Shown: positions 1-64,000 of the stretch, one piece after another
How positions within the stretch are numbered: position 1 is the first letter of the stretch
Layout of the letters: each line of letters starts with the position of its first letter
Assembly: GCA_963834015.1 (NCBI GenBank)
Contig: CAWIAG010000004.1
Location: 1,749,926-1,813,925 of the forward strand
Direction of reading: 5' to 3'
DNA length: 64,000 nucleotides
Source: an uncultured Ignavibacteriales bacterium
Lineage (GTDB): Bacteria > Bacteroidota > Ignavibacteria > Ignavibacteriales > Ignavibacteriaceae
Program-made: the position numbers and the translations under genes
The notes under the pieces: model-generated
What the model was told of the DNA's origin: nothing
Seen by the model: the letters and a program-made list of their open reading frames with translations, nothing else
Databases searched by the model: none

Positions 1-2
1 GG

Positions 3-1157
3 GGCTCATGGGCTCCCGTGCTGGCGGCATACCTGCAGAATGAACTTGGATTCAGCGGGGTTCAGGTCGGTGTTATTTATAGTTTACTACCTCTGGCAAC
101 AATTATATCGCCTTTTATCGGCGGACAGATTGCCGACCGGTATTTTTCTTCGGAAAAAGTTATTTCTGCCCTGCAATTGTGCGGCGGCGTTTTACTTCTT
201 TTTATTTCCCGCATTACGGATTATTCAACTATGATGTGGCTGATGACGCTTTACTGTTTATTGTATGCTCCTACATTAGCCCTTACAAATTCAATAGCAT
301 TTATAAATCTGAAAGATTCCGAAAAAGATTTTGGAGTGATCAGGGTTTGGGGAACAATCGGATGGATAGCTGCCGGATGGGCTTTAACAGGCTGGAGGGT
401 TTGGTTCAAAACTCCTAATGCAGCCGGGTTCGGCGGCGACCTTTTATTTCTTGCGGGAATTTTTTCTGTAATAATGGGATTGACGTCATTCTCATTGCCG
501 CATACTCCTCCTAAAAAGGAAATTACAAGTCCGTGGGCTTTTGTTGAAGCTTTTAAAATGATGAGGAACAAAAACTTCCTGATCTTTATAATTATATCCT
601 TCGTTGTAGCAACGGAACTGATGTTTTATTACCAGCTTACTTCGCCGTTCTTAGAATCTGCCCGTATTGGGCTTTCCCCGCAAAGTGTGCCGGCAGTTAT
701 GACAATAGCCCAGATGGCGGAGATTTTTGTGATGGCTTTTCTTCTGCCGCGCTTTATTAAAAAATACGGAGTAAGAAACGTGCTCGTTATCGGCGTGCTT
801 GCATGGCCGGTAAGGTATATTATTTTTGCTATCGGAACTCCCGCCTGGCTTGTGATTGCTTCCCTGGCGCTTCACGGTTTCTGCTTCGTCTTTTTCTTTA
901 CGGCGGCATTTATATACGTCGATACAGTTGCACCGCCCGGTATCCGGCACTCTGCCCAGAGCTTAATAACTTTTGCGACTTATGGAATAGGAAATTATGC
1001 GGGCGCTTTTTTTGCAGGATGGATACAGGATTATTTTACTTCTGCCGGATCGGTAAATTGGACGGGCGTTTTTCTTGTGCCGTGTGCATTGACAATTTTG
1101 TGCGCATTGGCTTTTTTGTTTTTCTTTAAAGTTGATAAATCCGTAATTAAAGTTTAA
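3..1157 (+). CDS. MFS transporter, nucleoside:H+ symporter (NupG/XapB-like) family; 5' end runs off the window
   Basis: The frame is open from nt 3 (the ORF track starts it at GTG 18). It is multi-TM and hydrophobic throughout. IRVWGTIGWIAAGW and YAPTLALTNSIAF resemble the E. coli NupG segments IRIWGTIGFI and YMPTLGLINTISY, as I recall them. Confidence 0.75.
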   Translation, partial: GSWAPVLAAYLQNELGFSGVQVGVIYSLLPLATIISPFIGGQIADRYFSSEKVISALQLCGGVLLLFISRITDYSTMMWLMTLYCLLYAPTLALTNSIAFINLKDSEKDFGVIRVWGTIGWIAAGWALTGWRVWFKTPNAAGFGGDLLFLAGIFSVIMGLTSFSLPHTPPKKEITSPWAFVEAFKMMRNKNFLIFIIISFVVATELMFYYQLTSPFLESARIGLSPQSVPAVMTIAQMAEIFVMAFLLPRFIKKYGVRNVLVIGVLAWPVRYIIFAIGTPAWLVIASLALHGFCFVFFFTAAFIYVDTVAPPGIRHSAQSLITFATYGIGNYAGAFFAGWIQDYFTSAGSVNWTGVFLVPCALTILCALAFLFFFKVDKSVIKV

Positions 1158-1191
1158 ATATTTTTTGTGGCTCGCTTAACAGGAAAGAATT

Positions 1192-2439
1192 ATGAATAAA
1201 AAAAGAATTGGCGTCGGGATTATCGGCGCAGGCTTCAATGCCAGGTTTCATATTAAATCATGGGTGTCTGTCAGGGATGCGGATATTTTAGGGATATATG
1301 ACAGGAACCCGGAAACTGCTTCCGCCGCTGCAACGCTTGCAAAAAACCTGCGGGTGGGCGAGGCAAAAGTTTTTAAGTCGATTACTGATATGGCCGCCGA
1401 TCCGGGTATTGATGCGCTTTGGATTTGTTCGCCTAATTTTACACGCATAGAAGTGATGGAAGAAATTACTAATGCGGTTTTAACAGGTAAAGCTGATCTT
1501 ACCGGTATCTGCTGCGAAAAGCCTTTGGGAAGAAATGCAGCGGAAGCAGGAAAGATGCTTGAGCTTGTTCAAAAAACGAAACTGCTGGACGGGTATCTTG
1601 AAAACCAGCTTTTTTCTCCCGCAATTATCCGCGGCAGGGAAATTATCTGGGCAAGAGGCGCACGGTTCGCAGGCCGTCCCTACCTGGCAAGAGCGGCTGA
1701 GGAACACAGCGGCCCGCACAAACCATGGTTCTGGGAGGGAGAATTGCAGGGCGGCGGAGTTCTGAATGATATGATGTGCCATTCTGTTGAGGTTGCCAGG
1801 TTTTTATTAACGGAACCCGGTAAACCAAGGAATTCAATTACCCCGGTTAGTGTTTCCGCCCATGCAGAATGTTTAAAATGGCAGAGGCCCGGGTATGCCG
1901 AAATCCTTGCAAAAAATAGTAACGGTACAACAGATTATATAAACCGTCCGGCAGAAGATTATGCGCATGCTCTTGTTGAGTATAAGGATGAGAACGGGAA
2001 AAAACTTATCGTCGAAGCCACAACCTCATGGGCGTTTGTGGGTGCAGGTTTACGGCTGAGTATGGAATTGCTCGGGCCCGAATACTCGATGGCTGTGAAT
2101 ACTTTGGATTCGGATCTTAAACTTTTCCTGAGCAGAAATATCAAAGCGGATGCGGGTGAAGATTTAATTGAAAAGCAGAATGCGGAAAGCGGACTTATGC
2201 CCGTTGTTAGCAATGAAGAGAATACTTACGGATACGATCTTGAAAACAGGCACATGGTAAAATCATTTATTGAGGGTGTAAGGCCAAGCGAAAACTTTAG
2301 CGACGGCTTTAATGTAACGCAGCTTCTGATGACGGCATATATGAGCGCCGAACAGGGTAAAACTATCCCGTTCCCTCATCCGGATCTCCAAACTTTTATC
2401 CCTCTTGTTGCCAAAGGTAAATGGAATCCCGGGAAATGA
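1192..2439 (+). CDS. Gfo/Idh/MocA family oxidoreductase (cytoplasmic form)
   Basis: N-terminal Rossmann motif IGVGIIGAGFNARFH and the CEKPL motif typical of the family. No signal peptide. An SD-like aggaaag precedes the ATG. Confidence 0.85.
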   Translation: MNKKRIGVGIIGAGFNARFHIKSWVSVRDADILGIYDRNPETASAAATLAKNLRVGEAKVFKSITDMAADPGIDALWICSPNFTRIEVMEEITNAVLTGKADLTGICCEKPLGRNAAEAGKMLELVQKTKLLDGYLENQLFSPAIIRGREIIWARGARFAGRPYLARAAEEHSGPHKPWFWEGELQGGGVLNDMMCHSVEVARFLLTEPGKPRNSITPVSVSAHAECLKWQRPGYAEILAKNSNGTTDYINRPAEDYAHALVEYKDENGKKLIVEATTSWAFVGAGLRLSMELLGPEYSMAVNTLDSDLKLFLSRNIKADAGEDLIEKQNAESGLMPVVSNEENTYGYDLENRHMVKSFIEGVRPSENFSDGFNVTQLLMTAYMSAEQGKTIPFPHPDLQTFIPLVAKGKWNPGK

Positions 2440-2443
2440 ATAA

Positions 2444-2551
2444 TGCGAATTAACACGAATTAGGTTAATACGAATTTACACGAATTATCATTACGAATTT
2501 CCACGAATTATCATTACGAATTTCCACGAATTAGGACGAATTCACGCGAAG
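2444..2551 (+). repeat. Periodic array of about 9-10 units ending in (a/g)cgaatt, spaced 10-15 bp (array A)
   Basis: Read directly: gcgaatt, then acgaatt eight times, then a degenerate gcgaag. It starts 5 nt after the stop codon of the upstream gene. Confidence 0.9.
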
Positions 2552-2700
2552 TATCAGTAGGTGTATATTAAATTAGAGCTTTCATAAAAAATGAAATACA
2601 TTCTTAAAAAGTCCCCTCTTGGGAGGGGTGCAGGGGTGGGTCGAAGCGATTATATTTATAAAACCTCTGCAATTATTTTTATTCGTATAATGAATATACT

Positions 2701-3010
2701 GTAATGTTAGTAGGTACCCATATAAGCAGAACAATTACAAGAAATAAAAACATTACAGGTACATAATTTATCGACATGTAGAGAAGGGGCATGCCCTCCC
2801 GATAAGAAATTGGGACAGGCTGTCTTTACGATGCAATGTGTAATGTTGGAAGGCTCCCATAAAGCAGAACTTTTATAAAATATTTAACACACTACAAACG
2901 AAGTTAATACAATCTAATGTGAATTTTGTTCTAAGTCCCAGCGGGACGAAATATTTATAGCATAACAAACCCCAACAAACCTTTTCCTGAATCCCGGAGG
3001 GATGACATAA
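2701..3010 (+). repeat. Mosaic cluster of short hairpin modules, in the order X'-Y-X-Z
   Basis: X' 2701-2748, Y 2749-2833, X 2841-2880, Z 2934-3010. Each has a reverse-complement counterpart at 6451-6680, and Y has one at 9444-9511. Stems taatgtt..aacatta, gtccc-agc-gggac and atccc-gga-gggat are visible. Confidence 0.8.
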
Positions 3011-3106
3011 TAACGGATAAGTACCATGTCTACGCCTAATTATTCACAATGCCGCTTAATAAAATTCTTAATATCCGCGTAACTTAAATGAATTATTAAG
3101 TGTACA

Positions 3107-3304
3107 TTATTCAATCTTAATTTTCTTCTTAAAATCTTCTTCAGATATATTGGAATCTTGTTTCCTGTCTTCTATGATTTTAATACATTCATTGTCTTCA
3201 ATTATCTCAAGCATCTCTTTGTACACTTTATAATCAACAAGAACACTCTTAGGCTTGCCGCTTTTATTATAAAATATTTTCTCTCTGGTTTTTAACTCGA
3301 TCAT
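3107..3304 (-). CDS. Small antitoxin-like protein (Phd/YefM- or RelB-like), apparently orphan
   Basis: 65 aa. KPKSVLVDYKVYKEMLEIIEDNECIKIIEDRK resembles the N-terminal strand plus acidic helix of type II antitoxins. No intact toxin ORF lies downstream. Confidence 0.45.
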   Translation of the reverse strand: MIELKTREKIFYNKSGKPKSVLVDYKVYKEMLEIIEDNECIKIIEDRKQDSNISEEDFKKKIKIE

Positions 3305-3420
3305 TTTATGTCTCCTGAACTATCGGAAAAAATAATTTATTTAACCTCAAAATCAAATTATATCAATGCTATAAGCATTATGATCATAACAATCCTGAAT
3401 AACTTAAAAATAATTCTGTG

Positions 3421-3556
3421 ATTGAATTACAATGAATGACAACCGAATGACCATCGAATTACAACGAATGACCATCGAATTACAATGAATGACCATCGAA
3501 TGACAACGATTGACCATTGAATGACCATGATTAACCATCGAATGACCATGAATTAT
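3421..3556. repeat. Array of about 12 units with a 10-11 bp period, gaatgaccatc / gaattacaac (array B)
   Basis: Read directly: gaatgacaacc gaatgaccatc gaattacaac gaatgaccatc gaattacaat gaatgaccatc gaatgacaac gattgaccatt gaatgaccat gattaaccatc gaatgaccat gaatt. It lies about 50 nt past the 3' end of the GH30 gene. Confidence 0.9.
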
Positions 3557-3608
3557 GGGCTACGCTTCAGGCAATCAATTCCCCGCAATTTATTTAAAAA
3601 TAAACTAT

Positions 3609-5072
3609 TTAATACACCAGAGTCTGTATTGCGTGCGGCGGAATAGTTACTGCCGCTTCTTTTAATCCGGCGTACAGGCTATAATGTATCTCATTGCCGC
3701 TTTGATTCATTACTACCGTTGCCATCTTACCATTTGGATTTAAAAATGATGCAGTCAGCAGGGCGCTCCTGTTTGAGACGGCGCTTACTCTTCGGGCTCC
3801 CGGGCGTATGAATTTTGAGAAGTGGCCGATATAAAAATAAGATGGTGTGTAAATTAAATTACCGGTTTTTATGTCTGCATGGACAGGTGCAAAACAATAG
3901 TTGCCCACATGATTAGGACCGCCGTTTTCATCAAGAAGAATATTCCAATCCGTCCAGCCGCATGTCCCGTTATTAAGATCATTAATCATTGAGCGGCCGT
4001 AACGCTCTGCATTAGGCCAATAAAAATATTTGGAGGAATCAAATTCTTCTACACAGCCTTCGGTAAATAATATGTTCTTGCAGGGATAATTCTCCCTTAC
4101 GTGTGCAATGTTATCAAACAGTGGCTCGCTGCCCGTCCACGTTTCATACCAGTGGAAACCAAGTCCCCATGCGTATTTTGCGGCGGCGGAATCGGAATAA
4201 ATTACATCAGCCCAATGATTTGCAAAATCCCTGTTATGATCCCAGATTATAATTTTTTTATCCCCAAGGCCGTGATTTTCCATTGCCGGGCCTAAATAGT
4301 TTTTCAGGAAGTCTCTTTCTTCTTCAGCGGTGTAATTACATGATTCAAAACTCTGTACTGCCAATGGTTCATTCTGAATGGTAATTCCCCAAACGGGAAT
4401 ACCCTCCGCCGCATAGGCTTTAATAAATTTTGTAAAGTAATCAGCCCATGATTGGTAGTATTCCGGTAAAAGTTTGCCGCCTTTTAACATGCTTTTATTG
4501 TCCTTCATAAATGCAGGCGGGCTCCACGGGCTGGCGAAGATTGAAATTTCTCCCCCCGCTTTTTCTATTGCCTGTTTGATCAAAGGAATGCGGAATTGTT
4601 TATCATGCTCAATATTAAAGGTTTTCAGTTCTTTATCTTTCGCAGTAACGTAGGTATAGCTCTCGCTGCTGAAATCGCAGCTATTAATGTTTGTACGCAT
4701 CAGTGAATAGCCAATGCCGTTCTGTTTATCGTAATAAGCATTTAATAGTTCCTGCTGTTTATCCGTGGGTAATTTTGCAAAGACTTCCGCAGCAGCATCT
4801 GTAACTGCGCCTCCTATACCAAGAATTTCCTGGAACTGTTTCCCGGGATTTACAAATACGGCGGTTTCAGTTTCAAGAGGCGGGCGAGCTTGTGTAAAAT
4901 CTAAAACGGAAGTTTTGGTAAGCCGTAAGTTTGTACTGTCCGCAGTTGTATAAACAATTATGTTTTCCCATTCGGCAGAGAATTGCTGCTGTGCAAAGAG
5001 CTGCTGAATAATTGATGAACACAGGATCAGCAGGAAAAGGGCCGGGAGAAGGTGGTAGGGGTGTTTTAACAT
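3609..5072 (-). CDS. Glycoside hydrolase family 30 (glucosylceramidase-like), secreted
   Basis: N-terminal signal peptide. GIGGAVTDAAAE, then WGITIQNEP (acid/base Glu context) and ILFTEGCVE (nucleophile Glu context), comparable to the GBA motifs ENEP and SEAC. Confidence 0.85.
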   Translation of the reverse strand: MLKHPYHLLPALFLLILCSSIIQQLFAQQQFSAEWENIIVYTTADSTNLRLTKTSVLDFTQARPPLETETAVFVNPGKQFQEILGIGGAVTDAAAEVFAKLPTDKQQELLNAYYDKQNGIGYSLMRTNINSCDFSSESYTYVTAKDKELKTFNIEHDKQFRIPLIKQAIEKAGGEISIFASPWSPPAFMKDNKSMLKGGKLLPEYYQSWADYFTKFIKAYAAEGIPVWGITIQNEPLAVQSFESCNYTAEEERDFLKNYLGPAMENHGLGDKKIIIWDHNRDFANHWADVIYSDSAAAKYAWGLGFHWYETWTGSEPLFDNIAHVRENYPCKNILFTEGCVEEFDSSKYFYWPNAERYGRSMINDLNNGTCGWTDWNILLDENGGPNHVGNYCFAPVHADIKTGNLIYTPSYFYIGHFSKFIRPGARRVSAVSNRSALLTASFLNPNGKMATVVMNQSGNEIHYSLYAGLKEAAVTIPPHAIQTLVY

Positions 5073-5103
5073 TGTTTAGCTTTCGTTATTGAATTAAATA
5101 ATA

Positions 5104-5205
5104 TGCGAACTAGAATTAATACGAATTTACAATAATACGAATTTCCACGAATTATCTTTACGAATTTTCACGAATTAGGACGAATTTACACGAAGTAGAT
5201 TATGT
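5104..5205 (+). repeat. acgaatt periodic array (array C)
   Basis: gcgaac, then acgaatt six times, then acgaag, with 10-14 bp spacing. It sits between the 3' end of brnA and the 5' end of the GH30 gene. Confidence 0.85.
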
Positions 5206-5318
5206 TCGGTGTAGAAGACGGGGCATGCCCTGTCTTTACGGGAGATACGTGAAAAAATTAAAGATGATATAACAATAAAAAATTAGTATGTGATGCAGCA
5301 GGTTGTTAAAGGAAGATA

Positions 5319-5528
5319 CTATCGCCAATGTATATTAGGTTTCCTGTTTTTTTCAGCGCATTCTCTTAGGTACATATTAATTAAATTTTGATAAGAGATA
5401 TCGGTTTCTGAAGCTAATTTTTTAAAATATTCCACCGTGTCATTCTCTATACGAATTGATATTTGCTTCTTGAGTTTCTTTATATAAGGATTACTAGACG
5501 ATTTTGAAAAATCATATTCTTTCTTCAT
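5319..5528 (-). CDS. brnA: BrnA antitoxin (CopG/RHH-like)
   Basis: MKKEYDFSKSSSNPYIKKLKKQISIRIENDTVEYFKKLASETDISYQNLINMYLRECA matches the BrnA pattern. I prefer the ATG at 5528, which leaves one unpaired nt (5529) between it and the brnT stop codon. The track ORF extends to 5630, and ATG 5543 is another possible start. Confidence 0.85.
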   Translation of the reverse strand: MKKEYDFSKSSSNPYIKKLKKQISIRIENDTVEYFKKLASETDISYQNLINMYLRECAEKNRKPNIHWR

Positions 5529-5529
5529 T

Positions 5530-5820
5530 TTATTTTGCCTCATCGTAATATTTACTTTCAGATTTTGTTGCTTTTCTTGCGGAAATAATCCGGATAATTT
5601 CATCATTCTCTTTATAATTATGCACCACAATAAGAAGATTTAAATTATTAGAAATACCTAAAATAATATATCGTTCTTCTTTGATTGAATGATCAGGATC
5701 AGATATAAGTCGTGCATTGCCATCAAAAAACACGGTCTTAGCTTCTTCAAAAGAAATTTTATGCTTTTTTATATTCGCAAGATTTTTATTTTGATTCCAT
5801 TGGAAACGAATATTATCCAT
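5530..5820 (-). CDS. brnT: BrnT toxin (DUF497 ribonuclease toxin)
   Basis: FQWNQNKNLANIKKHKISFEEAKTVFFD ... IRIISARKATKSE is the canonical BrnT/DUF497 pattern. The toxin-first gene order is typical of brnTA. Confidence 0.9.
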   Translation of the reverse strand: MDNIRFQWNQNKNLANIKKHKISFEEAKTVFFDGNARLISDPDHSIKEERYIILGISNNLNLLIVVHNYKENDEIIRIISARKATKSESKYYDEAK

Positions 5821-6263
5821 AATGATAATATAATGATATTATAATTATCTACAAAATTCTTATAAAAGGAAATTTATAGAATATGAATTCGCGTTAATGC
5901 AAATTTACACGAATAAGGACGAACCTGCATGCCGGCAGGCAGGTTTGAGCAAAGGGAAGAGGAGTGCTTGTCCCAAAGTGCTGAAATGTTTGATGATGGA
6001 TAAAATGGCGTACAATGAGTGATTCATTTCAACAGCAATTCGATCCGCCGTTCTCCAGCCTCCGGTCTCCGTTCTGCTGTCTCCGGTCTCCTCTTTATTT
6101 ACAAACAATATTAAAAATAAATAAATAAATTACACTGCTAATTGCCCTGCGATTATTCAAATTTAAAAACTCTGGTAAAAAAATCAGGAGATTTTAAAAA
6201 TTAAAATATTTAAATTTGCACCCGTGTTATTTACATTAAAATATATGCTAACGATTTCTTGTC

Positions 6264-6320
6264 CATTCGTGAAAATTCGTCCTAATTCGTGAAAATTCGT
6301 ATTAATATAAATTCGTATTC
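6264..6320 (-). repeat. acgaatt periodic array in inverted orientation (array E)
   Basis: On the + strand: cattcgt, then aattcgt four times, spaced 10-17 bp. Confidence 0.8.
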
Positions 6321-6450
6321 CTTTTAAGGAAATTATATCTTTGACATTCTGTTTGACGTATTGAAATACATACGGTGAAGTGTCTTGAATAAATTTTTAT
6401 ATGGGAAATCTGTTTTATTTTTTGCGGCCTACCGATAATTTTACATCTTA

Positions 6451-6680
6451 CATCGTAAAGACAGCCTGCCTATCCCACTTGCCCCGCAGAGTCGGTGGCC
6501 CCGTCTCTACAAAGTGATAAATTATGTACATGTAATGTTTATCATTATTTATAAAAGTTCTTATTTTATGGGAGCCTTCCAACATTATACTTAAGTCCTA
6601 TGTCACCCCGCCGGGGTTCAGGAGAAGGTTTGTTGGTGAGATTTTTTTGCTATAAACATTTCACCCCTCCGGGGTTTGGA
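6451..6680 (-). repeat. Mosaic hairpin-module cluster: reverse complements of modules Y, X and Z
   Basis: rc(Y) 6451-6541, rc(X) 6545-6588, rc(Z) 6596-6680. By-eye alignment to 2749-3010 gives roughly three quarters identity. A more degenerate Z-like copy follows at about 6860-6990. Confidence 0.8.
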
Positions 6681-7357
6681 TATCGTTAATTCAGGTTTGT
6701 GAAATAAGGAGGGAAATAATTATCAATGTTATTGCTAACATTACAATTTTAAGGTAGCTGAATAACGGCAGAGCCGTGAAATGCTGGTAGAATTAAAAGG
6801 AAAAGACAAACACAAGTTAGCATCGTAGATGCGGCATGGTGAATTTGATTACGAAACACCTGTCACCGGAATGCGGTTTAGGAAAGGTTTGATTAGGAAT
6901 TATTGCTACACCCATGCCGTCCAGATTGGACTTAGCGCAACGGATCCGGTTAATGAATCGCTGCATTTCGGAGTGAGTTCTCAGCCCTTTTTAGGCGAAA
7001 AAATTACCAGGATTTTATTAAATTTTAAATTTTAAAAAAACTCATGTTAGCTCCAATAGCATAAACTCTTGATTTTATTAACTTTAAATTTTTATTTTCC
7101 TTGAGCTAAGCTGGATTAAATGATTTGTTTTTAATAAGTTAAATGATTTAACACCTCTTGTTTTTTTTCGCTTTTTTAAAGGTTAAATCCTTTGTATTCA
7201 ATAACTTAATTGATTTTTTAGTGTCAATTTAGGCCCTTTTTATGATATCATTTTGGCATTTTTGGTGTTATTTCCCGTCATATTATGATATTTTTATCTG
7301 TATATATTATAAGGGTTTAGCAAACAGCATAAACCGGAAATTCAAAAAAATAATCCA

Positions 7358-8218
7358 ATGTTAATGAATCAAAATATTCAGGAAATAATCGGACAAAGAT
7401 ATTCATGCCGTTTTTACAACCATGAACCTATTCAGAAAGTGCATCAGCAGGAACTCAGAAAGTTCCTGGAGACTCTGCACACCGGCCCTTTGGGAACACA
7501 TGTTCGTCTTGAACTTGCCGCCGCTGAACCGGAAGAGAGACAATCTTTAAAAGGACTAGGCACATACGGCGTTATCAGGAATCCTGCAGGTTTTATTATA
7601 GGTACGGTAGAACAGGCGCCAGGGGACCTTGAAGATTACGGATACGTTCTTGAGCATGCAATTCTTACAGCTACCGGTATTGGTTTAGGTACCTGCTGGC
7701 TTGGCGGCCCTATTACAAAAAGCAGTTTTGCAAAAAAAATTTCTTTACGGGATAATGAAACAATGCCTGCCGTAGCTGCCGCAGGATATATCGAAGAGAG
7801 AAAAGGAAAAGACGGTGAGATTATTAACTACAGAAGACCGGCCCGCTTGCCTTCAGAACAGTTATTCTTCGCTGATGCATTCGGCAGTGCGTTAATTATG
7901 GAAACTGCAGGCGAATATTCGCAGCCTCTTGAAATGGTCCGTATAGCCCCGTCAGCTTCCAACAAACAGCCGTGGAGAATTGTCAGGATAAATAATGCGT
8001 GGCATTTTTTTCTTCGGCGGACAAGAGGGTACGGCAAAGGGACAGTGTTATTCAGAATTCTCAGGCTCGCCGATCTCCAGCGTGTTGATATGGGTATTGC
8101 CATGTGCCATTTTGAACTCACCGCCCGTGAGCTTGGATTAAACGGCGTTTGGGTTATCGATGATCCAAAAATTCAAATGCCCGGAGGAACGGAATACACG
8201 GCAACGTGGAAAGTTTAA
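7358..8218 (+). CDS. Nitroreductase-family protein
   Basis: RYSCRFY near the N-terminus and RIAPSASNKQPWRIV are typical of the nitroreductase fold. Confidence 0.75.
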   Translation: MLMNQNIQEIIGQRYSCRFYNHEPIQKVHQQELRKFLETLHTGPLGTHVRLELAAAEPEERQSLKGLGTYGVIRNPAGFIIGTVEQAPGDLEDYGYVLEHAILTATGIGLGTCWLGGPITKSSFAKKISLRDNETMPAVAAAGYIEERKGKDGEIINYRRPARLPSEQLFFADAFGSALIMETAGEYSQPLEMVRIAPSASNKQPWRIVRINNAWHFFLRRTRGYGKGTVLFRILRLADLQRVDMGIAMCHFELTARELGLNGVWVIDDPKIQMPGGTEYTATWKV

Positions 8219-8220
8219 GT

Positions 8221-8260
8221 GCGGATTCACACGATTTGTTAATACGAATTTGCATTAATC
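8221..8260 (+). repeat. Short acgaatt-type array (array F)
   Basis: gcggattcacacgatttgttaatacgaatttgcattaatc begins 3 nt after the stop codon, in the same position as array A. Confidence 0.6.
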
Positions 8261-8336
8261 TTTTCCAGGTATTATTTTACGGCTACAAAAGTAGCCATAT
8301 GGTTACAATAGTATCCATAAACAAAACTGATGAAAA

Positions 8337-8945
8337 ATGATTGTTAACAAATTATTAGAAAAATTATTTAGTGCGCCAAGTAATATTTCTGTAATCAGGG
8401 TGCTGAATGAGAGAGTTACGGGAATAACAGGCAGAGAGACTGCAAGGCTTACCAATCTTACACATCGTTCGGCTCTAAAAGCCCTTACTAATCTGGAAGA
8501 GCTTGGCGTTGTATCTCGCATAACAGGCGGTAGAGATCATATATTTACTCTTAACAGGCAGAAATATATTTCTAAAGAGATCATCTACCCGATTTTTGAA
8601 GCTGAAAAAAAATTTAATACAGCTATCAGATCTTCTTTAAAAAAACAATTATCAAAGTTAACTGATAGCATTATTGTATATGGTAGCGTTGCCCGTAAGG
8701 AAGAAACAATATCAAGTGATTATGATGTCTGCATTGTTTATAACGGGCATTTAAATGATATTGAAAATATTGTCTTAAAACTAAGGGACCGGCTTCATGA
8801 CCAATATTCAATTCAACTTGCTCCGATTTATATCAGAACCGCCGAATTTAAAAAACGTGCACGTAAAAAACTACCCCCGGTGAATGATATAGTTAATGAA
8901 GGAGTGGTAATAAGCGGTAAATCAATTCATAAGCTTCTGCAATGA
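8337..8945 (+). CDS. Winged-HTH plus minimal nucleotidyltransferase (MNT-like antitoxin candidate)
   Basis: N-terminal wHTH-like segment (ETARLTNLTHRSALKALTNLEELGVVSR). The NTase motif is YGSVARKEETISSDYDVCIVY (GS..R...DxD). Confidence 0.7.
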   Translation: MIVNKLLEKLFSAPSNISVIRVLNERVTGITGRETARLTNLTHRSALKALTNLEELGVVSRITGGRDHIFTLNRQKYISKEIIYPIFEAEKKFNTAIRSSLKKQLSKLTDSIIVYGSVARKEETISSDYDVCIVYNGHLNDIENIVLKLRDRLHDQYSIQLAPIYIRTAEFKKRARKKLPPVNDIVNEGVVISGKSIHKLLQ

Positions 8946-9343
8946 AACAACCCGTAAAAAAGATTGATGTAAATAAATATTTGGATTTTATAAAAGTTTC
9001 CGATGACTTTTCAAACGGAAGTGAATCTGCATATACATTCGAATACTATAATGCCGCCGGAGTTTTAGTAATTCATGCTGCAATTGCGCTTGCTGATGCT
9101 GTTACAATCAAACTATCCGGCAAAAAATGCAGCGGTGAAAGTCATTATGATATTATAGACTTATTAAGACTTGTCACTCCACCATCGCAGAATAAAAATA
9201 AATCATTAGATCAGTTCAAAAAATTGATTGATCATAAAAATAAAGTTTCATACTATGGTGATATCTATTTTAAGAAAGATGTAGATAAATTATTAAATCA
9301 TTTCAAAAGGTTTAAATCCTGGGCCGGTATGTTGCTAATGTAA
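8942..9343 (+). CDS. HEPN-like helical protein, partner of the nucleotidyltransferase
   Basis: Its ATGA start overlaps the upstream gene by 4 nt. 133 aa and helical. GESHYDIIDLL and LIDHKNKVSYYG resemble PF05168-type HEPN helices, but I find no canonical Rx4-6H motif. Confidence 0.5.
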   Translation: MKQPVKKIDVNKYLDFIKVSDDFSNGSESAYTFEYYNAAGVLVIHAAIALADAVTIKLSGKKCSGESHYDIIDLLRLVTPPSQNKNKSLDQFKKLIDHKNKVSYYGDIYFKKDVDKLLNHFKRFKSWAGMLLM

Positions 9344-9443
9344 AATACTATCTTTAATTGCATTAAGTTCTAAAAGAGATATTGACTTGATTTTACTATA
9401 ATTTAAACCGGCAGGTTTGTAAGAAAGGCATGAGCTTATTTTA

Positions 9444-9511
9444 AGCGTAAAGACATCCTGTTTGTCCCGCTTGTCCCGCCAAGGCGGTGGTCCGATTCCT
9501 TATCGGGAGGG
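9444..9511 (-). repeat. Third copy of module Y (cgtaaagaca...ggtgg..ccg...cttatcgggaggg)
   Basis: By-eye alignment to 6451-6515 and to the reverse complement of 2776-2833. Confidence 0.65.
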
Positions 9512-9598
9512 TTAGGCGAATCACGAATTTTTTTCCCCTCTCTTTATTAGGAGAGAGGGTGATTTTGTATCGTCATGAAACAATAAATGTGTGAATGA

Positions 9599-10267
9599 TT
9601 AATTCAAAAGCTCCATGGGAAATGGTTTGCCATGTCCAGGGTACACCATATTTATTTTTAGCTCGTGAAGTTTTTCTAAACTTTTTGTCAGTTCATCATG
9701 ATCCTGAATTATATTTGCCGATTCCGGTTTTTTGTTATTAACAAGTGTATCTCCTGAAAACAAATCGCCCGCGCCGGTTAATATGCCGATTGAGCCTTTT
9801 GTGTGTCCGGGTAAATGTATAACTTTTGCATTGAACCCATATTCCTGCAGGCTCTGGCCGTCATGCAGATAGATATCCGGTGTAAACTGATCCGTATTTA
9901 TTTTTTTCTTCTTTAATTTTCTTAAAAAAATAATAATTGCAAACATGATTTTTCTTGAAAGGTGTTTTACTTTTCTTTTTCCGGGAGAGCCTGATTGTAT
10001 GATTGAATAATCATCTTTGTGCATTGCTATAACGGCATTATATTTTTCCTTAAGTTTTTTACAATTGCCGGAATGATCCCTGTCCCCGTGTGTTAAAATT
10101 ACCAGTTTTAATTTGCCGGGAAGGCAGCCGTTGGAAATTAATTCTTTTTCCAATTTTCCCCATTGCATGGGTAATCCGGTATCTATTAAAATAAAGCCCG
10201 TGCCCAGCTTAAAAAGATAAGCGTTTACAAAGGAGAGTGGAATGGTTTTTATATTTTCGTCAATCAT
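9599..10267 (-). CDS. MBL-fold metallo-hydrolase
   Basis: ILIDTG, then LTHGDRDHSG (HxDxDH-like variant of the MBL HxHxDH motif), HLPGHTKGS, and PGHG at the C-terminus. Confidence 0.8.
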   Translation of the reverse strand: MIDENIKTIPLSFVNAYLFKLGTGFILIDTGLPMQWGKLEKELISNGCLPGKLKLVILTHGDRDHSGNCKKLKEKYNAVIAMHKDDYSIIQSGSPGKRKVKHLSRKIMFAIIIFLRKLKKKKINTDQFTPDIYLHDGQSLQEYGFNAKVIHLPGHTKGSIGILTGAGDLFSGDTLVNNKKPESANIIQDHDELTKSLEKLHELKINMVYPGHGKPFPMELLN

Positions 10268-10290
10268 ATTTTTATCCTCGGCTTTTATGA

Positions 10291-13062
10291 TTAATTATTT
10301 ATAACGAAGTTATATTTGCCGGATCCGATGTGCAATATAATTTTTCCGCCGGCTGACTGCACCATCTGTATTTCTTTTATCTGCTCTACAGGTTTGCCGC
10401 TTTCAAAGATATTGTCTTTTGAACCTGCCGGCATGAAAACATCCGCCGTGGTGTTGGGCGGAACCTGGATGTTAAGCTGTGTTGAATTATTATCAACTGT
10501 CCAGCCGGATGAAATCATCCCGTATATGGAGTGATATTCTGCTTTGGCATATTTTAACTGTTTTGTTATGTGCGGATCTATAATAATGTTTTTGTAACCG
10601 GGGCTGCCGCTGTCTATATCTATTCCGGCAACACAACTGTAAAGCCATTTGCCGACAGCTCCGTATGCGTAATGATTAAATGAATTCATGCCGTCACTCT
10701 GAAAAGACCCGTTTCTTTTTATTCCGTCCCAGCGTTCCCAAATTGTGGTGGCGCCTTTTGTTACGGGATAAAGCCATGAAGGATATTCTTTTCTGAAGAG
10801 AAGCATATATGCTAAATCCGTGTAACCGTTATCTGTAAGTACCCGGCTGATCCTTGAAGCGCCGAGGAACCCTGTTGTAAGATGCCCGAAATTATTAACA
10901 TCATCCGCCAGGCGTTTAGCCGCCGGTGCAATCATGTCCGCAGGAATAATATTGAAATCCAGAGCCAGTGCATAAGCGGTCTGCGTGTTGGATGCAAGTC
11001 TTCCGTTCTGAGTTATAAATTCTTTTTGAAAGGCTTCTTTAATATTTTTCATTAACGCGGTGAATTCTTGTGCATCCTGTTCATTGCCGAGTATTGAAGC
11101 AATTTTCTGCATAAGGTCTGCGGCATGATAAAAGTATGCAGTGCCTATCAGGTCCTTATCGGTTGTTGCTCCCGGATAGTCTGACCTGTCGGTTGCAAAC
11201 GCAAGCCAATCGCCGAAGCCGACATTTTTATTCCATAAGTAGGAATCGCCGGCAATTTTCTTTATGTAATTAAGCCAGCCTTTCATACAACTGTATTGGG
11301 TTTGAAGTATCCGGGTATCGCCGTAGTTTTGATAGACCGTCCATGGTACGATAATGGCAGCATCGGCCCAGCCTGCTGCACCTCCGCCGTCATTGCCCAG
11401 GATATTTGGAATTACGTGCGGTATCCTGCCGTCTTCAAGCTGATCCGCAGTAAAGTCTTTCATCCACTTGGTGTAGAAAGATGCGGCATCCATATTAAAA
11501 CATGCGGTTGGTGAGAAGACTTCTGCGTCTCCCGTCCATCCTAATCTTTCATCTCGCTGGGGGCAGTCGGTTGGCACATCTACAAAGTTGCCTCTTAATC
11601 CCCACTGGATATTTTTTTGAAGCCGGTTAATTAATGAATCGGAGCACTCAAAATTGCCGGATGGGGTCATATCCGAATGAATCACCATACCGGTTATATC
11701 ATTTAGAGAAATATCGCCGGGATAATTTGTTACAGCCACGTACCTGAAACCCTGGAATGTAAAATGCGGTTGAAATACTTCTGCACCGCTGCCTTTAAAA
11801 GTATATTCAACATTTTGTTTTGCTTTGCGGAGATTTGCCGTATAAATGTTTCCTTCTTTATTCAGTACCTCTGCATGCCGCAGGGTTATTTTATCGCCGG
11901 CATTGCCTTTTAATTTAAATTGAATCCAGCCTACCATATTTTGCCCCATGTCGAAAACCAAATCGCCGTTGGGTGTCTTAAATTCTTTAGCGGGCTTTAT
12001 TGTTTGTGTTATTCTAACGGCAGGCCCTTCGGTTGCTGTAAGAATATCTTTATTGTAATCTTTAACAGTTGTGCCGCTCCAGCCGCTGTCGTCATAGCCA
12101 GGCTTATCCCAGCCGTCTTTTTCCAGCCGTGCATCATAAGTTTCACCGTCATAAATTTCCGACATTAATATCGGGCCGGTGGATGATTTCCATTCCGGGC
12201 CGGATTTAATTATTTCCGATGTCCCGTCCGTATAAGTGATATTGATTTGAAGAAGGAGGCCGGTTTTATCTCCAAAATTATTTGCCTTATAATCCCATGT
12301 TAAAGGTCCTTTGTACCAGCCGTCGCCGAGGATTACGCCGAATGCGTTTTTACCTGACTGGATATTCCGCGTTACATCGTAAACCTGGTATTGAAGGCGT
12401 TTGTTATAGCTGGTCCAGCCGGGAGTGAAAAACCTGTTGCCGATTTTTTCACCGTTGATATGAAACTCATAAAGGCCATGGCATGTTACATAGGCTCTTG
12501 CAGATTTAACGGATTTATGGATTTCAATTTCATCCCTGAGCATAGGGCAGGGGCTGTAATTATTATCGTTTAGTTTCAACTGAGGCTCAATCCATTCAGC
12601 CTGCCAGTCAGATGATTGTAGCAGACCCATTTCCCAGAATGAAACTTCGCTCCATCCGGATTCGTCACCTTCGTTATCCAGGATTTTAACCTGCCAGAAT
12701 ACACGCTGCGCGGATTGCAAAGCGGCGCCGTTATATACAATCTGGTTGGACTGGCCGGAAATAATTTTACCGCTGTCCCATAAAAGATTTTTACCGCTTA
12801 ATAAATCTTTTTCAGACAGTGATGCGCGTACCATGTAAGCGCTCTGCATAATGTTCCTTTTAGAGGAAACAATTTCCCAGCTAAGCCGGGGCTGTTTATC
12901 GCCGATGCCGACGGGATTGAAGATGTAATCCGTCCTGAGATCGGTCACTTTTAATAAGTCAGATGCCATAACAGGATGAAAAAATAGTATAATTTGTAAT
13001 AAAACAAATAATAAAAAGCTGCGGCAGGTATTCCGCGGGAGTAGTCCTGTCATCTGTATCAT
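10291..13062 (-). CDS. Alpha-L-rhamnosidase, glycoside hydrolase family 78, secreted
   Basis: LKVTDLRTDYIFNPVGIGDKQPRLSWEI...QSAYMVRAS is the classic Bac_rhamnosid_N start, with DCPQRDERLGWTGDA in the catalytic domain. I moved the start to ATG 13062 (MIQMTGLL..., signal peptide). The track ORF extends to 13161. Confidence 0.9.
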   Translation of the reverse strand: MIQMTGLLPRNTCRSFLLFVLLQIILFFHPVMASDLLKVTDLRTDYIFNPVGIGDKQPRLSWEIVSSKRNIMQSAYMVRASLSEKDLLSGKNLLWDSGKIISGQSNQIVYNGAALQSAQRVFWQVKILDNEGDESGWSEVSFWEMGLLQSSDWQAEWIEPQLKLNDNNYSPCPMLRDEIEIHKSVKSARAYVTCHGLYEFHINGEKIGNRFFTPGWTSYNKRLQYQVYDVTRNIQSGKNAFGVILGDGWYKGPLTWDYKANNFGDKTGLLLQINITYTDGTSEIIKSGPEWKSSTGPILMSEIYDGETYDARLEKDGWDKPGYDDSGWSGTTVKDYNKDILTATEGPAVRITQTIKPAKEFKTPNGDLVFDMGQNMVGWIQFKLKGNAGDKITLRHAEVLNKEGNIYTANLRKAKQNVEYTFKGSGAEVFQPHFTFQGFRYVAVTNYPGDISLNDITGMVIHSDMTPSGNFECSDSLINRLQKNIQWGLRGNFVDVPTDCPQRDERLGWTGDAEVFSPTACFNMDAASFYTKWMKDFTADQLEDGRIPHVIPNILGNDGGGAAGWADAAIIVPWTVYQNYGDTRILQTQYSCMKGWLNYIKKIAGDSYLWNKNVGFGDWLAFATDRSDYPGATTDKDLIGTAYFYHAADLMQKIASILGNEQDAQEFTALMKNIKEAFQKEFITQNGRLASNTQTAYALALDFNIIPADMIAPAAKRLADDVNNFGHLTTGFLGASRISRVLTDNGYTDLAYMLLFRKEYPSWLYPVTKGATTIWERWDGIKRNGSFQSDGMNSFNHYAYGAVGKWLYSCVAGIDIDSGSPGYKNIIIDPHITKQLKYAKAEYHSIYGMISSGWTVDNNSTQLNIQVPPNTTADVFMPAGSKDNIFESGKPVEQIKEIQMVQSAGGKIILHIGSGKYNFVINN

Positions 13063-13452
13063 GTTGTTGTTCCATTCGTATTTTAAAAATAATTGTTTGC
13101 ATAGAAATACAGTTAAGGTAATATAATTTTTTACGTTCCAGATAATGTTGTAAAACTTCATATTAAAAATAAGCAGTAATTTATTAATTATATTGGCTTC
13201 AGTCGCATGGGCGGAACTATGAAATATCTCTCTGCCAATAATAAGGAATTTTTATTAGCTTTGTATGAGGCTTTGACCAGTTAAGGCAGGTAAAAAAAAA
13301 TAGATTACTATAATACGGTTAGCTTTATTGCATTTAAGCCTGATAAGAGTGAAACATTAAATTAGCGAAGCCTGCCCGTCTGCAGGCAGATGGTTTTCGA
13401 CTTACAAGATAATAATATTAATAATAATTGAATTTAATCCTGGAGATTAAAT

Positions 13453-15363
13453 ATGAATATTGCGCTTAAGAATATTCAGAATATAATTGAGAAAATTAAA
13501 GACGTTAATATTATTTTATACGGAGATTTTTGTCTTGATGCATACTGGGTGCTTGACCCGCGCGGTTCGGAAATTTCCGTTGAAACGGGACTTAAAGCTC
13601 TGGCTGCGGGCAATCAAAAGTATTCACTGGGCGGAGCTTCCAATGTGGCTGCCAATCTTGCAGCGCTAAAACCAAAGCAGGTTAAAATATTCGGAGTGGC
13701 AGGAAGCGATATCTTCGGCCAGGAAATGATAAGGCAGCTTAAGTTTACCGGAATTGATACCGGCGGACTGGTTATTCAGGAAGGAAATTTTGAGACCTAT
13801 ACATTTTCTAAATTAATTCTTGAAGGTAATGAACAGCCCAGGATTGATTTCGGGACGTATAATAAAAGAACTAAAGCTACAGATGATACTATTTTAATAA
13901 ATATCCGCAGCAATATAAAAAGCTCTGATGTAATTGTTATTAACCAGCAGGTTCCTGGCAGCATAACAAACCATGAATTTATTGACGGCTTAAACGAAAT
14001 TGTTAATGATTTTCCCGATAAGATATTCATAGTAGACTCCAGGCATTATTCTGCGGAATTTAAAAATGTATGCATGAAAACCAATGAAATAGAAGCAGCC
14101 ATACTTAACGGCATAAATGCAGAACCTGGAGATATCTTTAATGTAAATGATGTTAAGAAATTTGCGCAAGGTTTGTATGAAAAACATAACAGGCCGTCAT
14201 TCATAAGCCGGGGTAAATACGGTATTATTGCCTGCGATGCAGAAGGAATTCATGAAGTGCCTGGTTTACAATTCATAAAAAAGCTGGATACCGTAGGCGC
14301 GGGTGATACGGCATTAAGTGCTATATCATGTGCGCTTGCTGCAAAAATAAACACGTACGGCGCTATAGAATTTGCAAATTTTGCCGCAGGAGTAACAGTG
14401 CAAAAATTATTTCAAACAGGTACGGCAAGCCCTGAAGAAATATTATCGCTTAGTTCCGATCCTAATTATATATATCAGCCGGAACTGGCTGCGGATATCA
14501 GGTCGGCAAAATATTGGAAAAATTCTGAGATTGAATTATGCGGCAGCAGCCCGGATTTTTTTGAGAAGGGTAAAATTAAACATGCTGTTTTCGACCATGA
14601 CGGTACAATAAGTGTACTGCGTGAAGGATGGGAGCATGTTATGGGGCCAATGATGATAAAAGCTATTCTGGGTGAAAAATATAATAATGCGGATGAATAT
14701 TTGTATAACAAGGTTGTAAACCGGGTGAGGGATTATATTGATAAATCAACCGGGATACAAACAGTGCAGCAAATGGAGGGATTAATTGAACTGATCCGGG
14801 AATTTAATATAGTCCCGAAAGATAAAATCCTGGATAAATTCGGCTATAAAGAAATTTTTAACTATGCATTAATGGAAATGGTGAACAGGCGTGTAGATAA
14901 ATTAAATATGAAAGAACTGGACATCATGGATTTTGCAGTTAAAGGGGCAATTGAATTTTTAAATTACCTGTCGGCAAAAGGAATAAAGCTTTACCTGGCA
15001 AGCGGTACCGATAATGATGATGTAATCAGGGAAGCTAAAGCAATGGGTTATGCCCATTTATTTAACGGCGGAATATACGGAGCTATAGGAGATATAAGTA
15101 GGTATTCGAAAAAAATGGTAATGGAAAAAATAATTAAAGATAATAACCTTCAGGGAACCGAGCTTGTAACTTTTGGAGACGGCCCTGTAGAAATGCGTGA
15201 ATGCAGAAAAGTCGGCGGTATTGCAGTTGGTATAGCAAGCGATGAAATCAGGAGGTATGGTCTAAATGCAGAGAAACGCACCAGGTTAATTAAAGCCGGG
15301 GCCCAGATATTAATCCCGGATTATTCGCAAAGGAAGTATTTACAGGAAATATTATTTGATTGA
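13453..15363 (+). CDS. Fusion protein: RfaE/HldE-domain-I-like PfkB sugar kinase (N-terminal) plus capped HAD-superfamily hydrolase (C-terminal)
   Basis: Kinase half: ILYGDFCLDAYW...GGASNVAANLAAL and DTVGAGDTALSA. HAD half: motif I FDHDGTIS, motif II LYLASGTD, motif IV TFGDGPVE, with about 100 aa between motifs I and II (cap). Confidence 0.7.
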   Translation: MNIALKNIQNIIEKIKDVNIILYGDFCLDAYWVLDPRGSEISVETGLKALAAGNQKYSLGGASNVAANLAALKPKQVKIFGVAGSDIFGQEMIRQLKFTGIDTGGLVIQEGNFETYTFSKLILEGNEQPRIDFGTYNKRTKATDDTILINIRSNIKSSDVIVINQQVPGSITNHEFIDGLNEIVNDFPDKIFIVDSRHYSAEFKNVCMKTNEIEAAILNGINAEPGDIFNVNDVKKFAQGLYEKHNRPSFISRGKYGIIACDAEGIHEVPGLQFIKKLDTVGAGDTALSAISCALAAKINTYGAIEFANFAAGVTVQKLFQTGTASPEEILSLSSDPNYIYQPELAADIRSAKYWKNSEIELCGSSPDFFEKGKIKHAVFDHDGTISVLREGWEHVMGPMMIKAILGEKYNNADEYLYNKVVNRVRDYIDKSTGIQTVQQMEGLIELIREFNIVPKDKILDKFGYKEIFNYALMEMVNRRVDKLNMKELDIMDFAVKGAIEFLNYLSAKGIKLYLASGTDNDDVIREAKAMGYAHLFNGGIYGAIGDISRYSKKMVMEKIIKDNNLQGTELVTFGDGPVEMRECRKVGGIAVGIASDEIRRYGLNAEKRTRLIKAGAQILIPDYSQRKYLQEILFD

Positions 15364-15830
15364 AAATATCAGGATTTTATGTAATATAAACAATTGCGCA
15401 GGAATTATTATATAAGCCGCAATAAATTTTGTTATTCAATTTCGGCAGCTATGCGTATCTGTCTTTTATTCAAAGTATATTACTTTTAATCCTGTTTACG
15501 GAAGGTAAACTGATCCTCCGGAGGCGGACAAGTGAAAGAGTTAAGGGCAAATTTATTAGTATCATTAACAACGCGATTAATCGTGGAGTTAATGATGAAG
15601 CACCTTATAGTCTTCAACCGTTTTAAGGGTTTACGGTACACTTATAAGAAGTAAGGCAAAACAAATTATTGAATATTTGTGAATGAATTTTAACACAAAT
15701 TCTAAAAGTAGAGCTACTAAAACCATGACTGAAGAGTCAAACATTTAAAGCGCCGGGCAGATTGTAGATAAATATGAAATTTAAAATGTTTTATTTGTTA
15801 TATTCAGGAAAATATTTCTTTTATTAAATA

Positions 15831-17243
15831 ATGGATAACCAAATGGATACAAGACGAGAATTTATTAAAAAAATCGGGTTGAGCACTGCGGCTATAGCAG
15901 TAGGCACATCTTTATTAGACGGCCAGCAAGCTAAGATAAATCCTAAGACAAAGCCTGTTGTAACGGACGCTATGCATTACAACCGTATTATCGGTGCGAA
16001 TGACCGCGTTCATGTTGGTGTTGTAGGTTTTTCACATCGTTTTGAAGACACTCTTAGTCTGGCATTCAAAGCAAATGCTAAAGATATGAATATGGAATTT
16101 ACCGCTGTCTCCGATATATGGAACCAAAGAAGAGATGCCGGTATTTATTATCTGAACGGATTAACGGGAAATAAAATTACCGGGTACAGAAACAATGAAG
16201 AATTATATGAGAAATCAAAGGTTGATGCTGTTATTATCAGTACGGCTGATTTTCAGCATGCTTATCATGCCACGGAAGCCGTAAGGGCAGGGCGCGATGC
16301 TTATGTAGAAAAACCTTTAGCGGAATCGATGGCGGATAATAAAATGGTGCTTAATGCGGTAAAGGAGACAAAGAAAATAGTTCAGATAGGTTCCCAGAGG
16401 CGGAGCGCAAAAAATTATCAGACTGCGGCGGAATATATTAAGTCAGGCAAATTCGGCTTTATAAAGTTTGTTGAAATGACATGGAATGTAAACCAGCCGG
16501 ACCGCTGGCGTTTACCAGATGTAGTGGCTAAGTTAAAAGAGAGCGATACAGACTGGCAAAGATTTTTAGTTAACAGGGAAAGAATACCGTTTAATCCCCG
16601 TATTTATTGCGAGTACCGTTTATTCTGGCCTTATTCTTCGGGTATACCGGGGCAATGGATGTGCCATCAGATAGATACGGTGCATTGGTTTACAGGATTT
16701 AAACATCCTTTGAGTGTTGTTGCGGGCGGAGGAATTTATATGTGGAACGACGGCAGGAAAAACGCCGATACATTAACGGCTATATTGGAGTACGGCCCTG
16801 CCAATGATAAAGACACAACAAAGAGATTTCAGGTTAATTATACTTCAAGGTTTTCAAATTCGGCGGGTGATGTAAAGGAAATATATTACTCCAATGGTGG
16901 AGAGTTAAACCTTGATACAAACAAAGTGACTCCACATGGCGGTTTAACTAAAGAGCATGCTGAAAAATACCCGCAGTTCGGGCTTCATGAAAACCTTCTG
17001 CCTGAATTTGAACTTGCGGATAATAAGATAAAAAGCGTTACGGATGCAAATGCAGGAGCAGACCTGATGACGATTGCACACATGAGGAACTGGATGGAAT
17101 GTATTAGAAGCCGTCAACAACCGCATGCGCCAATTGAAGCAGGGTATAATCATTCAGTTGCAAGCATGATGGTAACAGAATCGTTACACAGAGGCAGAAA
17201 AGTTATTTTTGACGAAGGTAAACAGGAAATTGTAAATGCATGA
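15831..17243 (+). CDS. TAT-exported Gfo/Idh/MocA family oxidoreductase
   Basis: Twin-arginine signal TRREFIKKIGLSTAAIAVG, Rossmann motif VGVVGFSHRF, and the EKPL motif (YVEKPLA). Confidence 0.85.
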   Translation: MDNQMDTRREFIKKIGLSTAAIAVGTSLLDGQQAKINPKTKPVVTDAMHYNRIIGANDRVHVGVVGFSHRFEDTLSLAFKANAKDMNMEFTAVSDIWNQRRDAGIYYLNGLTGNKITGYRNNEELYEKSKVDAVIISTADFQHAYHATEAVRAGRDAYVEKPLAESMADNKMVLNAVKETKKIVQIGSQRRSAKNYQTAAEYIKSGKFGFIKFVEMTWNVNQPDRWRLPDVVAKLKESDTDWQRFLVNRERIPFNPRIYCEYRLFWPYSSGIPGQWMCHQIDTVHWFTGFKHPLSVVAGGGIYMWNDGRKNADTLTAILEYGPANDKDTTKRFQVNYTSRFSNSAGDVKEIYYSNGGELNLDTNKVTPHGGLTKEHAEKYPQFGLHENLLPEFELADNKIKSVTDANAGADLMTIAHMRNWMECIRSRQQPHAPIEAGYNHSVASMMVTESLHRGRKVIFDEGKQEIVNA

Positions 17244-17429
17244 GTTCTTACGAGACGGGATCGCATAGGGATAAACTATGCCCTGTCTTGTAAAAGGAAT
17301 GTATCTGATAGTATGCTTAAAGTTAATTATAATTCTGTTTTGCTATTGGAAGCGGTTTTAATGCAGTATTCCCGTCTTGTAATAAAGAAGTGTTTTTATT
17401 TATTTAATATTAATTACTAAATAATAATT

Positions 17430-19676
17430 ATGAAATGTCAAATTTATTTCAAATTAAAAACCCTTGCATTTACCGGGCTTCTTTTACTAAATGCATGTGC
17501 AACAAAAGACATTACACAATATGTTGATCCAAATATCGGAGGTGTGGCGCCTTTATTAACAACATTGACTCCGACTGTTCACCGGCCCCATAGTATGGTA
17601 AGGGTATTTCCGGTTACCAAGCCGGGCCTTGATGACCGGTACCTGAGTGATAAAATATACGGTTTTGCATTGAATATGCCCGCGTACCGCAGGGGATATG
17701 TAACAGAGCTTATGCCCACAAGCGGTAAGCTATTATTTAACAAAGATGATTATGCTTCAGTTTACGACCACGACATGGAAGAACTGTATCCATGGTACCA
17801 TAAAGTTTTGCTTGAAGATTATAATATTACTGCTGACTGGACAACCACCGAACGGGCAATACTTTACAGATTTAAATTTAAAGGTAAAGATTCGAATAAT
17901 ATTTTATTCCGTTCAAACAGTGAATCTTATTTTAGAATAGACGGCAATAATGTAATTCAGGGATGGGAAAAATTTGAAAATACAAAACAATTTTTCTACG
18001 CCGAATTCAGCCGGCCGTTTGATAAATCCGGCTCATTTGAACCGGGAAAAATATCAGATAATGAAACCGAAATATCAGGAAGTAAAACAGGAGTATTTGT
18101 TGTTTTTAATAAAGTAGAAAACCCGGTTGAGGTAAGGAATGGAGTTTCGTTTATTGATGAGAGCCAGGCTGCAGATAATCTTCACAGAGAAACAAACGGA
18201 AAGGGTTTTGAATCCGTTAAAGATGAAAGTTATTCCATCTGGAAAAATGAGCTAGGCAAAATACAGGTAGAAGGCGGGACAGAACGGCAAAAGCGGATTT
18301 TTTATACATCGCTTTATAGAAGTATGGAGCGTATGGTGAACATTTCGGAATACGGAAGATATTATAGCGCGTATGATAAAAAAATTCATAATGATAACGG
18401 GCGGCCTTTTTATGTAGACGACTGGCTTTGGGATACATTCAGAAGCCTGCATCCTCTGATGTTAATATTAGATCCTTCTCAGCAGGCAGATATGGTTGAA
18501 TCTTATGTCCGTATGTATGAACAAAGTAATTGGATGCCGGGTTTTCCACAGTTTTTTGGGAATTATCCGGCTATGATTGGATTTCATTCTGCGGAATTAA
18601 TCTGGGATACATTTCAAAAAGGAGTTAGGAATTTTGATTTGGATAAAGCCTATGAAGGTTTAAGAAAAAACGCAACACAAGCCACAATGCTACCGTGGAG
18701 GACAGGGCCAATGTGTTCACTTGATACATTTTATGTACAGCATGGATGGTATCCTGCCAAACCGGAAAACAGCAAAGATCCTGAACCAAGGGTTGACGGG
18801 TTTGAGAAACGGCAGGCCGTTTCAGTAACGCTTGAGCATAGTTATGATGACTGGTGCCTGGCGCAATTTGCCAAAGCGCTTAATAAGGATACCGATTATA
18901 CTTATTTCATGAACCGCTCACAAAACTATCGAAATGTTTTCAATCATGCTACCGGTTTTTTTGCTCCCAAAACGACGGATGGCAACTGGATTGAACCATT
19001 TGATCCTCAATTGTCAGGCGGTATAGGGAGCCGTGCGTACTTTACCGAAAATAATGCATGGACATGGAATTTCAGCGTTCAACATGACATCCCCGGATTG
19101 ATTGAACTTATAGGCGGTAAAGAAGCATTCGTAAAACGTGTTGATGCGATATTTAACGAACCAACAAGTATTGCAAAATGGAGACTTATGGCTCAATTCC
19201 CGGATGGGACAGGATTAAATGGAATGTTTGTCGCGGGTAATGAGCCATCATTCATCATTCCGTATCTTTATAACTATGCCGGTCAGCCATGGAAAACTCA
19301 GAGGCGACTCCGTGAGATAATGAACTTGTGGTTTGATGACCGTCCGCCCGGTATTCCCGGTGATGAAGATGGCGGAGCGTTATGCTCATGGTATGTTTTT
19401 TCAGCTATGGGCTTCTTCCCGGTAACACCGGGCAGCGGCGAGTATGCAATTGGAAGCCCGTTTTTTAATAAAATTCAAATTCAATTACCTGACGGCAACA
19501 CGTTTACTATTGCAGCAGAAAATTGTTCCCAAAAGAATAAATATATCCAATCGGAAGAGTTAAACGGAAAAGAACTAATGTACGCCTTTATAAGTCACGT
19601 TGATATTATTAGCGGCGGTACCCTTAAACTAATCATGGGTGACCGTCCAAATAAAGAATGGGGAATTAATCCCTGA
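17430..19676 (+). CDS. Glycoside hydrolase family 92 (alpha-mannosidase), lipoprotein-like signal
   Basis: LLLNAC lipobox-like signal. GNEPSFIIPYLYNYAGQPWKTQ and GDEDGGALCSWYVFSAMGFFPV are GH92 hallmarks. Confidence 0.9.
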   Translation: MKCQIYFKLKTLAFTGLLLLNACATKDITQYVDPNIGGVAPLLTTLTPTVHRPHSMVRVFPVTKPGLDDRYLSDKIYGFALNMPAYRRGYVTELMPTSGKLLFNKDDYASVYDHDMEELYPWYHKVLLEDYNITADWTTTERAILYRFKFKGKDSNNILFRSNSESYFRIDGNNVIQGWEKFENTKQFFYAEFSRPFDKSGSFEPGKISDNETEISGSKTGVFVVFNKVENPVEVRNGVSFIDESQAADNLHRETNGKGFESVKDESYSIWKNELGKIQVEGGTERQKRIFYTSLYRSMERMVNISEYGRYYSAYDKKIHNDNGRPFYVDDWLWDTFRSLHPLMLILDPSQQADMVESYVRMYEQSNWMPGFPQFFGNYPAMIGFHSAELIWDTFQKGVRNFDLDKAYEGLRKNATQATMLPWRTGPMCSLDTFYVQHGWYPAKPENSKDPEPRVDGFEKRQAVSVTLEHSYDDWCLAQFAKALNKDTDYTYFMNRSQNYRNVFNHATGFFAPKTTDGNWIEPFDPQLSGGIGSRAYFTENNAWTWNFSVQHDIPGLIELIGGKEAFVKRVDAIFNEPTSIAKWRLMAQFPDGTGLNGMFVAGNEPSFIIPYLYNYAGQPWKTQRRLREIMNLWFDDRPPGIPGDEDGGALCSWYVFSAMGFFPVTPGSGEYAIGSPFFNKIQIQLPDGNTFTIAAENCSQKNKYIQSEELNGKELMYAFISHVDIISGGTLKLIMGDRPNKEWGINP

Positions 19677-19715
19677 TGGCTGATTACCCCGGTTTGAAAA
19701 AATAAAGGTAAAAAA

Positions 19716-20957
19716 ATGAAAATATATGTTGAATTTAACAAAATGGTATTAAGTATGATCCTGGTATTTTCTGTTTTGGCCGGAGCACAGAATAATATAC
19801 TTAATAAATCTATCTGCGATTTCGGAGTGCTGCCTCAGAACAGCGGAGCAGAAAATAAAAAACATCTCCAGGAAGCTATTGATTGGGCATCGCCCAGAGG
19901 TGCGGCACTTTATGTAGAGCCATCGGAGGAACCGTATTGTGTAGACGGCGGTATTGTTTTAAAACAAAATGTCTCTTTAATCGGTGTGCACGGCCCGGTT
20001 GGAAGGTCAACCTGTGATATCGAAAAAAAGCACCCGGTTGGAAGTGTTTTCCAAATTGAGGATGAAAATGATCCGTTTATTATAGTAGAAGGCTCAACTC
20101 AAATACGCGGGATCCAGTTCTGGTATCCGAAACAAACATTTAATGATTCATCAAAGATTATTAAATATCAACCGACTATTCAGGTGTCTCATAAAAATTC
20201 CGTGAAGGGAGTAACGCTTTCCTGTCTTACTTTCTATGGAGAGTATATTGCCATGGATTTTAATGCAAGTAAACAATTTGCATGCGAACAGATTTTATTT
20301 GAACATTGCTACGGTTATCCTTTAAGCGGAGAGTTTATAAAAATTTGTTATTGTTATGATATTCCCCGTATTTTACACTGCCATATTAATCCGGCAAACA
20401 TGGCGTATTTAAACAGGAGTTTTCACAAAGAGGTTATTGATGCTGTAGTGGCCAAAGGGACTTATTCATACACAATTAATACAACCGATAACGCAGTTGT
20501 TATGGATATTTTTTCATTCGGAACTTATGGAGGCATATATCTGGGTGAAGAGACTTACGGACAATTAACCAACTTTAATTTTGATTGTGTAGTTATCGGG
20601 ATCCATAAACTGGGAAATAATTCAAAAAACCGTAATTGGATGATTGCACAGGGATCAATTATTTCAAATACCGGCGATAATCAAGAAAATGTTCATCCCA
20701 TTGTGATTGAAGGCGTAGGGCATACATCACTTTCTAATGTGGAAGCTTTCTCAGGTAACAATTCTGCATTAACCACATTTAGTAATTCACAGGACTATAT
20801 CCTTGTGAAAGGGAATGAAAAACTTACTATTTCTATGTCGGGTTGCAGGATGTCTAACTATTTAGCCGACAAACCTATAACAATTGAAAATCCGAAGGCT
20901 GTAATTCAGGCTTCTGATTGTTTTGATAAAAATGGAAATCCGTTTAATATGCATTAA
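19716..20957 (+). CDS. Secreted right-handed beta-helix protein (Pectate_lyase_3 / GH55- or GH28-related fold), function unknown
   Basis: Signal peptide. ICDFGVLPQNSGAENKKHLQEAIDWAS...LYVEP resembles the v.dfGA.gDG..D.taiQ.Ai start of Pectate_lyase_3 domains. Confidence 0.5.
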   Translation: MKIYVEFNKMVLSMILVFSVLAGAQNNILNKSICDFGVLPQNSGAENKKHLQEAIDWASPRGAALYVEPSEEPYCVDGGIVLKQNVSLIGVHGPVGRSTCDIEKKHPVGSVFQIEDENDPFIIVEGSTQIRGIQFWYPKQTFNDSSKIIKYQPTIQVSHKNSVKGVTLSCLTFYGEYIAMDFNASKQFACEQILFEHCYGYPLSGEFIKICYCYDIPRILHCHINPANMAYLNRSFHKEVIDAVVAKGTYSYTINTTDNAVVMDIFSFGTYGGIYLGEETYGQLTNFNFDCVVIGIHKLGNNSKNRNWMIAQGSIISNTGDNQENVHPIVIEGVGHTSLSNVEAFSGNNSALTTFSNSQDYILVKGNEKLTISMSGCRMSNYLADKPITIENPKAVIQASDCFDKNGNPFNMH

Positions 20958-21022
20958 AATATTAAAAATTGAATTATTTAGAAAATAAAATTATTTACGG
21001 TAATATGCCATTTTAATGAATT

Positions 21023-21063
21023 GTTTAAGTTCCCATGTATTGTACTTAAACACCTGTTTTTTT
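21023..21063 (+). terminator. Rho-independent terminator after the beta-helix gene
   Basis: The stem pairs gtttaagt (21023-21030) with acttaaac (21044-21051). A T7 run follows at 21057-21063. Confidence 0.6.
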
Positions 21064-21306
21064 AGATGTGTACCAGCAAACCATTAAATGAAAATTTATT
21101 TTTCATTATGAAAAATCTAAAATATTAAATATGCTCAAGTAATTATAACTTTTGTAATTGTTTTAATTTTTTGTGATTTTTATAAAATAACGACCAGAAA
21201 TAATATTAAATACCGGGATTAACTCCGTGCGGGTAATAATTCCGGCAAAACAAACAGATAAGATTTATTTATAAACTTAATTAAAGTAAGCAGTTCGGAG
21301 GAATGA

Positions 21307-22563
21307 ATGAAGAGAAACTATTATATAGTGGTCTTAATTTTTCTTGTATTTTTTGTCATTTCTCTGATAACGAACATTTTGGGTTCGCTTAACCCGGACA
21401 TGATTACAAGCTTCCACCTGAGCCTTACACTTTCAGCATTCCTGCCTTTTGCATTTTTTATTGCATACGGAGTAATGTCCATCCCGGCAGGAATTCTTGT
21501 TGAAAAATATAAAGAAAAAAAAATAATGTTTGCTGCTTTTTTCATAGCATTCATCGGGGCTTTGATGTTTTCTTTATTGCCGTATTACCTAGTATTTTTA
21601 CCATCGCTTTTTTTAATGGGAGCCGGTATGGCAATGCTTCAGGTTGCGATCAATCCGTTATTAAGAGTTTCCGGAGGAGAAGAACATTTTGCGTTTAATT
21701 CAGTATTAGCTCAACTGATGTTTGGGGGAGCGTCATTTCTTGCACCTATGCTTTTAACATATTTAGTTTCAAATCTAAATAGTACCAAGTCAAATAATGC
21801 AGTTAAGAAAATTTTTTCGGGCATAGTGCCTGCAGGTATAACCTGGGTATCGTTGTACTGGGTATTTTCAATCGTGCTGCTTTTAATGGTTATCATCGTG
21901 TTTGTATCGAAATTCCCCGAGGTTGATAGAAATGAGGATGAAAAATCAGGCAACTGGTCCACGCATGCAAACTTATTTAAAAATAAAACGGTAGTTTTAT
22001 ATTTCATAGGTATTTTTACTTATGTTGGAACCGAACAGGGAGTTTCATACTGGATATCAAAATTTCTTTTTACCTATCATAATTACGATCCTATCAGTAC
22101 CGGAGCATCTATTGTCGGACGGTTTTGGGGCATGATGTCGATTGGTTGTTTACTCGGGTTAGGATTATTGAAATTATTTGACAGCAGAAAGATATTGAGA
22201 GTAGCCGTAATTTTTGCAGCAATATTATTAGCGGCTGCATTATACGGCCCGGGTAACATTGCGCTGATTGCTTTCCCAATGGTCGGGTTCTCTTTGTCAG
22301 TAATGTGGTCGATAGTATTTTCGTTAGCACTTAACTCGGTTGACAGCCACCACGGATCTTTTGCAGGAATTTTATGTACTGCAATTATCGGTGGCGCTGT
22401 GGTACAGATATTAATCGGATGGCTGGGCGATACATTCGGTTTAAGAGCAGGAATGTCTTTTGTTTTTGTTACGCTTGCATACATATTCAGCATAGGGATC
22501 TGGGCAAAACCTTTAATTGCAAATGAAACAATAAAAACAAAGAAACCGGTATCGGGAAAATAG
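21307..22563 (+). CDS. MFS sugar:H+ symporter, FucP / glucose-galactose transporter-like
   Basis: 12-TM profile. The N-terminal region LGSLNPDMITSFHLSLTLSAFLPFAFFIAYGVMSIPAG resembles the FucP family. It sits upstream of sugar kinases and an isomerase. Confidence 0.7.
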   Translation: MKRNYYIVVLIFLVFFVISLITNILGSLNPDMITSFHLSLTLSAFLPFAFFIAYGVMSIPAGILVEKYKEKKIMFAAFFIAFIGALMFSLLPYYLVFLPSLFLMGAGMAMLQVAINPLLRVSGGEEHFAFNSVLAQLMFGGASFLAPMLLTYLVSNLNSTKSNNAVKKIFSGIVPAGITWVSLYWVFSIVLLLMVIIVFVSKFPEVDRNEDEKSGNWSTHANLFKNKTVVLYFIGIFTYVGTEQGVSYWISKFLFTYHNYDPISTGASIVGRFWGMMSIGCLLGLGLLKLFDSRKILRVAVIFAAILLAAALYGPGNIALIAFPMVGFSLSVMWSIVFSLALNSVDSHHGSFAGILCTAIIGGAVVQILIGWLGDTFGLRAGMSFVFVTLAYIFSIGIWAKPLIANETIKTKKPVSGK

Positions 22564-22788
22564 ATTGATTTCACAAATAGTTTAAGATAATGAAAATATG
22601 CCGTTGATAAATTTAAAAGATACTTTCGCAGATACAGATTTAGGCGACTATGAAGCGGGGATATTAAAAGCAGTTGATACGTTGTGCATCAGATCAATTT
22701 TAAGAGTTAAGAAGAAAGTATAAAAGAAGCCCTATGGAAAAAATTCATTTGTTCAATGGCAATTTTAAAAGTATAAATGAGGTTAACC

Positions 22789-23742
22789 ATGCATGAAGTA
22801 ACATGTCTCGGGATAATCGTAGCTGATGTAATTGCAAGAACAGTAAACGCACTGCCGCAGGAAGGTAAACTTGATCTTATAGACCAGCTTGAACTGCATC
22901 TTGGAGGATGTGCGTCAAATGCGGCAGTTGATCTTGAAAAGATTGGAATAAAAACAGCAGTAATCGGAAGGGTTGGGGAGGATGGATTTGGTTCCTTTGC
23001 AATAAATGAAATGAAGCTTAACAATGTTAATGTTGAAGGTATAACAGTAAGTAATATAAGTAAAACTTCTGCTTCGGTTGTTTCGGTTCATTCAAACGGA
23101 GAGCGATCTTTCCTGCATCATATAGGGGCAAATGCAGATTTTGTAACTGATGATATTAACTATCCAATTATATTTAAATCAAAAATATTATTTATTGCCG
23201 GTGCATTGCTAATGCCGCGCTTTGACGGCATCCCTTCATCAGAAGTATTAAAAGCTGCACAGGAAGCAAAAATAATAACAGTAATGGACACTGCCTGGGA
23301 TTCAACAGGTAAATGGATGCAGAAAATTAAGCCATGTTTACCGTATCTGGATTATTTCATGCCGAGCCTTGAAGAAGCTGAAATGATATCGGGTAAAAGC
23401 AAGCCTGAAGATATTGCCGATGTATTCCTGGAGGCAGGAGTAAAAACAGCTGTAATAAAACTCGGTTCCAAGGGCTGTTATATTAAGAATAAATCAAATG
23501 AACAATATAATATTGGAGCATTCTTGGGAATTAAAACAGTTGATACAACGGGAGCCGGAGATTCATTTGCCGCCGGATTTATAACGGGAATACTCCGCGG
23601 ATGGGATATTCCGGCGTGCGGTGAATTCGCCAATGCTGTGGGGGCACATTGTGTTATGAAAGTAGGAGCTACATCAGGGATAAAAAAATTTGATGAGATA
23701 ATGGATTTTATAAATTCAAATAAAAAAAGAAATGTAAAATGA
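22789..23742 (+). CDS. PfkB-family carbohydrate kinase
   Basis: VTCLGIIVADV, LHLGGCASNAAVDL and DTTGAGDSFAAGF. I chose ATG 22789 because an SD-like tgaggt precedes it. The track start is 22777. Confidence 0.85.
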   Translation: MHEVTCLGIIVADVIARTVNALPQEGKLDLIDQLELHLGGCASNAAVDLEKIGIKTAVIGRVGEDGFGSFAINEMKLNNVNVEGITVSNISKTSASVVSVHSNGERSFLHHIGANADFVTDDINYPIIFKSKILFIAGALLMPRFDGIPSSEVLKAAQEAKIITVMDTAWDSTGKWMQKIKPCLPYLDYFMPSLEEAEMISGKSKPEDIADVFLEAGVKTAVIKLGSKGCYIKNKSNEQYNIGAFLGIKTVDTTGAGDSFAAGFITGILRGWDIPACGEFANAVGAHCVMKVGATSGIKKFDEIMDFINSNKKRNVK

Positions 23743-24284
23743 CAAATAAAACCGAACTTGAATATGCAAGAAGCAGGGCTTTGAATTACTTCCTAAAGGC
23801 TAAAATAACTCTTTCTGAGAAAGAAAAAGAAAACATTGAAGTAGCCGATTTTGGACTAAACAGGTTAAATGAAATAGGCCTTCAAATTCTTGTCTATGTA
23901 AATACAGAAAGGTGCTGTGCCAAAGAGCTTGTCCTTTTCCCTTATCAAATATGCCCTGAGCACCGTCATCCGGATATCAATGGAATCCAGGGAAAAGAGG
24001 AAACATTCAGATGCCGGTTCGGGAAAGTGTACTTATATATTGACGATGAGCCTTCAGAAAACATTTCTGCTGTTATTCCAAAAGATAAACAGAATAGTTT
24101 TACCGTAAAACACGAAATAATTCTTAATCCCGGCGATCAATATACACTTAAACCCGGAATCCTTCACTGGTTTCAGGCTGGCTCAAAAGGTGCAGTAGTA
24201 TCGGAATTTTCGACCAGGAGCAGCGATGAATCTGATTACTTTACCGACCCTGAAATAAAAAGAATACCTGAAATTGAATATTAA
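23739..24284 (+). CDS. D-lyxose/D-mannose ketol-isomerase family cupin
   Basis: ELVLFPYQICPEHRHPDINGIQGKEETFRCRFGKVYLY matches the Lyx_isomer cupin metal-binding region. Its ATGA start overlaps the PfkB stop. Confidence 0.75.
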   Translation: MTNKTELEYARSRALNYFLKAKITLSEKEKENIEVADFGLNRLNEIGLQILVYVNTERCCAKELVLFPYQICPEHRHPDINGIQGKEETFRCRFGKVYLYIDDEPSENISAVIPKDKQNSFTVKHEIILNPGDQYTLKPGILHWFQAGSKGAVVSEFSTRSSDESDYFTDPEIKRIPEIEY

Positions 24285-24347
24285 AAATACATAAAAACCC
24301 GAAAAGCGATTTTAAATAGCCTGATTTTAAAATAATACGGATATAAA

Positions 24348-25208
24348 ATGGGAATACTTGGTATTGATATTGGTGGCACGAATATTCGTACCGGATTGGT
24401 AGAAGACAATAAATTAGTTAAGGTTGAATCCATTGAGGTACCCAAAAGCGGTACTAAAGATGAAATAATTAATAACATAGTTACAATGATCCAAAAGTTC
24501 AGCACTAAAAAGATAAATGGAATAGGCATAGGTGTACCAAGCGTGGTTGACATTGAAAAAGGTATTGTATATGATGTTCAGAACATTCCTTCATGGAAAG
24601 AAGTTCATCTTAAGAAAATATTAGAAAAAGAGTTTAAGGTTCCCGTCTATATTAACAATGATGCCAACTGCTTTGCGGCGGGTGAGAAATATTTCGGCAG
24701 CGTGAAAAAGTATAAGAATATTATCGGCTTAATAATTGGTACGGGGCTTGGTGCGGGTATTATAGTTAACAATCAATTATACTCGGGAAATAATTGCGGA
24801 GCCGGCGAATTCGGGATGATACCCTTTAAAAATAATAATTATGAATATTACTGCTGCGGCCAGTATTTTAATAATGAATTTGGTAAATCGGGTGAAGAGA
24901 TTTTAGCAAGTGCTGAAAAAGGTAATCGCCTTGCTTTAAAAATATTCGACGAATATGGTTCTAATTTAGGCGAAGCCATTAAAATGATTATGTATGCCTT
25001 AGATCCCGAAGTAATTATTCTTGGGGGATCAGTTAGTAAATCATATAAATTTTTCGAAAAAGTAATGTGGAAATCGATAAAAAGATTCGCATATGCAAAA
25101 TCCGCTGCCAAAATAAAAATTGAAGTTTCTAAAGTGAAACATATTGCCATTCTGGGAGCTGCCGCAATATACCTGGATGTGCAGGAAAAGAACTCAATAA
25201 TAAATTGA
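24348..25208 (+). CDS. ROK-family sugar kinase
   Basis: LGIDIGGTNIR at the N-terminus, NDANCFAAGE and GTGLGAGII. Confidence 0.85.
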   Translation: MGILGIDIGGTNIRTGLVEDNKLVKVESIEVPKSGTKDEIINNIVTMIQKFSTKKINGIGIGVPSVVDIEKGIVYDVQNIPSWKEVHLKKILEKEFKVPVYINNDANCFAAGEKYFGSVKKYKNIIGLIIGTGLGAGIIVNNQLYSGNNCGAGEFGMIPFKNNNYEYYCCGQYFNNEFGKSGEEILASAEKGNRLALKIFDEYGSNLGEAIKMIMYALDPEVIILGGSVSKSYKFFEKVMWKSIKRFAYAKSAAKIKIEVSKVKHIAILGAAAIYLDVQEKNSIIN

Positions 25209-25410
25209 ATAATAAAAATTATGATTCTTATACATTGCCGCATTGATAATTAATTCAGGGCGGCAAGCTAAATATTGAATTATCAGAGAACGCAAAAGAG
25301 TAGATTTTAGGGAAGTGTAACGTGAAGTTAACAAAATTACCGTTTTTTATAAATTTTAATATGAATTAGGTAAATTTAGTTAATGTATAAATTTTAATAA
25401 CAGGTTAAGC

Positions 25411-25935
25411 ATGAAAAAACATTTGTAATTTTAGTTTTGCTAATATTTACATACACTGCGTGGGCACAGCCAATACGCCGGGCGGAATATCCGCGTCCTC
25501 AATTTGAGCGGAGTACGTGGATAAATCTTAACGGTACCTGGACTTATTCGTTTTATTTTGGTAATTCCGGCAAAAACAGGAATTTACAGGATAGTAAAGG
25601 TTTTGATGATAAAATTATTGTTCCTTTCTACCCGGAAAGTAAATTGCCCGGTGTTGAGCACAAAGACTTTATAAATAATATGTGGTACCAGCGTAAGATT
25701 TCAATTCCTGCCGGCTGGAGCAATAAAAATATCTTATTGAATTTCGGAGCAGTTTACTATCTGACCGAAGTTTATATCGACGGCAAATTTATAGGCCGGC
25801 ACTTCGGAGGGACGTCTTCATCAAAAAGTATTTGAAAAACGTTTTCACTACTGGGCAGATAAACTTGGTTACCTGACCTGGAGCGAGTTCTCAAGTTGGG
25901 GATCAGATTATAATAATGTAGAATATTATGAATAG
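25411..25935 (+). pseudogene. Decayed glycoside hydrolase family 2 gene: start frameshift, internal deletion and 3' truncation
   Basis: ATG 25411 (MKKH..) hits a stop after 5 codons. The +2 frame then continues KTFVILVLLIFTYTAWAQ, a signal peptide, into a GH2 sugar-binding domain (..NILLNFGAVYYLTEVYIDGKFIGRHFGG) that stops at 25835. A shifted frame at 25828-25935 reads FEKRFHYWADKLGYLTWSEFSSWG, a GH2 TIM-barrel fragment, and then stops. Confidence 0.75.
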
Positions 25936-26279
25936 TCTGCAGCATGGTTAAAGGTTTGAAATACTCTACAATTATTTTGAATCTTTTCATCGAAGTTCAG
26001 TTTAAAAGCAATTTTAAAGCTTAATATTATAAAATTGCGTTCGATGTCCAGATAAAATAGATGAATCAAACGAAAATATTTTGTCAAAAAAAATGTGCTG
26101 ATTTTGTAGAAAAATAAATTTGCCAAACGAATCAAATTTTATTGCCGGAATACAGAAGTACCTCTGCAGCACTATGATCCAGGCAGGTAGATTTAAATCA
26201 ATAAAAAAAATGATGCTTATAAAGTAATTTAAGCTCATACTAAAGGAAGTGTGAAACATAGTTAAAAACTCTTAGTATT

Positions 26280-26317
26280 TCCTCTCTTTGTTTTTAACTA
26301 TCGAGAGGATTTTTTTT
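26280..26317 (+). terminator. Orphan terminator-like hairpin plus T8 in a gene-free AT-rich gap
   Basis: The stem pairs tcctctc (26280-26286) with gagagga (26303-26309). tttttttt follows at 26310-26317. There is no credible ORF upstream. Confidence 0.45.
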
Positions 26318-26443
26318 AAGACCGGGTGTTGAAGCAATCTTATTTATAGCATACATTATTAGAGAGAATTTTAAATTTTAAATACTATATCTCTATTTAT
26401 TAAACAATTATTAAATAATGAAAAAACAGATATAAAAATTATA

Positions 26444-27838
26444 TTGGGAAAAATGATGAGAAATCTAAACGCCATATTATGTGTAATTCTAATTTGCATA
26501 AGCTTACACGCCGGCGACAAGGGATGGACAAATTTATTTAATGGCAAAAATCTTGACGGTTGGAAAGTATTAAACGGTACTGCAGAATTTAAGGCTGAAA
26601 ACGGCTGTATTATTGGGATATATAAACCCAATACACAAAATACTTTTTTGGCAACGACGAAGAATTATGAAAATTTTATTCTTGAATTAGAAGTAAAAAT
26701 GGATACGTCATTAAACTCCGGAGTGCAGATCAGGAGCAGTTGCCAGGCGGATTATAGAAACGGGGTTGTTCACGGAGACCAGGTGGAAATAGACGGGTCT
26801 TCACGTGCATGGAGCGGCGGTATTTATGATGAGCAGGGCAGAGGATGGTTATATAATCTTGAGTGTAATCAAAATGCTAAAGCCGCATATAAAAACGGGA
26901 AATGGAATAAATATCATATCGAAGCTATCGGGAATAATATCCGCGTTTGGATTAACGGAATTCAGACGGCAGATCTTGTAGACGATACTGCCTTAAGCGG
27001 ATTTATTGCATTACAGATACATAGTATTGATAATAATATTAATACCGACCGCACTGTCCAATTTAAAAACTTAAGAATGAAGTCAACGAATCTTGACAAA
27101 GAGAAACGCCCCGAATCAAATAAAATTCCCCAAATAAGTTTTCTTAAGAACAAACTTACAGAAAGAGAAAAAAAAGAAGGATGGAAATTACTATGGGACG
27201 GTAAAACAACAAACGGCTGGCGCGGTGCAAAATTGGATCACTTTCCTGAAAAAGGATGGCATGTTACTGATGGAATTCTAACAGTAGAAAAAAGCGGCGG
27301 ATATGAATCAAGAAACGGCGGGGATATTGTAACCATAATGAAATACAAGAATTTTGAACTGGAAGCTGACTTTTTGTATACCAGGGGTGCCAACAGCGGG
27401 ATAAAATATTTTGTTGATACGGATTTAAATGACGGGCCGGGTTCGGCGATAGGCTGTGAATACCAGATACTTGATGATGATGTTCATCCCGATGCAAAAC
27501 TGGGTGTAAACGGCAACAGGACATTAGCTTCGCTTTACGATCTAATCCCGGCTAATGCTCTTATTTATTCCCCGCATGAAACCACACCTAAACGTGTAAA
27601 TAAGTATGGCTGGAACAGGGCTAAAATAGTGGTTGAAGGAAACCATGTTGTTCACTATTTAAATGGAATTAAATTGGTTGAATATGTTCGCGGAACACAG
27701 ATGTGGAGAGCGCTTGTTGCATACAGTAAGTACAAGAAATGGCCGAATTTTGGCGAACATGAATATGGCAATATTTTGCTTCAGGACCATGGTGATGAAG
27801 TATCGTTTAAAAACATTAAAATTCGTGAGTTGAAGTAA
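26444..27838 (+). CDS. Secreted protein with two tandem DUF1080 (3-keto-disaccharide hydrolase-like, concanavalin fold) domains
   Basis: Signal peptide. Domain 1: [15 protein letters not shown]...NSGVQIRS...VQFKNLRMK. Domain 2: [16 protein letters not shown]...GCEYQILDD...[20 protein letters not shown]. Confidence 0.8.
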
Positions 27839-28448
27839 ATTTTAATAAGGTTTGATTATTTTAACTTCATAAAAAACAGTTACTGGTTGATTCATTATAA
27901 TACGCAGGCTCTCACAGAGTAAATTCAGAGTGAGCGCCTTTATTATGGAGATCAAGAAGGAAGTAAAAAAGGATACAACCCGATGAAACCGGGTAGAAAT
28001 TCGCATTATATGATAATTGCATTTGTAAGGGATTTCATAAGGATTACGCATCGTAGTCCCGGTATACCCTTGGTGGGCCGCCCATTTTATTGAATAGGAT
28101 TAAAATTTTTTTACAGAGGCGCCGAGAAGGAAGTTAAATTAAATGCCTCACTTCTTAATAATTTGTCGCTTAAATATTAATTGTTTGCCCTGAATAATAG
28201 TTTTTATGATGAAAGTTATCCTGCCGGAAATCCTTTCTTTTGCCCATTCCTATAAAAATTCTTGTAATTAATTAATAATTTGAGCAAATTTAAAAATTCA
28301 AAATGAGTTCTGAAGTTATAATCGGAATCCTGCATCCGGAAATTTTCAAAGAATCCGTTAGCAAAAGGCTTTAATAAAGTTTTTGGCCTGTAGAATTTAA
28401 AATTATCAACATGTTTCAATTTTTAAATAATTAGATAGAGGAGAGATA

Positions 28449-29111
28449 ATGAGCAAAGTAATAAAATTCGGCGAGGATGTTGAAGGATATAACATCCCTG
28501 TATTAAATGAACGTGAAGTAAGGGCATCCGCTGGAATATTTTTTTTAGCTATGTTTATTTCATTAATGCTGGTAATATATAATAACAATTTTGTACCTAT
28601 AAAGTATCTTATAACTATATTTTTAACGGATTTTATAATCCGGGTTTTCATTAATCCAAAATTTTCACCATCATTAATAATCGGGCGCTTGATTGTCGGC
28701 AATCAATCCCCTGAATTTGTCGGCGCCCGGCAAAAAAAATTTTCCTGGATAATTGGAATAGTATTATCTTCCATAATGTTCATTTTCCTGGTAGTAGTAA
28801 ATGCATTCAGCCCTATTACTGGTATAATCTGCCTTACTTGCCTGATATTCTTATTCTTCGAATCCGCATTTGGTATTTGCTTAGGATGTAAGGTTTATTC
28901 AATGATCTATAAAGAAAAAGCTCAATATTGTCCGGGTGAAGTTTGTGACGTAAAATCAAGAAAAGATATTCAAAAAACTTCCGGGATTCAGTTATTGATT
29001 GTTTTCGGGTTTATTATATACATTTTACTTGCCGCATTTTTATTCAGTAGTAATTTTAATAAGAAACCATATGATTTGTTTGGAATTTATAAATCCGCAC
29101 AAACTAAATAG
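28449..29111 (+). CDS. DUF4395 family membrane protein
   Basis: VLNEREVRASAGIFFL, ...ARQKKFSWIIG..., and FFESAFGICLGCKVY (the family's C-terminal CxGC motif). Confidence 0.7.
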   Translation: MSKVIKFGEDVEGYNIPVLNEREVRASAGIFFLAMFISLMLVIYNNNFVPIKYLITIFLTDFIIRVFINPKFSPSLIIGRLIVGNQSPEFVGARQKKFSWIIGIVLSSIMFIFLVVVNAFSPITGIICLTCLIFLFFESAFGICLGCKVYSMIYKEKAQYCPGEVCDVKSRKDIQKTSGIQLLIVFGFIIYILLAAFLFSSNFNKKPYDLFGIYKSAQTK

Positions 29112-29341
29112 TATAAATTTTATTTTAGCCTGTAGTTTTATTTATTGCATTTCATCCCTTTTAGGAATGGTATTTTTAGAAGGAAATCATTTTGGAATAA
29201 TCCAACTTGCGTAAAACCGGTTGGTCTTCAGCTTGCAGATTCCTCTTTTAATTTGCCTTACAGATTTGGTAAAAATTATATTATGTTAGAATTAGATAAT
29301 GAAAATTAGATATAAGAAATACTAATCAGGAGTTAAAGTAT

Positions 29342-29518
29342 ATGGATGTTAAAATTGAAAATGGTAAATTAACTATAGTAATTGATTTGCAGGAACCGAC
29401 ACCAAGCGCCTCCGGGAAAACATTGGTTGTTGCAACAACACACGGAAATACGCCTACAAAATGTTTAATTAATGGCAAGCCTGTAGTTATAGGATTGAAT
29501 GCTTATATTAAGAAATAA
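29342..29518 (+). CDS. Small hypothetical protein, 58 aa (below the ORF-track cutoff)
   Basis: My own translation: MDVKIENGKLTIVIDLQEPTPSASGKTLVVATTHGNTPTKCLINGKPVVIGLNAYIKK. The SD caggag lies 9 nt upstream, and the composition is non-repetitive and beta-rich. Confidence 0.4.
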   Translation: MDVKIENGKLTIVIDLQEPTPSASGKTLVVATTHGNTPTKCLINGKPVVIGLNAYIKK

Positions 29519-29694
29519 ATTACGTAAGGTTTTTATGGGAAGGGTCTGGTGCATAATAATGTATAAGTACAGTACAGACTTACCCTTATATATATCCTTG
29601 TTCCTATCCGCTTCGAGAGGGAAATTAATATTGTATTGCGTGGTGAAAAAGGCTCTTAAAAAGGCGGAATATTTTAGTTAAAATATTAAGCCTT

Positions 29695-30804
29695 TTATTT
29701 AAACATAGTTGAAATTACTTCAGGATTACCATGCTCAGGGACAAACGGTAAACCAAGGAATGCTGCTATTGTGGGTGCAACCTGCTTGTTGTAAAGCTGA
29801 CTTTTGCTTTGAACTTCACCAAGCGGTGGAGTGTCCGGTCCGATGACGGCCAGCCACGTTTCCCCTGATTCGGGAATACTTGCTCCGTGCTCCATCCAGT
29901 TCCGTTTAAAGTGATCGCCCCTGCCGTGATCACATAACAAAATTAGTGTGGTTTTATCTTTGTACTGCGGGTCAGATTGTAAAAACCTCCAGAGCTCTGC
30001 AATACACCTGTCGGAAGCATGTACCTGCTCCAAATAATAATCATACAATCCCCGATGAGCTAAATCGTCTGTGCCGTCAAATCCGAGAAAGGCGACACGC
30101 GGATGATATTCTTTTATGTATTCAAATCCTATGTAGTAAGTTAACAGATCCTCACGCACATCGCCGCCGAGAAAATGCGGATCCCCGGATTGTATTTGAT
30201 TAAGCAATTTCATTTCCGGCGACAATTGTTTGCCCGGTATAGCTAACTGTTCACTGCCGCTGTTTATTAAAAGCTTAGAGCGTTCCCTGTTAAGAATTGA
30301 CGGGAATACATCCCATGAAGTAAATACGACAACCTGATCCTTAAAGTCTTCCTGCTGATTTATGAATTCCAAAACATTCTTGTTCGGGTTAAGATTTTTA
30401 TGGTTGCTGTTTATATTAGTATCAGGGTAACCGGTAAACATTTCATTATATCCGGGATATGAAAACTGATACCTGTTTGCTACATTAACAAAGTTCCCGG
30501 TTGTGCGGTTCCCGTACAATTGTCCATCAACAGCAATTACATTCCAAAAAAATGGCAATAATTTTTTACGACTTTTTTCGGGAGTGGATGCGCCGAACAA
30601 GTACTTAATGTCTTCGGGTTCCTTTGTGAAATTTTTATTATTGGCTATAGCAGTATCAATTCCTCCAAATAATTCCTGCCATCGGAAACCATCCAGTGTT
30701 ATAATAATAACATTTTCCGTCCGCCTGTTTTGAGTTTGAGCGGAAGATAAAGAAATACCAATTACTGTGGCTAATAAAACGAAATATATTTTTGTTTTTT
30801 CCAT
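29695..30804 (-). CDS. Secreted alkaline-phosphatase-superfamily enzyme (ENPP/phosphodiesterase-like)
   Basis: Signal peptide. IIITLDGFRWQE resembles the ENPP SLDGFR metal/nucleophile region, and LLCDHGRGDH matches the distal metal site. Confidence 0.6.
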   Translation of the reverse strand: MEKTKIYFVLLATVIGISLSSAQTQNRRTENVIIITLDGFRWQELFGGIDTAIANNKNFTKEPEDIKYLFGASTPEKSRKKLLPFFWNVIAVDGQLYGNRTTGNFVNVANRYQFSYPGYNEMFTGYPDTNINSNHKNLNPNKNVLEFINQQEDFKDQVVVFTSWDVFPSILNRERSKLLINSGSEQLAIPGKQLSPEMKLLNQIQSGDPHFLGGDVREDLLTYYIGFEYIKEYHPRVAFLGFDGTDDLAHRGLYDYYLEQVHASDRCIAELWRFLQSDPQYKDKTTLILLCDHGRGDHFKRNWMEHGASIPESGETWLAVIGPDTPPLGEVQSKSQLYNKQVAPTIAAFLGLPFVPEHGNPEVISTMFK

Positions 30805-31099
30805 GGTTATTATAATATCTATCTAAAAATTAATAAGTAAAAAATGTTACACAAAATCAGATGAATTTTATGTTCGACATAAAGAAGTTCATGAAACTAT
30901 TGTTTAAATAAAATAATCTACATAATGACCTCAAGGCCGGAGCAGTAAATACCTAATCCCCAGCTTAAACCTGCTCGTCTTCCCGTGCAGGCAGGCAGAA
31001 GCCGGGGATACTAAAAAAATAATTGTCAAACAATCCCTGAAGATTACAACGATAAATATATTAATACGGCGAAACAGCGTTCCGCAGTACAAGAGCTTT

Positions 31100-32902
31100 T
31101 TATATATCGGATTTTGGGGCTTCCTCTTTCAGCTTGTCGTGGACCATCATACCGATGAGAACATTCATTATTGATCCGTCACCGTCTGCACCGCCTCCTG
31201 CAATAATATCCGGCACCCATTTATTTGCACTTCCGGCCAGGTTCTTAGAGACTTCTATTGCTGCGTAATTGCTTGACTGCATCGATTTAATTTTTAAGGT
31301 AATTACATCTGCTTCAGCCGTACCAACCGCTTTAATTTTCTCTCCCTCAGCGGCGCCTACTATCTTGAGGACGGTAGCATCCGCTTCTGCGTTAATAGTT
31401 TTTGATTTAGCTTCACCTTCGGCTTTTTTTATTGCTGCCTGCGCCGCGAAATCATTTATCTGAACCGTACGCTCAATGCTGACGACGTTTGCCTGTGTAT
31501 CCGCCATTGCTTTAGCCTGCTGAAGATCTTTTCTTGTTTCTTCGGCTAGCCGTTGTGTGTCATACGTAATTTTTTCCTGCTCGGCTATTTTCCGGTCAGT
31601 CAGGGTTTTCATCAGTTCCGCAGGAGGTGTAATATCTCCTATTAGAGTATCAACGGCGTTCACATTATAGTCGATAAGCGCTTCACTAATTGAAGCCTTT
31701 GCCTCTGACTGCCGTTCACTACGTTTTTTTAAAAAATCAATTACATCAGACCGTTGGGCAGCATTGCGGAAGTAATTTCCGATAGTGGGTTCGAGAACCT
31801 GAGTAACCAGGTTGGGCATATTTCCAAACCGGGCAATTACTTTTGGCGCATCGTTTCGTGGTATGTGGATGATTTGACTTACGTCAAGGTTGAAGGTAAA
31901 TCCGTCAAAGGACCTGACTGTGATAGTTGATAGTTTCTCATCCAGCTTATGAGCTTCGCTTTTATTTGTAGCCCAATTAAGGACAACATTTGCCGTAGGA
32001 ACAATTTCAACCTTGTGAGTGTATGGATTTATAGGATATTTCCCGGGATCCAGGGGCTCAATCCAAACGCCTTTTTGGCTTTTTGAGACAAGATTACCAT
32101 GTTTGAAAGTATCTCCTGTTACATCCTTACCTTCTTCTCCTACATAGGCGATGACAACACCGACATTAGCAATTGGTACGTCCGTCATTGGTTTCTGTTC
32201 AACTGTAGCGAACTTAGGGTTCAAGAAATAACGGCCCGCAAGAATAACCTGTTCCTGCAAACCTTTGTAGCCGCCGTTTGTTATAAATGTTTCCGGATCC
32301 TGATACATATTGTGCCCGGGAATTTCCTTGCCGGCAATTTCCCCTGTTGGTAGCGGTTTCCCGTCTTTTGTAGTTACAACACCGACCATATTGTCGGGAA
32401 TTTCAACTACATCCTCGGTATAAACTGTAAACAATGATGTATTAATCCTGTATGTACCGGGAGGTATAATAGAAATCTGGGGACCACGCTCGCCGCCGTT
32501 TTCAATAAAGGCACGTGCATCCTGGAAAGATTTACATTCCACTGTTCTAGCAAGGACTCTACCGCCGGAAAGTGGTTTACCATCACGTGCCTCAACAGTT
32601 GCGATTTGGTTTCGCTCGACAGTAATAAATTTTTGCAGCTTAATAATATATTGCCAAGGCCACAACCAAAAGTGAATTCCGGGAGCGAGAGTGTCTGCCT
32701 GAAGCCCTGCTTCACCCTTTAAGGCGATGATCGCCCCGTCAGGGAGTGTCCTGTTCCTGCCAAGCAGAACCCATTTTTTGTTAACAATGCCGATTGAATC
32801 TTCCGGAACCAATACTACTCCAAACAGTCTTAGTACCAGTTTATTTGCTATTAGAATTATTATGATTAATAATACCCACCAAAAACTCAATACTGTATCC
32901 AT
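31100..32902 (-). CDS. Flotillin-like SPFH/Band-7 protein
   Basis: N-terminal TM helix, an SPFH-like core, and a C-terminal Ala/Glu-rich coiled repeat (AEGEAKSKTINAEADATVLKIVGAAEGEKIKAVGTAEADV). Confidence 0.75.
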   Translation of the reverse strand: MDTVLSFWWVLLIIIILIANKLVLRLFGVVLVPEDSIGIVNKKWVLLGRNRTLPDGAIIALKGEAGLQADTLAPGIHFWLWPWQYIIKLQKFITVERNQIATVEARDGKPLSGGRVLARTVECKSFQDARAFIENGGERGPQISIIPPGTYRINTSLFTVYTEDVVEIPDNMVGVVTTKDGKPLPTGEIAGKEIPGHNMYQDPETFITNGGYKGLQEQVILAGRYFLNPKFATVEQKPMTDVPIANVGVVIAYVGEEGKDVTGDTFKHGNLVSKSQKGVWIEPLDPGKYPINPYTHKVEIVPTANVVLNWATNKSEAHKLDEKLSTITVRSFDGFTFNLDVSQIIHIPRNDAPKVIARFGNMPNLVTQVLEPTIGNYFRNAAQRSDVIDFLKKRSERQSEAKASISEALIDYNVNAVDTLIGDITPPAELMKTLTDRKIAEQEKITYDTQRLAEETRKDLQQAKAMADTQANVVSIERTVQINDFAAQAAIKKAEGEAKSKTINAEADATVLKIVGAAEGEKIKAVGTAEADVITLKIKSMQSSNYAAIEVSKNLAGSANKWVPDIIAGGGADGDGSIMNVLIGMMVHDKLKEEAPKSDI

Positions 32903-33123
32903 ACTATATTTTCCTCCTATTTTTTTGAGCCGGTTAAAGATTTTACGTGGAGCTAAAGAGTTGACAACGTAAAATAAATAAGAAATAAAACGAAATCAAG
33001 ATAAGCATTAAATTATAGTTTTGGCTCTATTATTTTACGACCTTTTTACTTTAATTGTAACTGTTCATTAAGAATTGTTTGCTCTTTAATTTAAAATATA
33101 ATTACATAACTATTCAGAGTGTA

Positions 33124-34017
33124 ATGGAAGGTATTGTTTTCGATATTCAAAGGTTTTCACTACATGACGGCCCAGGGATAAGAACAACAGTGTTTCTAAA
33201 AGGCTGCCCGCTGCATTGTGTATGGTGTTGTAACCCGGAATCGGTTAAAAACTCGCCTCAATTGGCTTTTATCGAAAAGAACTGCAGTATGTGCAGGAAC
33301 TGCATTACGGCGTGTAAAGAAAATGTATTTTCTTTTTGCGGCGAGAACCTGAAAACCGATTTCTCAAACTGCAATTTGTGCGGAGACTGTATAGAAGCAT
33401 GTGATACAGGAGCATTAAAATTATTCGGCTATAGGGTAAGTGCAGATGCCGTTATTGCCGAGGTTATTAAAGATATTAGTTTTTATAATAATTCCGGCGG
33501 CGGCCTGACGCTTTCAGGCGGTGAACCGCTAGCACAACCGGACTTTGCGATTGAAATTCTTGAAGGTGCAAAGAAATATAATATCCATACCTGTGTTGAG
33601 ACTTCAGGTTTTGTAAATAAAAATTTAATTTTAAAAACTATACCGTTTATCGATATGTATTTATTTGATTTTAAAATTGCATCCGAATCCATGCATCAAA
33701 AATATACAAGTGCCGGCAACAGAATGATACTTGAAAATTTAGAGCTATTAATTAAAAACGGATGCTCTCTTATTCTCCGGTGCCCCATTGTCCCGGGGAT
33801 AAATAATGATGAAATGCATTTCAAAAGCATTGCGGAATTATCAAGGAAATATCCCGGGCTTAAAGGTGTTGAGCTTATGCCTTACCATAACTGGGGCATA
33901 GATAAATATAAACAAACAGGAGTGGAACCTGATTTTAAATTCGGATCAGGAACGAAAGAAGATAAACAAGTTTGGATAAAAAAAATTAGTTCATTCGGCG
34001 GGAAAAATATTTATTAA
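33124..34017 (+). CDS. Glycyl-radical enzyme activating enzyme (radical SAM)
   Basis: FSLHDGPGIRTTVFLKGCPLHCVWCCNPE (CxxxCxxC) plus two ferredoxin-like Cys clusters (CSMCRNCITAC and CNLCGDCIEAC). I moved the start to ATG 33124; the track start is 33079. Confidence 0.9.
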   Translation: MEGIVFDIQRFSLHDGPGIRTTVFLKGCPLHCVWCCNPESVKNSPQLAFIEKNCSMCRNCITACKENVFSFCGENLKTDFSNCNLCGDCIEACDTGALKLFGYRVSADAVIAEVIKDISFYNNSGGGLTLSGGEPLAQPDFAIEILEGAKKYNIHTCVETSGFVNKNLILKTIPFIDMYLFDFKIASESMHQKYTSAGNRMILENLELLIKNGCSLILRCPIVPGINNDEMHFKSIAELSRKYPGLKGVELMPYHNWGIDKYKQTGVEPDFKFGSGTKEDKQVWIKKISSFGGKNIY

Positions 34018-34142
34018 TTGGCGTATAGGTGAAAATTGGTTCAATCATGGTGTTTTATTAAAATTAATATTGTATGATGCTTCGCTTATAATTATTTAAT
34101 TTTAGCCTGCATAAACAAATTAACAATAAGTAATTTATTTGT

Positions 34143-36389
34143 ATGATTACTGCAAACGATTTAGCTGTTTTACTCACGGAGATGACGCGTGTTTATAGGG
34201 AAAACACAAATAATAAATATATGCGCGAAGCTGCATTTCTGAAAGTTCAACAAAAGGCATTGTTCACTCCTATAGAAAAAGACGATTTATTTGTTGGGAG
34301 AACGAAGCAATTACCGATTGGATTTTTACCACAGTCCGATGAAGGGTCCCTTGGTTATTATATCCATCCCGTTGCAATTAAACAGCTTTTGGACGATCCC
34401 GTTCTGACTGCCGGGAACCAAGTAAAGCTTAAGGAAATTGAACAATTCTGGAATGAAAACTCCACAGTAACAAAAGCCAAATCGGCTTTCACCACGGATA
34501 TGATGAAAGCGCTGCCGAGCGACATGTATACCACAGAATCAGGTATAGCTTTTACATTATGGAGAATGAGCGGAGTTCAATTAGATTATGCAAAATTAGT
34601 CAGGCTTGGGATACCGGGTTTAAGGGATGAAATAAGAAAACGAAACTTAAACGCAGTCCCCGGTACGGAGCGATGGAATTTATACCAGTCAATGCTGAAG
34701 GCTCTTGATAACCTGGTTGAATTATGCCAAAGTTATTCGAACGAAGTACGCAGGTTATATAAAGACGAGACCGATACCGGCAGGAAAAAAGATTTAGCTG
34801 AGATGGAGCGCATCCTTCATAAATTACCTGAATCAAAGCCCGGGAGTTTCCGTGAGGGGATTCAATTAATTTATATTTATAATGCCGCGGACGGAGCCAG
34901 AAATTACGGCAGACTGGACAATGCACTGGCTGATTTATACTGCACGGATATTGAAAAAGAAATTATCGACAAGGAAGAAGCAATCCGGCTGCTTTCCGGT
35001 ATGTGGCGGCTTATTATAGACCGCGGCTACAGGTATGACAGCAGGATAATAATAGGAGGCAAAGGAAGGTTTAATGAAGAAAAAGCAAATGCCCTTGCCG
35101 TGACGATTATAGAAACTACACGCAGAGTAAAAGATATAGTGCCGCAATTGGCTTTGCGCTTCAATAAAAATCAAGACCCGGTTTTGTATAATATGGCACT
35201 GGATATTATAGGCGAAGGCAACCCTTACCCGATGCTGTATAACGACGATGTTAACATCCCGTCAGTTATGGAATCGTTTGACATCCCGGAAAATGAAGCC
35301 GAACATATTATCCAGTTCGGGTGCGGCGAATATGCGCTCGACCATAGAAGCGTAGGTACACCAAGCGGGGTGATAAATTTACTTCAGGCGCTGAACGTTA
35401 CAATTAATAATGGGATTGATCCCGTTACACAAAAACTAATGGGCATGCCGACAGAGCGGTATACAAAGTACGGCGAGTTTGAAACGTTTGATGACCTTCT
35501 AAAAGCTTATAAAGAACAGGTTGAATATCATGTGGATTTTCTTGCCAAACATGAAGAACTTGAATATTTGTATGCGGGAAAAGATGCAGCATACTTATAC
35601 TCAAGTATGCTGATGGATGACTGTATTGAAAGAGGAAAAGGAATTTATGAAGGAGGGATCAGGTACCTGGGAGGGACGCTTGAATCCTACGGCAACAGCA
35701 ATACGGCAGATGCTCTTACCGCAATAAAAAAATTAGTTTACGATGAAAAAATCCTTTCAATTTATGAATTAAAGAGCTGCCTTCAGGCAAATTTTTCCGG
35801 CTATGAGCGCATTCAGAAAAAAATGTTAAACTGCCCTAAGTACGGAAATGATAACGAAACGGCAGATAACATGTTGCTTGAAGTGCATAACCATTTATGC
35901 AATTATACATTAAAGCAAAAACACAGCACATCTCTTCATTCATATCTCGTGGTTGTTATAAATAACGATGCAAATACTATCATAGGCGAACATACATCAG
36001 CGTCGGCGGATGGGAGAAAAGCATTTGCTTATATGAACCCGGGCAATGCCCCTGTGGACGGGATGGACAAAAACGGAGTTACTGCATTCCTGAATTCTAT
36101 TGTTAAACCGGATACGCGGATACATGCAGGAGCAGTGCAAAATATGAAATTTTCAAAAGAAATGTTTTCAGAGTACCGGGATAAATTAGAAATTCTGCTG
36201 GCAACGTACTGGCAAAACGGCGCTGCCCAGGCAATGCTTACGGTTGTAGGGCGTAACGACCTTGAGGCTGCTATGGAACACCCGGAACTTTATCAAAACC
36301 TTTTGGTACGTGTGGGAGGCTTTAGCGAGAGATTTGTCAATTTACCACGGCACACTCAGCTTGAAATATTGAACAGAACTTTGTACTGA
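34143..36389 (+). CDS. Glycyl-radical enzyme, PFL2/dehydratase-lyase-like, substrate unknown
   Basis: C-terminal glycyl loop LLVRVGGFSERFVNL (36307-36327) and thiyl loop IQFGCGEYALD (Cys codon 35322-35324), of the GCxE type. At 748 aa it is short for the family. Confidence 0.85.
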   Translation: MITANDLAVLLTEMTRVYRENTNNKYMREAAFLKVQQKALFTPIEKDDLFVGRTKQLPIGFLPQSDEGSLGYYIHPVAIKQLLDDPVLTAGNQVKLKEIEQFWNENSTVTKAKSAFTTDMMKALPSDMYTTESGIAFTLWRMSGVQLDYAKLVRLGIPGLRDEIRKRNLNAVPGTERWNLYQSMLKALDNLVELCQSYSNEVRRLYKDETDTGRKKDLAEMERILHKLPESKPGSFREGIQLIYIYNAADGARNYGRLDNALADLYCTDIEKEIIDKEEAIRLLSGMWRLIIDRGYRYDSRIIIGGKGRFNEEKANALAVTIIETTRRVKDIVPQLALRFNKNQDPVLYNMALDIIGEGNPYPMLYNDDVNIPSVMESFDIPENEAEHIIQFGCGEYALDHRSVGTPSGVINLLQALNVTINNGIDPVTQKLMGMPTERYTKYGEFETFDDLLKAYKEQVEYHVDFLAKHEELEYLYAGKDAAYLYSSMLMDDCIERGKGIYEGGIRYLGGTLESYGNSNTADALTAIKKLVYDEKILSIYELKSCLQANFSGYERIQKKMLNCPKYGNDNETADNMLLEVHNHLCNYTLKQKHSTSLHSYLVVVINNDANTIIGEHTSASADGRKAFAYMNPGNAPVDGMDKNGVTAFLNSIVKPDTRIHAGAVQNMKFSKEMFSEYRDKLEILLATYWQNGAAQAMLTVVGRNDLEAAMEHPELYQNLLVRVGGFSERFVNLPRHTQLEILNRTLY

Positions 36390-36411
36390 CAGCCCGCATT
36401 TCGTGTAATTA

Positions 36412-38256
36412 TCAGATGGTTTTTATGTAATCCAATACGTTTAGCAAGGCAAGATAGTTATCTACCAAAAAACCTTCATAACCCCAACATTCGTTTTTCC
36501 ATGTTTTCCAGTCTTTTGTCATTTCACTTCCGCTGCAGTATCCCTGAAATGCATTTGTTTTATAGCTTTCAAGCAGCGGGAATAATATTTCTTCGGCTTC
36601 ACGGTGCATATTTAATTTGAAAAGTGCATGAATAGTATAATACACGTAACATCCACTGGCGCCCCCGTTTTCATATACCTGAAAATTCTGATAGCCGTAA
36701 CGCGGATTCTGGTCGGTGTAATCCTTATCTGCGATTGGAACCAGGTTGCCGGGCAATCCCAGTCGGAAATCCGTAAAGCCGACTTGCTTCATTTTACCGA
36801 GTAGTGTCAGCATAATTTTTTTAGCTTCTTCCATACTAATAAGATCATAACAAACGGCAACACTGTTAACAAAGGTAAAATAATAATCATGCAATTGCCC
36901 GTCTTCACTGCGCCAGCCTGCCAGAATTCCCGTTTCGGGATTATAAAATTTTGAAAAGTATTGGCTCTTAAGTTTATTTGCAAAAGCTGCAAAGTAAAGG
37001 CTGTCTCCAGAATATCCAAGCGTTTCTGCAACATCTGCCAGTAAAGTTAAAGCTTTGTAAGCCAGGGCGTTCGAATAAGCGTCATCATGCCCGAAACCGA
37101 TTGTATCCCACCAGTTTGCCGGCCGTTTAAAATCTTCTTTGCTCCAGCTATTGGAATTCCCCGAATATCCGTATTCAATAATCCCGTCATGATTTCTATC
37201 TGTGGCAATCATGCCTGCAGCCCAATCCTTAACCGCGTTATAGTTTTGTTTTGCCCAATCGTTATCTTTTGTATCCATGATATAATAACACGCTGAAATA
37301 ATAAGTGAAGGAGCGCTGTCCGATGAATCGAATTTACTTTTCCATACATCGCCTTTATAACCAACCTGTCCGTAGGCTTTCATTCCACCGATATATTCAT
37401 CCAGTGAATTCCTGACAAGATCCATAGCGCCGACGCCTTTTACAAGTTCGGGAGTATGCCGCGCCATTTCTGCATAAATAAAAACCGTAAATGCACATGC
37501 GTCGCTTGCGGAATTATTGGCAAGGCTCCGTATGCGCGGGTTTAATTGGAAAATATTAATATAATTGCGCTTGAAACCGTCAAACCTTGAATCGTTTTTT
37601 ATTTTATCAATAACAGGATAAACAGCAACAGGATCAAAGCGATAAGTAATATCCGGATGATCAATAGAGGCCGGAGAAAAAACTAATTTTACATAAGGGT
37701 CTTTAACGTCGCGGTCTGCATCATAATAAACGTTTGCGCCGGGGTCGCTACAGTAAATACGAAAACTTCCCAGTCCCGGGAAATGCAATAAGCATGGAAA
37801 ATTTACAATGTTTTTCCCGGGCATTATTCCCAACATGGTACAGTGATTTGTTTTATGTGAAAATGTGATTGAAAAGGGAAGGAAATTTTCTTTTTTATTG
37901 TACCTTGTACGGATACTAAAAGTATGAGGGTGCATAATAAATTGCCAATCAGGTATATCTCCCCGGCTACCTTTTGAAAGGTATGATATGCTATCTGACT
38001 TTACAATACTTTCATAATTTATTTCAGGTTTTTGACCTTTTAATAATAAAAGGTTTTCCGGGAATTGCCTGCTGCCTAAACTATCAGCGGAGAAAAAAGA
38101 TAACTCAGGGCGGGCTCTTAATAATTGTAATTTAAAGAAAGGTGACTTATAAGTGAAATCCTTTCCTGTATCCGGCAAAAATGCTAAAGGTGTTGGTATT
38201 CCGGCAGCAATAGCAGCCAGTGCAGTCTTTTGAATAAATTGACGGCGCGAAATCAT
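36412..38256 (-). CDS. TAT-exported protein with a C-terminal (alpha/alpha)6 six-hairpin glycosidase-like domain, family unknown
   Basis: Twin-arginine signal SRRQFIQKTALAAIAAG. WWDTIGFGHDDAYSNALAYKALTLLADVAETLG and YENGGASGCYVYY follow the pattern of GH63/GDE/rhamnosidase-type toroids. Confidence 0.45.
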   Translation of the reverse strand: MISRRQFIQKTALAAIAAGIPTPLAFLPDTGKDFTYKSPFFKLQLLRARPELSFFSADSLGSRQFPENLLLLKGQKPEINYESIVKSDSISYLSKGSRGDIPDWQFIMHPHTFSIRTRYNKKENFLPFSITFSHKTNHCTMLGIMPGKNIVNFPCLLHFPGLGSFRIYCSDPGANVYYDADRDVKDPYVKLVFSPASIDHPDITYRFDPVAVYPVIDKIKNDSRFDGFKRNYINIFQLNPRIRSLANNSASDACAFTVFIYAEMARHTPELVKGVGAMDLVRNSLDEYIGGMKAYGQVGYKGDVWKSKFDSSDSAPSLIISACYYIMDTKDNDWAKQNYNAVKDWAAGMIATDRNHDGIIEYGYSGNSNSWSKEDFKRPANWWDTIGFGHDDAYSNALAYKALTLLADVAETLGYSGDSLYFAAFANKLKSQYFSKFYNPETGILAGWRSEDGQLHDYYFTFVNSVAVCYDLISMEEAKKIMLTLLGKMKQVGFTDFRLGLPGNLVPIADKDYTDQNPRYGYQNFQVYENGGASGCYVYYTIHALFKLNMHREAEEILFPLLESYKTNAFQGYCSGSEMTKDWKTWKNECWGYEGFLVDNYLALLNVLDYIKTI

Positions 38257-38793
38257 ATTTCACCTATTTTAAGAATTTAAAAAAATAGAATTAAACGTCC
38301 TTTCCGGCCAGGGAACCTGGTTGTCCGGACATTATTTTAAAACCATAAGTAATTATAACAAAAAGAAAATGATGATTCAGTTTTAATTCAGACTGAAATC
38401 TAGTCAGTCAAAGTTAATCAGATTCCATAATATATTTCAAAGTTATGAATAGGGAAGCGCCATTTTAAACAGAGTCTTTAAAACGAAGTGTTATTTATAA
38501 AACGGATGAACCTCACTTGATTAGGCTAACATTCATTTTCAGAGATTTTTATGCAGATTAGTTTTCTTATAAAAGTATATTTAAGTTTAGAATTATTATA
38601 CCAGCGCTATTCTCCTTCATTCAACTCAATACTTAACCCTGCCCGGTAATCAGAATACGGATAAGCCGGCAATATTTGCAGATTATTATTTCCTGGAGGC
38701 TATTAAAAGATACCTGGCTTTATAGAGAAAAAAAACGGGAACGGGAGACCGGATATTTAAATCGAATGAGACATTCAGGATTTATTTACGTTA

Positions 38794-38976
38794 TTACAAC
38801 CTTTTTGTCAACAGAAAGAGCTTTTGCCTGATAGCCAATTCTTTCACTATTTCACGCATCACTTCTCTATCGTATTCCCTAAAGAAATCAAGCTCACCAA
38901 ATAATTTTATTAATGTTTCATCTTCAAGATGCTTTAATGAAACATGTACTTTCAATATTTCTTTTTTCATAATCAA
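38794..38976 (-). CDS. Small hypothetical helical protein downstream of the hybrid kinase
   Basis: 60-aa ORF starting 20 nt after the kinase stop, on the same strand. No recognisable family. Confidence 0.3.
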   Translation of the reverse strand: MIMKKEILKVHVSLKHLEDETLIKLFGELDFFREYDREVMREIVKELAIRQKLFLLTKRL

Positions 38977-38995
38977 TTAAATTTTTTATTAAAGA

Positions 38996-41359
38996 TTAAT
39001 TCGTTTTAACCAATCCTTTTATCATATCAATTAATTCTTTTTTATAGAACGGTTTGGCTAGATAGCTTGTAAATCCCTGCTCCAGGAACATTCTTTTATG
39101 CTTCTCGGAAGCATAGCCGGTAATTGCGATTGAGGGAGTTTCCCGATAATTATCCAACTGCCTGATTTGTTTTAAGACTTCTATCCCGGACATGCCCTGG
39201 CCAAGGTTGATGTCTATAAGGAGCAGATCAAAGTTTGAATTTTTTGCACGATTAACCGCCTCTTCGCCGTTATTAACTGAAGATATCTCCCAGTATTTTT
39301 TTAAAAACATCTCTACTACCTCTACATTCAACAAGTTATCCTCAACAAGTAGTATTTTTAATTGTCTATTAAGGAGCGATTCCAGCGATGATAAATTGAT
39401 ACCCGTGCCAGTTACCGTAGTGGGCTTATTATTAAAAGGGATGTTACATTTATTAACAGGGATGAGTACTGAAAAATTCGATCCCTTGTGCCATTCACTT
39501 TCAACCAGGATTTTAATTCCCAATAATTGGGCCATCCTGTTGGCTAATGATAAGCCTAATCCCAATCCTTCAAATTCCCGGTGGAAGCCTTCGCTTACCT
39601 GCCTGAACTTCCGGAAGATAATCTCGTAATTTTCCTTTTTTATACCTATGCCCGTATCTTTCACATTAATTAATGTAAATTCATTTCCCTCATATCTAAT
39701 CTCATTATTTAATTCAACACGAACAATACCCGTTTTAGTATACTTAATTGCATTTTCAACCAGGTTGGAAATGATACCGTATAAAAGATATTCATCGCTT
39801 ATTATTTTAATCCCGTTTTGCGGGATGTCAAGTTCAAATTGCAGATTTTTTTCGGCTGCCCTCTGTTCATAAGATGATTTGAGAGTTGTGCAGAAAAAAT
39901 TCAAATCAATTTCTTTATAATTCGGTCTATAGTTTTTACTTTCAAGCTCCGTGGAGGCAAGTATTAAATTCAAAGTTTGCAAAAGGCGCTTCCCGGAGAG
40001 TGTAATTTTTTCAATTATTAAAGACAACTCAAGATTCTTTTCATTTTCCGATAGCAGTTGAGCAAAACCGAGAACTGCATTTAACGGTGTTCTTAGTTCG
40101 TGCGATATGTTGGCGATAAGCAGGGATTTTGTTTTATTCGCTTCTTCCGCCTCACCTTTAGATTCTATCAGTTCCGCCTCAATTTTTTTGCGGTTTGTTA
40201 TATCATCTTCCACAGAAAGGAAATGGGTAATTACACCTTCATCATTTCTAACCGGTGATACAGACACAGACACAGGGCAGTATTCTCCCGATTTCTTCTT
40301 GATCTCCAGTTCCCCTTTCCAGTTATTGCCTGCAAGGATAGTGTTACAAAGGTCTTTGTAAAGTTCTTCCGTTTGCCGGTCTGATTTAAATATCCGGGGA
40401 GACTGCCCTATCAATTCTTCTTTCTCAAAACCGGTCAACCCGGTCATTTGCTTGTTACTGTAAATGATCTGCCCGTTAATACCGGTTAAAAAAATACCCG
40501 ACGAAATTTGTTCAAGGGCAGTTGAAAGTAAACGGAGCTGTTCATTTGCGGATTTTGATTCGGAAATTTCATACTGGGTGTATTTTTCTTCCAATTCTTT
40601 TAACTTATTTTCTGCCGATTTTCTTAATTGAATTTCATCCTGTAAATTGTTGATCGTATGCTCGAAAAGAATATTTTTTTCCTTAACAAGCATACTGAGC
40701 TCATCGTTCACTCTTTCCATGTCATGTATTTTTTTCCTATGAAGAGAGACATTGCTGCATGTACCGTATAACCGGGTTATAAAGGGCATGTTTGACTCCC
40801 GCACCGGGAAAAACGAAAAATTATACCATGCAATATTTCTTGTGCCGTGCAGGAGCCTTATCTCCACAAATTTTCTTTCCCCGTTTATAGCCTCTGCCAG
40901 GGCCTCCTGAAAATAAGAATAATCGTCATAATGAAGAACGTTTCTGCTTAAATCAACATCCAGTAATGTTTCAAACGGGTACCCCATTTGATCTGAAAAA
41001 TTTTTATTTATCCATTCCAATTTCAAATTGTTTTTGCCGGAAACTATGATTGAAAAGATAAAATCGGTAAAAAGCCCTGTGATAAAATTTAAACGTTCCT
41101 GAACAGATGCATATTGTTCTATCCTGGTGTTTATTCCATTAATTTCATCTTTCAATTTTTTTATAATGGATTTTGCTTCAGTAATTTTTTCAGCTTGAGA
41201 ATTTATGATCAGTTCCTTTTCATTCTCTGAATTTTTGTTATTGCCTACTTCGGGATTTTTACCCGGGGCCAGGTTAATTCCGTTATTATTCACATTTTTT
41301 GAACTTTCATCTTTTGAACTCATATTCTCCCGCCTATTCTTTTGTAAATTTATTTTCAT
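38996..41359 (-). CDS. Hybrid sensor histidine kinase (coiled coil, PAS domains, HisKA, HATPase_c, C-terminal receiver)
   Basis: H-box ISHELRTPLNAV, G-boxes DTGIGI and GLGLGLSLANRM, receiver KILLVEDN...LLLIDINL. PAS-like segments include GIFLTGINGQIIYSN. Confidence 0.9.
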   Translation of the reverse strand: MKINLQKNRRENMSSKDESSKNVNNNGINLAPGKNPEVGNNKNSENEKELIINSQAEKITEAKSIIKKLKDEINGINTRIEQYASVQERLNFITGLFTDFIFSIIVSGKNNLKLEWINKNFSDQMGYPFETLLDVDLSRNVLHYDDYSYFQEALAEAINGERKFVEIRLLHGTRNIAWYNFSFFPVRESNMPFITRLYGTCSNVSLHRKKIHDMERVNDELSMLVKEKNILFEHTINNLQDEIQLRKSAENKLKELEEKYTQYEISESKSANEQLRLLSTALEQISSGIFLTGINGQIIYSNKQMTGLTGFEKEELIGQSPRIFKSDRQTEELYKDLCNTILAGNNWKGELEIKKKSGEYCPVSVSVSPVRNDEGVITHFLSVEDDITNRKKIEAELIESKGEAEEANKTKSLLIANISHELRTPLNAVLGFAQLLSENEKNLELSLIIEKITLSGKRLLQTLNLILASTELESKNYRPNYKEIDLNFFCTTLKSSYEQRAAEKNLQFELDIPQNGIKIISDEYLLYGIISNLVENAIKYTKTGIVRVELNNEIRYEGNEFTLINVKDTGIGIKKENYEIIFRKFRQVSEGFHREFEGLGLGLSLANRMAQLLGIKILVESEWHKGSNFSVLIPVNKCNIPFNNKPTTVTGTGINLSSLESLLNRQLKILLVEDNLLNVEVVEMFLKKYWEISSVNNGEEAVNRAKNSNFDLLLIDINLGQGMSGIEVLKQIRQLDNYRETPSIAITGYASEKHKRMFLEQGFTSYLAKPFYKKELIDMIKGLVKTN

Positions 41360-41374
41360 TACTTCCTGTTACCG

Positions 41375-41413
41375 GAGGTATACCCCCGCCGCCGCCGGCG
41401 GGGGTATACCCTC
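41375..41413. other. Perfect 17-bp GC-rich hairpin immediately upstream of the hybrid-kinase RBS
   Basis: gaggtatacccccgccg (41375-41391), loop ccgcc, then cggcgggggtatacctc (41397-41413). On the minus strand it is followed by cggtaacaggaagtaATG. Confidence 0.7.
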
Positions 41414-41538
41414 TTTTGAATAATGCTGTTATGCAGAACTATTAACTTGCGGCCTTTTAATAAAAATTCATTTTTATTGAATTTTACCTGTTAAAAGTTC
41501 TGATTCAAAAATGGTAAATAGACTGAAGAGCGGGTATA

Positions 41539-41597
41539 ACAGATTGTGTGATACTCTTGTAACAGAATTAAACGCGGCTGTCACAGATTATGTGACA
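41539..41597. promoter_or_regulatory. Candidate regulator-binding sites: three acaga(t/a)t repeats and one 7-5-7 palindrome
   Basis: acagatt at 41539, acagaat at 41562 and acagatt at 41583, spaced 23 and 21 bp. The palindrome tgtcaca-gatta-tgtgaca spans 41579-41597. All lie in the intergenic region 180-240 nt upstream of the hybrid kinase. Confidence 0.25.
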
Positions 41598-41624
41598 AAG
41601 TTATAGGATTAGAGGGACGAAAGG

Positions 41625-41671
41625 GTTATAAAGAAATCATTAACACCGCGATAAATTGCGGTGTTAATGAT
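41625..41671 (-). terminator. Terminator-like hairpin after the PKD-repeat gene
   Basis: A 15-bp stem pairs aatcattaacaccgc (41634-41648) with gcggtgttaatgatt (41657-41671). On the minus strand it is followed by tctttataa. Confidence 0.55.
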
Positions 41672-41693
41672 TAAGCACAGGGGATAAGGGAAA

Positions 41694-44600
41694 TTATTCC
41701 CTGACTTTTACTGTTAAGTTAAATGATTTCTTAACCCTGCCGCAGACTGTACCGGTTTGGTCGTCAACAAGCAGTTCAACTTTATATATTCCTTCTTGTT
41801 TATATTTATGAAATACAATCGGCAAAGCAGATGATTCACCATCCCCAAATTTCCAGACTATCTTTAATAAATTCCCATCGGCATCGACCACGTTGGATGC
41901 ATCGAATTTAACTTCGTCATTTGCACTGTTTATATAAACAACAGAATCCTGCAATTCAGGAATCTGAGGCGGTTCAACTGCATAAACCAGTGTTGAATCA
42001 CTATAAAAAATATTATTCATTCCATCGCTCAAAACAAAATAGTAAATATATTTACCGCTTTTCTGAACAGAATGATTTAATATCCTGCTATCGGAGTTAA
42101 ATAAACCGTTTTTGCCGTTCCATTTAAATTTAAACTCGGCGTCTTTAAATTCCGTTCGAATTACCGGGTTTACGGTAAACATCTCCCCGGCACAAACATT
42201 GATAGATTTGGGAATAGAGCAATCCGGATAATTAATTACTTTCAGGTACTTTGTAGATTCACTAATGCTGTTTTGAGTATTTAATTTGTCTTTGACCACC
42301 AGCCTTATCTTATTTAAACCTGTGCGGCTGAAAATCGTTTTAAATTCAGCTTCATGTGAAACATCAACATCATTTACATACCATTCAAAATCAAGTTCAC
42401 CGCCGGAGTTGGAAGATTTGCTTCCATCCAGTTCAATCTGTTCATTTACAAATAAGTATTCAGGCAGTGAAAAATCAGCAACAGGCTCATCAAAAATATT
42501 TAAATAAATTGTATCCCTGTCGGTGTTATTCTCAACATTTGTATTATCGGTAACTGTTAAAATAACCCTGTACTTCCCTTTGAAAGAATAGGAATGCAAT
42601 ACGGAAATTCCTTTACCGGTAGAGCCGTCGCCGAAATCCCAAATATATTTGGATATACTACCGTCGGGGTCAAATGATTTTTTACCGTCAAATGAAACCG
42701 GTTGATAAACTGCAGCCGTTTGTACAGAACCTATTTTTGCAACCGGGGGAGCATTAACAGAAACCGGCTTTAAAAATAAAGCGGAACTGCATTCATTTTT
42801 AGAATCCGTTTGAATTCTAAGAGTTACGGTAAAATTGCCGGACTTTGAATAGGTGTGGTTTACAACTTTTCCTTTTGTGTAAGAACTATCACCAAAATCC
42901 CAGTTATAATCTGTAATGTTTCCCACACTAGTTGAACTGGAAGATGCATCAAATACCTGCAAAGAATTCTGAGGAATGGAATCGCATGAAGCAAACGAAG
43001 CATAAGGAGCGTCCACAACCGTAACGGTTATCTTATCTAAAGATGTATTATCGCAGCTTCCTTTTTCATTTCCCGTAATCGTGAGCGTAACTTTATATTT
43101 GCCCGTCTTATAGTATGTGTGAACAGGCCTTGCCCCGGCGCCGGTTTCGCCATCGCCGAAATCCCAATCATAGCTTGCAATGGTTCCTCCGGCAGCGGTG
43201 GATTTAGAACCGTCAAATTTAATTTGTGAATTGGCACAAATAATAGTATCGCTGCCCGCGTTTGCAATAGGCGCTTCGTTAACATTCAAAAGTTTTGTAG
43301 TAATAGCCGAACTGCAGGCTAAACCGGAATTATCGGTTACTGTTAAAATAACTTTATGCGCCCCGCCTTTTTTGAATACTTTAAATACACTGCTTCCTGA
43401 TAAATGGGAAGAATCATCAAACGACCATAAATAATCCAGTTGAGTATTGTCGAAAGACCTGGATTTTAAACCGTTCAATATTACTATATCGCCGGCACAA
43501 ACTGTAGTATCAGCTCCTGCATCAGCAACAGGAGGGCGGTGAATTTTTACTGTAATGTTTTTCTTTACGGAAGAATTAGACAAGTTAAGCCCGTCGTTTA
43601 CCGTTAATGTAACCGGAAAAACACCGTAGTCCTTAAAATTATGAGTAATAATTCCGCTTCCCAGAACTTCCTTTTGATCCGGGAAAGTCCAGGAGTAGCT
43701 CAACTGGTCGCCGTCCGGATCGTATGAACCCGAGGCATCAAAAGTAATTATTTTATTGCACGATTCAATATATTCCTGTGTCTTTATAACAGGCGGCGTG
43801 TTGATCTTTATGTATATTGTGTCCGGGACATTAGAATTGGCAACACCGGCATTGTCGGTAACAGTTAAAACTGCGCAGTACAAACCCGATTTATTGAATG
43901 ACCTTTCTACTACTTTTCCTGTTTTCATCAAGCCGTCGCTGAATACCCATGAATAGAATTTTATAGTACCATCGACATCGTATGATTTGGAGGCATCAAA
44001 CCTTAACTTTTGATTCGGGACGGCGATGGCAGTATATTCAATTTTAGGAACCGGCGGCGAGTTGACTATTACTTTTGCATAATCCACACTTGATAAAGGC
44101 TTAACAAAATCATCTGTAACTTCAAGCCCTACTGTATAAGTTCCGGGTTCTTTGAATGCATATTCAAACCGTCTGCCTTCCGAAATGAATTTATTATCTA
44201 CAAACCACCTGCTTTTGAGGGCTCTTCCATCGGGATCAACGGAGCGCGAGCTGCTGAAGCTAACCGTTTGTCCCGGGGCAACCACCTGGTCCGGGCCTAT
44301 ATCCGCAACCGGCCTTCTATCTATTATTACTTTTGAAGTATCAAAAGCAGAATTATTCTTTGCTTCGGTATTATCATATACCTGCAGTGTAACAGTGTAA
44401 GCACCGGCTGTTCTGTAAGTATGCGAAACTGTTTTCCCTTCATCAGTATAGCCGTCTCCAAAATCCCAGATATATCTTGTAATAGTGCCGTCTACATCGT
44501 AAGATTTTGAACCGTCAAAAACTGCATAACCGTTGTTCAGGTACTGATCATTTACAATTTTTGCAACAGGCTGCGCATTAACCGTGATTTCAACAGAGTC

Positions 44601-46472
44601 AATATTAGTATCGGTAACGGTTTCCGAATTATCCCTGACTTTTAATGAGACTATATATTTACCGTATTTAGGATAACTGTGGTAAACTTTTATGCCGCTG
44701 GCTATGGTTCCATCCCCAAAATTCCATTCGAAGTTATTAATTTTATAGCCCTCTGTTGTAGATTTTGAACCGTCAAACAATAGATTTTCATCAGTTGCCA
44801 CAACCCTGTTGGAACCAAGATTGGGAACAGGCTGGTTATGAATTACAACGTTTACGAATGCCGACGAAGTATTATTTGATGCATCGGTATTATCTTTAAC
44901 TGTTAATTTTACCTTGTAACTTCCGGTTTCAGAGAAGCTTTGTGTAACAATTTTTCCTTCTTTTTTACCGAGGGTTCCGAAATCCCAAATATACTGCACA
45001 ATATTTCCATCAGGGTCAAAGCTGGGCGAAGCATCAAAAGTTAACGGTTGACCAGGGGGAGCAGTAAGCCTTTCTTTTGTCTTTGCGACAGGCTGCATAT
45101 TAATGAATATTGAAATGCCGGTTGTATCAAGATTACAAACCTGTTTGGAAGTTTCTTCAACCGTTAGAACAACTGAATACCTGCCCGGATTTTTATAAGT
45201 ATGTAATACTTTAATTCCGCTGCCTGTCTCACCGTCTCCAAAAGACCAGGTATACTTTGTAAGATTGGGATTGTTTACAACTGATTTACTTCCGTCGAAT
45301 TGGACCTTCTCATTAAGCGCCCTGACCAAATCGGTGCCGGCATCAGCTTTTGGTTTAGGCAATATATTAACTTCGTAAGGTTCCAGTTTTGCGCGGGTGA
45401 TAGCATTTGACTGTTCTTCCACCAAAACTTCTTCGTTATATTTTCCCGGGCCGGGAAATTCCTGCCAACATATATCACCATTGCATTTTGCAGCCGGCCC
45501 GTCAGGCCAGTTAAAAATTAAACCATAATTTTCAGGTGAATTTGTGCCCGAAAAATCGAGTTCGGCGCTAAAGCAGCCGGTTTGTTTTATTTGCTTTACT
45601 ATGTTGGGTATAGTTGCCGGTACTTTATTATAGTAAGGCAGTTGAATGGGAAGTTTTTTCCCCTGCTTGTCTGTGAAATAAAAAGTTATATCATTTATAC
45701 TGTGCATTTCAGGGCCGAAATCGAGAGCACATAAATTACCCCTTTCATATTTACTCAAAGGAACTTTTATGCTTGACCAATTTTGGGGATCATTTTCAGT
45801 CAATGGAATTCCATCCCGGAGCAGAGTACTCAGGGCGATATTAGTGCCGTCAAAATCAAAGGTATGAATATTTATTTCGTCATCATTCTTGCCGGGCATG
45901 GTTATAAAAGAAACCTTCATTGGATTTTTCGCCAGTTGAATTGTCGGCTCATAAGAATAAAACTTTACATTATTTATTGTCCTGTTCTGGGATGGTTCGG
46001 AACTGATAAACAATTCAAATACGTTGCCGTCATGGCCTTCGATGCCCTGGGAAACCAGAGTATATACAGACCCGGAATCATTGGGGACACCTGCAAGCAA
46101 TGCCCAGCGTTCAAGATATTTTTTATCATTGCCTACTTCAATTTGTTTAATCAAACTGCTTTGTATTCTTGCCTTAAAATCACCGGGGCTTAACAAGCTG
46201 TCTTCCGGAATTTCACCTTTGTAAAGAGAGAACCGGAACTTAGAATCCCAATTTCCAATTCGTTCATCTAAAGAAGAGCCGCATGCAGCATCAAAAATCC
46301 TGACATAGGCCATACCTTTATAGCCGGCCGGCAGTTTAAAATGAATGGCCTGAATATAGTTGTCATCGCCTTCACCCGGGCTAGCCTGGGGGCCGAAATT
46401 TATAAATCTTAACCTTGTTTGAGCGTTTACAATAAGAGGCAGTAATAACAATAGTAAAAGTAATTTTTTCAT
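41694..46472 (-). CDS. Secreted 1592-aa protein: unknown N-terminal region of about 370 aa followed by about 13 PKD-type Ig repeats
   Basis: Signal peptide MKKLLLLLLLLPLIVNAQ. W(D/S/N)FGDG..G motifs recur with a period of about 90 aa. Confidence 0.85.
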   Translation of the reverse strand: MKKLLLLLLLLPLIVNAQTRLRFINFGPQASPGEGDDNYIQAIHFKLPAGYKGMAYVRIFDAACGSSLDERIGNWDSKFRFSLYKGEIPEDSLLSPGDFKARIQSSLIKQIEVGNDKKYLERWALLAGVPNDSGSVYTLVSQGIEGHDGNVFELFISSEPSQNRTINNVKFYSYEPTIQLAKNPMKVSFITMPGKNDDEINIHTFDFDGTNIALSTLLRDGIPLTENDPQNWSSIKVPLSKYERGNLCALDFGPEMHSINDITFYFTDKQGKKLPIQLPYYNKVPATIPNIVKQIKQTGCFSAELDFSGTNSPENYGLIFNWPDGPAAKCNGDICWQEFPGPGKYNEEVLVEEQSNAITRAKLEPYEVNILPKPKADAGTDLVRALNEKVQFDGSKSVVNNPNLTKYTWSFGDGETGSGIKVLHTYKNPGRYSVVLTVEETSKQVCNLDTTGISIFINMQPVAKTKERLTAPPGQPLTFDASPSFDPDGNIVQYIWDFGTLGKKEGKIVTQSFSETGSYKVKLTVKDNTDASNNTSSAFVNVVIHNQPVPNLGSNRVVATDENLLFDGSKSTTEGYKINNFEWNFGDGTIASGIKVYHSYPKYGKYIVSLKVRDNSETVTDTNIDSVEITVNAQPVAKIVNDQYLNNGYAVFDGSKSYDVDGTITRYIWDFGDGYTDEGKTVSHTYRTAGAYTVTLQVYDNTEAKNNSAFDTSKVIIDRRPVADIGPDQVVAPGQTVSFSSSRSVDPDGRALKSRWFVDNKFISEGRRFEYAFKEPGTYTVGLEVTDDFVKPLSSVDYAKVIVNSPPVPKIEYTAIAVPNQKLRFDASKSYDVDGTIKFYSWVFSDGLMKTGKVVERSFNKSGLYCAVLTVTDNAGVANSNVPDTIYIKINTPPVIKTQEYIESCNKIITFDASGSYDPDGDQLSYSWTFPDQKEVLGSGIITHNFKDYGVFPVTLTVNDGLNLSNSSVKKNITVKIHRPPVADAGADTTVCAGDIVILNGLKSRSFDNTQLDYLWSFDDSSHLSGSSVFKVFKKGGAHKVILTVTDNSGLACSSAITTKLLNVNEAPIANAGSDTIICANSQIKFDGSKSTAAGGTIASYDWDFGDGETGAGARPVHTYYKTGKYKVTLTITGNEKGSCDNTSLDKITVTVVDAPYASFASCDSIPQNSLQVFDASSSSTSVGNITDYNWDFGDSSYTKGKVVNHTYSKSGNFTVTLRIQTDSKNECSSALFLKPVSVNAPPVAKIGSVQTAAVYQPVSFDGKKSFDPDGSISKYIWDFGDGSTGKGISVLHSYSFKGKYRVILTVTDNTNVENNTDRDTIYLNIFDEPVADFSLPEYLFVNEQIELDGSKSSNSGGELDFEWYVNDVDVSHEAEFKTIFSRTGLNKIRLVVKDKLNTQNSISESTKYLKVINYPDCSIPKSINVCAGEMFTVNPVIRTEFKDAEFKFKWNGKNGLFNSDSRILNHSVQKSGKYIYYFVLSDGMNNIFYSDSTLVYAVEPPQIPELQDSVVYINSANDEVKFDASNVVDADGNLLKIVWKFGDGESSALPIVFHKYKQEGIYKVELLVDDQTGTVCGRVKKSFNLTVKVRE

Positions 46473-46482
46473 CTTTGTGTCC

Positions 46483-48801
46483 CTAATTTTTATTTAGCAA
46501 CAAGTAAGTTTTTTTGTTATTTAATTTATCTTCAAGTGTAACCGATTTAATCCGGGGCTTAATGTTATCTGCGCACATAAATGTCAGCTCATAAAGCCCG
46601 GCAGCGGAATTATAAGGCAGAATTTCGGTAAGCCTACTGCCATTTAAACTTAGTTCAACTTCAGCCGATTTACTTAGGCCTGTTTCATCATCAGCCTTAA
46701 CGCTAATTTGATAAAGATTATCGCCTATAATTTTTATATCCGATGATATTAACTTAGGAGGCTGGTCATCGCAAATGATTTTCTTTTCCAATGATTTAAT
46801 ATTTCCGTCTTTATTAACCGCCTCAATTGTAAAGGTGTTGTTAAAGCCGGTTAAATCCTGGGGGGAGTTGAATTCATTTTTTTCATTTAACGGAATTTTA
46901 ACTCCATTAATAAATAATTCTTCAGCACCTAAAACTTTGCCGCTAATGTTTATCTTTTTGTGATTAACAAAAGAAGGTACCGAAGGGTCAAGGATAATTT
47001 CAATGTTTTCGCTTTTCTTCAATACATTAAATGTTGAACTTTTTTCGAACCCGGCGGGTGTGATAACATTAATTAAAAATATTTCACCCAAATTATAAAA
47101 TGGAATTGAAAAATCACATTTGCCCAGAGAATCCGAGTAAGCAGTATATAACGATTGAGAATTTAATGATTCAACCCGAACGCGGGACAGGGGCCGTGTT
47201 GATAAATTAAGATTTAAAATATTTTTGGATGTATAATATGTTGAACTGCGGGTCAAGTCGCCGAAAACCGAATCCGATATTTTAATTTCGGGATCGGACT
47301 CAACAATAACTTTTCTATATATAGTGGTTGCATTACCGATTGGATTTTTTGACTCAATTTCAATTGTATTTTTACCTTCATTTAAAACTAAATCATATTC
47401 AAAACTGCCGTCAGTGCCTGTTACAACTTTATTATGGTTGACTAAAACCTTGCACCCGGAATTGGTTTTGCCTGTTATCTTCAGGCCTGTACTCCGCGAA
47501 ATAAAATTATCTGCGGGAAAATAAATATTTAAAAACGGTTTTGCCGTATCATGTAATATTATAACCGACCTGATCTCCGAAAATGGCCCGGGCAAACCCA
47601 GGCTGTCCACCGAACAAACATGCCAGTAATAAACGCCGGGCTTCAGCCCTGAAATTTCCAGCGAGCTGCCGGTATTTTTGTTGTATGATTTATCCACTAT
47701 TTTAAATGTTCCCGTGGTTGAAATTTCCATCGAATAATCAGGTACACCCGGGGCATTCTGCCAGTTAAATTTTACATTATTCCCTGTAACAGAAGAAAAA
47801 TCTTCCGGGTAGATTAATTCCGGCGGGGGGATTAATTTCCTTGGCTTTGACGGGTAACCGCCGTTAGGAATAACAGAACCCTGGTTTTTCTTTACGATAA
47901 CCGACGAATCCTTTACGCCGAGTGTAATTTCGCCGTTGTAATTTGCCAGCTTTGCATTTGCATTATTTTTTTCGATCCAAAAATATTTAGAGTTGATTTT
48001 TGTCCTTACGCCGGGAATATCAAGGTCGAATTTTTTCTTAGGGCTGTTCAAAAGCATTGCATAAGCATTACCTTTTTCAAGTTTAATTTTTGTATCGGTA
48101 TTATTCCCTATAACATCAACGCGGGATATTTGTATCTCTGCCTCCGAATTTTCATAAAGCTTGATCTGGCTTAGGTCATTAAAAGTAATATTAGCTAATG
48201 ATAAAGATAAAGTTCTTGCCCAGTCATTCTCTTTCAGGTTGTCGTATAGTTGGGCATTCTCCCAGTTTAAAACCGAAGGGAACATTTTTTGGACCGTGCC
48301 TTTTTTATACGAAATTACGGCATCCAAAGTTTTTTCTCTTATTTCCATTGTCTGGTTGTATGCTTTTTTTGCAAGTTTCACGGCTTCTATCAGATAATCA
48401 TGGGATGCATCAAAATCCAGGGAATTTTTAGCTTTTAATGCGTCATAATAATTACCTGATGATTTTTCCAAAAGATCGGGAGAGAGAATTTTAGCGCCTG
48501 CTTTAACTGCATCCTGTATGCTCCTGGAAGCATCATCAAACAATTCCAATAAATCTTTTACTTTCTTTTGTGGAATTGTTACCTCAACAGGTGATTGAAC
48601 GCTGCTTAGATCTTTGATGTTATTATATTTCAGTATATAAGTCCAAAGATCAGGATCGCTGAAATAATCCCGGGCTAACTTTCGCACGTCGGTCTGGTTG
48701 GTAATTGTAACCCGGATATTATCTTTTGTCTGAGCATTCAGGCTGAAGTATTGAAGCAGCATAAATGACAAAGCGGCGAATAAAATAATTTTACGAAACA
48801 T
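46483..48801 (-). CDS. Secreted LysM-like / FecR-like / Ig-fold multidomain protein
   Basis: Signal peptide. LysM-like segment VRKLARDYFSDPDLWTYILKYNNIKDLSSVQSPVEVTIP. FecR-like segment ISYKKGTVQKM...WENAQLYDNLKENDWARTLSLSLANITFNDLSQIKLYENSEAEI...KLEKGNAY. Fn3/Big-like C-terminal repeats. Confidence 0.55.
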   Translation of the reverse strand: MFRKIILFAALSFMLLQYFSLNAQTKDNIRVTITNQTDVRKLARDYFSDPDLWTYILKYNNIKDLSSVQSPVEVTIPQKKVKDLLELFDDASRSIQDAVKAGAKILSPDLLEKSSGNYYDALKAKNSLDFDASHDYLIEAVKLAKKAYNQTMEIREKTLDAVISYKKGTVQKMFPSVLNWENAQLYDNLKENDWARTLSLSLANITFNDLSQIKLYENSEAEIQISRVDVIGNNTDTKIKLEKGNAYAMLLNSPKKKFDLDIPGVRTKINSKYFWIEKNNANAKLANYNGEITLGVKDSSVIVKKNQGSVIPNGGYPSKPRKLIPPPELIYPEDFSSVTGNNVKFNWQNAPGVPDYSMEISTTGTFKIVDKSYNKNTGSSLEISGLKPGVYYWHVCSVDSLGLPGPFSEIRSVIILHDTAKPFLNIYFPADNFISRSTGLKITGKTNSGCKVLVNHNKVVTGTDGSFEYDLVLNEGKNTIEIESKNPIGNATTIYRKVIVESDPEIKISDSVFGDLTRSSTYYTSKNILNLNLSTRPLSRVRVESLNSQSLYTAYSDSLGKCDFSIPFYNLGEIFLINVITPAGFEKSSTFNVLKKSENIEIILDPSVPSFVNHKKINISGKVLGAEELFINGVKIPLNEKNEFNSPQDLTGFNNTFTIEAVNKDGNIKSLEKKIICDDQPPKLISSDIKIIGDNLYQISVKADDETGLSKSAEVELSLNGSRLTEILPYNSAAGLYELTFMCADNIKPRIKSVTLEDKLNNKKTYLLLNKN

Positions 48802-48803
48802 TT

Positions 48804-50741
48804 TTAAACCTCATTGAATACCGGTAGTGAAATAATAAATTCCGCACCATTACCTTTTTCACTCTTAAGCATTATCTCTCCATGCATTAACTCAACAAGT
48901 TTTTTTACAATTGATAATCCCAACCCTGTTGAAAAATCCCCGCCTACAGGCTGTGCTGAGAGCCGGGCAAACTTTTGGAATACTTTTGTTTTATCTTCTT
49001 CTGTAAAGCCGGGCCCCTCGTCTTTTATTCGTGTTTCAACCATCCTGCAATCTTCTGATAAGCCGATAGATATAAAAATATTTTTATTAACCGACGAAAA
49101 TTTTATTGCATTGGATAAAACGTTTTGAATTACCTGAAAAGTTAAATTGTTATCAGCAAAAACATCTTTCACATCATTATTATAGTTATCAATTATTGCC
49201 AGATTTTTTTGTGAAATATTTTCCAGGTTTTGTTTTTTAAGTTCCGTAATAAGAGGGATTAAAGAAACTTTTTCCGGTTTAATATTTATTTTACCCTGTT
49301 CAATCGTGTTAATATCCAGCAAATCTTTAATAATCAAAGACATCCGGTTCGAGGTTTTAATTATAGCGCTTAAAAATTCATTCTGCTGTTCCCCTGAAAT
49401 ATCTTCATCATGTTTTAACGTATCGGCAAAGGAACTTATGGCAAACAAAGGATTTTTTAAATCATGTGCGGCGATAGCTAAGAATTCATCCTTTTCTTCG
49501 TTTAACTCCAAAACCCTTTTATATGCTTTTTTTAATTCTAAATTTGATTCTTTCAACTCATTCGTCCTGTCTTCAACTTTTTTCTCTAAGTTTTTATTAT
49601 ACTCTTCCAATTGTTCTTTTTGATCTGCAATCTCCGCGAAATTCCTTTTCAACTGTTTACTCATCTTTGAAAGCGATTCATTTAATAATCCTATTGAATC
49701 CTTAGCTTTATAATCCACGCTTACATCAAAATTTCCGCTGCTAATGAGTGTGGACGCTTTCGCCATATTTATAATAGGGCGGCTGAGATGCTTTGAGAAA
49801 AGTATGGCAACAATAACAGACAGTATTACACTGATCCCTGCAAAAAATAAGAAAAAGAGAAGAGCCTGGTTAACAACCGCATAGGCAGAACTTTTGCTGA
49901 TAATTGAAACAACAACCCAGTTAACAGCTTCCGCCGGTGAGAAAGAGGAAACAAAATTACCAAGCTGCGGATCCGAATAATTATTTACCAAAGCAACTTT
50001 GTTTTTATTATTTACTAATGATTGTGCATCTGCTATTATTTGATCAGGCAGTTGCAATAAAAAATTATTAGTTAAAAATTTCTTGCCTGTAGCATCAGTT
50101 ACAAACAAGGTTCCGATCCTGTTTAATAAATGGTTTTCAAGATCGGAAACTATATCACGGAGGTCTAGCTGGCAGACCAAATATGACGATGAGGATTTAT
50201 TCAATTTAACGCCGGTAACTTCCCAGCAAATCCATGTTTCCAGAGCTTTATTATATACGGGAGTTGAGATAAAAGGAAGCTTGCGGTTTTTAATATCAAA
50301 AATACCGGGGTCAATTTTTTCCTGTGAACTGTCTACGGGAATAATTTCCCTGCCGCCTTTTTTAAGAAAATCCTTTCCTGTAAAAAATGCCTGGTTATAA
50401 CTACCGTTGTTATCCATAAAAAGCGAAATTGAAATAATATTATCTATTTTTCTTATATTTGAGATCATAAATTCTATTTTTTCGTTGGCAGAGATATCAG
50501 GATTCTCAATGGTACTTTTAATTAAGTCCTGAATTTCAAGAGATTTATTTATTTTAGAATTTATGCTTGAAGAAATTGCGTTGGATGAGAAAATTAATTT
50601 TTCATTTATATTACCTCTCAATTCATTTAAAATGAGGGAAGTAATACTGTAACTAATTAATAAGCCCGGCAGTATAGCCATCAATAGCATTAATATTCCC
50701 AGCTTTATCTGCCAGGGTATCCCATTTAATCGAATTGTCAC
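48804..50741 (-). CDS. Membrane sensor histidine kinase (periplasmic Cache-like domain, HAMP, HisKA, HATPase_c)
   Basis: Two TM segments flank a loop of about 260 aa. HAMP-like segment RPIINMAKASTLISSGNFD, H-box AAHDLKNPL, G2 box GLGLSIVKKLVELMHG. Its stop lies 3 nt from the next gene. Confidence 0.9.
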   Translation of the reverse strand: MTIRLNGIPWQIKLGILMLLMAILPGLLISYSITSLILNELRGNINEKLIFSSNAISSSINSKINKSLEIQDLIKSTIENPDISANEKIEFMISNIRKIDNIISISLFMDNNGSYNQAFFTGKDFLKKGGREIIPVDSSQEKIDPGIFDIKNRKLPFISTPVYNKALETWICWEVTGVKLNKSSSSYLVCQLDLRDIVSDLENHLLNRIGTLFVTDATGKKFLTNNFLLQLPDQIIADAQSLVNNKNKVALVNNYSDPQLGNFVSSFSPAEAVNWVVVSIISKSSAYAVVNQALLFFLFFAGISVILSVIVAILFSKHLSRPIINMAKASTLISSGNFDVSVDYKAKDSIGLLNESLSKMSKQLKRNFAEIADQKEQLEEYNKNLEKKVEDRTNELKESNLELKKAYKRVLELNEEKDEFLAIAAHDLKNPLFAISSFADTLKHDEDISGEQQNEFLSAIIKTSNRMSLIIKDLLDINTIEQGKINIKPEKVSLIPLITELKKQNLENISQKNLAIIDNYNNDVKDVFADNNLTFQVIQNVLSNAIKFSSVNKNIFISIGLSEDCRMVETRIKDEGPGFTEEDKTKVFQKFARLSAQPVGGDFSTGLGLSIVKKLVELMHGEIMLKSEKGNGAEFIISLPVFNEV

Positions 50742-50790
50742 TTTAAGTTTCTATAAAGTTGTAGATTCGATTTAAATATAACTTTTTTTT

Positions 50791-51438
50791 ATGATAAAAA
50801 TAATTGTTGTAGACGACCATCCGATGCTTCGCGCCGGGCTGGTTCAAACTATCAGCCGGGAGCCCGATCTTAAGGTCCTTGATGAATGCGGTAACGGGGA
50901 GGAACTGATCTCAAAAATAACCGGAAACGAGTATGACGTTGTAGTGCTGGACATTGACTTACCAGGGCGAAACGGGATTGAAATATTAAAAGAAGTAAAA
51001 AAGATAAATCCAAAGCTTTCCGTCCTAATTTTGAGCTCATTTCCTGAAGAAAGATATGGTGTGCGCGCCATCAAGGCAGGTGCAAATGCTTATCTTACAA
51101 AGGGGGACGATACAAAAATAATAGTTGAAACAATAAGAGGAATTAAAGGCAATAAAAGAAAAATATCACCTAAACTGGCTGAAATTCTTGCAAATGAATT
51201 AAATGACATATCGGATAAACTACCTCACGAACGATTATCGGACAGGGAACTTGAAGTGATGAGGCATATTGCGCTGGGGAAGTCTACAAGTGAAATCGCC
51301 GTTTTGCTCTCACTCAGTGTGAATACGGTAAACACATACCGTGCAAGGATATTAGAAAAGATGTGCTTTAGTTCAAATACGCAGATAGCTATTTATGCTT
51401 TGGAGAATGGGCTTCTTGACAAAGCTTCACGAAGCTGA
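50791..51438 (+). CDS. NarL/LuxR-type response regulator
   Basis: Receiver IIVVDDHPMLR...VVVLDIDLPGRNG plus LuxR HTH LSDRELEVMRHIALGKSTSEIAVLLSLSVNTVNTYRARILEKM. It is divergent from the kinase by 49 bp. Confidence 0.9.
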   Translation: MIKIIVVDDHPMLRAGLVQTISREPDLKVLDECGNGEELISKITGNEYDVVVLDIDLPGRNGIEILKEVKKINPKLSVLILSSFPEERYGVRAIKAGANAYLTKGDDTKIIVETIRGIKGNKRKISPKLAEILANELNDISDKLPHERLSDRELEVMRHIALGKSTSEIAVLLSLSVNTVNTYRARILEKMCFSSNTQIAIYALENGLLDKASRS

Positions 51439-51487
51439 GATTATAAATAAAACATTAGTTAAGCTACCTCTAAACAATAGAATATAT

Positions 51488-52420
51488 ATGAATAATAAAA
51501 AAATTACTTTCGCATTAGTTCTTGCATTGTTATTTGCCGGAACGGCTTTTTCTCAACAAAAGATATATGATGAACATGTTTTTGTTTATAAAGTTGTGCA
51601 GGGGGATGAAATAAAGGCAAATATATTTGTCCCCAAAACGGGGCGCAGGCATCCCGTATATATATACTTCCACGGAGGCGGATTTATATTCGGCAACCGG
51701 GATAACGGGCTGCCGGATGCATTGCGGGATAAACTGATTGAGCATGATTATGCTGTCGTATCCGCAGATTACAGGCTGGCGCCTGAAACAAAACTTGCCG
51801 GGATTACGGAAGACGTAAGGGATGTTGTAAACTGGATTAGAGAGAACGGCGCAAAGCAATTTCAAATTGATGAAAATAAAATTGCAGTATCGGGAGGTTC
51901 GGCAGGGGGGTACCTTGCAATTACTGCGGGGTATAATGTAAATCCACCGGTGCAGGCAATAGTTGAAATATCGGCACCAACCGGGTTTACAAGTATGAGT
52001 ACACAAATGGGCGATACATCAATCCTGAAGCAGCCTGGCCCTTATGATATTGTTAAGGACCCGATAGTTTCATACGGTGATTATTCCACCAGGGTGGATT
52101 TGTGGCGGTTCCTTTCGAAAAACAGATTAGGGCTTTATGAAATTTTTGGTTTTGATGTAACGCAAGACAGCGTCCGCCTTCAAAATTACACTCTCTCCAA
52201 TCATATTAAAAAAGGATATCCACCAACGCTCATTGTGCATGCTAAAAATGATCATCTTGTAGATTTTTTGCAGGCGGAAAAATTTTATAATTTACTTCAG
52301 GAGAAGGGAGTTGAATCGGAATTGTTCACAGTAGAGAACGGGCATTCCGAGGAAGTAATAAATAATTATCCTGAAGTTGTGGATAAAATTATTAAATTTT
52401 TGGATGCACGTTTGAGATAG
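51488..52420 (+). CDS. Secreted alpha/beta-hydrolase (esterase/lipase, HGGG class)
   Basis: Oxyanion motif FHGGGF and nucleophile elbow GGSAGG. I moved the start to ATG 51488 (MNNKKITFALVLALLFAGTAFSQ); the track start is 51395. Confidence 0.8.
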   Translation: MNNKKITFALVLALLFAGTAFSQQKIYDEHVFVYKVVQGDEIKANIFVPKTGRRHPVYIYFHGGGFIFGNRDNGLPDALRDKLIEHDYAVVSADYRLAPETKLAGITEDVRDVVNWIRENGAKQFQIDENKIAVSGGSAGGYLAITAGYNVNPPVQAIVEISAPTGFTSMSTQMGDTSILKQPGPYDIVKDPIVSYGDYSTRVDLWRFLSKNRLGLYEIFGFDVTQDSVRLQNYTLSNHIKKGYPPTLIVHAKNDHLVDFLQAEKFYNLLQEKGVESELFTVENGHSEEVINNYPEVVDKIIKFLDARLR

Positions 52421-52769
52421 AATTATTATTAATTTAACAATTATTAGCTTGCTTTTTGCAGTCAATATTGTTTAATTTTGTCCTGATATTGGGAAATGGA
52501 GTTTAAGTTTCAGGATTAAGTGTTCTTCAGGGTTAATTTATTAAGGGTGCAGGGAACATGAATGAAAATTCCAACATAAAGGGAAAATTATTTTTACCGA
52601 TAATTACTTATCTCAAAGATTTTGTTTCCGTTAGTGAAGTCATAACCTATATGAATTTTAATACAATATGCTATAATTAAATAGTAGTATGTCTGAACCT
52701 ATGTTAAAAAATAAAATTGCTATGGTGGATTGTAAATAAAGAGTAAATTAATTCAAAAAGGAGAGTACA

Positions 52770-55700
52770 ATGATTCGATCTATAGTACTGAGTTTTTTGT
52801 TTTGCAGTTTACTTCTTGCTTCATCCGGGGTTAAAGAGAGGCGTTATGCACCCGGCGAAATTATTATTAAATATGAAAAGGTAGGGCAAAGAGCAAGGGG
52901 GTCAGAGATAATAACCCAGCATAAAAGCTTTGTTGATAATTTAGAACTAAACATGAAGGGTTTAAAAATAAAAAGTTACTCTCCTGTTTTCAAAAGTTTA
53001 ATTAGGGAAATGACTGACAAAAATCTTACCGAGCAGGAGGTAGTTGAGAATAAAGCTGTTACCAAAAAAAATAAAACATCATCATCTTTTATTAAAAAAA
53101 TAACTTTCTCAAATATCCTTTTACTCAAAATTGATTCAGTAGCAGATATCTTAGAGTTAGCTTCAACTCTAAATAATAACCGAGATTTATTGGCCTCAGA
53201 GGGAATGAGAATTGTTTACGCCGAACCGAATTATTTAAAAAAGACAAGTGTAAACCCGAATGATCCTTTGTATCCTCTGCAATGGTCCTATCGAATAACT
53301 GATGTAGCTAATGCCTGGGATACTACGGAGGGAAGTCCTAATATTAAGATTGCAATTGTTGATACAGGAGTTGATCCAACACATCCGGATTTAATTGCAA
53401 ATCTTATTCAGGGCTATAATTTTGTTAATATCGATACAGACTACTACAAACAAGATTCTAATATAACCTTACTTCCGGGAGAAATTTATACGCAACCCGG
53501 ACCTAATTGTACCGACTATAATGGTCATGGGACTCACTGTGCAGGTATTGCTGCGGCAGCCGGAAATAATGGAATCGGAATTATCGGTGTAGCTCCAAAT
53601 TGTAAGATTATGCCTGTTAGAGCTGGTTTTAGTCTTATGGTTGATGGACAGGAGGAAGGTGTTCTTGAAACTACTTCTATCGTGGAAGGAATTAATTATG
53701 CAGTGGATAATGGTGCAAATGTAATTAGTATGAGTTTTGGTGGCGATAGTTCGAACCTTGAAGAAGAAGCTATTCAGAATGCTTATTACAACAATGTAGT
53801 CTTAGTTGCTGCTGCAGGGAACAACAGTTCATCTGAAAAGTTTTATCCGGCTGGATACAGTGAAGTATTAGCAATAACATCAGTAGATTCAACCAGGTCC
53901 GCTTCTTCATTTACTGAATATGGATATTGGACGTCTGTTGCAGCACCTGGAGAAAATATAATTTCAACTGTACCGTTAACTGGAGGTATCCTTACCGATC
54001 CATCCGGTTATAAGGTATTATCCGGAACTTCAATGGCGTCTCCTTTCGTTGCCGGTGAAGTTGCATTAATTTTATCGCACAATCCTTCTTTATCCAATAA
54101 TCTAATATATCAAATAGTCAGAACTGCAGTTAGTTCGTACTATGCGAGTAATAATTATATAGGTACCGGAATCGTTGATGTAGATAAAGCTTTTATAGGA
54201 ACCGGAGCTTGTATAGCAAAAATTACTGTTCCGTATAATATAAACAATCTGTATATATCCAAGGGAAATATAAGTATTTCCGGAAGAGCATCAGGGTTAT
54301 TATTCCGTAATTATTATTTGCAATACTCAGATTATCAAAATTCAACTGCGATCTGGCAGTCCGCAGGACAAATTTATACTACTCAGGTTGATAGCGGTTA
54401 CCTTGGAACTGTTAGTATAGCACAACCGGGGGTTTATTATATAAGGCTGGTAGTTACAAGCACTAACAATATACAGTATACAGATATAATCGGACCTGTT
54501 ACAGTTGATAACAGATTGAAATCCAATTGGCCGGTTTCAACAGGATCTCCCATCGGTTCTACGCCGGTACTTTCGGATATCTATGGGGACGGGAATGTTG
54601 AGGTAATATTTACAAGTTCAAACGGTGAAATCTATGTTGTAGATCAGAATGGCAATAATAAACCTGGCTGGCCTGTAACATTACCTAATTCCAGTTCTAA
54701 ATCCCAAGTTGGTTATACAAGCCCGGCAGTTGGGGATCTGGACAATGACGGTAAAAAAGAAATAGCAGTGAGAGACGGTCAGTTTATTTATGTATATAAA
54801 AATGATGGTACCATGAGGAATGGATGGCCGGTATCTTTAGGTACAAATATATTTTCGGGAAATGCAATAGTAGGCTCACCCACTATTGCTGATATTAATA
54901 ATGATGGTTATAAAGAAATACTTGTAACATCTCTTAATGGTAAAATATTTGCATTCGATCGTAATGGTTACATTATTTCCGGCTGGCCGGTATCAGTACC
55001 GATTAATTCTGTATGGGCTACTTTGTATTCAACTCCAGTAGTATCAGATATAAAAGGTGATGGTAACGTTGAAATAATAATCCAATGCATTGATGAGTCT
55101 TCCGCTAATTCTATTGGCTACCTATATGTATTTGATAATTTTGGAAATGTTCTTCCCGGCTGGCCGCAAACAATAGGAGGGGGATCATGGACTTCCCCTA
55201 TAACTGCAGATATAAACAATGATGGGCAAAATGAAATAATTGCATCTTCATTTTTGCCGTCCGGTTCTTCATCAGGTTCAATAGGTCTTTACGTTTTTAA
55301 TCCGGCCGGCAGCTTACTAAAAGGATTCCCTGTGCAGTTGAATGATGTGTCCTTTGGATATTATAATATTAAAGCAGGGCTGTCAGCCGGAGATATAAAT
55401 AATGACGGTTATAAAGAAATTATCGTTGCAAGCAGCCAATTGAATTCACTATGGGCGGTTGACAGAAATGGTAAAGTACTCTGGAATTCACAACCAAGCG
55501 AGCCATGGGAGTATAATTTTGCGTCGGTTCCAATTATTGCGGATATCAATAATGACGGCAAACCTGAAATATTAGTTTCTAAATACAATAATACAAATCA
55601 AACCGGCAAAATTATTGTTGTTAATAACACCGGGCAAATAATGGAAAGTCTTTCTTGTGTTCTTCCGGAACAGATATGGGCTACTCCTTCTATTGGTGAT

Positions 55701-57404
55701 ATTGAAGGGAATGGCAATCTCGAATTAATTTGCGGGTCTATTCAGGGCAACGTTTTTTGTTGGGACCTGGGTGTACCATTTGATACTACCTTGATGATCT
55801 GGCCTACATATCAGCAAAACTATCAGAGAACCGGGAGTATTGATCTGCTCAAAACCATACCTGCAGTTACTCATTTAACAGAGCCGCCAAATAATGCAGT
55901 TATTCAACCCGGGGAAATTACTTTTTCCTGGAATCCTGTCCCGGGAGCTCTTAAATATAATTTCGAACTATCTGATTCAATTTCTTTTAATGATATTATT
56001 TTTCAGGATACCTCAATGTCAGCAGTATCCCTTATAGTTGATTCAGTCCAGAGCAGCAGTAAGGGATTAAAGGCAGGTCTGAAAAACACCAGGACTGTAA
56101 GTGCAATTAAAAAGTTAATCACGAATGATAAAAAAATTATAGATCCCAAAAAACATCTAACAGGATTGAATGATGGTGTAAGGTATTATTGGAGAGTAGC
56201 TTCATTAGATTTGATAGGATCAAGTCCTTTTTCGGCAATAAATTCATTTTCTACAATTTTAAATGCACCCGGAACACTTTATGCCCTGGCGCTTCCTTCA
56301 GAAAGAGTAGTATTAAACTGGTCCGGTACATCAAACAATAACACGGGATTTATAATACAAAGGAAACTTTCTACAGATACTATCTACACTGTAATTGATA
56401 CTGTTAAAACAGATACAATCAGTTTTACAGATACAACATTGACATCAATAAATACGTATAATTACAGAATAGAGGCATATAATCAAATAGAAACTTCTGC
56501 ATTCAGCAATGTAGTAACAATAGCAACCCTTCCGCCTTACCCAGCCGCACCTACATTAATAGCTCCAATAAACAATGCATCTATCCTTACAGGTAGTTTA
56601 TATTTAAGCTGGATTAGTTCTGCGAATGCAAGCAGCTACCGGTTACAGGTCTCAACAGATTCGACATTTAAAACATTCTTTTTAAATGATTCGGTTCTTA
56701 CTACCACAACATTTCAGGTAACTAATCTGAGTGACGGCTTAAGATATTACTGGAGAGTAAATTCAAAAAATGTTACCGGAATAAGCATATATTCCGGGGT
56801 GAATTCATTTTCAACAATTTTAAATGCACCTCAAAATTTAAGTGCAATTGCAATGTGGGGTTACAAAGTATCACTTACCTGGATAGGCAAAAGCAATGAT
56901 GAATCTGGTTATATAATTGAACGCAAGCTTAGCAAGGATACTTCGTACACAATTATAGACTCATTAAAACTAAAGGTTACAAGTTTTACTGATTCATCGT
57001 TAACAGCAGTAAACACATATAATTATAGGATAACTGCATATAATGCTTTGGGTACTTCAGGATTCAGTAATGTTATAACTGTAAATACAATAACCTCGGT
57101 AGAAAATAAATCCCGTCAGATACCTGTGAACTATGAATTATCCCAAAACTTCCCCAACCCGTTTAATCCAATAACAGTAATAGAATATGGACTACCGGTA
57201 CAAAGCCGGGTAAAGATTGTAGTCTATAATATATTGGGAGAAGTTGTAAAAGAACTTGTAAATTCTGTTCAGAGTGCGGGATACCATTATATGGACTTTG
57301 GAGGGAACATGAGTTCAGGCGTATACTTCTATAAGATAGATGCAAAAGCCGTTAACAACTCAAGGCAGTTCATGCAAATTAAGAAAATGATGCTTTTAAA
57401 ATAA
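52770..57404 (+). CDS. S8 subtilisin-like protease, FG-GAP/VCBS-type propeller, duplicated Fn3-like module and T9SS C-terminal sorting domain (paralog 1, 1544 aa)
   Basis: Catalytic triad contexts VDTGVD, HGTHCAG and SGTSMASP. DINNDGYKEI-type repeats. C-terminus NFPNPFNPITVIEYGLPVQSRVKIVVYNILGE...GVYFYKIDAK. Confidence 0.9.
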   Translation: MIRSIVLSFLFCSLLLASSGVKERRYAPGEIIIKYEKVGQRARGSEIITQHKSFVDNLELNMKGLKIKSYSPVFKSLIREMTDKNLTEQEVVENKAVTKKNKTSSSFIKKITFSNILLLKIDSVADILELASTLNNNRDLLASEGMRIVYAEPNYLKKTSVNPNDPLYPLQWSYRITDVANAWDTTEGSPNIKIAIVDTGVDPTHPDLIANLIQGYNFVNIDTDYYKQDSNITLLPGEIYTQPGPNCTDYNGHGTHCAGIAAAAGNNGIGIIGVAPNCKIMPVRAGFSLMVDGQEEGVLETTSIVEGINYAVDNGANVISMSFGGDSSNLEEEAIQNAYYNNVVLVAAAGNNSSSEKFYPAGYSEVLAITSVDSTRSASSFTEYGYWTSVAAPGENIISTVPLTGGILTDPSGYKVLSGTSMASPFVAGEVALILSHNPSLSNNLIYQIVRTAVSSYYASNNYIGTGIVDVDKAFIGTGACIAKITVPYNINNLYISKGNISISGRASGLLFRNYYLQYSDYQNSTAIWQSAGQIYTTQVDSGYLGTVSIAQPGVYYIRLVVTSTNNIQYTDIIGPVTVDNRLKSNWPVSTGSPIGSTPVLSDIYGDGNVEVIFTSSNGEIYVVDQNGNNKPGWPVTLPNSSSKSQVGYTSPAVGDLDNDGKKEIAVRDGQFIYVYKNDGTMRNGWPVSLGTNIFSGNAIVGSPTIADINNDGYKEILVTSLNGKIFAFDRNGYIISGWPVSVPINSVWATLYSTPVVSDIKGDGNVEIIIQCIDESSANSIGYLYVFDNFGNVLPGWPQTIGGGSWTSPITADINNDGQNEIIASSFLPSGSSSGSIGLYVFNPAGSLLKGFPVQLNDVSFGYYNIKAGLSAGDINNDGYKEIIVASSQLNSLWAVDRNGKVLWNSQPSEPWEYNFASVPIIADINNDGKPEILVSKYNNTNQTGKIIVVNNTGQIMESLSCVLPEQIWATPSIGDIEGNGNLELICGSIQGNVFCWDLGVPFDTTLMIWPTYQQNYQRTGSIDLLKTIPAVTHLTEPPNNAVIQPGEITFSWNPVPGALKYNFELSDSISFNDIIFQDTSMSAVSLIVDSVQSSSKGLKAGLKNTRTVSAIKKLITNDKKIIDPKKHLTGLNDGVRYYWRVASLDLIGSSPFSAINSFSTILNAPGTLYALALPSERVVLNWSGTSNNNTGFIIQRKLSTDTIYTVIDTVKTDTISFTDTTLTSINTYNYRIEAYNQIETSAFSNVVTIATLPPYPAAPTLIAPINNASILTGSLYLSWISSANASSYRLQVSTDSTFKTFFLNDSVLTTTTFQVTNLSDGLRYYWRVNSKNVTGISIYSGVNSFSTILNAPQNLSAIAMWGYKVSLTWIGKSNDESGYIIERKLSKDTSYTIIDSLKLKVTSFTDSSLTAVNTYNYRITAYNALGTSGFSNVITVNTITSVENKSRQIPVNYELSQNFPNPFNPITVIEYGLPVQSRVKIVVYNILGEVVKELVNSVQSAGYHYMDFGGNMSSGVYFYKIDAKAVNNSRQFMQIKKMMLLK

Positions 57405-57459
57405 CGACAAATGTCGCCTCAGAAACAGTTAAATTTAGAAAGAACAACTGAGGTGACAA

Positions 57460-58302
57460 ATGGAAATAAGGAGGACGATATTAAATAGAAGGCAAACAAA
57501 AAGTTCGGAAGGAGAGTTCATCTATGAGTTAGAGAACTCGTATGAGCTCTCTCCGAAATTAAGTGAATCGATATTAGTAACAGCAAAAGAATGTTTGCTA
57601 AGAGACCACCAATTGAAAGAAGGCCAGATAGAAGTAACGGTAATAGAAATAGAACAGAAAGCAGGACAAGTAATAGAGAAGCTGGAAAAGAAGAAAGTAA
57701 GATTGACCATAGACAATGGAATTGAAGATATAGAAGTAATAAAAGGATATGGTCTGATATCACTACGGCAAATAAAAATAGAAAGGATAACCGAAGAAGC
57801 GATAGAACAAGGAGGAGTATTAAGCCAGGAAGATTTGGGAAAATATTTAGGATGTACGGTAAGGACAATCCAACGGGATATAAAGCAGATAAAGAAGAAA
57901 GGGATAGAAGTAGTAACAAGAGGATATCTACATAATATAGGCAGAGGTCAAACACATAAGGTAAAGATAATAGGGCTGTATTTAGACGGACAAACGTACA
58001 GCGAAATAAAGTTAAGTACAAAACACAGTGTGGGAGCTATAAAAAGATATTTAGGAAGCTTCGTAAAAGTATTGATGTCACAAAGCAGAGGGATATACGG
58101 GACAAAAGATATAAGCATAGTAACAGGGATAAGCGAGGTATTAGTAAAGCAATATGCAGAGTTGATAAGGGAAAGTAAGAAGGATAAGACAAGGAGAGAG
58201 AATTTAAAGCAATTGGTAGAGAGAAGCAGCTATAGGGAAGGGATAAAAAAAACAGTAAAGAGCTATTCAGAGCCTCTGGCAGCTATGATGGGAGGCTTAT
58301 AA
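57460..58302 (+). CDS. Multi-HTH protein A (280 aa), possibly DUF1670-like
   Basis: Three HTH-like segments: GGVLSQEDLGKYLGCTVRTIQRDIKQIKKKG, GQTYSEIKLSTKHSVGAIKRYLGSFVKV and KDISIVTGISEVLVKQYAELIRE. The SD gaggtg lies 4 nt upstream. The family name comes from memory only. Confidence 0.7.
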   Translation: MEIRRTILNRRQTKSSEGEFIYELENSYELSPKLSESILVTAKECLLRDHQLKEGQIEVTVIEIEQKAGQVIEKLEKKKVRLTIDNGIEDIEVIKGYGLISLRQIKIERITEEAIEQGGVLSQEDLGKYLGCTVRTIQRDIKQIKKKGIEVVTRGYLHNIGRGQTHKVKIIGLYLDGQTYSEIKLSTKHSVGAIKRYLGSFVKVLMSQSRGIYGTKDISIVTGISEVLVKQYAELIRESKKDKTRRENLKQLVERSSYREGIKKTVKSYSEPLAAMMGGL

Positions 58303-59105
58303 TGAGTTTGAACCAGACAAGGGACAGATATGAAAGCATAAACAAAAGGAACTTTCATAATGCGATAATAAATTTATTAGAGAATGAATACAAACTGCTG
58401 GGTTCAAGAAAAGTGTTGGAGATGTTGGCCGATGATATAGGGGATCTTCATAGAGAATATTACCCTGGAAAAAATCAAGTAGGATTTGGAGAGATAGTAT
58501 TCACAACAACAAAAGACGATGGACAAAGGCAGAGCTATGGCAAGAAGACGGAAGATTATGCAACAATAACATTAGCTTTGCCATTGATAACGAAGGAAGA
58601 TGTAGAAAGAAGGATATATTTTAAGAAAGGCGACAGAAATAGTAATTATCGACATAGAGAAGCCAGAGACATAGAAACCATGGTAAGATTATTAAAGAGT
58701 GCAAAAACTCAAGGAGGACTATTAAGTGGGGCCGAGTTGAGTATGCTGATGAATCGGAGCTTAAGTACTATACGGAAATACCTGGATGCATATAGAGAGA
58801 AGACGGGAGAGATATTACCATTAAAAGGATATGTATTAGATCAAGGGAGTTTGCCTACGCACAAAGGAATAATAGTCAGTTTGTACGAGCAAGGAATTTC
58901 ACCGGCAGACATAGTACTAAAGACCGGTCACAGTCAGGATGCAGTAGACAGATATATTAAGCATTATGAACAAGTAAAGAAACTGATAAGAAAAGGATTG
59001 ACGGAAGAATCAATACAAGAAATAACAGGCAGGTCGATGAAAGTTATTAAAGAATATATTAAGTTGTACAAAGATCTTAATCCTGTAAGTGAACTGAATA
59101 AGTAA
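58302..59105 (+). CDS. Multi-HTH protein B (267 aa), paralog of protein A
   Basis: The TAATG stop/start overlap indicates translational coupling. It is colinear with A: GGLLSGAELSMLMNRSLSTIRKYLDAYREKTG, ..PTHKGIIVSLYEQGISPADIVLKTGHSQDAVDRYIKHYEQV and LTEESIQEITGRSMKVIKEYIKLY. Confidence 0.7.
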   Translation: MSLNQTRDRYESINKRNFHNAIINLLENEYKLLGSRKVLEMLADDIGDLHREYYPGKNQVGFGEIVFTTTKDDGQRQSYGKKTEDYATITLALPLITKEDVERRIYFKKGDRNSNYRHREARDIETMVRLLKSAKTQGGLLSGAELSMLMNRSLSTIRKYLDAYREKTGEILPLKGYVLDQGSLPTHKGIIVSLYEQGISPADIVLKTGHSQDAVDRYIKHYEQVKKLIRKGLTEESIQEITGRSMKVIKEYIKLYKDLNPVSELNK

Positions 59106-59624
59106 AAAAATACCAGGCGACAAATGTCGTAATAGTAAATAACCAATTATGTGAGGCCATTTTATATGTTTAAAGTTGGAGAGTTGGGGCATGCCCCGGC
59201 TTTACAACACTACAAAATCCTTAAAGGTGATCCTCACATTTAATAATTTTTATTAGCCATTCAATATTATAAGCCATTTAAATCCCAAAAGAGTTTACCC
59301 ATTAAAAAAAACTGGGGATATGACGGCGCGCAATGATTAATTTAGGGCGTTTTTTATTGACCTACTAAATAATAGTTTACTAGTTAATTTCATTCCCGGT
59401 AAATGAATAAAACATTTCTGCACAGGCATTATTACCGGATTATTTGAACCGTATCAGGGATTTTGCTGGAGAAAAATTTCATCTGAACCTATGACTTATT
59501 ACTCCGTTCATTTATCTGAACTAATATCTCCTCCGGTATACTCTCATTTTAGAGAGAATGATTCAAAAGTAGTTCGAATAATATAAGAGTTAATACGTAT
59601 TAGAATATTGTTTTAAGCGAGGTA

Positions 59625-62600
59625 ATGATGCTGCGAAAATTACTGATTAGTATAATATTTTCCGGAATAGTGCTTGTTGGGCAAACGATAAAAGATATAA
59701 AATATGTACCGGGAGAAATTATTATCAAATATGAAAAGACAGGGCAAAGCGCAAGGGGCTCAGATATAATAACCGAACATCAAAATTTCGTAGATAATTT
59801 AAAACTCAGTATGAAGGAGTTGAAAATTAATAGTTACTCACCTGTATTTAAAAGTATAGTCGAAGAAATGACCGAAAAAAATCTTACCGAAAAAGAAGTT
59901 ATTCAGCATAAAACGTTAAACAGAAAAAACATTATCACATTATCACGAATTAAAAAAACAACCTTTTCCAATATCCTGCTTCTTAAAATTGATCCGGCAG
60001 TGGATATTAAGGAAGCGGCGTTAAGTTTAATTAATAATCCCGATATGCTGGCATCACAGGGAATCAGGATAGTTTATGCCGAACCAAATTATTTAAAAAG
60101 AACAAGCATAACCCCGAATGACCCGTTATATACGCAACAATGGTCCCACCGTATAACTAATATAGAGAAGGCATGGGATACAACAGAAGGGAGCCCAAAT
60201 ATTAAGATAGCTATAATTGATACAGGGGTAGACCCGGCACATCCTGATTTAATGGCCAACTTAATTACGGGACATAATTTTGTTGACATAGATACAAACT
60301 ATTATAAATTATTTGCCACTCTGCTGCAGGGAGAAATTTATACACAGCCGGGAACTAATTGTACTGATTACAACGGCCATGGAACACATTGCGCAGGTAT
60401 TGCTGCTGCAGTGGGCAACAATGGAATCGGCGTCATCGGAGCGGCACCAAATTGTAAAATCATGCCGGTAAGAGCAGGCTTCAGCATTCTGGTTGACGAC
60501 CAGGAATACGGCGTTCTGGAAACCGCTACTGTTGTTCAGGCAATAAATTATGCAGTATATAACGGTGCAAATGTAATAAGCATGAGTTTCGGAGGGGATA
60601 GTTCAAGCCTTGAAGAGGAAACAATTCAGAATGCTTATTATAATAATGTAGTGCTTGTAGCCGCTGCCGGTAATAATGATTTTGCAGCAAAACAATATCC
60701 GGGAGGATATAATGAAGTACTTGCAATTACATCTATAGATTCGATTCAAAACTGGTCGACATTTTCTAATTACGGATTATGGACTGCAATTGCCGCGCCA
60801 GGTGAAAATATTGAATCGACAGTACCGTTAAAAGGCGGAGCTATATGCGATAGTACGGGTTACAGGGTATTATCCGGAACGTCAATGGCAACTCCGTATA
60901 TTGCGGGTGTTGCCGCATTAGTGTTATCACATGACTCTTCGATGTCCAATAATTTGGTTTATCAAACACTCCGGAGTTCTGTAAACCCGGCATACTCAAG
61001 TCCTTATTATATAGGTACAGGAATAATTGACGGATCAAAATTATTTTCCGGATCGATAGCCTGCATATCGAAAATTACTGCGCCGGATAATATTAGTAAT
61101 TTATATATAGTTAATGGAAACATAAACATTTCAGGAAGGGCTTCGGGAAAATTATTCAGTAATTATACCTTTGAATATTCTGATTATCAAAGAGTTACTC
61201 CTGATTGGCAGCCCACCGGGCAAACTTTTTCTACACCAGTAGACAGCGGTTTATTAGGGACCGTTAAAATAACTCAAAACGGGATTTATTATATAAGGCT
61301 AAAGGTTACCAGCACTAATAATCTAGTATACAGCGATATTATCGGACCTGTTACAATAGATACCCGGCTAAAAGCAAACTGGTCTGTTTCAACCGGGGCT
61401 CCAGTAAGTTCTTCACCGGTTTTATGCGATATTGACGGGGATGGAAATGTTGAGACAATATTTACCAGTTCCAACGGCGGTATATATGTATTATACCAGT
61501 ACGGCAATAATAAACCCGGCTGGCCTGTGTTTACTTCGAATATTTATTACGGCAGGTCTGTTTTGGGTAGTTGCAGCCCTACCGTAGGCGACCTGGATAA
61601 TAACGGAAAAAAAGAGATAGTAGTGAGGGACGGCAGGTACATTTACGTATATAATTCAGATGGTTCACTCAGGAGCCCGTGGCCTATAGATTTATCGGGA
61701 GATTCATTGGGTTATATTAGTGGAAATGCTTTGTACGGCTCACCTGCAATTACAGATCTTAATAATGACGGTTATAAAGAAATAATTGTAACATATCTTG
61801 ACGGCAATATATTTGCTTTCGATAGATTTGGGAAGGCTGTACACGGTTACCCGGTAAGAGTGCCGACAAAATATATGTGGGCTACTGTATATTCAACGCC
61901 TGTAGTTTCGGATTTAAATGGGGACGGCAAAATTGATGTAATAATTCAAAGCTGTGAAGCTTCGACATCCATTTCTAAAGGATATATATATGTTTTTGAC
62001 CGGTGGGGAAATGTGCTGCCCGGCTGGCCGGAACAATTTGGGCTGGGTTCGGTTAATTCCCCCATCACTGTAGATTTAAATAATGATGGAAAAAACGAAA
62101 TAATTGCTTCCTCATTTTTAAGAGCTGATTCAGCAAATAGTTTAGGTTATTTCGGTATTTATGCTTTTAATAGTGAAGGCAATGTGTTAACAGGTTTTCC
62201 CGTACTACTCACAGATTCTGTATCGGGGTATTATAATCTGAGCGGGGGGATTTCAGCAGGGGATATAAATAACGACGGTTATAAAGAAATTTTAGTTGCC
62301 GGCAGCGGGGGTAAGTATTCTTTATGGGCCATAAACAGGTACGGAAAAATACTATGGAGTTCACTTCCAAGTGAACCGGGTGAATATAATTCCGGCTCGG
62401 TTCCCGTTATTGCAGATATCAATAATAACGGAACTCCCGAGATATTAGTTTCAAAATACAATCAAAATAATCAGACCGGTAAAATATTGGTAGTTAATAA
62501 CACCGGACAGATAATGGAAAGCCTTTCCTGTGTGATCCCGGAATTTCTGTTTGCTTCACCATCCATCGGTGATATTGAAGGGAATCATAAACTGGAATTA

Positions 62601-63053
62601 ATAACCGGGTCAGCAAGCGGAAACCTCTATTGCTGGGAATTGGGTTCCCCTTATGATTCTTCAATGTTAATCTGGCCCACATATCAGCAGAATTACCAGC
62701 GGACTGGCGGTTTTGGGGTGCAGACCAATGTACCAACGGCTATAGCCGCCGGCAATAATAGTAAATTACCTGCTGAATATTCAATCCGGCAGAATTACCC
62801 TAACCCGTTTAACCCTGCGACGGTAGTAGAATATGGATTGCCGGTACAAAGCCGTGTAAAGATAGTTGTTTATAATATATTGGGTGAATTTGTAAAAGAA
62901 ATTGTTAATTCGGTGCAAGGTGCTGGTTATTATAATGTAAACTTCGAAGGAGGTAATCTTAGTTCGGGAGTTTATTTATATAAAATAGATGCAAAAGCCG
63001 TTAATGGTTCAAGAGAATTCACGCAAATAAAGAAAATGATGCTTCTAAAATAA
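59625..63053 (+). CDS. S8 subtilisin-like protease, FG-GAP/VCBS-type propeller and T9SS C-terminal domain (paralog 2, 1142 aa)
   Basis: By eye about three quarters identical to paralog 1 over the protease and propeller. Same triad contexts (IDTGVD, HGTHCAG, SGTSMATP). It lacks the Fn3-like insert of about 400 aa. C-terminus NYPNPFNPATVVEYGLPVQSRVKIVVYNILGE. Confidence 0.9.
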   Translation: MMLRKLLISIIFSGIVLVGQTIKDIKYVPGEIIIKYEKTGQSARGSDIITEHQNFVDNLKLSMKELKINSYSPVFKSIVEEMTEKNLTEKEVIQHKTLNRKNIITLSRIKKTTFSNILLLKIDPAVDIKEAALSLINNPDMLASQGIRIVYAEPNYLKRTSITPNDPLYTQQWSHRITNIEKAWDTTEGSPNIKIAIIDTGVDPAHPDLMANLITGHNFVDIDTNYYKLFATLLQGEIYTQPGTNCTDYNGHGTHCAGIAAAVGNNGIGVIGAAPNCKIMPVRAGFSILVDDQEYGVLETATVVQAINYAVYNGANVISMSFGGDSSSLEEETIQNAYYNNVVLVAAAGNNDFAAKQYPGGYNEVLAITSIDSIQNWSTFSNYGLWTAIAAPGENIESTVPLKGGAICDSTGYRVLSGTSMATPYIAGVAALVLSHDSSMSNNLVYQTLRSSVNPAYSSPYYIGTGIIDGSKLFSGSIACISKITAPDNISNLYIVNGNINISGRASGKLFSNYTFEYSDYQRVTPDWQPTGQTFSTPVDSGLLGTVKITQNGIYYIRLKVTSTNNLVYSDIIGPVTIDTRLKANWSVSTGAPVSSSPVLCDIDGDGNVETIFTSSNGGIYVLYQYGNNKPGWPVFTSNIYYGRSVLGSCSPTVGDLDNNGKKEIVVRDGRYIYVYNSDGSLRSPWPIDLSGDSLGYISGNALYGSPAITDLNNDGYKEIIVTYLDGNIFAFDRFGKAVHGYPVRVPTKYMWATVYSTPVVSDLNGDGKIDVIIQSCEASTSISKGYIYVFDRWGNVLPGWPEQFGLGSVNSPITVDLNNDGKNEIIASSFLRADSANSLGYFGIYAFNSEGNVLTGFPVLLTDSVSGYYNLSGGISAGDINNDGYKEILVAGSGGKYSLWAINRYGKILWSSLPSEPGEYNSGSVPVIADINNNGTPEILVSKYNQNNQTGKILVVNNTGQIMESLSCVIPEFLFASPSIGDIEGNHKLELITGSASGNLYCWELGSPYDSSMLIWPTYQQNYQRTGGFGVQTNVPTAIAAGNNSKLPAEYSIRQNYPNPFNPATVVEYGLPVQSRVKIVVYNILGEFVKEIVNSVQGAGYYNVNFEGGNLSSGVYLYKIDAKAVNGSREFTQIKKMMLLK

Positions 63054-63131
63054 TGCTCGTCCACTTGAGCCTTACTCCAGAGGTGAGCCTCACGTATAGT
63101 AACTAAAATTAAACGGTAATTTAATTATTTT

Positions 63132-63165
63132 ATCCGGAACGGATCACACGTTCCGGATTTTTATT
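63132..63165 (+). terminator. Rho-independent terminator after protease paralog 2
   Basis: atccggaacg (63132-63141), loop gatcaca, cgttccggat (63149-63158), then tttttatt. Confidence 0.8.
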
Positions 63166-63311
63166 ATATCTAGATATCTTGCTCTTGTACAAATTAATAT
63201 CAAAAATAGATGACTTTGTGCTAAGTATTTTCTTGCTTCATGTATCCGTTTTTGCTTTATTTTGTATGCTAAAAATTAAAAAACTACGAATTGGTATAAA
63301 TGGGAGTATTT

Positions 63312-64000
63312 ATGGATGTAAATATTTTTTCTAAGGATGTTTTGGATGAAGCAAGTTCACTAAAAATCCTCAAAAAAAATTTAAAAGGGCGGAAACTAAT
63401 TGAGGGAATAACAATAGACGGACCGGATTCGCTTGACCTGGACGATGCTATTCAACTGGATTATACGGGTGACGGTTATGTCCTTCATGTATCAATTGCG
63501 GATGTTTCAGCTTTTATTAGGCCCGGTTCCGGGTTATTCAATGAAGCAATTAAGCGCACTATGACGCGTTACCTGAGCGATGGAAATATCCCGATGCTGC
63601 CCGAAATTATTTCGGAAGGAAAACTTAGCCTGTTGGAAAATGAAGTAAGACCGGCGCTCACATTTTCAATTACACTGACGCCCGACCTTGAGCTAGACCA
63701 GCTTACTATAAAGGAAACAATATTTAAAAACCGGAGAAGACTTAACTATACTCAAGTCGATTATATAATCGATTCATGCCCCGATGATCCCGATTACCGG
63801 ATGCTAAACGACTGTTATATTCTTGCAAGAAGATTGATGGACAAAAGAAGACAATCCGGAGCATTAGTCATTTTTGATTTACAGCGGCTGCTATTCACCA
63901 ATGAAGACGGTCAGTTAATGCAGATGAAATCTGAAGATGCACATAAATCCAATATAATTATCCAGGAGTTTATGATATTGACGAACGCCGCTGTTGCAGA
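63312..64000 (+). CDS. RNB-domain exoribonuclease (RNase II/R family), 3' end runs off the window
   Basis: Not in the ORF track; I translated it myself and found no stop before nt 64000. IDGPDSLDLDDAIQL, HVSIADVSAFI, TRYLSDGNIPMLPEIISEGKLSL and QEFMILTNAAVA are RNB motifs. The SD gggag lies upstream. Confidence 0.85.
   Translation, partial: MDVNIFSKDVLDEASSLKILKKNLKGRKLIEGITIDGPDSLDLDDAIQLDYTGDGYVLHVSIADVSAFIRPGSGLFNEAIKRTMTRYLSDGNIPMLPEIISEGKLSLLENEVRPALTFSITLTPDLELDQLTIKETIFKNRRRLNYTQVDYIIDSCPDDPDYRMLNDCYILARRLMDKRRQSGALVIFDLQRLLFTNEDGQLMQMKSEDAHKSNIIIQEFMILTNAAVA

Follow-up and report, generated by a model that had tools for sequence, protein, structure and literature searches.

Several described systems resemble the repeat arrays considered here. 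They include MITEs, modular intergenic repeats such as pneumococcal BOX elements, and plasmid centromeres and iterons such as R1 parC/ParR and pSK41 parC, which are bound by small dimeric proteins. REP and REPIN elements with their RAYT genes were reportedly described by Nunvar in 2010 and by Bertels and Rainey in 2011. TAACTGA heptamers form direct repeats in Beggiatoaceae, Cyanobacteria and Bacteroidetes (MacGregor 2015, PMC4679880), and 23S rRNA intervening sequences (IVS) with an S23p ORF occur in Coxiella and Leptospira (PMC4990558). The TAACTGA repeats are the closest published analogue that we found, while REPIN-RAYT elements, MITEs and rRNA intervening sequences are the closest mechanistic analogues.

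The arrays lie in a 64-kb stretch of DNA from an uncultured Ignavibacteriales bacterium, which was analyzed whole and is referred to as the window. We read them as orphans, copies without the gene of the repeat arrays that end a widespread cassette with a single gene, GxxExxY. To this explanation we assign a probability of about 0.6; in sequence and architecture, the window arrays look like the ends of that cassette. A complete cassette begins with two to nine sense decamers, (C)ACGAATTNN, which start 0-12 nt past a host gene's stop codon and reach or overlap the ATG of a ~124-aa PD-(D/E)XK nuclease gene of the GxxExxY family (TIGR04256 / PF13366). Inverted decamers run from, or overlap, the stop codon of this gene, the next host gene follows directly, and the whole cassette is co-directional inside the host operon. 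This architecture comes with strict polarity, block-wise presence or absence and lineage-specific motif variants, and orphan arrays and inverted pairs without the gene occur in excess. No earlier description of a GxxExxY-array cassette was found in the open-access literature, and a literature search with the raw array sequence returned primer matches only.

All seven window arrays (Table 1) are confined to a 7-kb accessory stretch between 2445 and 9530, with no array in the other 54 kb of the window or in the 4.8 kb upstream of it. A preliminary description, made from the sequence alone, had counted nine or ten heptamers of the form (a/g)cgaatt at 2444-2551, spaced mostly by 10 or 13 bp; array A indeed contains nine exact RCGAATT heptamers and one degenerate unit (GCGAAGT), with CGAAKT spacings of 10, 15, 10, 13, 10, 13, 10, 10 and 10. 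Further arrays at 5104, 5884, 6264 (inverted), 8221 and 9515 were all located where that description had placed them. It had missed the array at 3424-3555, which has the top TRF score of any array in the window (154). TRF resolves array A into 3.7 copies of the 23-bp higher-order unit with 90% matches. The conserved unit is an octamer, CACGAATT, followed by two to three free bases (decamer form, CACGAATTNN), and the window arrays comprise at least two such octamers, phased at 9-13 bp (mode 10) with free spacers. Over the 64-kb window the RCGAATT heptamer occurs at chance level (31 vs 29.3 expected), and 19 of the 31 fall in three clusters (2445-2542, 5121-5186 and 6274-6316). The conserved 3' end TACGAATTTYCACGAATTAGGACGAATT recurs in arrays A, B and D, which are therefore copies of one element with differing unit numbers. 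The 62-nt 3' part of array B is 94% identical to that of array A, array D is 97% complementary to array B over 36 nt, and the only inverted arms within the window are A/B against D, 1-3.7 kb apart.

Table 1. Repeat arrays of the window and their immediate neighbours
Feature	Position	Strand	Units	Neighbours
Array A	2445..2552	+	10 units (C)ACGAATT, spacing 10/13, 23-bp higher-order unit	begins past the GFO/IDH/MocA stop (gene 1192-2439; TGA 2437-2439)
3424 array	3424..3555	+	CGAATGACCAT / CGAATTACAA, period 10-11, 21-bp pair	between GH30 stop (3609) and RelB-like start (3304), both genes minus strand
Array B	5104..5197	+	6 exact ACGAATT units, degenerate units at ends	between GH30 start (5072) and BrnA stop (5319)
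Array C	5884..5925	+	degenerate copy of array 3' end (…AATTTACACGAATAAGGACGAACC)	directly upstream of BrnT start (5820, minus strand)
Array D	6265..6316	-	4 units, orientation opposite to A and B	
8221 array	8221..8260	+	degenerate: GCGGATTCA CACGATTTG …ATACGAATTTG	begins past the nitroreductase stop (TAA 8216-8218); ends 77 nt short of MNT nucleotidyltransferase start (8337)
9515 array	9515..9530	+	two-unit remnant GGCGAATCACGAATT	nearest plus-strand stop codon at 9343

The accessory 7 kb contains a RelB-like gene, GH30, BrnT/BrnA, a nitroreductase and an MNT-HEPN pair. Viewed from the minus strand, array D is sense and the next four (C, B, 3424-3555 and A) are antisense, with BrnTA, GH30 and the RelB-like gene interposed among the five. 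Arrays A and F had been said to begin 3-5 nt after plus-strand stop codons; the arrays that start this close are A (5 nt) and the 8221 array (2 nt), and the 9515 array does not. Because A and the 8221 array are sense and begin only 5 or 2 nt past a host stop, inside the ~12 nt typical of the cassette, they look like 'left ends'. Neither the 64-kb window nor the 4.8 kb upstream of it contains a GxxExxY gene or remnant, and the arrays are thus classed as orphan copies; sense units running up to the ATG of a GxxExxY gene and inverted units running from its stop are likewise absent from the window. In style, TTAGGACGAATT, the window arrays match those of peat-bog contigs such as L171 and L223; these contigs carry the GxxExxY gene, so that action in trans on the window arrays is conceivable. 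The window arrays are probably relic or trans-dependent ends, and they probably mark the joints between the RelB-like, GH30, BrnTA, nitroreductase and MNT-HEPN genes.

A number of established element types were considered for the window arrays and set aside. Units of 7-8 nt with spacers of 2-6 nt bear out the earlier statement that the arrays are not CRISPR-like, as CRISPR arrays have 23-50-nt repeats with unique spacers of similar length. A plasmid iteron or parC-type centromere is contradicted by the neighbours (GFO oxidoreductase, GH30, toxin-antitoxin and nitroreductase genes, with no rep or par gene), and a toxin-antitoxin operator by the window toxin-antitoxin proteins, which are not common to other array loci. 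Inspection showed a mismatch in spacing or key bases to sigma-54, sigma-70 or ECF promoters, DnaA boxes, parS, IHF, CodY, CtrA or OmpR-type boxes, rut sites or MuA end sites, and integron/attC sites fail for want of an R''/R' structure. Array A closes all six reading frames; a 'stops in all three frames' function was rejected, this being a weak property, and long open stretches remain. Rfam 15 gave no match at the gathering score over the whole window and, at E below 5 in 2300-9700, only one chance-level match. No tRNA genes were found, and BLAST of array A against plasmid and phage collections returned nothing relevant.

To place the motif in a wider context, one genome per species was scanned for three ACGAATT units with gaps of 3-6, yielding at least 120 loci. 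Among the matches listed are 160 arrays, 33 of which are perfect tandems of 10-13 bp and are probably chance microsatellites containing the heptamer, including both archaeal matches. The other 127 arrays listed, from many phyla, keep the motif while their spacers vary, and they typically have three to four units. The preliminary description had taken the heptamer as the unit; the heptamer is present, but the conserved unit extends to the octamer, with a C preceding ACGAATT (position -2) in 67% of the units of these 127 arrays, a base that the search did not impose. Hosts among the matches listed comprise Bacteroidota, Ignavibacteria, Chlorobium, Calditrichia, Cloacimonadota, Planctomycetota, Verrucomicrobiota, Chloroflexota, Acidobacteriota, Nitrospirota, Omnitrophota, Desantisbacteria and Saccharibacteria, with few Pseudomonadota and Firmicutes and no Actinobacteria. 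The 10-bp-phased arrays occur in the FCB and PVC groups and also in phage contigs, in line with the cross-phylum conservation that had been proposed as a check. In viral contigs the strict pattern (CACGAATT x3) matched 22 loci, as against 1, 2 and 5 loci for three permuted-octamer controls, nearly all of which were perfect tandems. No other hexamer builds such arrays in the same loci (~1 Mb).

These data, together with a comparison between strains, bear on whether the arrays are ordinary micro- or minisatellites that arose independently through replication slippage and have no common function. In sister strain L304 (97.1% identical), array A is shorter by exactly one 23-bp unit and the units of the 3424-3555 array are in scrambled order; apart from such repeat-unit changes the locus is collinear with this 97%-identical strain, and no recent movement was seen. 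Short-read assemblies break within array A, at window position 2508. At present, the window arrays probably change mainly through gain and loss of repeat units. The one-unit strain difference and the 33 of 160 perfect tandems in the genome scan, which are probably of slippage type, would suit slippage as an origin, but the same octamer recurs with variable spacers across phyla, the permuted controls are less frequent by a factor of ~4 to 20 and almost all of them are perfect tandems, and the arrays show polarity, gene association and empty and filled sites. Slippage as the whole explanation is already contradicted and, in our estimation, scarcely credible. The earlier dismissal of random slippage is strengthened by the spacing: among the 127 arrays listed, 209 of 341 intervals measure 10 bp exactly, in a search that allowed 10-13 bp equally.

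The connection to a specific gene emerged from metagenomes. Scanning these for the window-type core CACGAATTAGGACGAATT yielded at least 120 loci, and ORFs near arrays were clustered over ~240 genome and metagenome loci. The top neighbour cluster, and the single enriched one, among the ~240 loci listed (20 ORFs in 19 loci) is a ~124-aa protein that matches TIGR04256, 'GxxExxY protein' (E 2.8e-41), and PF13366, PDDEXK_3. Clustering of the genome set within 1.5 kb of arrays had given no enriched family, and the GxxExxY association appeared with the larger metagenome set; no transposase family or regulator gene is enriched near arrays. Sense arrays reach or overlap the ATG of the GxxExxY gene and inverted arrays begin at or overlap its stop, as in locus L119 (…CACGAATTATG…TAATTCGTG…). 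Across 23 non-redundant GxxExxY genes, the 90 nt upstream hold 62 sense and 6 antisense CGAAT units, and the 95 nt downstream hold 2 sense and 64 antisense units. Distinct units of the form sense array, ORF, antisense array number 27 among the loci listed; GxxExxY is the ORF in 16 of them, the remaining ORFs being singletons. In ~300 loci, most of them chosen for containing arrays so that frequencies are biased, there are 53 GxxExxY genes or fragments in 40 loci, and orphan arrays are the majority class.

As a more independent test, we turned to 14 contexts in which the gene, and not the array, had been the query. A protein search supplied six GxxExxY proteins, whose genes were then located by exact sequence. 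All six genes are co-directional inside polysaccharide-biosynthesis operons, often beside MNT/HepT pairs, with inverted arrays after the stop in 6/6 and sense arrays before the ATG in 5/6. Eight further genes, from cultured organisms, were found by tblastn in a plasmid collection; they sit between co-directional housekeeping genes (e.g., radA and a FAD-dependent protein, ade and mannose-1-P guanylyltransferase, fabD and fabG). The inverted architecture is clear in four of these eight, each with a motif particular to its lineage: CACAGAGGA in Bacteroides finegoldii (three sense and three inverted copies), CACAGAGA in Bernardetia, CACGCGAAG in Sphingomonas and CACGGATTCG in Treponema. The other four (Persicobacter, Gemmatirosa, Fusobacteria and P. 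nigrescens) lack a simple inverted pattern; the Gemmatirosa gene is flanked by CGCGGAT arrays, and those of Fusobacteria and P. nigrescens have direct-repeat flanks containing similar units. Variants flanking the array-independent genes include CACAGAGG, CACGCGAA and CACGGATT, and both arms of a cassette always carry one variant, which amounts to covariation at the motif level. Motif type does not follow protein similarity in a simple way: a 43%-identical Prevotella protein goes with CACGAATT and the 55%-identical protein of L202 with CACAGAT.

Two of these sites could be compared in filled and empty form. The junction between radA and the FAD-protein gene is empty in Parabacteroides distasonis (TAA, 13 nt, ATG) and filled in B. 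finegoldii by a sense array, GxxExxY and an inverted array (~465 bp), and the fabD-fabG junction is empty in Sphingomonas paeninsulae and filled in S. parapaucimobilis. At both, arrays and gene are present or absent together. Both came from the plasmid collection; the array loci from the genome and metagenome scans yielded no empty site. The junctions inspected show no consistent target-site duplication or sharp terminus, and exact ends cannot be fixed because the empty and filled sites belong to different species. In locus L281 an intact copy has a truncated one next to it, and the truncated copy has inverted arrays of its own.

The encoded protein has invariant catalytic D…E-x-K residues and an invariant GxxExxY motif, and its AlphaFold 2 model is confident (pLDDT 91.7). 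It has no match in PADLOC, PHROGs, PDB sequences or a cultured-phage collection, although its GxxExxY/PDDEXK_3 family is large, with 2308 clusters at E <=1e-5 from one query. We know of no PD-(D/E)XK protein this small that acts as a transposase. The family is annotated as 'Unknown, multiple transfers' (PMC3424549), the sole functional remark on it that we found in the open-access literature.

Neighbouring arrays in other loci pair in one polarity only. At least 22 array pairs with a gap of up to 200 bp have the CAC end outermost, and no opposite-polarity pair occurs below 288 bp among the loci listed. The free NN bases of the two arms are not complementary (36% identity, near composition chance, n=14), so the symmetry is one of motif orientation and not that of a continuous hairpin. 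Within a genome, array copies agree even in these free NN bases and in short outer flanks, so that the arrays of each genome form a dispersed repeat family of their own rather than independent sites, as illustrated by Cloacimonadales, a Chloroflexia MAG and the 'binchicken_co124_365' MAG. MITE-like terminal inverted repeats around a short non-coding core, in multiple copies, are thus found in other genomes.

The cassette could also act at the RNA level, with sense and inverted arrays pairing in the operon transcript to form a long, segmented stem from which the ORF would be looped out and in which its AUG would be hidden. Such a stem would limit or couple translation of the nuclease, or excise the cassette from the host mRNA, and orphan arrays would be inert or serve as long-range pairing partners. 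In folds of the whole cassette, the MFE and centroid structures alike pair the 5' array with its 3' counterpart (z = -3.4 and -4.1), the AUG being buried, and cassettes are co-directional with both flanking genes in 11/11 contexts with called or annotated neighbours. They have no obvious RBS of their own, the same motif variant appears on both arms in each lineage, arrays in phage contigs lie in sense 0-20 nt before an ATG (19/26 vs 0 antisense), and the Coxiella IVS with its S23p ORF, excised by RNase III, offers a precedent (PMC4990558). However, the lack of complementarity between the free bases leaves only the 7-8-bp cores to pair, a hairpin role would permit both polarities where only CAC-outermost pairs are found, the long one-directional window arrays are unable to form local stems, and there are no Rfam matches. 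We regard an RNA-level element as possible but somewhat unlikely; it would be compatible with our preferred explanation of the window arrays as orphan cassette ends.

In phage contigs, 19 of 26 arrays are sense and 0-20 nt upstream of an ATG, none is antisense, the genes that follow are of diverse kinds, and the array-bearing contigs have no GxxExxY gene. Placement directly upstream of diverse phage genes as well as GxxExxY genes would suit a portable expression signal for horizontally acquired genes, either a promoter or operator that answers to a conserved regulator or a Shine-Dalgarno-independent translation enhancer that provides an unstructured A/U- and C-rich, G-poor leader. The A/T-rich, G-poor composition of the arrays fits this idea, and the TAACTGA repeats just before start codons in Beggiatoaceae, Cyanobacteria and Bacteroidetes are an analogue (PMC4679880). 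An expression signal leaves unaccounted for the inverted arrays after stops, the gene-less inverted pairs and the antisense orphans (33 antisense and 14 sense arrays between co-directional genes); moreover, no sigma-70-like geometry fits the 10-bp unit and no regulator gene is associated with the arrays. We therefore consider it distinctly unlikely.

Outside phages, arrays in genomes are mostly intergenic and follow no single orientation rule relative to flanking genes, and the CAC end very often begins 0-12 nt past a same-strand ORF stop. Of the points suggested earlier for checking, the loci listed bear out the 10-bp preference and the frequent start after stops but show no uniform orientation. 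The preliminary description had favored phased protein binding or bent DNA, for example a nucleoid-protein or termination/insulation element. Given the 10-bp spacing preference and the arrays after stops, phased protein binding remains a reasonable physical reading, whereas a host nucleoid, bent-DNA, termination or insulation element is unsupported. AATT cores narrow the minor groove, which together with the strong phasing, the many arrays abutting stop codons and the absence of a strict orientation would agree with nucleoid-protein sites or curved DNA that terminate or insulate transcription after genes. Such a role leaves unexplained the conserved octamer, the TIR-like polarity, the tight bracketing of one gene family, the joint presence and absence with the GxxExxY gene, and the confinement to the accessory 7 kb of the 64-kb window. 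Arrays that track the GxxExxY gene and are gained or lost with it at orthologous sites speak against a host structural element. They are also not terminator-like, none of the four terminator-like sites in 2300-9700 overlapping an array. The 10/13 alternation of array A (23 bp per pair, ~2.2 helical turns) would be out of helical phase and would produce writhe, not a planar bend. We judge a host chromatin or insulation element very improbable.

Returning to the described systems, the cassette shares with REP/REPIN-RAYT elements a single small nuclease- or transposase-type gene inside inverted copies of the same short repeats, far more numerous intergenic gene-less singlets and inverted doublets, and a sequence variant particular to each genome. 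It differs in its protein (a PD-(D/E)XK GxxExxY nuclease in place of an HUH/Y1 transposase), in its repeats (10-bp-phased octamer runs in place of a GC-rich hairpin with 5' GTAG), and in a gene that is multi-copy and inside operons. The window arrays were not assigned to REP/REPIN, being A/T-rich, G-poor direct repeats and not GTAG-preceded GC-rich palindromes. A separate GTAG-type hairpin family is present in the window (2778-2830 and others) and is a different element from the arrays. The 9515 array adjoins a REP-like hairpin copy and is itself followed by a terminator-like hairpin at 9536-9559, and one locus (L090) has a RAYT-like ORF between AACGAATTAAA arrays. Like MITEs and BOX elements, the arrays form gene-less inverted pairs with 0-200-bp cores, are multi-copy per genome, vary in the number of internal modules, and are intergenic, often inside operons. 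Unlike them, they have termini built from repeated octamers, show no target-site duplication at the junctions inspected, and are associated with a GxxExxY PD-(D/E)XK gene, not a recognised transposase. A parC-type centromere, by analogy, is the best physical model for a small protein coating array A, as both consist of ~100 bp of 10-11-bp-phased direct repeats, sometimes in 20-23-bp double units. Centromeres and iterons are, however, single loci beside par or rep genes, while the arrays are dispersed and inverted around a nuclease gene with no par or rep nearby.

TAACTGA repeats and the arrays are both short intergenic motifs common to distant phyla, often lie just before start codons, and co-occur with assemblages of other heptamer repeats. 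The former are contiguous 7-mers and the window arrays 10-bp-phased octamers, and no flanking-gene or inverted-arm architecture is reported for TAACTGA repeats (PMC4679880). Other heptamer-repeat assemblages are seen at window 6048-6091 and in locus L098. With the IVS, the cassette has in common a selfish insert of ~0.4-0.5 kb with one small ORF and inverted ends, a position inside a host transcription unit, ends predicted to pair in RNA, and occurrence across phyla. The IVS occupies an rRNA helix rather than the intergenic spacer of a protein operon, its ORF encodes a four-helix-bundle protein, and its ends are not repeat arrays. RNase III excision, shown for the IVS (PMC4990558), is for the cassette a prediction.

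These comparisons suggest how the cassette might work. The repeated octamers may be the paired ends of an element, and their arrays are most likely phased docking sites for the GxxExxY nuclease, which would probably be oligomeric. The docked nuclease might then promote insertion, excision or cassette exchange, and orphan arrays and gene-less pairs would behave like non-autonomous passengers of the MITE/REPIN type. More tentatively, as a proposal that we find plausible but would not call probable, GxxExxY and its inverted 10-bp-phased octamer arrays could constitute an unrecognised minimal class of mobile element. It would be promoter-less and operon-riding, with a nuclease that docks on the ends, a cruciform or an RNA stem and moves or exchanges the cassette, and with orphans as non-autonomous, portable recombination joints.

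Together, these findings link GxxExxY to a specific arrangement of DNA and supply both empty and filled sites, turning an anonymous hypothetical protein and its repeats into a testable mobile-element hypothesis, for which B. finegoldii, Flavobacterium granuli, S. parapaucimobilis and Treponema saccharophilum are cultured hosts for experiments. The arrays account for common spurious ORFs in FCB/PVC metagenome bins (TNYHE/IRGNS and HRG/LCV-type peptides), the first two being pseudo-peptides that the preliminary description had correctly read from the translation, and for assembly breaks in the same bins. The cassettes may also bear on the rearrangement of surface-polysaccharide operons and accessory islands. 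If the mobile-element reading is true, orphan arrays such as those of the window could shuffle accessory genes and those of polysaccharide loci among bacteria of different phyla and the phages of these bacteria.

Three non-coding modules at window positions 2748-3009 recur at 6451-6662, with their order kept at both sites and each module singly inverted (see table), and the same pattern relates array A, the phased octamer run directly after the GFO/IDH/MocA gene, to the minus-strand array D. Retention of module order together with inversion of every module cannot be produced by one single inversion.

Besides the arrays, the window carries a second repeat family of REP-like hairpins, noted in four copies, that start with GTAGAGAC or GTAGAAGAC and end with GTCTTTAC, with a GC-rich apex that varies. 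RNA folds gave z = -3.6 to -3.9 for two of the copies. These hairpins adjoin arrays, and their order and orientation relative to the arrays are not fixed. Array A is also followed by a small hairpin, AGTCCCCTCTTGGGAGGGG (2613-2628), and a near-identical one, AGTCCCCTTTAGGGG, follows an array of CACGAATT units in a Cloacimonadales MAG (L101, ~480). Heptamer tandem repeats of the CCGGTCT/CTCCAGC type occupy 6048-6091, within a non-coding region of the window; much like them are the simple heptamer runs CTCCGGC and CGATTAC of a Chlorobium contig (L098, 3960-4090), which sit within a 560-bp non-coding element bounded by arrays.

Coordinates of repeat elements, leaders and DegT/DnrJ ORFs (window positions unless a locus is named)
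Feature	Locus	Position	Strand, orientation or source
Module 1		2748-2833 = 6540-6451	inverted
Module 2		2841-2879 = 6587-6548	inverted
Module 3		2948-3009 = 6662-6599	inverted
REP-like hairpin		2778-2830	+
REP-like hairpin		5213-5242	+
REP-like hairpin		6455-6512	-
REP-like hairpin		9446-9493	-
Bipartite leader	L135	2740-2820	viral contig
Bipartite leader	L146	2362-2440	viral contig
Bipartite leader	L132	210-290	viral contig
DegT/DnrJ + PemK-like ORF	L275	819-2480	
DegT/DnrJ + PemK-like ORF	L281	4575-	
DegT/DnrJ + PemK-like ORF	L311	1-1353	

In phage contigs with a GC content of ~53-55%, we observed a bipartite leader in which three CACGGATT or CACAGATT units lead through a T-rich linker ending in TGAA to three CACGAATT units and a start codon. 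Two viral-contig cassettes (L126, 5849-6667; L128, around 2077-2700) hold cargo other than the GxxExxY nuclease gene, namely phage ORFs of 247 and 185 aa, each with a sense array before it and inverted ATTCG/ATCCG arrays directly after; an NCBIfam scan of the 247-aa protein returned no match. Cassette-carrying polysaccharide operons encode a DegT/DnrJ aminotransferase of ~540-553 aa with a PemK-toxin-like domain at its N-terminus (precomputed Pfam matches), and MNT/HepT pairs and AbiEii genes are scattered among the genes of these operons. In a single case identified by eye, a Phycisphaerales MAG (L090), arrays of AACGAATTAAA-type units in inverted orientation flank a 189-aa IS200/RAYT-like ORF (c7_L090; …HWHFVVWP…), a possible link between a Y1 transposase and a similar repeat type.

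Window-type arrays break assemblies: Logan contigs from two independent short-read assemblies of the window locus (L123 and L124) both stop within array A at window position 2508, 69 nt past the GFO/IDH/MocA stop codon. Comparison of the window's own contig upstream of the window (L122, 1-4800) with the sister-strain locus L304 showed that the two strains differ upstream of the nucleoside symporter: an AbiEii/DUF1828 block is present in one, and genes for HNH, DprA-like and Mrr proteins lie farther upstream in the other. The start of the window therefore falls within a variable, defence-type island.

Follow-up and report, generated by a model that had tools for sequence, protein, structure and literature searches.

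Mosaic clusters of short non-coding modules and CGAAT tandem arrays at probable accessory-cassette joints in an Ignavibacteriaceae genome

The window analysed here is a 64-kb stretch of an Ignavibacteriaceae MAG; in all, our reading covers about 73 kb of the source genome and roughly 100 kb from relatives. Downstream of an oxidoreductase gene it carries the following genes.

3107-3304, minus strand: orphan RelB-like antitoxin (Pfam PF18506), 27.8% GC, ParE partner missing
3609-5072, minus strand: GH30 glycoside hydrolase, 42.8% GC, native-like, kept in all three lineages
5319-5820, minus strand: BrnA (5319-5528) and BrnT (5530-5820), by Pfam; toxin-antitoxin (TA) cassette of about 28% GC
8337-9343, plus strand: nucleotidyltransferase and HEPN pair (NTase-HEPN), by Pfam, 31-35% GC

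The GC content of the TA and NTase-HEPN genes is 28-35% (28-31% for RelB, BrnA, BrnT and HEPN), and that of GH30, a nitroreductase and the oxidoreductase is 43-47%. In other genomes, RelB homologues of at least 90% identity all have a ParE gene following them, a pairing that occurs in at least two further gene contexts. DNA homology to these RelB-ParE loci ends at 3101, 6 nt beyond the RelB stop codon; a ParE remnant was looked for at the RelB locus and none was found, and the space expected for the ParE gene is occupied by a cluster of repeats. A RelB gene lacking ParE, together with the premature stop codons found in RelB and in BrnT of a sister strain, resembles the orphan antitoxins and decaying type II TA systems of genomic islands; it differs from them in that the toxin gene is cleanly gone from so close to the RelB stop and that mosaic repeats stand in its space.

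This left cluster and a second, oppositely oriented right cluster are built of modules that we designate W, X, Y, Z and Q, which also occur singly.

2613-2628, minus strand: T1, GC hairpin CCCCTC-TTGG-GAGGGG, resembling a minus-strand terminator
2627-2699, plus strand: module W, abutting X'
2698-2757, plus strand: module X', about 60 nt, with 9-bp inverted termini TGTAATGTT/AACATTACA
2769-2835, plus strand: left module Y, an inner hairpin nested within the outer stem GTAGAGA.../...TCTTTAC
2837-2897, plus strand: module X, with a 23-nt exact core common to the right X
2930-3009, plus strand: left module Z, consisting of a hairpin, GAAATATTTATAGCA, the linker CCAACAAACCTTTTCCTGA and a hairpin
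5212-5240, plus strand: minimal Y, 29-nt imperfect palindrome GTAGAAGACGGGGCATGCCCTGTCTTTAC
5919-5962, plus strand: module Q, hairpin CCTGC-ATGCCG-GCAGG and tail
6449-6519, minus strand: right module Y, found by blastn and profile scan
6531-6591, minus strand: right module X, found by blastn and profile scan
6598-6746, minus strand: right module Z, comprising Z at 6598-6680, its tail as far as 6726 and, at 6724-6746, the mini palindrome AATGTTA-TTGC-TAACATT
9446-9511, minus strand: Y3, incomplete Y at the NTase-HEPN cassette's right junction
9536-9559, plus strand: T2, terminator-like hairpin CCCTCTCT-N8-AGAGAGGG, then a T-rich tail

We identified repeat pairs by searching the window with each cluster in blastn, and a separate repeat-pair search was concordant. 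An earlier note on this DNA had read X, Y and Z of the left cluster as recurring in reverse complement on the right, and we find that 2698-3009 indeed recurs at 6449-6680 with significant blastn matches of 72-82% identity: 2702-2843 against the reverse complement of 6441-6587 (72%, 147 nt, E 1.6e-19), 2930-3009 against that of 6599-6680 (78%, 82 nt, E 2e-13) and 2838-2896 against that of 6531-6590 (82%, 60 nt, E 5e-10). X' and X form a direct pair (2700-2757 and 2839-2896, 76%, E 8e-5), and no exact inverted match between the two clusters exceeds the 23-nt X core. The same note's non-mirrored module order (X'-Y-X-Z on the left, rcY-rcX-rcZ on the right) is confirmed, as are the further Y copy that it placed at 9444-9511 (blastn 9446-9493, 79%, 48 nt, E 2.5e-7), the X ends TGTAATGTT...AACATTACA, the 9-mer of which is seen seven times against 0.89 expected, with five of the seven inside clusters, the Z hairpins GTCCC-AGC-GGGAC and ACCCC-GCC-GGGGT, and the peptide reading AINISPLRG, in frame at about 6640-6670; a 48-aa pseudo-peptide query gave no match. 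The clusters are larger than first described, the left one beginning at about 2613 with T1 and W and the right one reaching about 6746, and minimal Y, the Q hairpin module and CGAAT arrays are additional elements. Four Logan contigs terminate at 2629, at the edge of T1. A third Z hairpin, ACCCC-TCC-GGGGT, is present, and the Z hairpin stems covary, varying among copies yet staying complementary (GTCCC/GGGAC, ACCCC/GGGGT, GCCCC/GGGGC, GTCCCAC/GTGGGAC and ATCCCTCC/GGAGGGT).

Phased CGAAT tandem arrays, found at six gene joints, represent a second class of repeat, and the clusters lie among them.

2446-2553, plus strand: A1, CGAAT array, 23-nt unit, about 3.7 copies, directly after the oxidoreductase stop codon
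3423-3555, plus strand: A2, GAATGACCATC/CGAAT array, 21-nt unit, about 5.7 copies, in the RelB/GH30 gap
5111-5198, plus strand: A3, CGAAT array upstream of GH30 and left-hand junction of the BrnTA indel
5889-5918, plus strand: A4, short CGAAT array, direct repeat of A3 on the opposite side of BrnTA
6265-6320, minus strand: A5, CGAAT array in inverted orientation
8222-8259, plus strand: A6, degenerate CGAAT array, left junction of NTase-HEPN cassette

Within the window, every strong tandem array falls in 2446-6306, and profile scans confine W-, X-, Y-, Z- and Q-type modules to 2.6-9.5 kb, so the ubiquity at most intergenic regions that the earlier note had counted against its own idea is not what the window displays. 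Relatives whose oxidoreductase is 87-89% identical (L007, L009 and L010, roughly 63 kb) yielded no module by profile scan. Viral control loci likewise yielded none except weak A-array and X profile matches, the loci having entered the set via these very pattern matches (short A-array, X). The X core pattern has no match in any other GTDB species representative.

Strain comparisons reveal that the arrays and modules co-locate with breakpoints. The copy number of A1 varies among strains, and short-read contigs L003 and L004 terminate within it, at 2508; A2 is mostly replaced in L161 and carries a 42-nt indel in L189. Segment 5175-6058, containing BrnTA, which direct arrays (A3, A4) bracket, is missing in L189 and L190, with an array at the junction; these two come from two samples, are 99.96% identical to each other and begin at the same base. 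A block homologous to 8250-9408 has moved in L189 to the other side of an MBL gene, its junctions being at A6 and Y3. Identity jumps from 92.2% over 1-2439 to 99.5% over 2554-3122 in L012 at A1 (Fisher p 2e-14) and from 98.6% over 3297-3560 to 87.9% over 3561-5072 in L189 at A2 (p 2e-8), both jumps resting on short-read metagenome contigs that may be chimeric joins via shared arrays. Altogether, six of eight strain breakpoints coincide with arrays or modules, a coincidence that is only suggestive, because cassette breakpoints must be intergenic and repeats take up about 40% of the intergenic sequence in the islet. The positions of breakpoints and identity jumps suggest that arrays and modules are recombination end points.

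From the opposed orientation of the clusters, the earlier note had proposed that they promote inversion of the enclosed segment or else mark the borders of an acquired islet; neither proposal was borne out as stated. Flipping of the 3.4-kb segment by homologous recombination or a site-specific invertase could draw on inverted arms with alignments of 60-147 nt and on A3 and A5, which match each other better in inverted orientation (36 nt at 5159-5194, 97% complementary to 6266-6301, with an exact run of 29 nt). However, the arms of the clusters are only 72-82% identical, with no exact run longer than the 23 nt of the X core, their module order is not mirrored, the sister strain's right X arm shows a deletion of 10 nt along with additional substitutions, and the window encodes no recombinase. 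No inversion is seen, because the six assemblies spanning both clusters, which represent two strain lineages, are all collinear; the third lineage has the same orientation at GH30/nitroreductase. We regard inversion as exceedingly improbable. The clusters are also very unlikely to bound a single 3.4-kb insertion with RelB, GH30 and BrnTA as its cargo, an idea in keeping with the abundance of low-GC TA genes in the region and with more distant relatives, in which a PAS histidine kinase comes right after the oxidoreductase and none of these genes is present. Against it, 3010-6450 is composite: GH30 has native GC and is present in all three lineages, whereas L189 lacks BrnTA alone, and it is mostly CGAAT arrays, rather than the two clusters, that bound the variable pieces. 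A high-identity block at about 2554-3560 spans the left cluster, which is therefore contained in the block and is not its end, and variable DNA extends past the right cluster, with, among others, an 18-kb indel and the relocated NTase-HEPN block.

The claim that these are independently shuffling REP-like modules, by comparison, gained support, given that modules are combined differently at two other loci of related metagenomic genomes. At L178/L173 an array, GC hairpins, W, X and then Z lie in a convergent intergenic region, with a second Z in addition; the W copy (L178 5132-5203, 82% identical) adjoins an X there too, and L178 5334-5468 aligns to the right Z and its tail (6598-6726). The order at L174/L183 is X-Z-X. 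In L189 a Y that is 91% identical sits between two Q modules (7789-8051), a non-homologous site, and the right cluster consists of only half a Z, with X and Y absent.

Copies at non-homologous sites of related genomes would also be expected of non-autonomous elements, with Y the REP of a RAYT-type Y1 transposase or X a MITE mobilised by a transposase whose gene lies elsewhere in the genome, and clusters formed by nested insertion. REPs tagged with GTAG, and the mosaics into which they cluster, have been described, and G-T pairs in the stem, as in minimal Y, are noted for many REPs (PMC3733652). Minimal Y, palindromic over its 29 nt, has GTAG as its first bases, as in REP/RAYT (REPIN) systems, and full Y resembles it with nested internal hairpins; X, at about 60 nt, with 9-bp terminal inverted repeats and at several loci, resembles MITEs such as the Correia element. 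Yet filled and empty sites compared reveal no target-site duplication, for X or otherwise, GTAG is paired within the stem rather than forming an unpaired tag, and short-read contigs pass straight through a cluster. Copies are few, far fewer in the DNA read than in REP/RAYT systems, and 72-91% alike (76-86% for X, with no near-identical recent copies found), and the window has no RAYT gene, nor any transposase (Y1 or other), integrase or recombinase gene. Transposition of this kind is possible but doubtful.

We consider it unlikely that the modules are functional 3'-UTR or 5'-UTR RNA hairpins of cassette transcripts, serving as stabilisers, terminators or processing sites. Terminator-like hairpins stand just past two clusters (minus-strand T1 after RelB with the cluster, T2 after HEPN with Y3), all four Y copies are equally oriented relative to the presumed neighbouring transcript, and the covariation of Z hairpins would fit an RNA. 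One Y strand folds better than the other (-26.9 versus -15.0 kcal/mol for the right copy) because the stem contains G-T pairs, but the better-folding strand is opposite to the presumed transcripts. Moreover, whole clusters fold no better than shuffled sequences (z -1.1 to +0.3), an Rfam search gave no match, the right X is decaying in the sister strain, and the right cluster is located between divergent genes, in a 1.5-kb spacer, rather than at a 3' end. We give next to no credence to an integron-like cassette array with attC-type sites; small TA cassettes are parted by structured repeats and are present, absent or relocated among strains, but the 5' end of X carries GTT and its 3' end AAC, opposite to attC R''/R', both strands carry genes, the window encodes no integrase, and the joints are tandem direct repeats instead of single imperfect palindromes.

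The closest known systems are the BIMEs of Enterobacteria, in which REP palindromic units form extragenic clusters (PMC3733652), and the NIMEs of Neisseria, in which dRS3 inverted repeats flank RS elements and arrays are associated with end points of recombination and flanking-gene variation; as of 2007 NIMEs had not been seen outside Neisseria (PMC1797815). Like BIMEs, our clusters combine short imperfect palindromes with a few conserved linker motifs in variable order and orientation, often between convergent genes and in strain-variable copy number. Unlike them, they have no sequence relation to BIMEs, appear in few copies in a few hot spots rather than hundreds genome-wide, come with no RAYT gene seen, and consist of longer modules (45-85 nt) with AT-rich non-palindromic parts, accompanied by CGAAT arrays. 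As in NIMEs, short GC-rich inverted repeats alternate with AT-richer spacers of 50-150 nt in intergenic arrays whose positions are syntenic and whose unit content varies among strains. The dRS3 consensus ATTCCC-N8-GGGAAT was searched for and is absent, stems here are 5-8 bp with loops of 3-4 nt in simple copies and longer, nested ones in others, and the phylum is another; for the present repeats no counterpart of a dRS3-targeting phage or recombinase is known.

Given these comparisons, we think it probable that the clusters are BIME/NIME-like local pile-ups of lineage-specific short non-coding modules and CGAAT arrays at accessory-cassette joints, and that the 3.4 kb between them is not one unit. 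No enzyme able to move or recombine the modules was found in the window, and how they spread we can only infer. W, X, Y, Z and Q would constitute a family of modules, each 45-85 nt long and based on either short inverted termini or a small GC-rich hairpin, which with the phased arrays would occupy the joints of small accessory cassettes in a recombination-prone stretch of about 2.4-9.6 kb. Single modules are present in some strains and absent from others, copies occur at other loci and individual copies decay, as expected if modules are gained, lost and recombined one at a time. The opposed orientation of the two clusters would be incidental, and the DNA between them is a composite of an orphan RelB-like antitoxin, a native-GC GH30 and a low-GC BrnTA indel. 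Arrays and modules may thus be the recombination end points at which cassettes are gained, lost and exchanged, or the scars of such events.

The repeats are best explained as a lineage-specific mosaic family of intergenic elements that sit where accessory cassettes meet, in a stretch prone to recombination. An NCBI MAG (GCA_049580805.1) has a contig, JBAUQR010000077.1, identical to the first 12.4 kb of the window, which contain this stretch, and long contigs of ENA metagenome assemblies match these 12.4 kb at 99.9% identity. Pfam assigns the following genes here, the remainder of the window holding genes for sugar utilisation, two-component, PKD and S8-peptidase proteins:

18-1157, plus strand, MFS nucleoside symporter
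1192-2439, plus strand, GFO/IDH/MocA oxidoreductase
3107-3304, minus strand, RelB-like antitoxin
3609-5072, minus strand, GH30
5319-5820, minus strand, BrnA and BrnT
7358-8218, plus strand, TM1586-type nitroreductase
8337-9343, plus strand, nucleotidyltransferase and HEPN pair (NTase-HEPN)
9599-10267, minus strand, metallo-beta-lactamase-fold protein (MBL)

Pfam scans of the 37 ORFs of at least 65 aa taken as genes reveal no transposase, integrase or Y1/HUH (Y1_Tnp) protein in the window, and a scan of the window for tRNA and tmRNA found none. Two DUF1670/HTH genes stand side by side (57460-59105) between very large S8-peptidase/FG-GAP proteins (52770-57404, 59625-63053). A palindrome with a 15-bp stem, AATCATTAACACCGC-N8-GCGGTGTTAATGATT (41635-41672), separates a histidine kinase gene from a PKD gene; a related copy is found at 15560-15600, and the palindrome is conserved in a divergent relative (L189 13129-13166). 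A separate GC-rich 15-bp palindrome occupies 41377-41410.

The earlier note described modules X, Y and Z at the left of a 3.4-kb segment that recur as reverse complements at its right, and blastn of each cluster against the window bears this out. Three inverted matches join the clusters: X-Y (2702-2843 against 6441-6587, 72% over 147 nt, E 1.6e-19), Z (2930-3009 against 6599-6680, 78% over 82 nt, E 2e-13) and X (2838-2896 against 6531-6590, 82% over 60 nt, E 5e-10). The direct pair X'/X is 76% identical over 59 nt, the further Y piece that had been noticed is present at 9446-9493 (79% over 48 nt), and a repeat-pair search of the window concurs. The order of modules had also been read correctly (left X'-Y-X-Z, right rcY-rcX-rcZ), as had the termini of X, TGTAATGTT...AACATTACA, whose 9-mer occurs 7 times in the window against 0.89 expected, 5 of the 7 inside the clusters. 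The Z hairpins with a 5-bp stem and a 3-nt loop are there, and AINISPLRG is readable across the right Z; a protein search with the 48-aa pseudo-peptide translated across Z gave no candidates. Beyond these modules, the left cluster starts with a GC hairpin (T1, 2613-2628) followed by module W (2627-2699), of which an 82% identical copy adjoins another X at a different locus. The right Z has a tail reaching 6726, followed by a mini palindrome of X termini (6724-6746). A minimal Y of 29 nt, GTAGAAGACGGGGCATGCCCTGTCTTTAC, is located at 5212-5240 and a hairpin module, Q, at 5919-5962. The latter falls within a 1.5-kb spacer (5821-7357) between the divergent BrnT and nitroreductase genes, in which six-frame reading found no gene remnant. 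A 21-nt repeat in two copies (6048-6091) and a weak, degenerate Z-like stretch (about 6883-6940) are also seen there. Given these repeats and the lack of any coding remnant, the spacer may be a graveyard of decayed modules.

Module Z consists of a hairpin, GAAAT(A/G)TTTATAGCA, a linker of about 25 nt with CCTTCTCCTGA at its end, and a second hairpin, the whole linker between the hairpins being 45 nt. Its stems vary in sequence and length, yet complementarity is kept in five independent copies (GTCCC/GGGAC, ACCCC/GGGGT, GCCCC/GGGGC, GTCCCAC/GTGGGAC and ATCCCTCC/GGAGGGT), and the loops of some copies hold nested palindromes. The outer stem of Y is invariant, GTAGAGA(C)GGGGC...GGCTGTCTTTAC, and full copies measure 60-70 nt with nested hairpins. 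Because this stem has G-T pairs, Y folds better on one strand; for the right Y the two strands give -26.9 versus -15.0 kcal/mol, with z scores of -3.4 versus -1.7. That the modules are RNA elements is possible but rather unlikely: whole-cluster folds are no better than shuffles, and Rfam gives no relevant match, neither for the whole window at the gathering threshold nor for 2400-9700 at E<=5.

A second class of repeats consists of tandem arrays with units of 20-23 nt, in which CGAAT returns at intervals of 10-13 nt. The arrays, A1 to A6 in order, are:

2446-2553, CGAAT array A1
3423-3555, CGAAT array A2
5111-5198, CGAAT array A3
5889-5918, CGAAT array A4
6265-6320, CGAAT array A5 (inverted)
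8222-8259, CGAAT array A6

Almost all gene joints of the stretch have such an array, and the remainder of the 64 kb has none; all strong tandem arrays of the window fall within 2446-6306. The best inverted repeat of the region is not formed by X, Y and Z; it is an array pair (5159-5194/6266-6301) of 36 nt, 97% identical, with an exact run of 29 nt. Array copy number differs among strains, and A2 is mostly replaced in the sister strain. A reading of the arrays as tandem RNA antitoxin repeats of a type III TA system, which would have ToxN-like toxins next to them, fails, as the downstream genes encode RelB, GH30 and BrnT. The CGAAT unit has 24 matches in a scan of viral contigs, most in coding DNA; four viral contigs (L137, L138, L140, L149) have what look like similar direct and inverted arrays of CACGAAT. 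A second type of array, likewise at gene joints, is seen at another locus in a contig of a related genome (L178), where 41-nt tandem arrays of 5.7-13.8 copies flank successive genes (1-235, 2900-3470, 4820-5023, 9794-10357), the unit containing the palindrome GCACAGAT-TATCA-ATCTGTGC.

Do the two clusters act as a pair? It had been suggested that, being inverted, they could promote inversion of the DNA between them. Six assemblies span both clusters (the NCBI MAG, ENA ERZ25039479, ERZ25039529 and ERZ27249851, and JGI Ga0181529_10000346 and Ga0181520_10000643). All six, drawn from two strain lineages (one at 100% identity, the other at ~97%), are collinear. The relative orientation of GH30 and nitroreductase is unchanged in a third, more divergent lineage (L189/L190). 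With one orientation in all these assemblies and no recombinase gene in the window, the evidence is against an invertible segment of the inverton or shufflon kind. The longest exact match common to both clusters is 23 bases, and the right X of the sister strain has lost 10 nt of one terminus and gained extra substitutions. The opposite orientation of the two clusters is best regarded as incidental.

The other proposal, that the clusters border one acquired islet, fails its defining tests: the enclosed RelB, GH30 and BrnTA do not form one unit. The RelB-like protein has 65 aa, and each homologue at least 90% identical to it is followed by an 86-aa ParE gene abutting the antitoxin stop (10 of the 10 loci shown, among them at least two different gene contexts). 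DNA homology of the window to these loci begins 80 nt upstream of RelB and runs out 6 nt beyond its stop codon, at 3101. The toxin gene that directly follows the antitoxin in a RelB-ParE type II module is missing here, tblastn revealing no ParE remnant in the window; its expected place, about 2847-3107, now holds 90 nt outside the named modules, then Z and X. GH30 has a native-like GC content of 42.8%, versus 27.8-28.6% for RelB, BrnA and BrnT, and is present in all three lineages. The BrnTA segment (5175-6058) is missing from L189/L190, where a single array is joined directly to DNA homologous to that beyond 5918; BrnTA of the window is thus bracketed by direct array copies, A3 and A4. In the sister strain (97-98% identical; L161/L192-L194) premature stops interrupt RelB (codon 33) and BrnT (codon 28), indicating that both TA genes are decaying there.

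Variability continues beyond the enclosed segment. In L189 the NTase-HEPN block (8250-9408) is found across the MBL gene from its place in the window, the junctions falling at A6 and at the partial Y copy (Y3). L189 also lacks an 18-kb block of sugar-utilisation genes (10520-28224), retaining a 119-nt remnant of the rhamnosidase 3' end. Upstream of the window, a cassette of AbiEii and DUF1828 (L002 5023-8290) is present in the window's strain and missing from the sister strain; its junctions carry palindromic repeats of other kinds, TGCACAAA...TTTGTGCA (L002 1405-1479, 5010-5040, 5254-5309) and GTGAGnTATAAAnTCAC (L002 ~5463, 5543, 8345). Synteny with relatives whose oxidoreductase is 87-89% identical is uninformative, as only the MFS-oxidoreductase pair is common.

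Comparison among strains reveals abrupt changes of identity at the arrays. One contig (L012) matches the window at 92.2% over 1-2439 and at 99.5% over 2554-3122, the switch falling in A1 (Fisher p 2e-14). L189/L190, two contigs from separate metagenomes with 99.96% identity between them, match at 98.6% over 3297-3560 and at 87.9% over 3561-5072, switching at the end of A2 (p 2e-8). At face value, the block from A1 to A2 (T1-W-X'-Y-X-Z and RelB) is near-identical in genomes that differ by 8-13% elsewhere, which would mean recent exchange bounded by the arrays. The same jumps could, however, be chimeric joins through shared arrays: L012, L189 and L190 were assembled from short reads, and each stops within the block (at 3122 and at 3297-3299). 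Of eight breakpoints observed in the stretch, six coincide with arrays or modules, which is suggestive only, because repeats fill about 40% of its intergenic DNA.

The window was scanned with profile HMMs for the modules (W, X, Y, Z, Q) and for the array unit, and all matches lie within 2.6-9.5 kb; likewise, no module match was found by blastn in the 8.8 kb upstream of the window, or by profile HMMs in ~63 kb from the relatives with an 87-89% identical oxidoreductase. Two full and two partial copies of Y are present in ~73 kb of genome, all inside 7 kb; L189 has one in 13.9 kb. Logan (short-read) contigs pass straight through the left cluster, which argues that high-copy near-identical copies do not exist. 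The X core is absent from all other GTDB species representatives, giving two chance matches only, which lie within coding sequence of unrelated taxa. In metagenomes, a scan for this core found true copies at two other loci. The first (L178/L173) reads T9SS BNR-repeat gene, tandem array, GC hairpins, W, X, Z and convergent peptidase gene, the same module order as in the left cluster, with a second Z upstream; the second (L174/L183) reads X-Z-X. In L189, a Y 91% identical to the left Y is placed between two Q modules, at a site where the window has a gene (29695-30804) within a variable segment (29535-31097). In viral contigs the Y core has 106 matches, estimated at about chance level, and the Z motifs have three chance matches. 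Judging from the profile scans, the Logan contigs and the copies at other loci, the module family is dispersed and, it appears, of low copy number; its members gather in hot spots, in a different combination at each.

To which known class does it belong? REP/RAYT (REPIN) systems have tens to thousands of extragenic copies per genome and a cognate Y1 (HUH) transposase gene flanked by repeats, but no such gene lies within the window. A REP is defined as an imperfect palindrome of 20-40 nt bearing a terminal GTAG (or CGTC) tag that is conserved and unpaired (PMC3733652). The minimal Y (5212-5240) begins with GTAG, but here the tag lies within the stem. Extragenic clusters of palindromic units and conserved linkers in variable order and orientation, as in BIMEs, are found in W-X'-Y-X-Z, rc(Y)-rc(X)-rc(Z), W-X...Z (L178) and X-Z-X (L174), and these different combinations uphold the view of the earlier note that REP-like modules are being shuffled. 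In its dispersal, hot spots and site-specific combinations the family matches the BIME/NIME pattern (PMC3733652, PMC1797815). The dRS3 repeat of NIMEs, ATTCCC-N8-GGGAAT, has no window match with at most one mismatch. NIME arrays keep syntenic positions while their unit content differs from strain to strain, with recombination end points at or near them. In this stretch unit content varies among strains, and identity jumps and indel junctions fall on arrays, in a small sample that may include assembly chimeras. X has the terminal inverted repeats of a MITE, but copies are 72-91% alike and not the many near-identical ones of MITEs; no target-site duplication was found at module borders or in the comparison of filled and empty sites. 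In an integron cassette array, attC sites have R'' (RYYYAAC) at the 5' end and R' (GTTRRRY) at the 3' end, cassettes are co-oriented and IntI is near. X has GTT 5' and AAC 3', the reverse order, genes lie on both strands and no integrase/IntI was found in the window; an attC/CALIN array is therefore rejected.

The modules could spread by a RAYT- or MITE-type transposase acting in trans, or by recombination and gene conversion; the window holds no candidate enzyme. A bolder and, in our estimate, unlikely reading is that arrays and hairpin modules are the working sites of a dedicated cassette-exchange system of Ignavibacteriota, at which a recombinase or single-strand DNA nuclease encoded elsewhere in the genome would let strains gain, lose and exchange TA and defence cassettes. 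Such a system would be a functional analogue of the role proposed for NIME/dRS3 in Neisseria, or of integron attC sites, though its sites would be built differently, from phased tandem half-sites and small hairpins.

Proteobacteria have well-described interspersed mosaic repeats (REP/BIME, NIME, Correia elements); to our knowledge such repeats are hardly described in Ignavibacteriota/FCB lineages. The element is of a known kind; in the literature searched, no description appears to exist of this family, of its phylum as a host or of its association with phased CGAAT arrays. The locus is a compact, comparable example of cassette joints (TA modules, a relocated NTase-HEPN pair) built from a small vocabulary of hairpin modules and phased arrays, and strain differences map to these joints. 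In practice, joints of this sort break short-read assemblies and may yield chimeric contigs, which calls for caution. If the association of repeats with joints is causal, the repeats would help explain the turnover of small defence and TA cassettes in these genomes.

Follow-up and report, generated by a model that had tools for sequence, protein, structure and literature searches.

The five steps of ADP-heptose biosynthesis are textbook knowledge; the pathway is also an antibiotic target, and two of its products, heptose bisphosphate and ADP-heptose, are innate-immune agonists. HldE of E. coli joins steps 2 and 4 of this pathway (kinase and adenylyltransferase), and GmhB, the phosphatase of step 3, is a capless HAD protein of the histidinol-phosphatase-like group. 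Here we describe a gene whose product resembles E. coli HldE in that an N-terminal heptose kinase-like domain is joined to what is probably another enzyme of the pathway. Its C-terminal partner, however, is a C1-capped HAD domain rather than the adenylyltransferase of HldE, and the fusion would join the consecutive steps 2 and 3 (kinase, phosphatase) rather than 2 and 4. A literature search for a kinase-HAD fusion protein found no paper, and one on the fusion, a GmhB substitute and GSU2086 yielded a transposon table from Geobacter as its sole find.

The gene occupies positions 13453-15363 (+) of the window, that is, of the whole 64,000-nt stretch of contig CAWIAG010000004.1 (GCA_963834015.1) that we analysed. 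It is a complete open reading frame with an ATG start, 636 codons and a stop, and its ribosome-binding site is kept (GGAG, 8 nt 5' of the ATG); a promoter scan of the upstream region stayed at chance level (17 sites vs 13.2 +/- 4.2 expected). The first-pass annotation had proposed that an HldE-domain-I-like kinase and a capped HAD phosphatase are fused in one protein, to be checked by HMM domain calls and by a search for the same fusion and its neighbours in other genomes. Domain matches, relatives and the continuous frame all bear the fusion out. Every motif quoted in that annotation can be read in the translation: GDFCLDAYW (residues 24-32), GGASNVAANLA (60-70), GAGDT (282-286), DHDGT (381-385), SGT (517-519) and GDG (575-577). 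HMM calls place a PfkB domain at residues 52-318 (PF00294, E 1e-22, 81.3 bits vs a gathering cutoff of 25.8) and a Hydrolase/HAD domain at residues 375-586 (PF00702, E 1.3e-9, 39.1 bits vs a cutoff of 26.4). Full-length relatives, 55-97% identical, were found in at least 475 species genomes of Ignavibacteria, Calditrichota, KSB1 and, mainly, Planctomycetota, so the fusion is not an assembly artefact; the closest, P0001, is 97% identical to the fusion protein, and complete genomes among the carriers include CP070747.1, CP070806.1 and OY970194.1.

A sequencing frameshift joining two separate genes had been envisaged at nt 14460-14580 (residues ~336-376) as the outcome that would undo the fusion. 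We found neither a frameshift nor a stop in this region, and the reading frame is unbroken in 83 of 83 loci with the fusion gene (the window plus loci from public assemblies, some of them near-duplicates). Moreover, the junction is among the best conserved stretches of the protein: I340, P343, E344, L345, A346, R350, A352, E359, E361 and C363 are the same in all 22 aligned sequences. The continuous frame and the conserved linker together rule out two separate genes. Against L001, the locus of a 97%-identical relative, dN/dS is 0.11 in the fusion gene and the same in both halves; the gene has stayed intact, and purifying selection acts on it.

By sequence and modelled fold, the kinase half (residues 1-335; 13453-14457, +) is closest to HldA and domain I of HldE. 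It has the features of PfkB/ribokinase-like enzymes, as G60-G61, N211 and E214 (NxxE) and G282-A-G-D285 do not vary among 22 sequences; the GAGD motif (282-285) holds the catalytic Asp285, and GDFCLDAYW is the lid motif. The best NCBIfam match of the protein is rfaE_dom_I (TIGR02198, residues 12-330). Its score of 120.3 bits lies far below the equivalog cutoff of 345, and relatives of the fusion reach 124-129 bits; given this shortfall, the substrate of the kinase could differ from that of HldE. In a Foldseek search with the model, ranks 1-7 were all B. cenocepacia HldA (E 3e-20 to 7e-19, target-normalised TM 0.82-0.85), which makes HldA the nearest solved structure. Pseudouridine kinase and ribokinase follow at ~1e-15, about five orders of magnitude behind; pLDDT of the kinase domain is mostly 80-95 except in the lid. 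HldA (PDB 4E84) and the fusion kinase share the fold, the GDxxLDxYW lid motif, GG, NxxE and GAGD, and GmhA-like genes adjoin the fusion. The two are nevertheless only ~21-22% identical, and the segment SPEAPVPV of HldA reads SEISVETGL in the fusion kinase.

The two halves are connected by a conserved linker followed by the N-terminal hairpin of the HAD module (residues 336-374, DPNYIYQPELAADIRSAKYW..EIELC; 14458-14574, +), with invariant residues in alignment A1 (22 sequences). Stand-alone HAD homologues have the second half of this stretch (Y..IE..) at their N-terminus too. A full-length AlphaFold model built from a 22-sequence alignment has a mean pLDDT of 73.7 and a pTM of 0.54, and pLDDT falls below 50 at linker residues 337-352. 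The HAD phosphotransferase domain itself spans residues 375-636 (14575-15363, +) and carries motifs I (F-D381-H-D383-G-T385), II (S517-G-T519), III (K553/K554) and IV (G-D576-G-P-V-E580). Residues D381, D383, T385, S517, K553 and D576/E580 are invariant in A1 and, except for a nearly invariant T385, also in A5, a divergent set of fused and stand-alone HAD forms. The catalytic Asp, whose lack in the C-terminal half would have spoken against the proposed fusion enzyme, is thus present as the invariant D381.

Between motifs I and II lies a C1 cap insert of ~125 amino acids (residues 386-510; 14608-14982, +), which forms five to six helices in the models and has residues R390, W393, G434, Q436, Q440, Y465, K466 and R480 invariant family-wide (A5). 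This helical insert and a HAD_2 score above cutoff (PF13419, 29.6 bits vs 23.8) assign the domain to HAD subfamily IA, and comparison of the modelled fold likewise points to HAD-IA phosphatases; sequence and profile searches of the HAD half against the PDB gave only weak, core-only matches of the KdsC/YrbI type (E 1e-3 and worse). HAD-IA C1-capped phosphatases (COG0546 phosphoglycolate-phosphatase-like proteins, the 2-deoxyglucose-6-P phosphatase YniC, AlnB, CbbY) are 10-20% identical to it; its cap is roughly double the usual size, with a set of invariant residues of its own. With GmhB it shares the HAD superfamily and the DxDxT nucleophile motif, and its position in ADP-heptose clusters is that of the GmhB step. 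In contrast to the capless GmhB, however, it has the ~125-residue C1 cap and HAD-IA phosphatases as its nearest structures, and GmhB and histidinol-phosphatase-like models are not among the NCBIfam matches of the protein at E up to 1. Judged by sequence, the HAD half is not GmhB; it is an analogue of GmhB and not a member of that family. The domain might instead be a beta-phosphomutase, like beta-phosphoglucomutase, that interconverts a sugar 1-phosphate and the distal phosphate via the bisphosphate made by the kinase; it has no match to beta-PGM family models, and we consider this the least probable of the alternatives.

The gene order in relatives suggests which pathway the fusion serves. 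In locus L087, co-directional genes encode HldC-like (TIGR02199, 143.6 bits), HldD-like (TIGR02197, 261.5 bits), AGE-family, GSU2086-family and GmhA-like (TIGR00441, 180.6 bits) proteins and the fusion. A fragment of the fusion gene is followed by HldC, HldD and GmhA in L091, and L094/L095 combine HldC, HldD, a stand-alone HAD of the same family (42% identical) and GmhA, with a GT9 heptosyltransferase three genes on and no canonical GmhB listed in these clusters. The 97%-identical relatives (L001-L003) have a gmhA-like gene (TIGR00441, 203.5 bits vs a cutoff of 209.45), a GSU2086-family gene and then the fusion. The HAD family also takes part in other fusions: among the best 150 cluster representatives we counted 91 kinase-HAD proteins and one each of HAD-GmhA (immediately preceded by a separate PfkB gene and one of the GSU2086 family), HldC-HAD (P0352) and kinase-HAD-GSU2086 (P0259). 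The adenylyltransferase, part of HldE in E. coli, is a separate gene in L087 and L091 and is fused to the HAD domain in P0352. One family member is fused to RibBA, so the HAD family is not exclusively linked to heptose. The conserved context and the alternative fusions point to the logic foreseen in the first-pass annotation, in which a sugar phosphate is phosphorylated and then dephosphorylated to a sugar 1-phosphate.

We propose, with a probability of roughly 0.65, that the product of the gene is a bifunctional enzyme acting in nucleotide-heptose biosynthesis. The kinase half would convert heptose-7-P to heptose-1,7-bisphosphate, and the C1-capped HAD half would remove the 7-phosphate on the same polypeptide to give heptose-1-P, by the usual aspartyl-phosphate mechanism with D381 as nucleophile and D383 as acid/base. 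The HAD domain would have taken the place of GmhB without being its orthologue, and would be joined to the enzyme that acts one step earlier. Its placement in clusters L087, L091 and L094 and its fusions to GmhA and HldC suggest that it replaces GmhB there as a putative 7-phosphatase. We infer the precise substrate and anomer, the regiochemistry of the phosphatase step and any channelling.

The first-pass annotation had suggested that the substrate may differ from heptose, given the capped HAD and a position divergent from a rhamnosidase in a glycan-utilisation island. The conserved partners of the fusion, namely a GmhA-like isomerase, HldC, HldD and a GT9 heptosyltransferase, speak against this. 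A GH78 rhamnosidase neighbours the fusion only in the window and in three loci of close relatives, two of which are near-duplicates of the first, and in the close relatives two heptose-module genes stand between rhamnosidase and fusion. In the window, ~2.0 kb corresponding to L001 7520-9531 are missing at a junction at 13185-13197, as seen by comparison with the 97%-identical relatives; in L001 this segment holds the gmhA-like gene (SIS_2) and the bulk of the GSU2086-family gene. What is left of the latter is a remnant of its last 28 codons plus stop (FSRMGGTMKYLSANNKEFLLALYEALTS*; 13198-13284, +), which matches L001 9532-9638 (88% identity, blastn) and residues 341-368 of the L001 protein (85.7%, tblastn). 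The direct divergent adjacency of rhamnosidase and fusion is therefore a product of the deletion, and we reject a functional tie between the two. Between the remnant and the fusion gene also sits a putative terminator, a GCCTGC-CCGTCT-GCAGGC hairpin followed by a T-rich tail (13370-13397, +), recognised by consensus match only.

The same kinase-then-phosphatase chemistry could still act on another manno-configured sugar phosphate (e.g. mannose 6-phosphate to beta-mannose 1-phosphate) and serve glycan catabolism or another product instead of LPS heptose. The kinase scores well under the HldE cutoff, and the dominant neighbour is an AGE-family isomerase/epimerase, which stands beside the fusion in place of GmhA in 44 of 53 loci (those with enough upstream DNA, neighbours being counted by tblastn) and has cellobiose 2-epimerase, N-acylglucosamine 2-epimerase and mannose isomerase as its best NCBIfam matches; HldC and HldD are near the fusion in only one of the 53. 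Homologues of the GSU2086-family partner, 74-75% identical, sit in sugar-transport and alpha-mannosidase loci without heptose genes (SSF transporters, GH38/GH92 mannosidases), and GH92, GH78 and glycoside-3-dehydrogenase-like genes lie near the fusion in the window. However, the adjacent pathway-specific genes are always heptose-specific (GmhA-like near equivalog scores, HldC, HldD, GT9), the HAD domain is fused to HldC and to GmhA, and the glycoside hydrolase neighbours are not conserved past close relatives, and we regard another sugar as unlikely.

Directly upstream of the fusion, no neighbour is as constant as the GSU2086-family gene (42 of the 53 loci). The Geobacter sulfurreducens gene GSU2086 is flanked by gmhA and hldE, and a transposon screen table lists all three genes as affecting electrode growth (PMC5585712). 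This constancy, the fusion to kinase-HAD in P0259 and the Geobacter operon, for which the table mentions no gmhB (PMC5585712), would fit a GSU2086-family protein that is the true GmhB replacement, with the HAD domain left to proofreading, side-product hydrolysis or regulation. We consider this improbable, since L094/L095 have the HAD, HldC, HldD, GmhA and GT9 but no GSU2086-family gene, and since the family resembles NAD/dinucleotide-binding folds and not a phosphatase, with weak local similarity (~65-80 residues) to the ArgZ C-terminal domain, TIGR00300 and deoxyhypusine synthase. More tentatively, the module of GmhA-like or AGE isomerase, GSU2086-family protein and fusion might make an undescribed heptose or other manno-sugar 1-phosphate derivative and not simply the precursor of ADP-L-glycero-D-manno-heptose. 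The GSU2086-family protein would then be a new dinucleotide-dependent sugar-phosphate epimerase/isomerase (NAD or nickel-pincer type), and the AGE-family protein a non-orthologous GmhA; we hold this to be possible but doubtful.

For the window's own genome, the deletion raises the question of whether the gene is a stranded leftover that lost its operon partners and its pathway role and is heading to decay. The 28-codon stump is more diverged (88% nt) than its flanks (95-96%), a search of the whole 64-kb window for GmhA, HldC, HldD and GSU2086-family genes found none, and the window is one of only three of the 53 loci without GmhA-like, AGE-family and GSU2086-family neighbours. Such a fate nevertheless seems rather unlikely to us: the frame and all catalytic residues are intact, the low dN/dS holds in both halves against a relative with the intact operon, and the ribosome-binding site is kept. 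The partners of the fusion may be encoded at other sites of the genome, as seems to be the case for gmhA in most Planctomycete loci; with its gmhA-like and GSU2086-family neighbours deleted, the enzyme, if still used, must rely on such genes.

Most likely, the fusion is a variant of the known ADP-heptose pathway that arose by non-orthologous displacement of GmhB plus gene fusion. If this is true, Planctomycetota, Ignavibacteria, Calditrichota and KSB1, all large environmental phyla, carry out steps 2 and 3 on one polypeptide, using a phosphatase unrelated to GmhB at family level; we would expect a fused kinase-phosphatase to hold the free bisphosphate intermediate low. Two further uncharacterised, tightly linked partners are indicated, the GSU2086 family and the AGE-like protein. 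With the proposed function, the labels now in use ('PfkB family carbohydrate kinase', 'HAD family hydrolase' and 'rfaE bifunctional protein kinase chain') would need correction, and the apparently missing gmhB genes in those phyla would be accounted for.

The first-pass annotation had described a single 636-aa ORF, and this was confirmed: the fusion ORF runs uninterrupted from 13453 to 15363 (+), starts with an ATG that follows a GGAG by 8 nt, and carries each quoted kinase and HAD motif at the place reported. Pfam searches recovered both halves above their gathering scores, PfkB at residues 52-318 (E 1e-22) and the HAD 'Hydrolase' domain at residues 375-586 (E 1.3e-9) plus HAD_2. A protein collection search yielded full-length relatives (622-667 aa, 59-97% identity) in at least 120 clusters, all with both Pfam domains, and a genome scan found a relative in at least 475 species-representative genomes. 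These belong to Ignavibacteriaceae (the closest), other Bacteroidota, Calditrichaceae, KSB1 and, above all, Planctomycetota (Phycisphaerae, Sedimentisphaerales and Pirellulales); since most loci are from metagenome-assembled genomes, the taxon labels, including Actinomycetota for locus L025, need care. Public annotations give the relatives generic names only. The frame is continuous in 83/83 loci with the fusion gene (the window and loci taken from public assemblies, including a few near-duplicates), and the kinase-HAD junction is among the most conserved regions of the protein. Because the junction is so strongly conserved, a frameshift or stop concealing two genes is excluded. Elsewhere the modules are separate or differently joined, the pattern expected of a genuine evolutionary fusion. 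The fusion is real.

The kinase half found its top NCBIfam model in rfaE_dom_I (TIGR02198, the HldE kinase domain; residues 12-330), with a score of only 120 bits where the curated cutoff is 345; by that score it does not qualify as an HldE equivalog. Its PfkB catalytic set is invariant across 22 diverse sequences (GG 60-61, NxxE 211-214 and GAGD 282-285 with Asp285), and the N-terminus has an HldA-type lid motif, lyGDFCLDAYW, compared with vvGDVMLDRYW in Burkholderia cenocepacia HldA. We compared an AlphaFold model of the full-length protein (mean pLDDT 73.7, kinase core mostly 80-95) with the PDB. HldA took ranks 1-7 (E about 3e-20, TM 0.82-0.85 normalised to the target), followed by pseudouridine kinase, ribokinase and sulfofructose kinase at about 1e-15. 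The kinase domain is thus modelled as nearest to heptose-7-phosphate kinase, and is predicted to work like it.

The concern that the HAD half might lack its catalytic Asp proved unfounded, as HAD motifs I (F-D381-H-D383-G-T385), II (S517-G-T), III (K553/K554) and IV (G-D576-G-P-V-E580) are all invariant. No GmhB or histidinol-phosphatase-like NCBIfam model matched the fusion protein at E up to 1, and a PDB-sequence profile search with the HAD half gave marginal matches confined to the core. On these grounds we place it outside the GmhB family, as a predicted HAD-IA-type phosphotransferase.

We then considered the genes around the fusion. In L001-L003, the loci of 97%-identical relatives, and in other Ignavibacteria/Bacteroidota loci, a SIS_2 protein and a GSU2086-family protein are encoded directly 5' of it. 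The former reached 203.5 bits on the GmhA equivalog model (cutoff 209.45), and the latter (368 aa; L001 8512-9618) scored 337 bits on the NCBIfam 'GSU2086 family' model. In Geobacter sulfurreducens, gmhA (GSU2087) and hldE (GSU2085) flank GSU2086, and a transposon screen lists all three among the genes that affect growth on electrodes (PMC5585712).

More complete ADP-heptose clusters were found in other loci. In L087, whose fusion is 55% identical, genes for HldC-like, HldD-like, AGE-family, GSU2086-family and GmhA-like proteins and the fusion are co-directional. In L091, a contig-edge fragment of the fusion, identified by its linker motif, is followed by HldC, HldD and GmhA. L094/L095 hold HldC, HldD, a stand-alone HAD of the fusion's HAD family (42% identical) and GmhA, with a GT9 heptosyltransferase three genes on; no second HAD is listed there. 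In these clusters all textbook pathway steps are represented but GmhB, and the capped HAD stands in its place.

Searching the HAD domain against 1.8 billion cluster representatives returned 1180 clusters at E < 1e-3. Among the best 150 of these we counted 91 kinase-HAD proteins, 52 stand-alone HADs, three HADs with an unassigned extension, and one each of HAD-GmhA (P0349, with a separate PfkB and a GSU2086-family gene just upstream), HldC-HAD (P0352), kinase-HAD-GSU2086 (P0259) and RibBA-HAD (P0389). The P0352 gene (6751-8034) lies on L096, an 8.4-kb phage-like contig with a terminase large subunit and a DNA methylase fragment, and adjoins RpiB, a transketolase fragment and a DAO oxidoreductase; it looks like a virus-carried auxiliary heptose-nucleotide module. 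In P0389 (L097 335-2362) a capped HAD of the family, 36-41% identical, is attached to the C-terminus of RibBA (DHBP synthase / GTP cyclohydrolase II), which suggests that this branch acts as a phosphatase in riboflavin synthesis. That the fusion's HAD is a mutase rather than a phosphatase is very improbable: it occupies the GmhB position in clusters, is joined to HldC, and matches no beta-PGM family model.

Close-relative neighbours, full ADP-heptose clusters and alternative fusions are three independent lines that converge on heptose. The phosphorylate-then-dephosphorylate logic of the first-pass annotation stands, from the heptose clusters and alternative fusions, as the best-supported mechanism, with a probability of about 0.65. 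The N-terminal domain would phosphorylate heptose O-1, the HAD domain would take off the 7-phosphate, and HldC would afterwards adenylylate the 1-phosphate; the domain identities and the genomic and fusion associations are observed, and the substrate, the regiochemistry and any channelling within the enzyme are inferred.

Neighbours were counted in 53 non-redundant loci with 3 kb or more of DNA 5' of the fusion. An AGE-family (N-acylglucosamine 2-epimerase/mannose isomerase-like) gene is near the fusion in 44/53 (for example L007 5669-6946 and L087 7072-8343), a GmhA-like gene in only 7/53, either or both in 49/53, and HldC with HldD in only 1/53. Most Planctomycete loci pair the fusion with the AGE-family gene and have no adjacent GmhA; the AGE-family protein's best matches, all weak, are cellobiose 2-epimerase, N-acylglucosamine 2-epimerase and mannose isomerase. 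GmhA and AGE-type mannose isomerases both carry out aldose-ketose interconversion towards manno-configured sugars, and by this shared chemistry the AGE-like protein may be a non-orthologous substitute for GmhA.

The most constant gene immediately 5' of the fusion (42/53) encodes the GSU2086-family protein (NF052581; 343-370 aa; also L007 6964-7995 and L087 8362-9417), which in P0259 is joined to the fusion as residues 659-1017. It has no Pfam domain, falls into two subfamilies (about 33% mutual identity) and carries many invariant His/Asp/Glu residues. Only local stretches resemble known families: the dinucleotide-binding region of the ArgZ C-terminal domain, TIGR00300 (nickel-pincer-dependent ornithine cyclodeaminases) and deoxyhypusine synthase. 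A short LarC-like 'Ni_insertion' ORF (162-173 aa) lies directly 5' of the gmhA-like gene in three loci (L005/L006 5776-6264, and L011); with the TIGR00300 similarity, this raises the idea that a nickel-pincer cofactor may be linked to the module. Homologues 74-75% identical to the L001 protein (L088 8001-9119, L089 8001-9101) lie between two SSF transporter genes. Both loci also hold GH38/GH92 alpha-mannosidases and a DHDPS-like gene, and L089, but not L088, has an FGGY kinase; neither a kinase-HAD fusion nor any heptose gene is close by. The family's role is therefore broader than, or different from, heptose. These homologues and the neighbour counts leave some room for a module acting on another manno-sugar phosphate, which we consider unlikely given the convergence on heptose, and slightly more for one yielding an undescribed derivative.

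The first-pass annotation had suspected a non-heptose substrate, partly from the divergent GH78 rhamnosidase beside the fusion. This adjacency is the product of a deletion. Window 9001-13184 aligns with L001 3337-7519 (96.4% identity) and window 13415-17244 with L001 9963-13791 (94.7%); between them only window 13198-13301 matches, to L001 9532-9638 (88%). This short block comprises the 3' end of the GSU2086-family gene, 28 codons long (a stump at 13198-13284), and a few bases, and the stump is more diverged than the flanking DNA (88% against 95-96%). The deleted segment, about 2.0 kb that the 97%-identical relatives still have (L001 7520-9531), held the gmhA-like SIS_2 gene and the bulk of the GSU2086-family gene. 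A terminator-like hairpin (13370-13387) lies between stump and fusion gene, and promoter-like matches upstream of the latter are at chance level. A search of the whole 64-kb window for GmhA, HldC, HldD and full GSU2086-family genes found none. The window's fusion gene could, given these losses, be a stranded leftover; this is doubtful, as its ORF is intact and its dN/dS against L001 is 0.11 (kinase half 0.10, HAD half 0.12), indicating purifying selection for most of the divergence. Its continued use depends on genes outside the window.

Downstream, window 15831-17243 (+) encodes a GFO/IDH/MocA oxidoreductase with a twin-arginine-type N-terminus (MDNQMDTRREFIKKIG...), which groups with an L087 gene matching the glycoside 3-dehydrogenase BT_2158 family. 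Such a gene is 3' of the fusion in 10 loci, mostly non-Planctomycetota; since its product is probably periplasmic, a link to the heptose steps, which are cytoplasmic, is improbable. Just after this gene the synteny with the 97%-identical relatives stops, and the DNA beyond is variable: from 17245 the window has GH92, then a 413-aa ORF to which no Pfam family matched, then an MFS transporter, while L001 from 13792 has a hybrid two-component/AraC regulator of 1370 aa followed by an MFS transporter. On the other side, an NTP_transf_2 nucleotidyltransferase ORF and a 133-aa ORF that matched no Pfam family overlap by 4 nt (8337-9343, +); the pair is kept in L001-L003 and resembles an MNT/HEPN-type toxin-antitoxin.

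The ADP-heptose pathway and both superfamilies are already known. In the literature searched we found no description of a C1-capped HAD in the GmhB role, of its fusion to an HldA-like kinase, or of the constant GSU2086-family and AGE-like partners. The logic of displacement and fusion will not surprise a specialist; the pathway is medically relevant, and the fusion is widespread in environmental phyla. It offers a clean case of gene fusion together with a putative non-orthologous displacement of GmhB, as read from the loci.

Follow-up and report, generated by a model that had tools for sequence, protein, structure and literature searches.

The 64-kb stretch of DNA analysed here (the window) contains a radical SAM activase gene followed by a gene encoding a glycyl radical enzyme (GRE) of the CxE type (Table 1). 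The ORF listing and our motif scans agree with the earlier note on this DNA, which had described an activase with two extra ferredoxin-type clusters located 125 bp upstream of a 748-aa GRE. The mechanically listed activase ORF, 33079..34017 on the plus strand, starts with a TTG at 33079; a plausible start is the ATG at 33124 (MEGIVFDIQRFSLHDGPGIRT...), which gives the protein the customary N-terminus. The activase matches the Pfam families Radical_SAM, Fer4_12 and Fer4, and it passes the NCBIfam model for GRE activating proteins, TIGR02494 (326 bits, cutoff 174). Its SAM-cluster motif CX3CX2C is CPLHCVWC at residue 28, and its ferredoxin-like insert contains the motif CX2CX2CX3C twice (CSMCRNCITAC at residue 54 and CNLCGDCIEAC at residue 83), a combination shared with the GRE activating enzymes that have such an insert (TIGR02494, PFLE_PFLC). 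However, the activase scores below every substrate-specific activase equivalog; the top one is the HypD activase HypD-AE (301 bits, cutoff 425), and HpsH and CutD gave 290 (cutoff 430) and 261 bits (cutoff 360). The GRE matches the Pfam families PFL-like (PF02901, 8.2e-104) and Gly_radical (PF01228, 6.2e-19). Its AF2 model (pLDDT 89.3, pTM 0.89), which is a prediction and not a solved structure, was about equally close to all solved GREs in Foldseek (TM 0.80-0.84). Based on these intact motifs, the pair is predicted to be a functional GRE with its dedicated activase, and the GRE is predicted to be an oxygen-sensitive radical enzyme.

A cognate activase adjoins the GRE in the same orientation in 54 of 78 relatives, of which 17 are activase-first and 37 enzyme-first. 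Thus, the activase-first order pointed out in the earlier note is present in the window but is not peculiar to it. The spacer between the two genes contains no recognisable RNA element, a scan of the whole window gave no Rfam family at gathering score, and promoter- or terminator-like sites at the spacer were not in excess over shuffled sequence.

The neighbours are indeed, as the earlier note had it, a flotillin-type protein (Band_7/SPFH, 9.7e-28) and a TAT-exported glycosidase-like protein, the latter recognised by its twin-arginine start and a weak match to Bac_rhamnosid6H (six-hairpin glycosidase; 8.9e-07, 28.9 bits, cutoff 24.5). Also in line with that note, no aldehyde or alcohol dehydrogenase gene adjoins the pair, and a search with a shell-protein query detected no microcompartment shell homologue, either in the window or at 89 related loci. 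The description of the pair as an orphan was right insofar as it has no operon partners in the window, and its substrate is not readable from this local context; but 5-20 kb upstream there is a cluster of carbohydrate genes (13453-27838). Within this cluster, about 9 kb upstream of the pair, are three sugar genes that may possibly be related to the GRE, a weak connection: these families also flank the GRE at loci L087 and L007, although the PfkB and Lyx_isomer-like proteins of the window share only 26-28% identity with the L087 copies. The window contains no deoC, AraC, PhyH, FGGY kinase, aldo-keto reductase, nucleoside hydrolase or SMP30 gene, and our functional argument therefore rests on the homologues (43-83% identical), in which these partners are found.

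Table 1. Features of the GRE locus and its surroundings in the window
Feature	Position	Strand	Basis
PfkB kinase (ribokinase/IolC-like), D-lyxose-isomerase-like cupin and ROK kinase	22777..25208	+	family matches
Band_7/SPFH protein	31100-32902	-	Pfam
Radical SAM activase, 297 aa	33124..34017	+	Pfam, NCBIfam and cluster motifs
Activase/GRE spacer, 125 bp, AT-rich	34018..34142	+	sequence inspection
GRE, 748 aa, CxE type	34143..36389	+	Pfam, predicted fold, clade analysis
beta1-loop segment R141-M-S-G-V145	34563..34577	+	alignments
Segment G295-YRYDS-R301, directly 3' of the 14-aa clade deletion	35025..35045	+	alignments
Cys loop FGCGEYALD, residues 392-400, catalytic Cys394 and Glu396	35316..35342	+	translation
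Strand motif I606-N607-N608-D609, at the columns of GD Tyr640-Pro-Ser-Ser	35958..35969	+	alignments
Gly loop RVGGFSERF, residues 723-731, radical-bearing Gly726	36309..36335	+	translation
Protein with twin-arginine N-terminus (MISRRQFIQK...), weak Bac_rhamnosid6H match	36412-38256	-	Pfam

The GRE belongs to a clade outside the characterised families

The GRE does not reach the cutoff of any curated NCBIfam model. The best score was obtained with TIGR01774, the model of the PFL2/glycerol dehydratase subfamily (296 bits, cutoff 678), and the models for HypD (NF043068; 271 bits, cutoff 1100), CutC (TIGR04394; 230 bits, cutoff 1050), pyruvate formate-lyase (PFL; TIGR01255; 63 bits, cutoff 994) and the sulfonate C-S/C-O enzymes HpsG (NF048011) and HpfG (NF048009; 242 and 217 bits, respectively, cutoff 1000) were all missed. 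The same holds for all 28 clade members tested, which were far under every curated cutoff; the best E-value to TIGR01774 among them (7.7e-113) corresponds to a score clearly under the cutoff. Furthermore, clade members share 23-33% identity with glycerol dehydratase (GD), HypD, CutC, HpyG, YbiW and PflD, whereas these six enzymes share 34-42% among themselves, and the window GRE itself is no more than about 28% identical to any GRE of solved structure. A neighbour-joining tree groups the 78 relatives into a single clade on a long stem (0.61), which branches outside the cluster of the same six enzymes. Relatives were found in 227 species genomes of more than eight phyla and, counting those that carry xCGE and R[VIL]GG[FWY], amount to some 80-90 full-length clusters when grouped at 50% identity. 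We searched the literature for a paper on this clade and found none. Judged by its sequence, the protein is a member of a large, deep-branching clade distinct from all characterised GREs. This bears out the proposal of the earlier note that it represents an uncharacterised clade; the phylogeny did not place it inside any known one.

Catalytic loops and putative pocket residues

The translation gives the two loops letter by letter as they had been read before. The thiyl loop is of the GCxE type, as claimed, since C394-G-E396 has the CxE motif of the eliminase/isomerase classes. In the alignment, C394 and E396 are present in all 79 relatives, G395 in 78 and Y397 in 76 of 79; solved GREs have V or I where the clade has G395. 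In the Gly loop, G725 is found in 77, F727 in 75 and R730 in 72 of 78 relatives, at positions where solved GREs have A (G725) and Y (F727). The published GRE fingerprint containing the radical glycine, RVxG[FWY]x6-8[FL]x4Qx2[IV]x2R (PMC13450708), is exactly matched by the window GRE (RVGGFSERFVNLPRHTQLEILNR from residue 723), and by 72 of 78 relatives with the strict and 76 of 78 with a relaxed pattern. The loops, which had been called atypical, thus differ in their residues from those of solved enzymes, but these differences are clade signatures inside canonical motifs. Replacement of the glycine by Ala, Ser or Thr, as in an aminoacyl radical enzyme, was considered and ruled out for the window GRE, which has G726. 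Among more distant full-length relatives lacking the strict RVxG, a readable C-terminal glycyl motif contains GG in 19 of 20 cases and GS in one (P0203); four others (P0174, P0185, P0211 and P0242) are truncated or divergent at this motif.

The whole clade has two internal deletions, of about 7 and 14 aa, which together with a shorter N-terminus explain the short length remarked upon earlier. The clade-invariant residues are R141, N254, R301, G395, Y397, P407, E514, I-N-N at 606-608, Q666, G725 and F727. Mapping of the pocket was based on alignments at about 25% identity, beside indels and without coordinates, and the correspondences that follow are to be read accordingly. In the beta1-loop, the clade-specific R141 is present in 78 of 79 relatives, and the column of residue 145, occupied by Val in the window GRE and by G, T, V or A in the clade, is His in GD, HypD, YbiW and PflD. 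In GD this residue, His164, is the presumed general acid that protonates the leaving hydroxyl (PMC13450708). R301 (78 of 79 relatives) replaces an Asn of GD (Asn341), HypD, CutC and HpyG. Position 299, at the column of GD Tyr339, is Tyr or Phe in these four enzymes and varies by subfamily in the relatives (D in 36, H in 29 and N in 12). I606, N607 and N608, each present in 78 of 79 relatives, take the place of GD Tyr640-Pro-Ser. Likewise, HypD His160, Asp278 and Phe340, which we take to be functional residues, correspond to V/G, G and D here. The suspicion that the active site departs from those of known enzymes is therefore confirmed at the level of alignments: the beta1-loop His is missing and further pocket positions differ. 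The pocket signature of the window GRE (V145 Q146 D250 G251 R253 D299 S300 R402 D609) is identical at loci L003 and L004, and L007 differs at position 251 alone.

Gene neighbourhoods of the homologues

In 37 of 78 loci, a divergent, sugar-type AraC/RhaS-like regulator with a cupin sensor lies within three genes of the GRE, each time on the opposite strand. The tightest non-regulatory partner is a PhyH-type Fe(II)/2OG oxygenase, present at 18 loci and in at least five phyla. It has its H-x-D...H motif and Arg intact, and its nearest solved relatives, SnoK and EvdO2, act on sugar C-H bonds. Other partners are Gfo/Idh/MocA proteins (17 loci), sugar-binding proteins (13), ABC ATPases (12), GH2 (11), aldo-keto reductases, nucleoside-hydrolase-like proteins and SMP30 lactonases (10 each), XylB-type kinases (9; 581 bits, cutoff 380) and GH92 (8). 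Further glycosidases (GH30, GH130, GH78, GH10 and GH5) are also found near the homologues, as are MFS transporters, TonB receptors, and LacI, GntR and hybrid two-component regulators; proteins similar to URO-D/MtaA recur at five loci. In several phyla, the kinase, transporter, deoC and lactonase genes run in the same direction as the GRE gene, in arrays that resemble operons.

A deoC gene, whose deoxyribose-phosphate aldolase product scores above its equivalog cutoff (194-224 bits, cutoff 117), lies within 10 kb of the GRE at seven independent loci (L003/L085, L004, L007, L086, L087, L088 and L089), all belonging to the subfamily of the window GRE (62-67% identity). This amounts to seven of roughly 19 informative loci in this one subfamily and to none in the others. 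At L089, deoC, the activase gene and the GRE gene follow one another on a single strand, with a 31-bp spacer and a 4-bp overlap. The neighbours of the homologues include no recurring sulfite reductase or exporter, aldehyde dehydrogenase or microcompartment genes, and no genes of 1,3-propanediol, propanol, proline or trimethylamine (TMA) pathways. Besides the window copy, the GRE loci L091, L009 and L001 have no informative partners. The carriers are polysaccharide-degrading lineages with glycosidase-dense genomes, so that the glycosidase association may be partly background, and the glycosidase families differ from locus to locus.

Discussion

The comparison of homologue neighbourhoods, which the earlier note had suggested, narrows the choice of substrate to carbohydrate-derived compounds: the sugar-use genes, and often a deoxyribose-phosphate aldolase gene, found in related bacteria point to a step in anaerobic carbohydrate breakdown. 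Because of this context, and of an unusually polar, Arg-rich pocket, the substrate is very probably a polyol or sugar derived from carbohydrate, which may be phosphorylated or carry a negative charge in some other way. The reading that we favour, and consider probable as a whole, is that of a new carbohydrate-acting, C-O-cleaving GRE that possibly yields a 2-deoxy sugar, its substrate being putative.

The CxE motif defines the 1,2-eliminase and isomerase classes of GREs and, based on this membership, we infer that the enzyme would cleave a C-O, C-N or C-S bond beside a hydroxyl-bearing carbon. The activase would place a radical on Gly726, from where it would pass to Cys394, whose thiyl would take a hydrogen from the hydroxyl-bearing carbon of the substrate. 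This hydroxyl would lose its proton to Glu396, the resulting ketyl radical would eject the oxygen substituent of the adjacent carbon, and Cys394 would give the hydrogen atom back. A dehydratase mechanism requires an acid other than the missing general-acid His of GD, for which H401 or D/H299 are guesses only.

In the subfamily of the window GRE, the oxygen removed may be the one at C2, which would give a 2-deoxy sugar, although this part of our reading is tentative. For example, a pentitol or pentitol-5-phosphate might be converted into 2-deoxyribose or 2-deoxyribose-5-phosphate, analogous to the conversion of glycerol into 3-hydroxypropanal, and deoxyribose-phosphate aldolase would then cut the product into acetaldehyde and glyceraldehyde-3-phosphate. 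The PhyH partner is left unaccounted for by the 2-deoxy-sugar model. A bolder version, which we regard as somewhat doubtful, extends this chemistry to the whole clade. Its members would be radical C2-deoxygenases of free sugars, alditols or their phosphates, producing 2-deoxyribose(-5-phosphate) or a related 2-deoxy sugar by a nucleotide-free and O2-free route that delivers it straight to deoxyribose-phosphate aldolase, and PhyH would be their oxygen-dependent counterpart.

The closest known systems are GD of C. butyricum (B12-independent; PDB 1R8W/1R9D) and 1,2-propanediol dehydratase (PD; 5I2G, 9RCO-9RCR), the best matches at 230 bits and TM 0.83. They have the CxE Cys loop, the glycyl fingerprint and the activase type in common with the window pair, and their dehydration of a polyol to a deoxyaldehyde is, by analogy, the type of reaction proposed here. 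On the other hand, they share only about 28% identity with the window GRE, they lack its two deletions, and their 1,3-propanediol dehydrogenase and microcompartment context does not surround the clade genes. The second-best match is trans-4-hydroxy-L-proline dehydratase, HypD (PDB 6VXC; 227 bits, full-length alignment).

The only characterised sugar-acting GREs are the isomerases YbiW and PflD (PDB 8ID7, 8ID0), C-O lyases of 1,5-anhydro-alditol-6-phosphates. It is conceivable, but unlikely, that the clade consists of such ether or anhydro-sugar lyases, which would eject an alkoxide (a ring oxygen, an O-methyl or another O-alkyl) instead of hydroxide and give a deoxy-keto sugar that is then phosphorylated and cleaved. 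The chemistry documented for YbiW and PflD uses the same CxE motif, an aldolase cleaves their product, and E. coli pflD-pflC likewise adjoins an AraC-type regulator gene. A PhyH partner would suit as an aerobic alternative cutting the same ether, XylB-type kinases accept 1-deoxy-ketoses, and the URO-D/MtaA-like proteins also fit. However, YbiW and PflD share only 26% and 25% identity with the window GRE, and their beta1-loop His is lost in the clade. In E. coli they depend on PTS uptake and the transaldolase-type aldolase FSA, whereas the clade is associated with ABC/MFS uptake, FGGY/PfkB kinases and DeoC, and the annotated neighbours of clade loci include neither PTS nor FSA genes. Moreover, the PhyH protein lacks sequence similarity to E. 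coli YbiU, and no consistent glycosidase family points to a natural source of anhydro- or methyl-sugars.

Less likely still, the sugar neighbours are incidental and the enzyme acts, like known eliminases, on a sulfonate, an amino alcohol or a small diol. The loci devoid of informative partners would fit such a substrate, and the two clade-specific arginines might just as well hold a carboxylate or sulfonate; GREs that are C-S lyases use two Arg and a Gln. Against this stand the sugar-type regulator at nearly half of the loci, the operon-like arrays described above, the lack of recurring sulfite, aldehyde dehydrogenase or microcompartment genes, and the position of the PhyH partner outside the relatives of sulfoquinovose dioxygenase. 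Finally, a divergent member of a characterised family (glycerol/propanediol dehydratase, hydroxyproline dehydratase or choline lyase) or a PFL is highly improbable: GD, PD and HypD are the best sequence and fold matches and the identical protein in the public record carries the name 'pyruvate formate lyase family protein', but the bit scores fall short of all equivalog and subfamily cutoffs by factors of 2 to 15, GD His164 is absent, Asp and Ile stand at GD Tyr339 and Tyr640, the corresponding pathway genes are not found nearby, and PFL itself is rejected by the single Cys (the Cys-Cys pair occurs in none of 78 relatives).

So far, the assignment of every new GRE clade has brought to light a new anaerobic reaction, such as choline cleavage to TMA, hydroxyproline dehydration, isethionate desulfonation and anhydroglycolysis. 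The present clade is large, its anaerobic, polysaccharide-degrading carriers belong to at least eight phyla, and it lies outside all characterised eliminases and isomerases; its recurring sugar regulator, kinases and dedicated deoC provide a concrete, testable pathway hypothesis. If the carbohydrate reading is true, radical enzymology gains a new reaction on carbohydrates, and anoxic carbon turnover one of its missing steps; if the product is a 2-deoxy sugar, this would be a new anaerobic route of sugar or polyol fermentation, widespread in Bacteroidota, Ignavibacteriota, Verrucomicrobiota and other polysaccharide degraders of sediment and gut. Even a variant dehydratase of a simple polyol would correct the common annotation as 'pyruvate formate-lyase'. 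Cultured carriers of the clade include Melioribacter roseus, Clostridium lacusfryxellense DSM 14205 and Nibricoccus sp. IMCC34717.

The gene pair encodes a glycyl radical enzyme and its activase

A gene for a radical-SAM activase is followed, after a spacer of 125 bp, by the gene for a glycyl radical enzyme (GRE). The activase scored 326 bits against the NCBIfam GRE-activase model TIGR02494 (cutoff 174), and it carries the motif CPLHCVWC (residue 28) and a pair of CX2CX2CX3C motifs (residues 54 and 83). The ORF list, the motif scan and the translations thus agree with the earlier note, which had described an activase with two extra cluster motifs 125 bp ahead of a 748-aa GRE, the sequences of the two catalytic loops, and a flotillin-type and a TAT-exported glycosidase-like neighbour. 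Around the pair, GC content (0.39-0.40) resembles that of the remainder of the window. An Rfam scan of the window returned 0 families at the gathering score, so that the spacer and the region upstream gave no sign of a riboswitch or other RNA element, and promoter and terminator consensus sites in the window were no more numerous than in shuffled sequence. A Band_7/flotillin-like long protein also adjoins the pair, on the opposite side, in the locus of an 83%-identical GRE (L001, 12452-14164, minus strand), and was not seen in more distant loci.

Features of the window (positions in window coordinates)
Feature	Position	Strand	Remarks
GH30-like protein	3609-5072	-	
GH78 alpha-L-rhamnosidase	10291-13161	-	full-length
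Carbohydrate cluster	13453-27838	+	co-directional
GFO oxidoreductase	15831-17243	+	in carbohydrate cluster
GH92	17430-19676	+	in carbohydrate cluster
413-aa protein	19716-20957	+	in carbohydrate cluster; no Pfam or NCBIfam match
Two-domain 3-keto-disaccharide hydrolase	26444-27838	+	in carbohydrate cluster
Band_7/SPFH protein	31100-32902	-	flanks gene pair
Activase	33124-34017	+	297 aa counted from ATG 33124; ORF list gives 33079-34017
GRE	34143-36389	+	748 aa; PFL-like (8.2e-104) and Gly_radical (6.2e-19) domains
Cys loop FGCGEYALD	35316-35342	+	translation
Glycyl loop RVGGFSERF	36309-36335	+	translation
Twin-arginine-signal protein	36412-38256	-	flanks gene pair; weak six-hairpin glycosidase match
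Large ORF	41694-46472	-	1592 aa
Large ORF	52770-57404	+	1544 aa
Large ORF	59625-63053	+	1142 aa

The catalytic loops keep the canonical motifs

The segment RVGGFSERFVNLPRHTQLEILNR of the GRE is an exact fit to the published fingerprint RVxG[FWY]x6-8[FL]x4Qx2[IV]x2R (2026 GRE review, PMC13450708). The thiyl loop retains the CxE motif, which is common to all C-O, C-N and C-S eliminases and to the isomerases HplG, YbiW and PflD (PMC13450708), and its proposed assignment to the GCxE type is therefore upheld. The Cys-Cys pair typical of pyruvate formate-lyase (PFL) is absent. By these three features, the catalytic machinery is canonical. The loops had been called atypical, and this holds for flanking residues, but not for the fingerprint and the CxE motif: the Cys loop has Gly, not Val or Ile, between Cys and Glu, and Tyr after Glu, and the glycyl loop has Gly, not Ala, before the radical Gly, and Phe, not Tyr, after it. 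These odd residues are family signatures of the clade formed by the GRE and its relatives with an xCGE Cys loop and an R[VIL]GG[FWY] glycyl loop.

The enzyme belongs to a separate clade

The GRE misses every curated NCBIfam model by a wide margin: it scored 296 bits for the PFL2/GD subfamily (TIGR01774; cutoff 678), 271 for HypD (1100), 242 for HpsG (1000), 230 for CutC (1050) and 63 for PFL (994). This last score and the lack of the Cys-Cys pair make the public name of an identical protein from an Ignavibacteriaceae metagenome-assembled genome (P0001, "pyruvate formate lyase family protein") misleading, as judged from sequence. Twenty-eight relatives likewise miss all curated models, the best TIGR01774 E-value among them being 7.7e-113. 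Among solved structures, the sequence comes closest to GD (230 bits) and HypD (227 bits), and identity to YbiW and PflD of E. coli is 26% and 25%, respectively. The AlphaFold2 model (pLDDT 89.3, pTM 0.89) matched all solved GREs at TM 0.80-0.84 with no favourite, and thus the fold does not discriminate among known GREs.

A protein search returned 578 relatives at E <= 1e-20; the best 120 have identities of 50-100% and belong to Ignavibacteria, Bacteroidales, Prolixibacteraceae, Limisphaerales and KSB1. When one genome per species was scanned by pattern, 227 stretches proved to encode a relative. These are spread over Bacteroidota, Ignavibacteriota, Kryptoniota, Verrucomicrobiota, Planctomycetota, Acidobacteriota, Chloroflexota, Bacillota, Cloacimonadota and further groups; named carriers include Clostridium lacusfryxellense DSM 14205, Nibricoccus sp. 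IMCC34717 and a metagenome-assembled genome assigned to Melioribacter roseus. In an exhaustive search of 50%-identity clusters (1256 clusters at E <= 1e-30), about 80-90 full-length representatives carry xCGE and R[VIL]GG[FWY], with scores from 812 down to about 380 bits, and generic RVAGY/GCVE enzymes start below about 290 bits. The idea of aminoacyl-radical variants among the distant relatives was rejected, since almost all readable motifs retain GG at the radical position and a single one (protein P0203) has GS.

The alignment covered 78 clade proteins of the retrieved loci together with YbiW, PflD, GD, HypD, CutC and HpyG. The lowest pairwise identity inside the clade is 40%; the clade is 23-33% identical to the six references, which are 34-42% identical among themselves. 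In the neighbour-joining tree the clade is monophyletic, with a stem of 0.61 and all six references on the opposite side. The length of 748 aa is explained by a shorter N-terminus and two clade-wide deletions, one of about 7 aa following residue 249 and one of 14 aa following residue 293. Near-invariant residues (76-79 of 79 sequences) are R141, N254, R301, R309, G395, Y397, P407, E514, I606-N607-N608, Q666 and G725, and F727 is present in 75 of the 78 relatives. The beta1-loop His of GD is assigned the protonation of the leaving hydroxyl (2026 GRE review, PMC13450708). According to the alignment, this His is shared by YbiW, PflD, GD and HypD and is G, T, V or A in the clade. The column of GD Tyr339, HypD Phe340 and CutC Phe395, which are reported to have structural roles in these enzymes, is D, H or N in the clade (residue 299), followed by an invariant Arg301. 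Because of these and other clade-specific changes, the pocket looks unusually polar and cationic.

Curated-model scores, tree, and loop and pocket residues rule out membership of the GD/PD, HypD, CutC or PFL families. The missed models, the monophyletic branch and the residue signatures bear out the proposal of an uncharacterised clade. By its motifs the enzyme clearly belongs, in mechanism, with the eliminase/isomerase-type GREs, but it has a remodelled pocket and a deep branch of its own. The characterised CxE GREs are GD, PD, HpfG, HypD, HpyG, HpzG, CutC, IslA/IseG, HpsG, HplG, YbiW and PflD, and whole GRE clades are still unassigned (PMC13450708). The superfamily is thus already known to hold many clades without an assigned substrate, of which this is one. 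Full-text literature searches found nothing on the clade, nor on a pairing of a GRE with DeoC or PhyH.

Genomic context of the relatives

ORFs were called in 80 genome loci and 9 metagenome loci and clustered by BLASTP, and cluster representatives were annotated. Recurrent partners are an AraC/RhaS-like regulator with a cupin sensor (37 loci, always on the opposite strand), a PhyH-type oxygenase (18), a Gfo/Idh/MocA oxidoreductase (17), a sugar-binding protein (13), an ABC ATPase (12), GH2 (11), an aldo-keto reductase, an IU-nucleoside-hydrolase-like protein and an SMP30 lactonase (10 each), a XylB-type FGGY kinase (9; 581 bits against a cutoff of 380), and GH92 and a phosphomannose-isomerase-like cupin (8 each). 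GH30, GH130, GH10, GH5, GH78, GH16 and GH13 also occur near clade GREs, as do MFS transporters, TonB receptors and LacI, GntR and hybrid two-component regulators. Four Ignavibacteria loci (L037, L042, L046, L047) have a long array in common: cupin, two aldo-keto reductases, flavodoxin-like protein, XylB, nucleoside-hydrolase-like protein, binding protein, ATPase, PhyH, divergent AraC, GRE, activase, SMP30, GFO and GH92. A microcompartment shell-protein query sequence had 0 matches in the window or the 89 loci, in line with the earlier statement that no microcompartment genes adjoin the pair.

The PhyH-type Fe(II)/2-oxoglutarate oxygenase is the closest non-regulatory partner of the oxygen-sensitive GRE in at least five phyla (L004, L006, L028, L030, L033, L056, L061, L078 and, in Ignavibacteria, L034-L038, L042, L046 and L047), and directly adjoins it in Verrucomicrobiota, Bacteroidota, Kryptoniota, Neomarinimicrobiota and Ignavibacteriota. 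The metal and 2-oxoglutarate motif is intact, H124, D126, H207 and R218 being invariant across 18/18 copies. Its solved relatives are SnoK, PHYHD1, PhyH and EvdO2, and the nearest, SnoK and EvdO2, act on sugar moieties.

The variable pocket positions 251, 253, 299 and 609 sort the clade into groups, whose gene orders differ as well. Position 299 is occupied by D in 36 sequences, by H in 29 and by N in 12, and these blocks follow gene order and the sets of neighbouring genes, which suggests that the clade covers several substrate specificities. In the window's group (D250-G251, R253, D299, D609), whose members are mostly Bacteroidota, the activase gene mostly comes first; in the Ignavibacteria-array group (D251, R253, H299, S609) the enzyme gene does. 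The window GRE has the same pocket signature as its relatives in L003 and L004, and differs from that in L007 at the single position 251.

Seven independent loci of the window's group (L003/L085, L004, L007, L086, L087, L088 and L089) encode a 237-247-aa protein, of which 3/3 copies tested passed the deoxyribose-phosphate aldolase equivalog (224, 212 and 194.5 bits against 117.3). Five deoC copies are 62-81% identical to that of L089, and the L007 copy only about 28%. In L089, deoC, activase and GRE run in this order on one strand, one junction being a 31-bp gap and the other a 4-bp overlap; in L086, activase, GRE and GH30 are divergent from deoC and a GntR regulator. By our estimate, chance would place a single-copy gene among the nearest ten genes at well under 1% of loci. 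The presence of deoC in 7 of about 19 informative loci is therefore a strong association.

Proposed reaction and alternatives

By sequence, the glycyl and thiyl machinery and the dedicated activase are intact. By analogy with its class, the thiyl radical would abstract a hydrogen from a carbinol carbon, Glu396 would deprotonate the substrate hydroxyl, and a vicinal oxygen substituent would be eliminated before the hydrogen atom is given back. The genomic context points to a sugar or polyol, and the clade substrate is probably a carbohydrate. At least in the window's subfamily, the DeoC link suggests a 2-deoxy-aldose or its 5-phosphate as product. The simplest chemistry would be terminal-diol dehydration of a pentitol or pentitol phosphate to 2-deoxyribose or 2-deoxyribose-5-phosphate, of which the conversion of glycerol to 3-hydroxypropanal by GD is an exact analogue. 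Aldo-keto reductases would fit this route by converting an aldose to an alditol, ribokinase-like PfkB and XylB-type kinases would fit as its kinases, nucleoside-hydrolase-like proteins would fit as a source of ribose, and two clade-specific arginines may form a phosphate site. As a variant, an aldose C1 radical could lead to a 2-deoxy-aldonolactone, opened by the SMP30 lactonase; this route would suit the other subfamily, which has lactonase and GFO partners.

The proposed mechanism does not account for the loss of the general-acid His or for the PhyH partner. An ether or anhydro-sugar C-O lyase similar to YbiW/PflD would account better for PhyH, as an aerobic alternative, but less well for DeoC, and we consider it rather unlikely. 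A non-carbohydrate substrate, conceivable for context-poor copies, is more improbable still, being disfavoured by the regulator and operon evidence. A sulfoquinovose C-S lyase with SqoD-like dioxygenase and SmoB-like reductase was rejected, as the solved relatives of PhyH do not include a sulfoquinovose dioxygenase; neither a GH31 sulfoquinovosidase nor a sulfite exporter is recurrent among the neighbour genes of the clade loci. The E. coli gene ybiU, beside ybiW, presumably encodes an oxygenase-like protein, but a sequence comparison detected no similarity between it and the PhyH partner, and it stays a loose lead. As a target for a new anaerobic carbohydrate reaction, the clade is well defined and accessible to experiment.

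URO-D-like proteins, a family that includes corrinoid methyltransferases, occur near the GRE in five loci (L007, L033, L054, L071, L079), which could hint at methylated substrates. The Clostridia contig L069 encodes two different uncharacterised GREs (1185-3752 and 9974-12238, both plus strand), each with an FGGY kinase as neighbour; identity of the first to the clade is only about 20%, and its best match is GD (213 bits).

Surroundings of the gene pair in the window

The window gene pair has no operon partners. In tblastn searches with the recurrent partner families, AraC-type regulator, PhyH, FGGY kinase, aldo-keto reductase, nucleoside hydrolase, SMP30 and DeoC were absent from the 64 kb, and GFO, GH92, GH78, GH30 and PfkB family members were found. 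The carbohydrate cluster further comprises a PfkB-HAD fusion, an MFS transporter, a ribokinase/IolC-like PfkB kinase, a D-lyxose-isomerase-like cupin and a ROK kinase, and looks like a route for glycoside 3-oxidation and mannoside utilisation. Its PfkB and Lyx_isomer-like genes were rejected as orthologues of the GRE neighbours in L087, the likeness being at family level (26-28% identity), and the window cupin is unrelated to that of the Ignavibacteria operon. Elsewhere, GH78 lies beside the GRE in L070, L079 and L087, and GH30 in L003, L005, L086 and L089.

Among the three very large ORFs, that of 1592 aa is made up to a large extent of 'FDGSKS...WDFGDG' units, as is typical of PKD-like repeats. 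The other two have C-termini resembling the C-terminal region of secreted GH13 proteins from other loci (39-42% identity over about 95 aa), and this region is probably a secretion-sorting domain.
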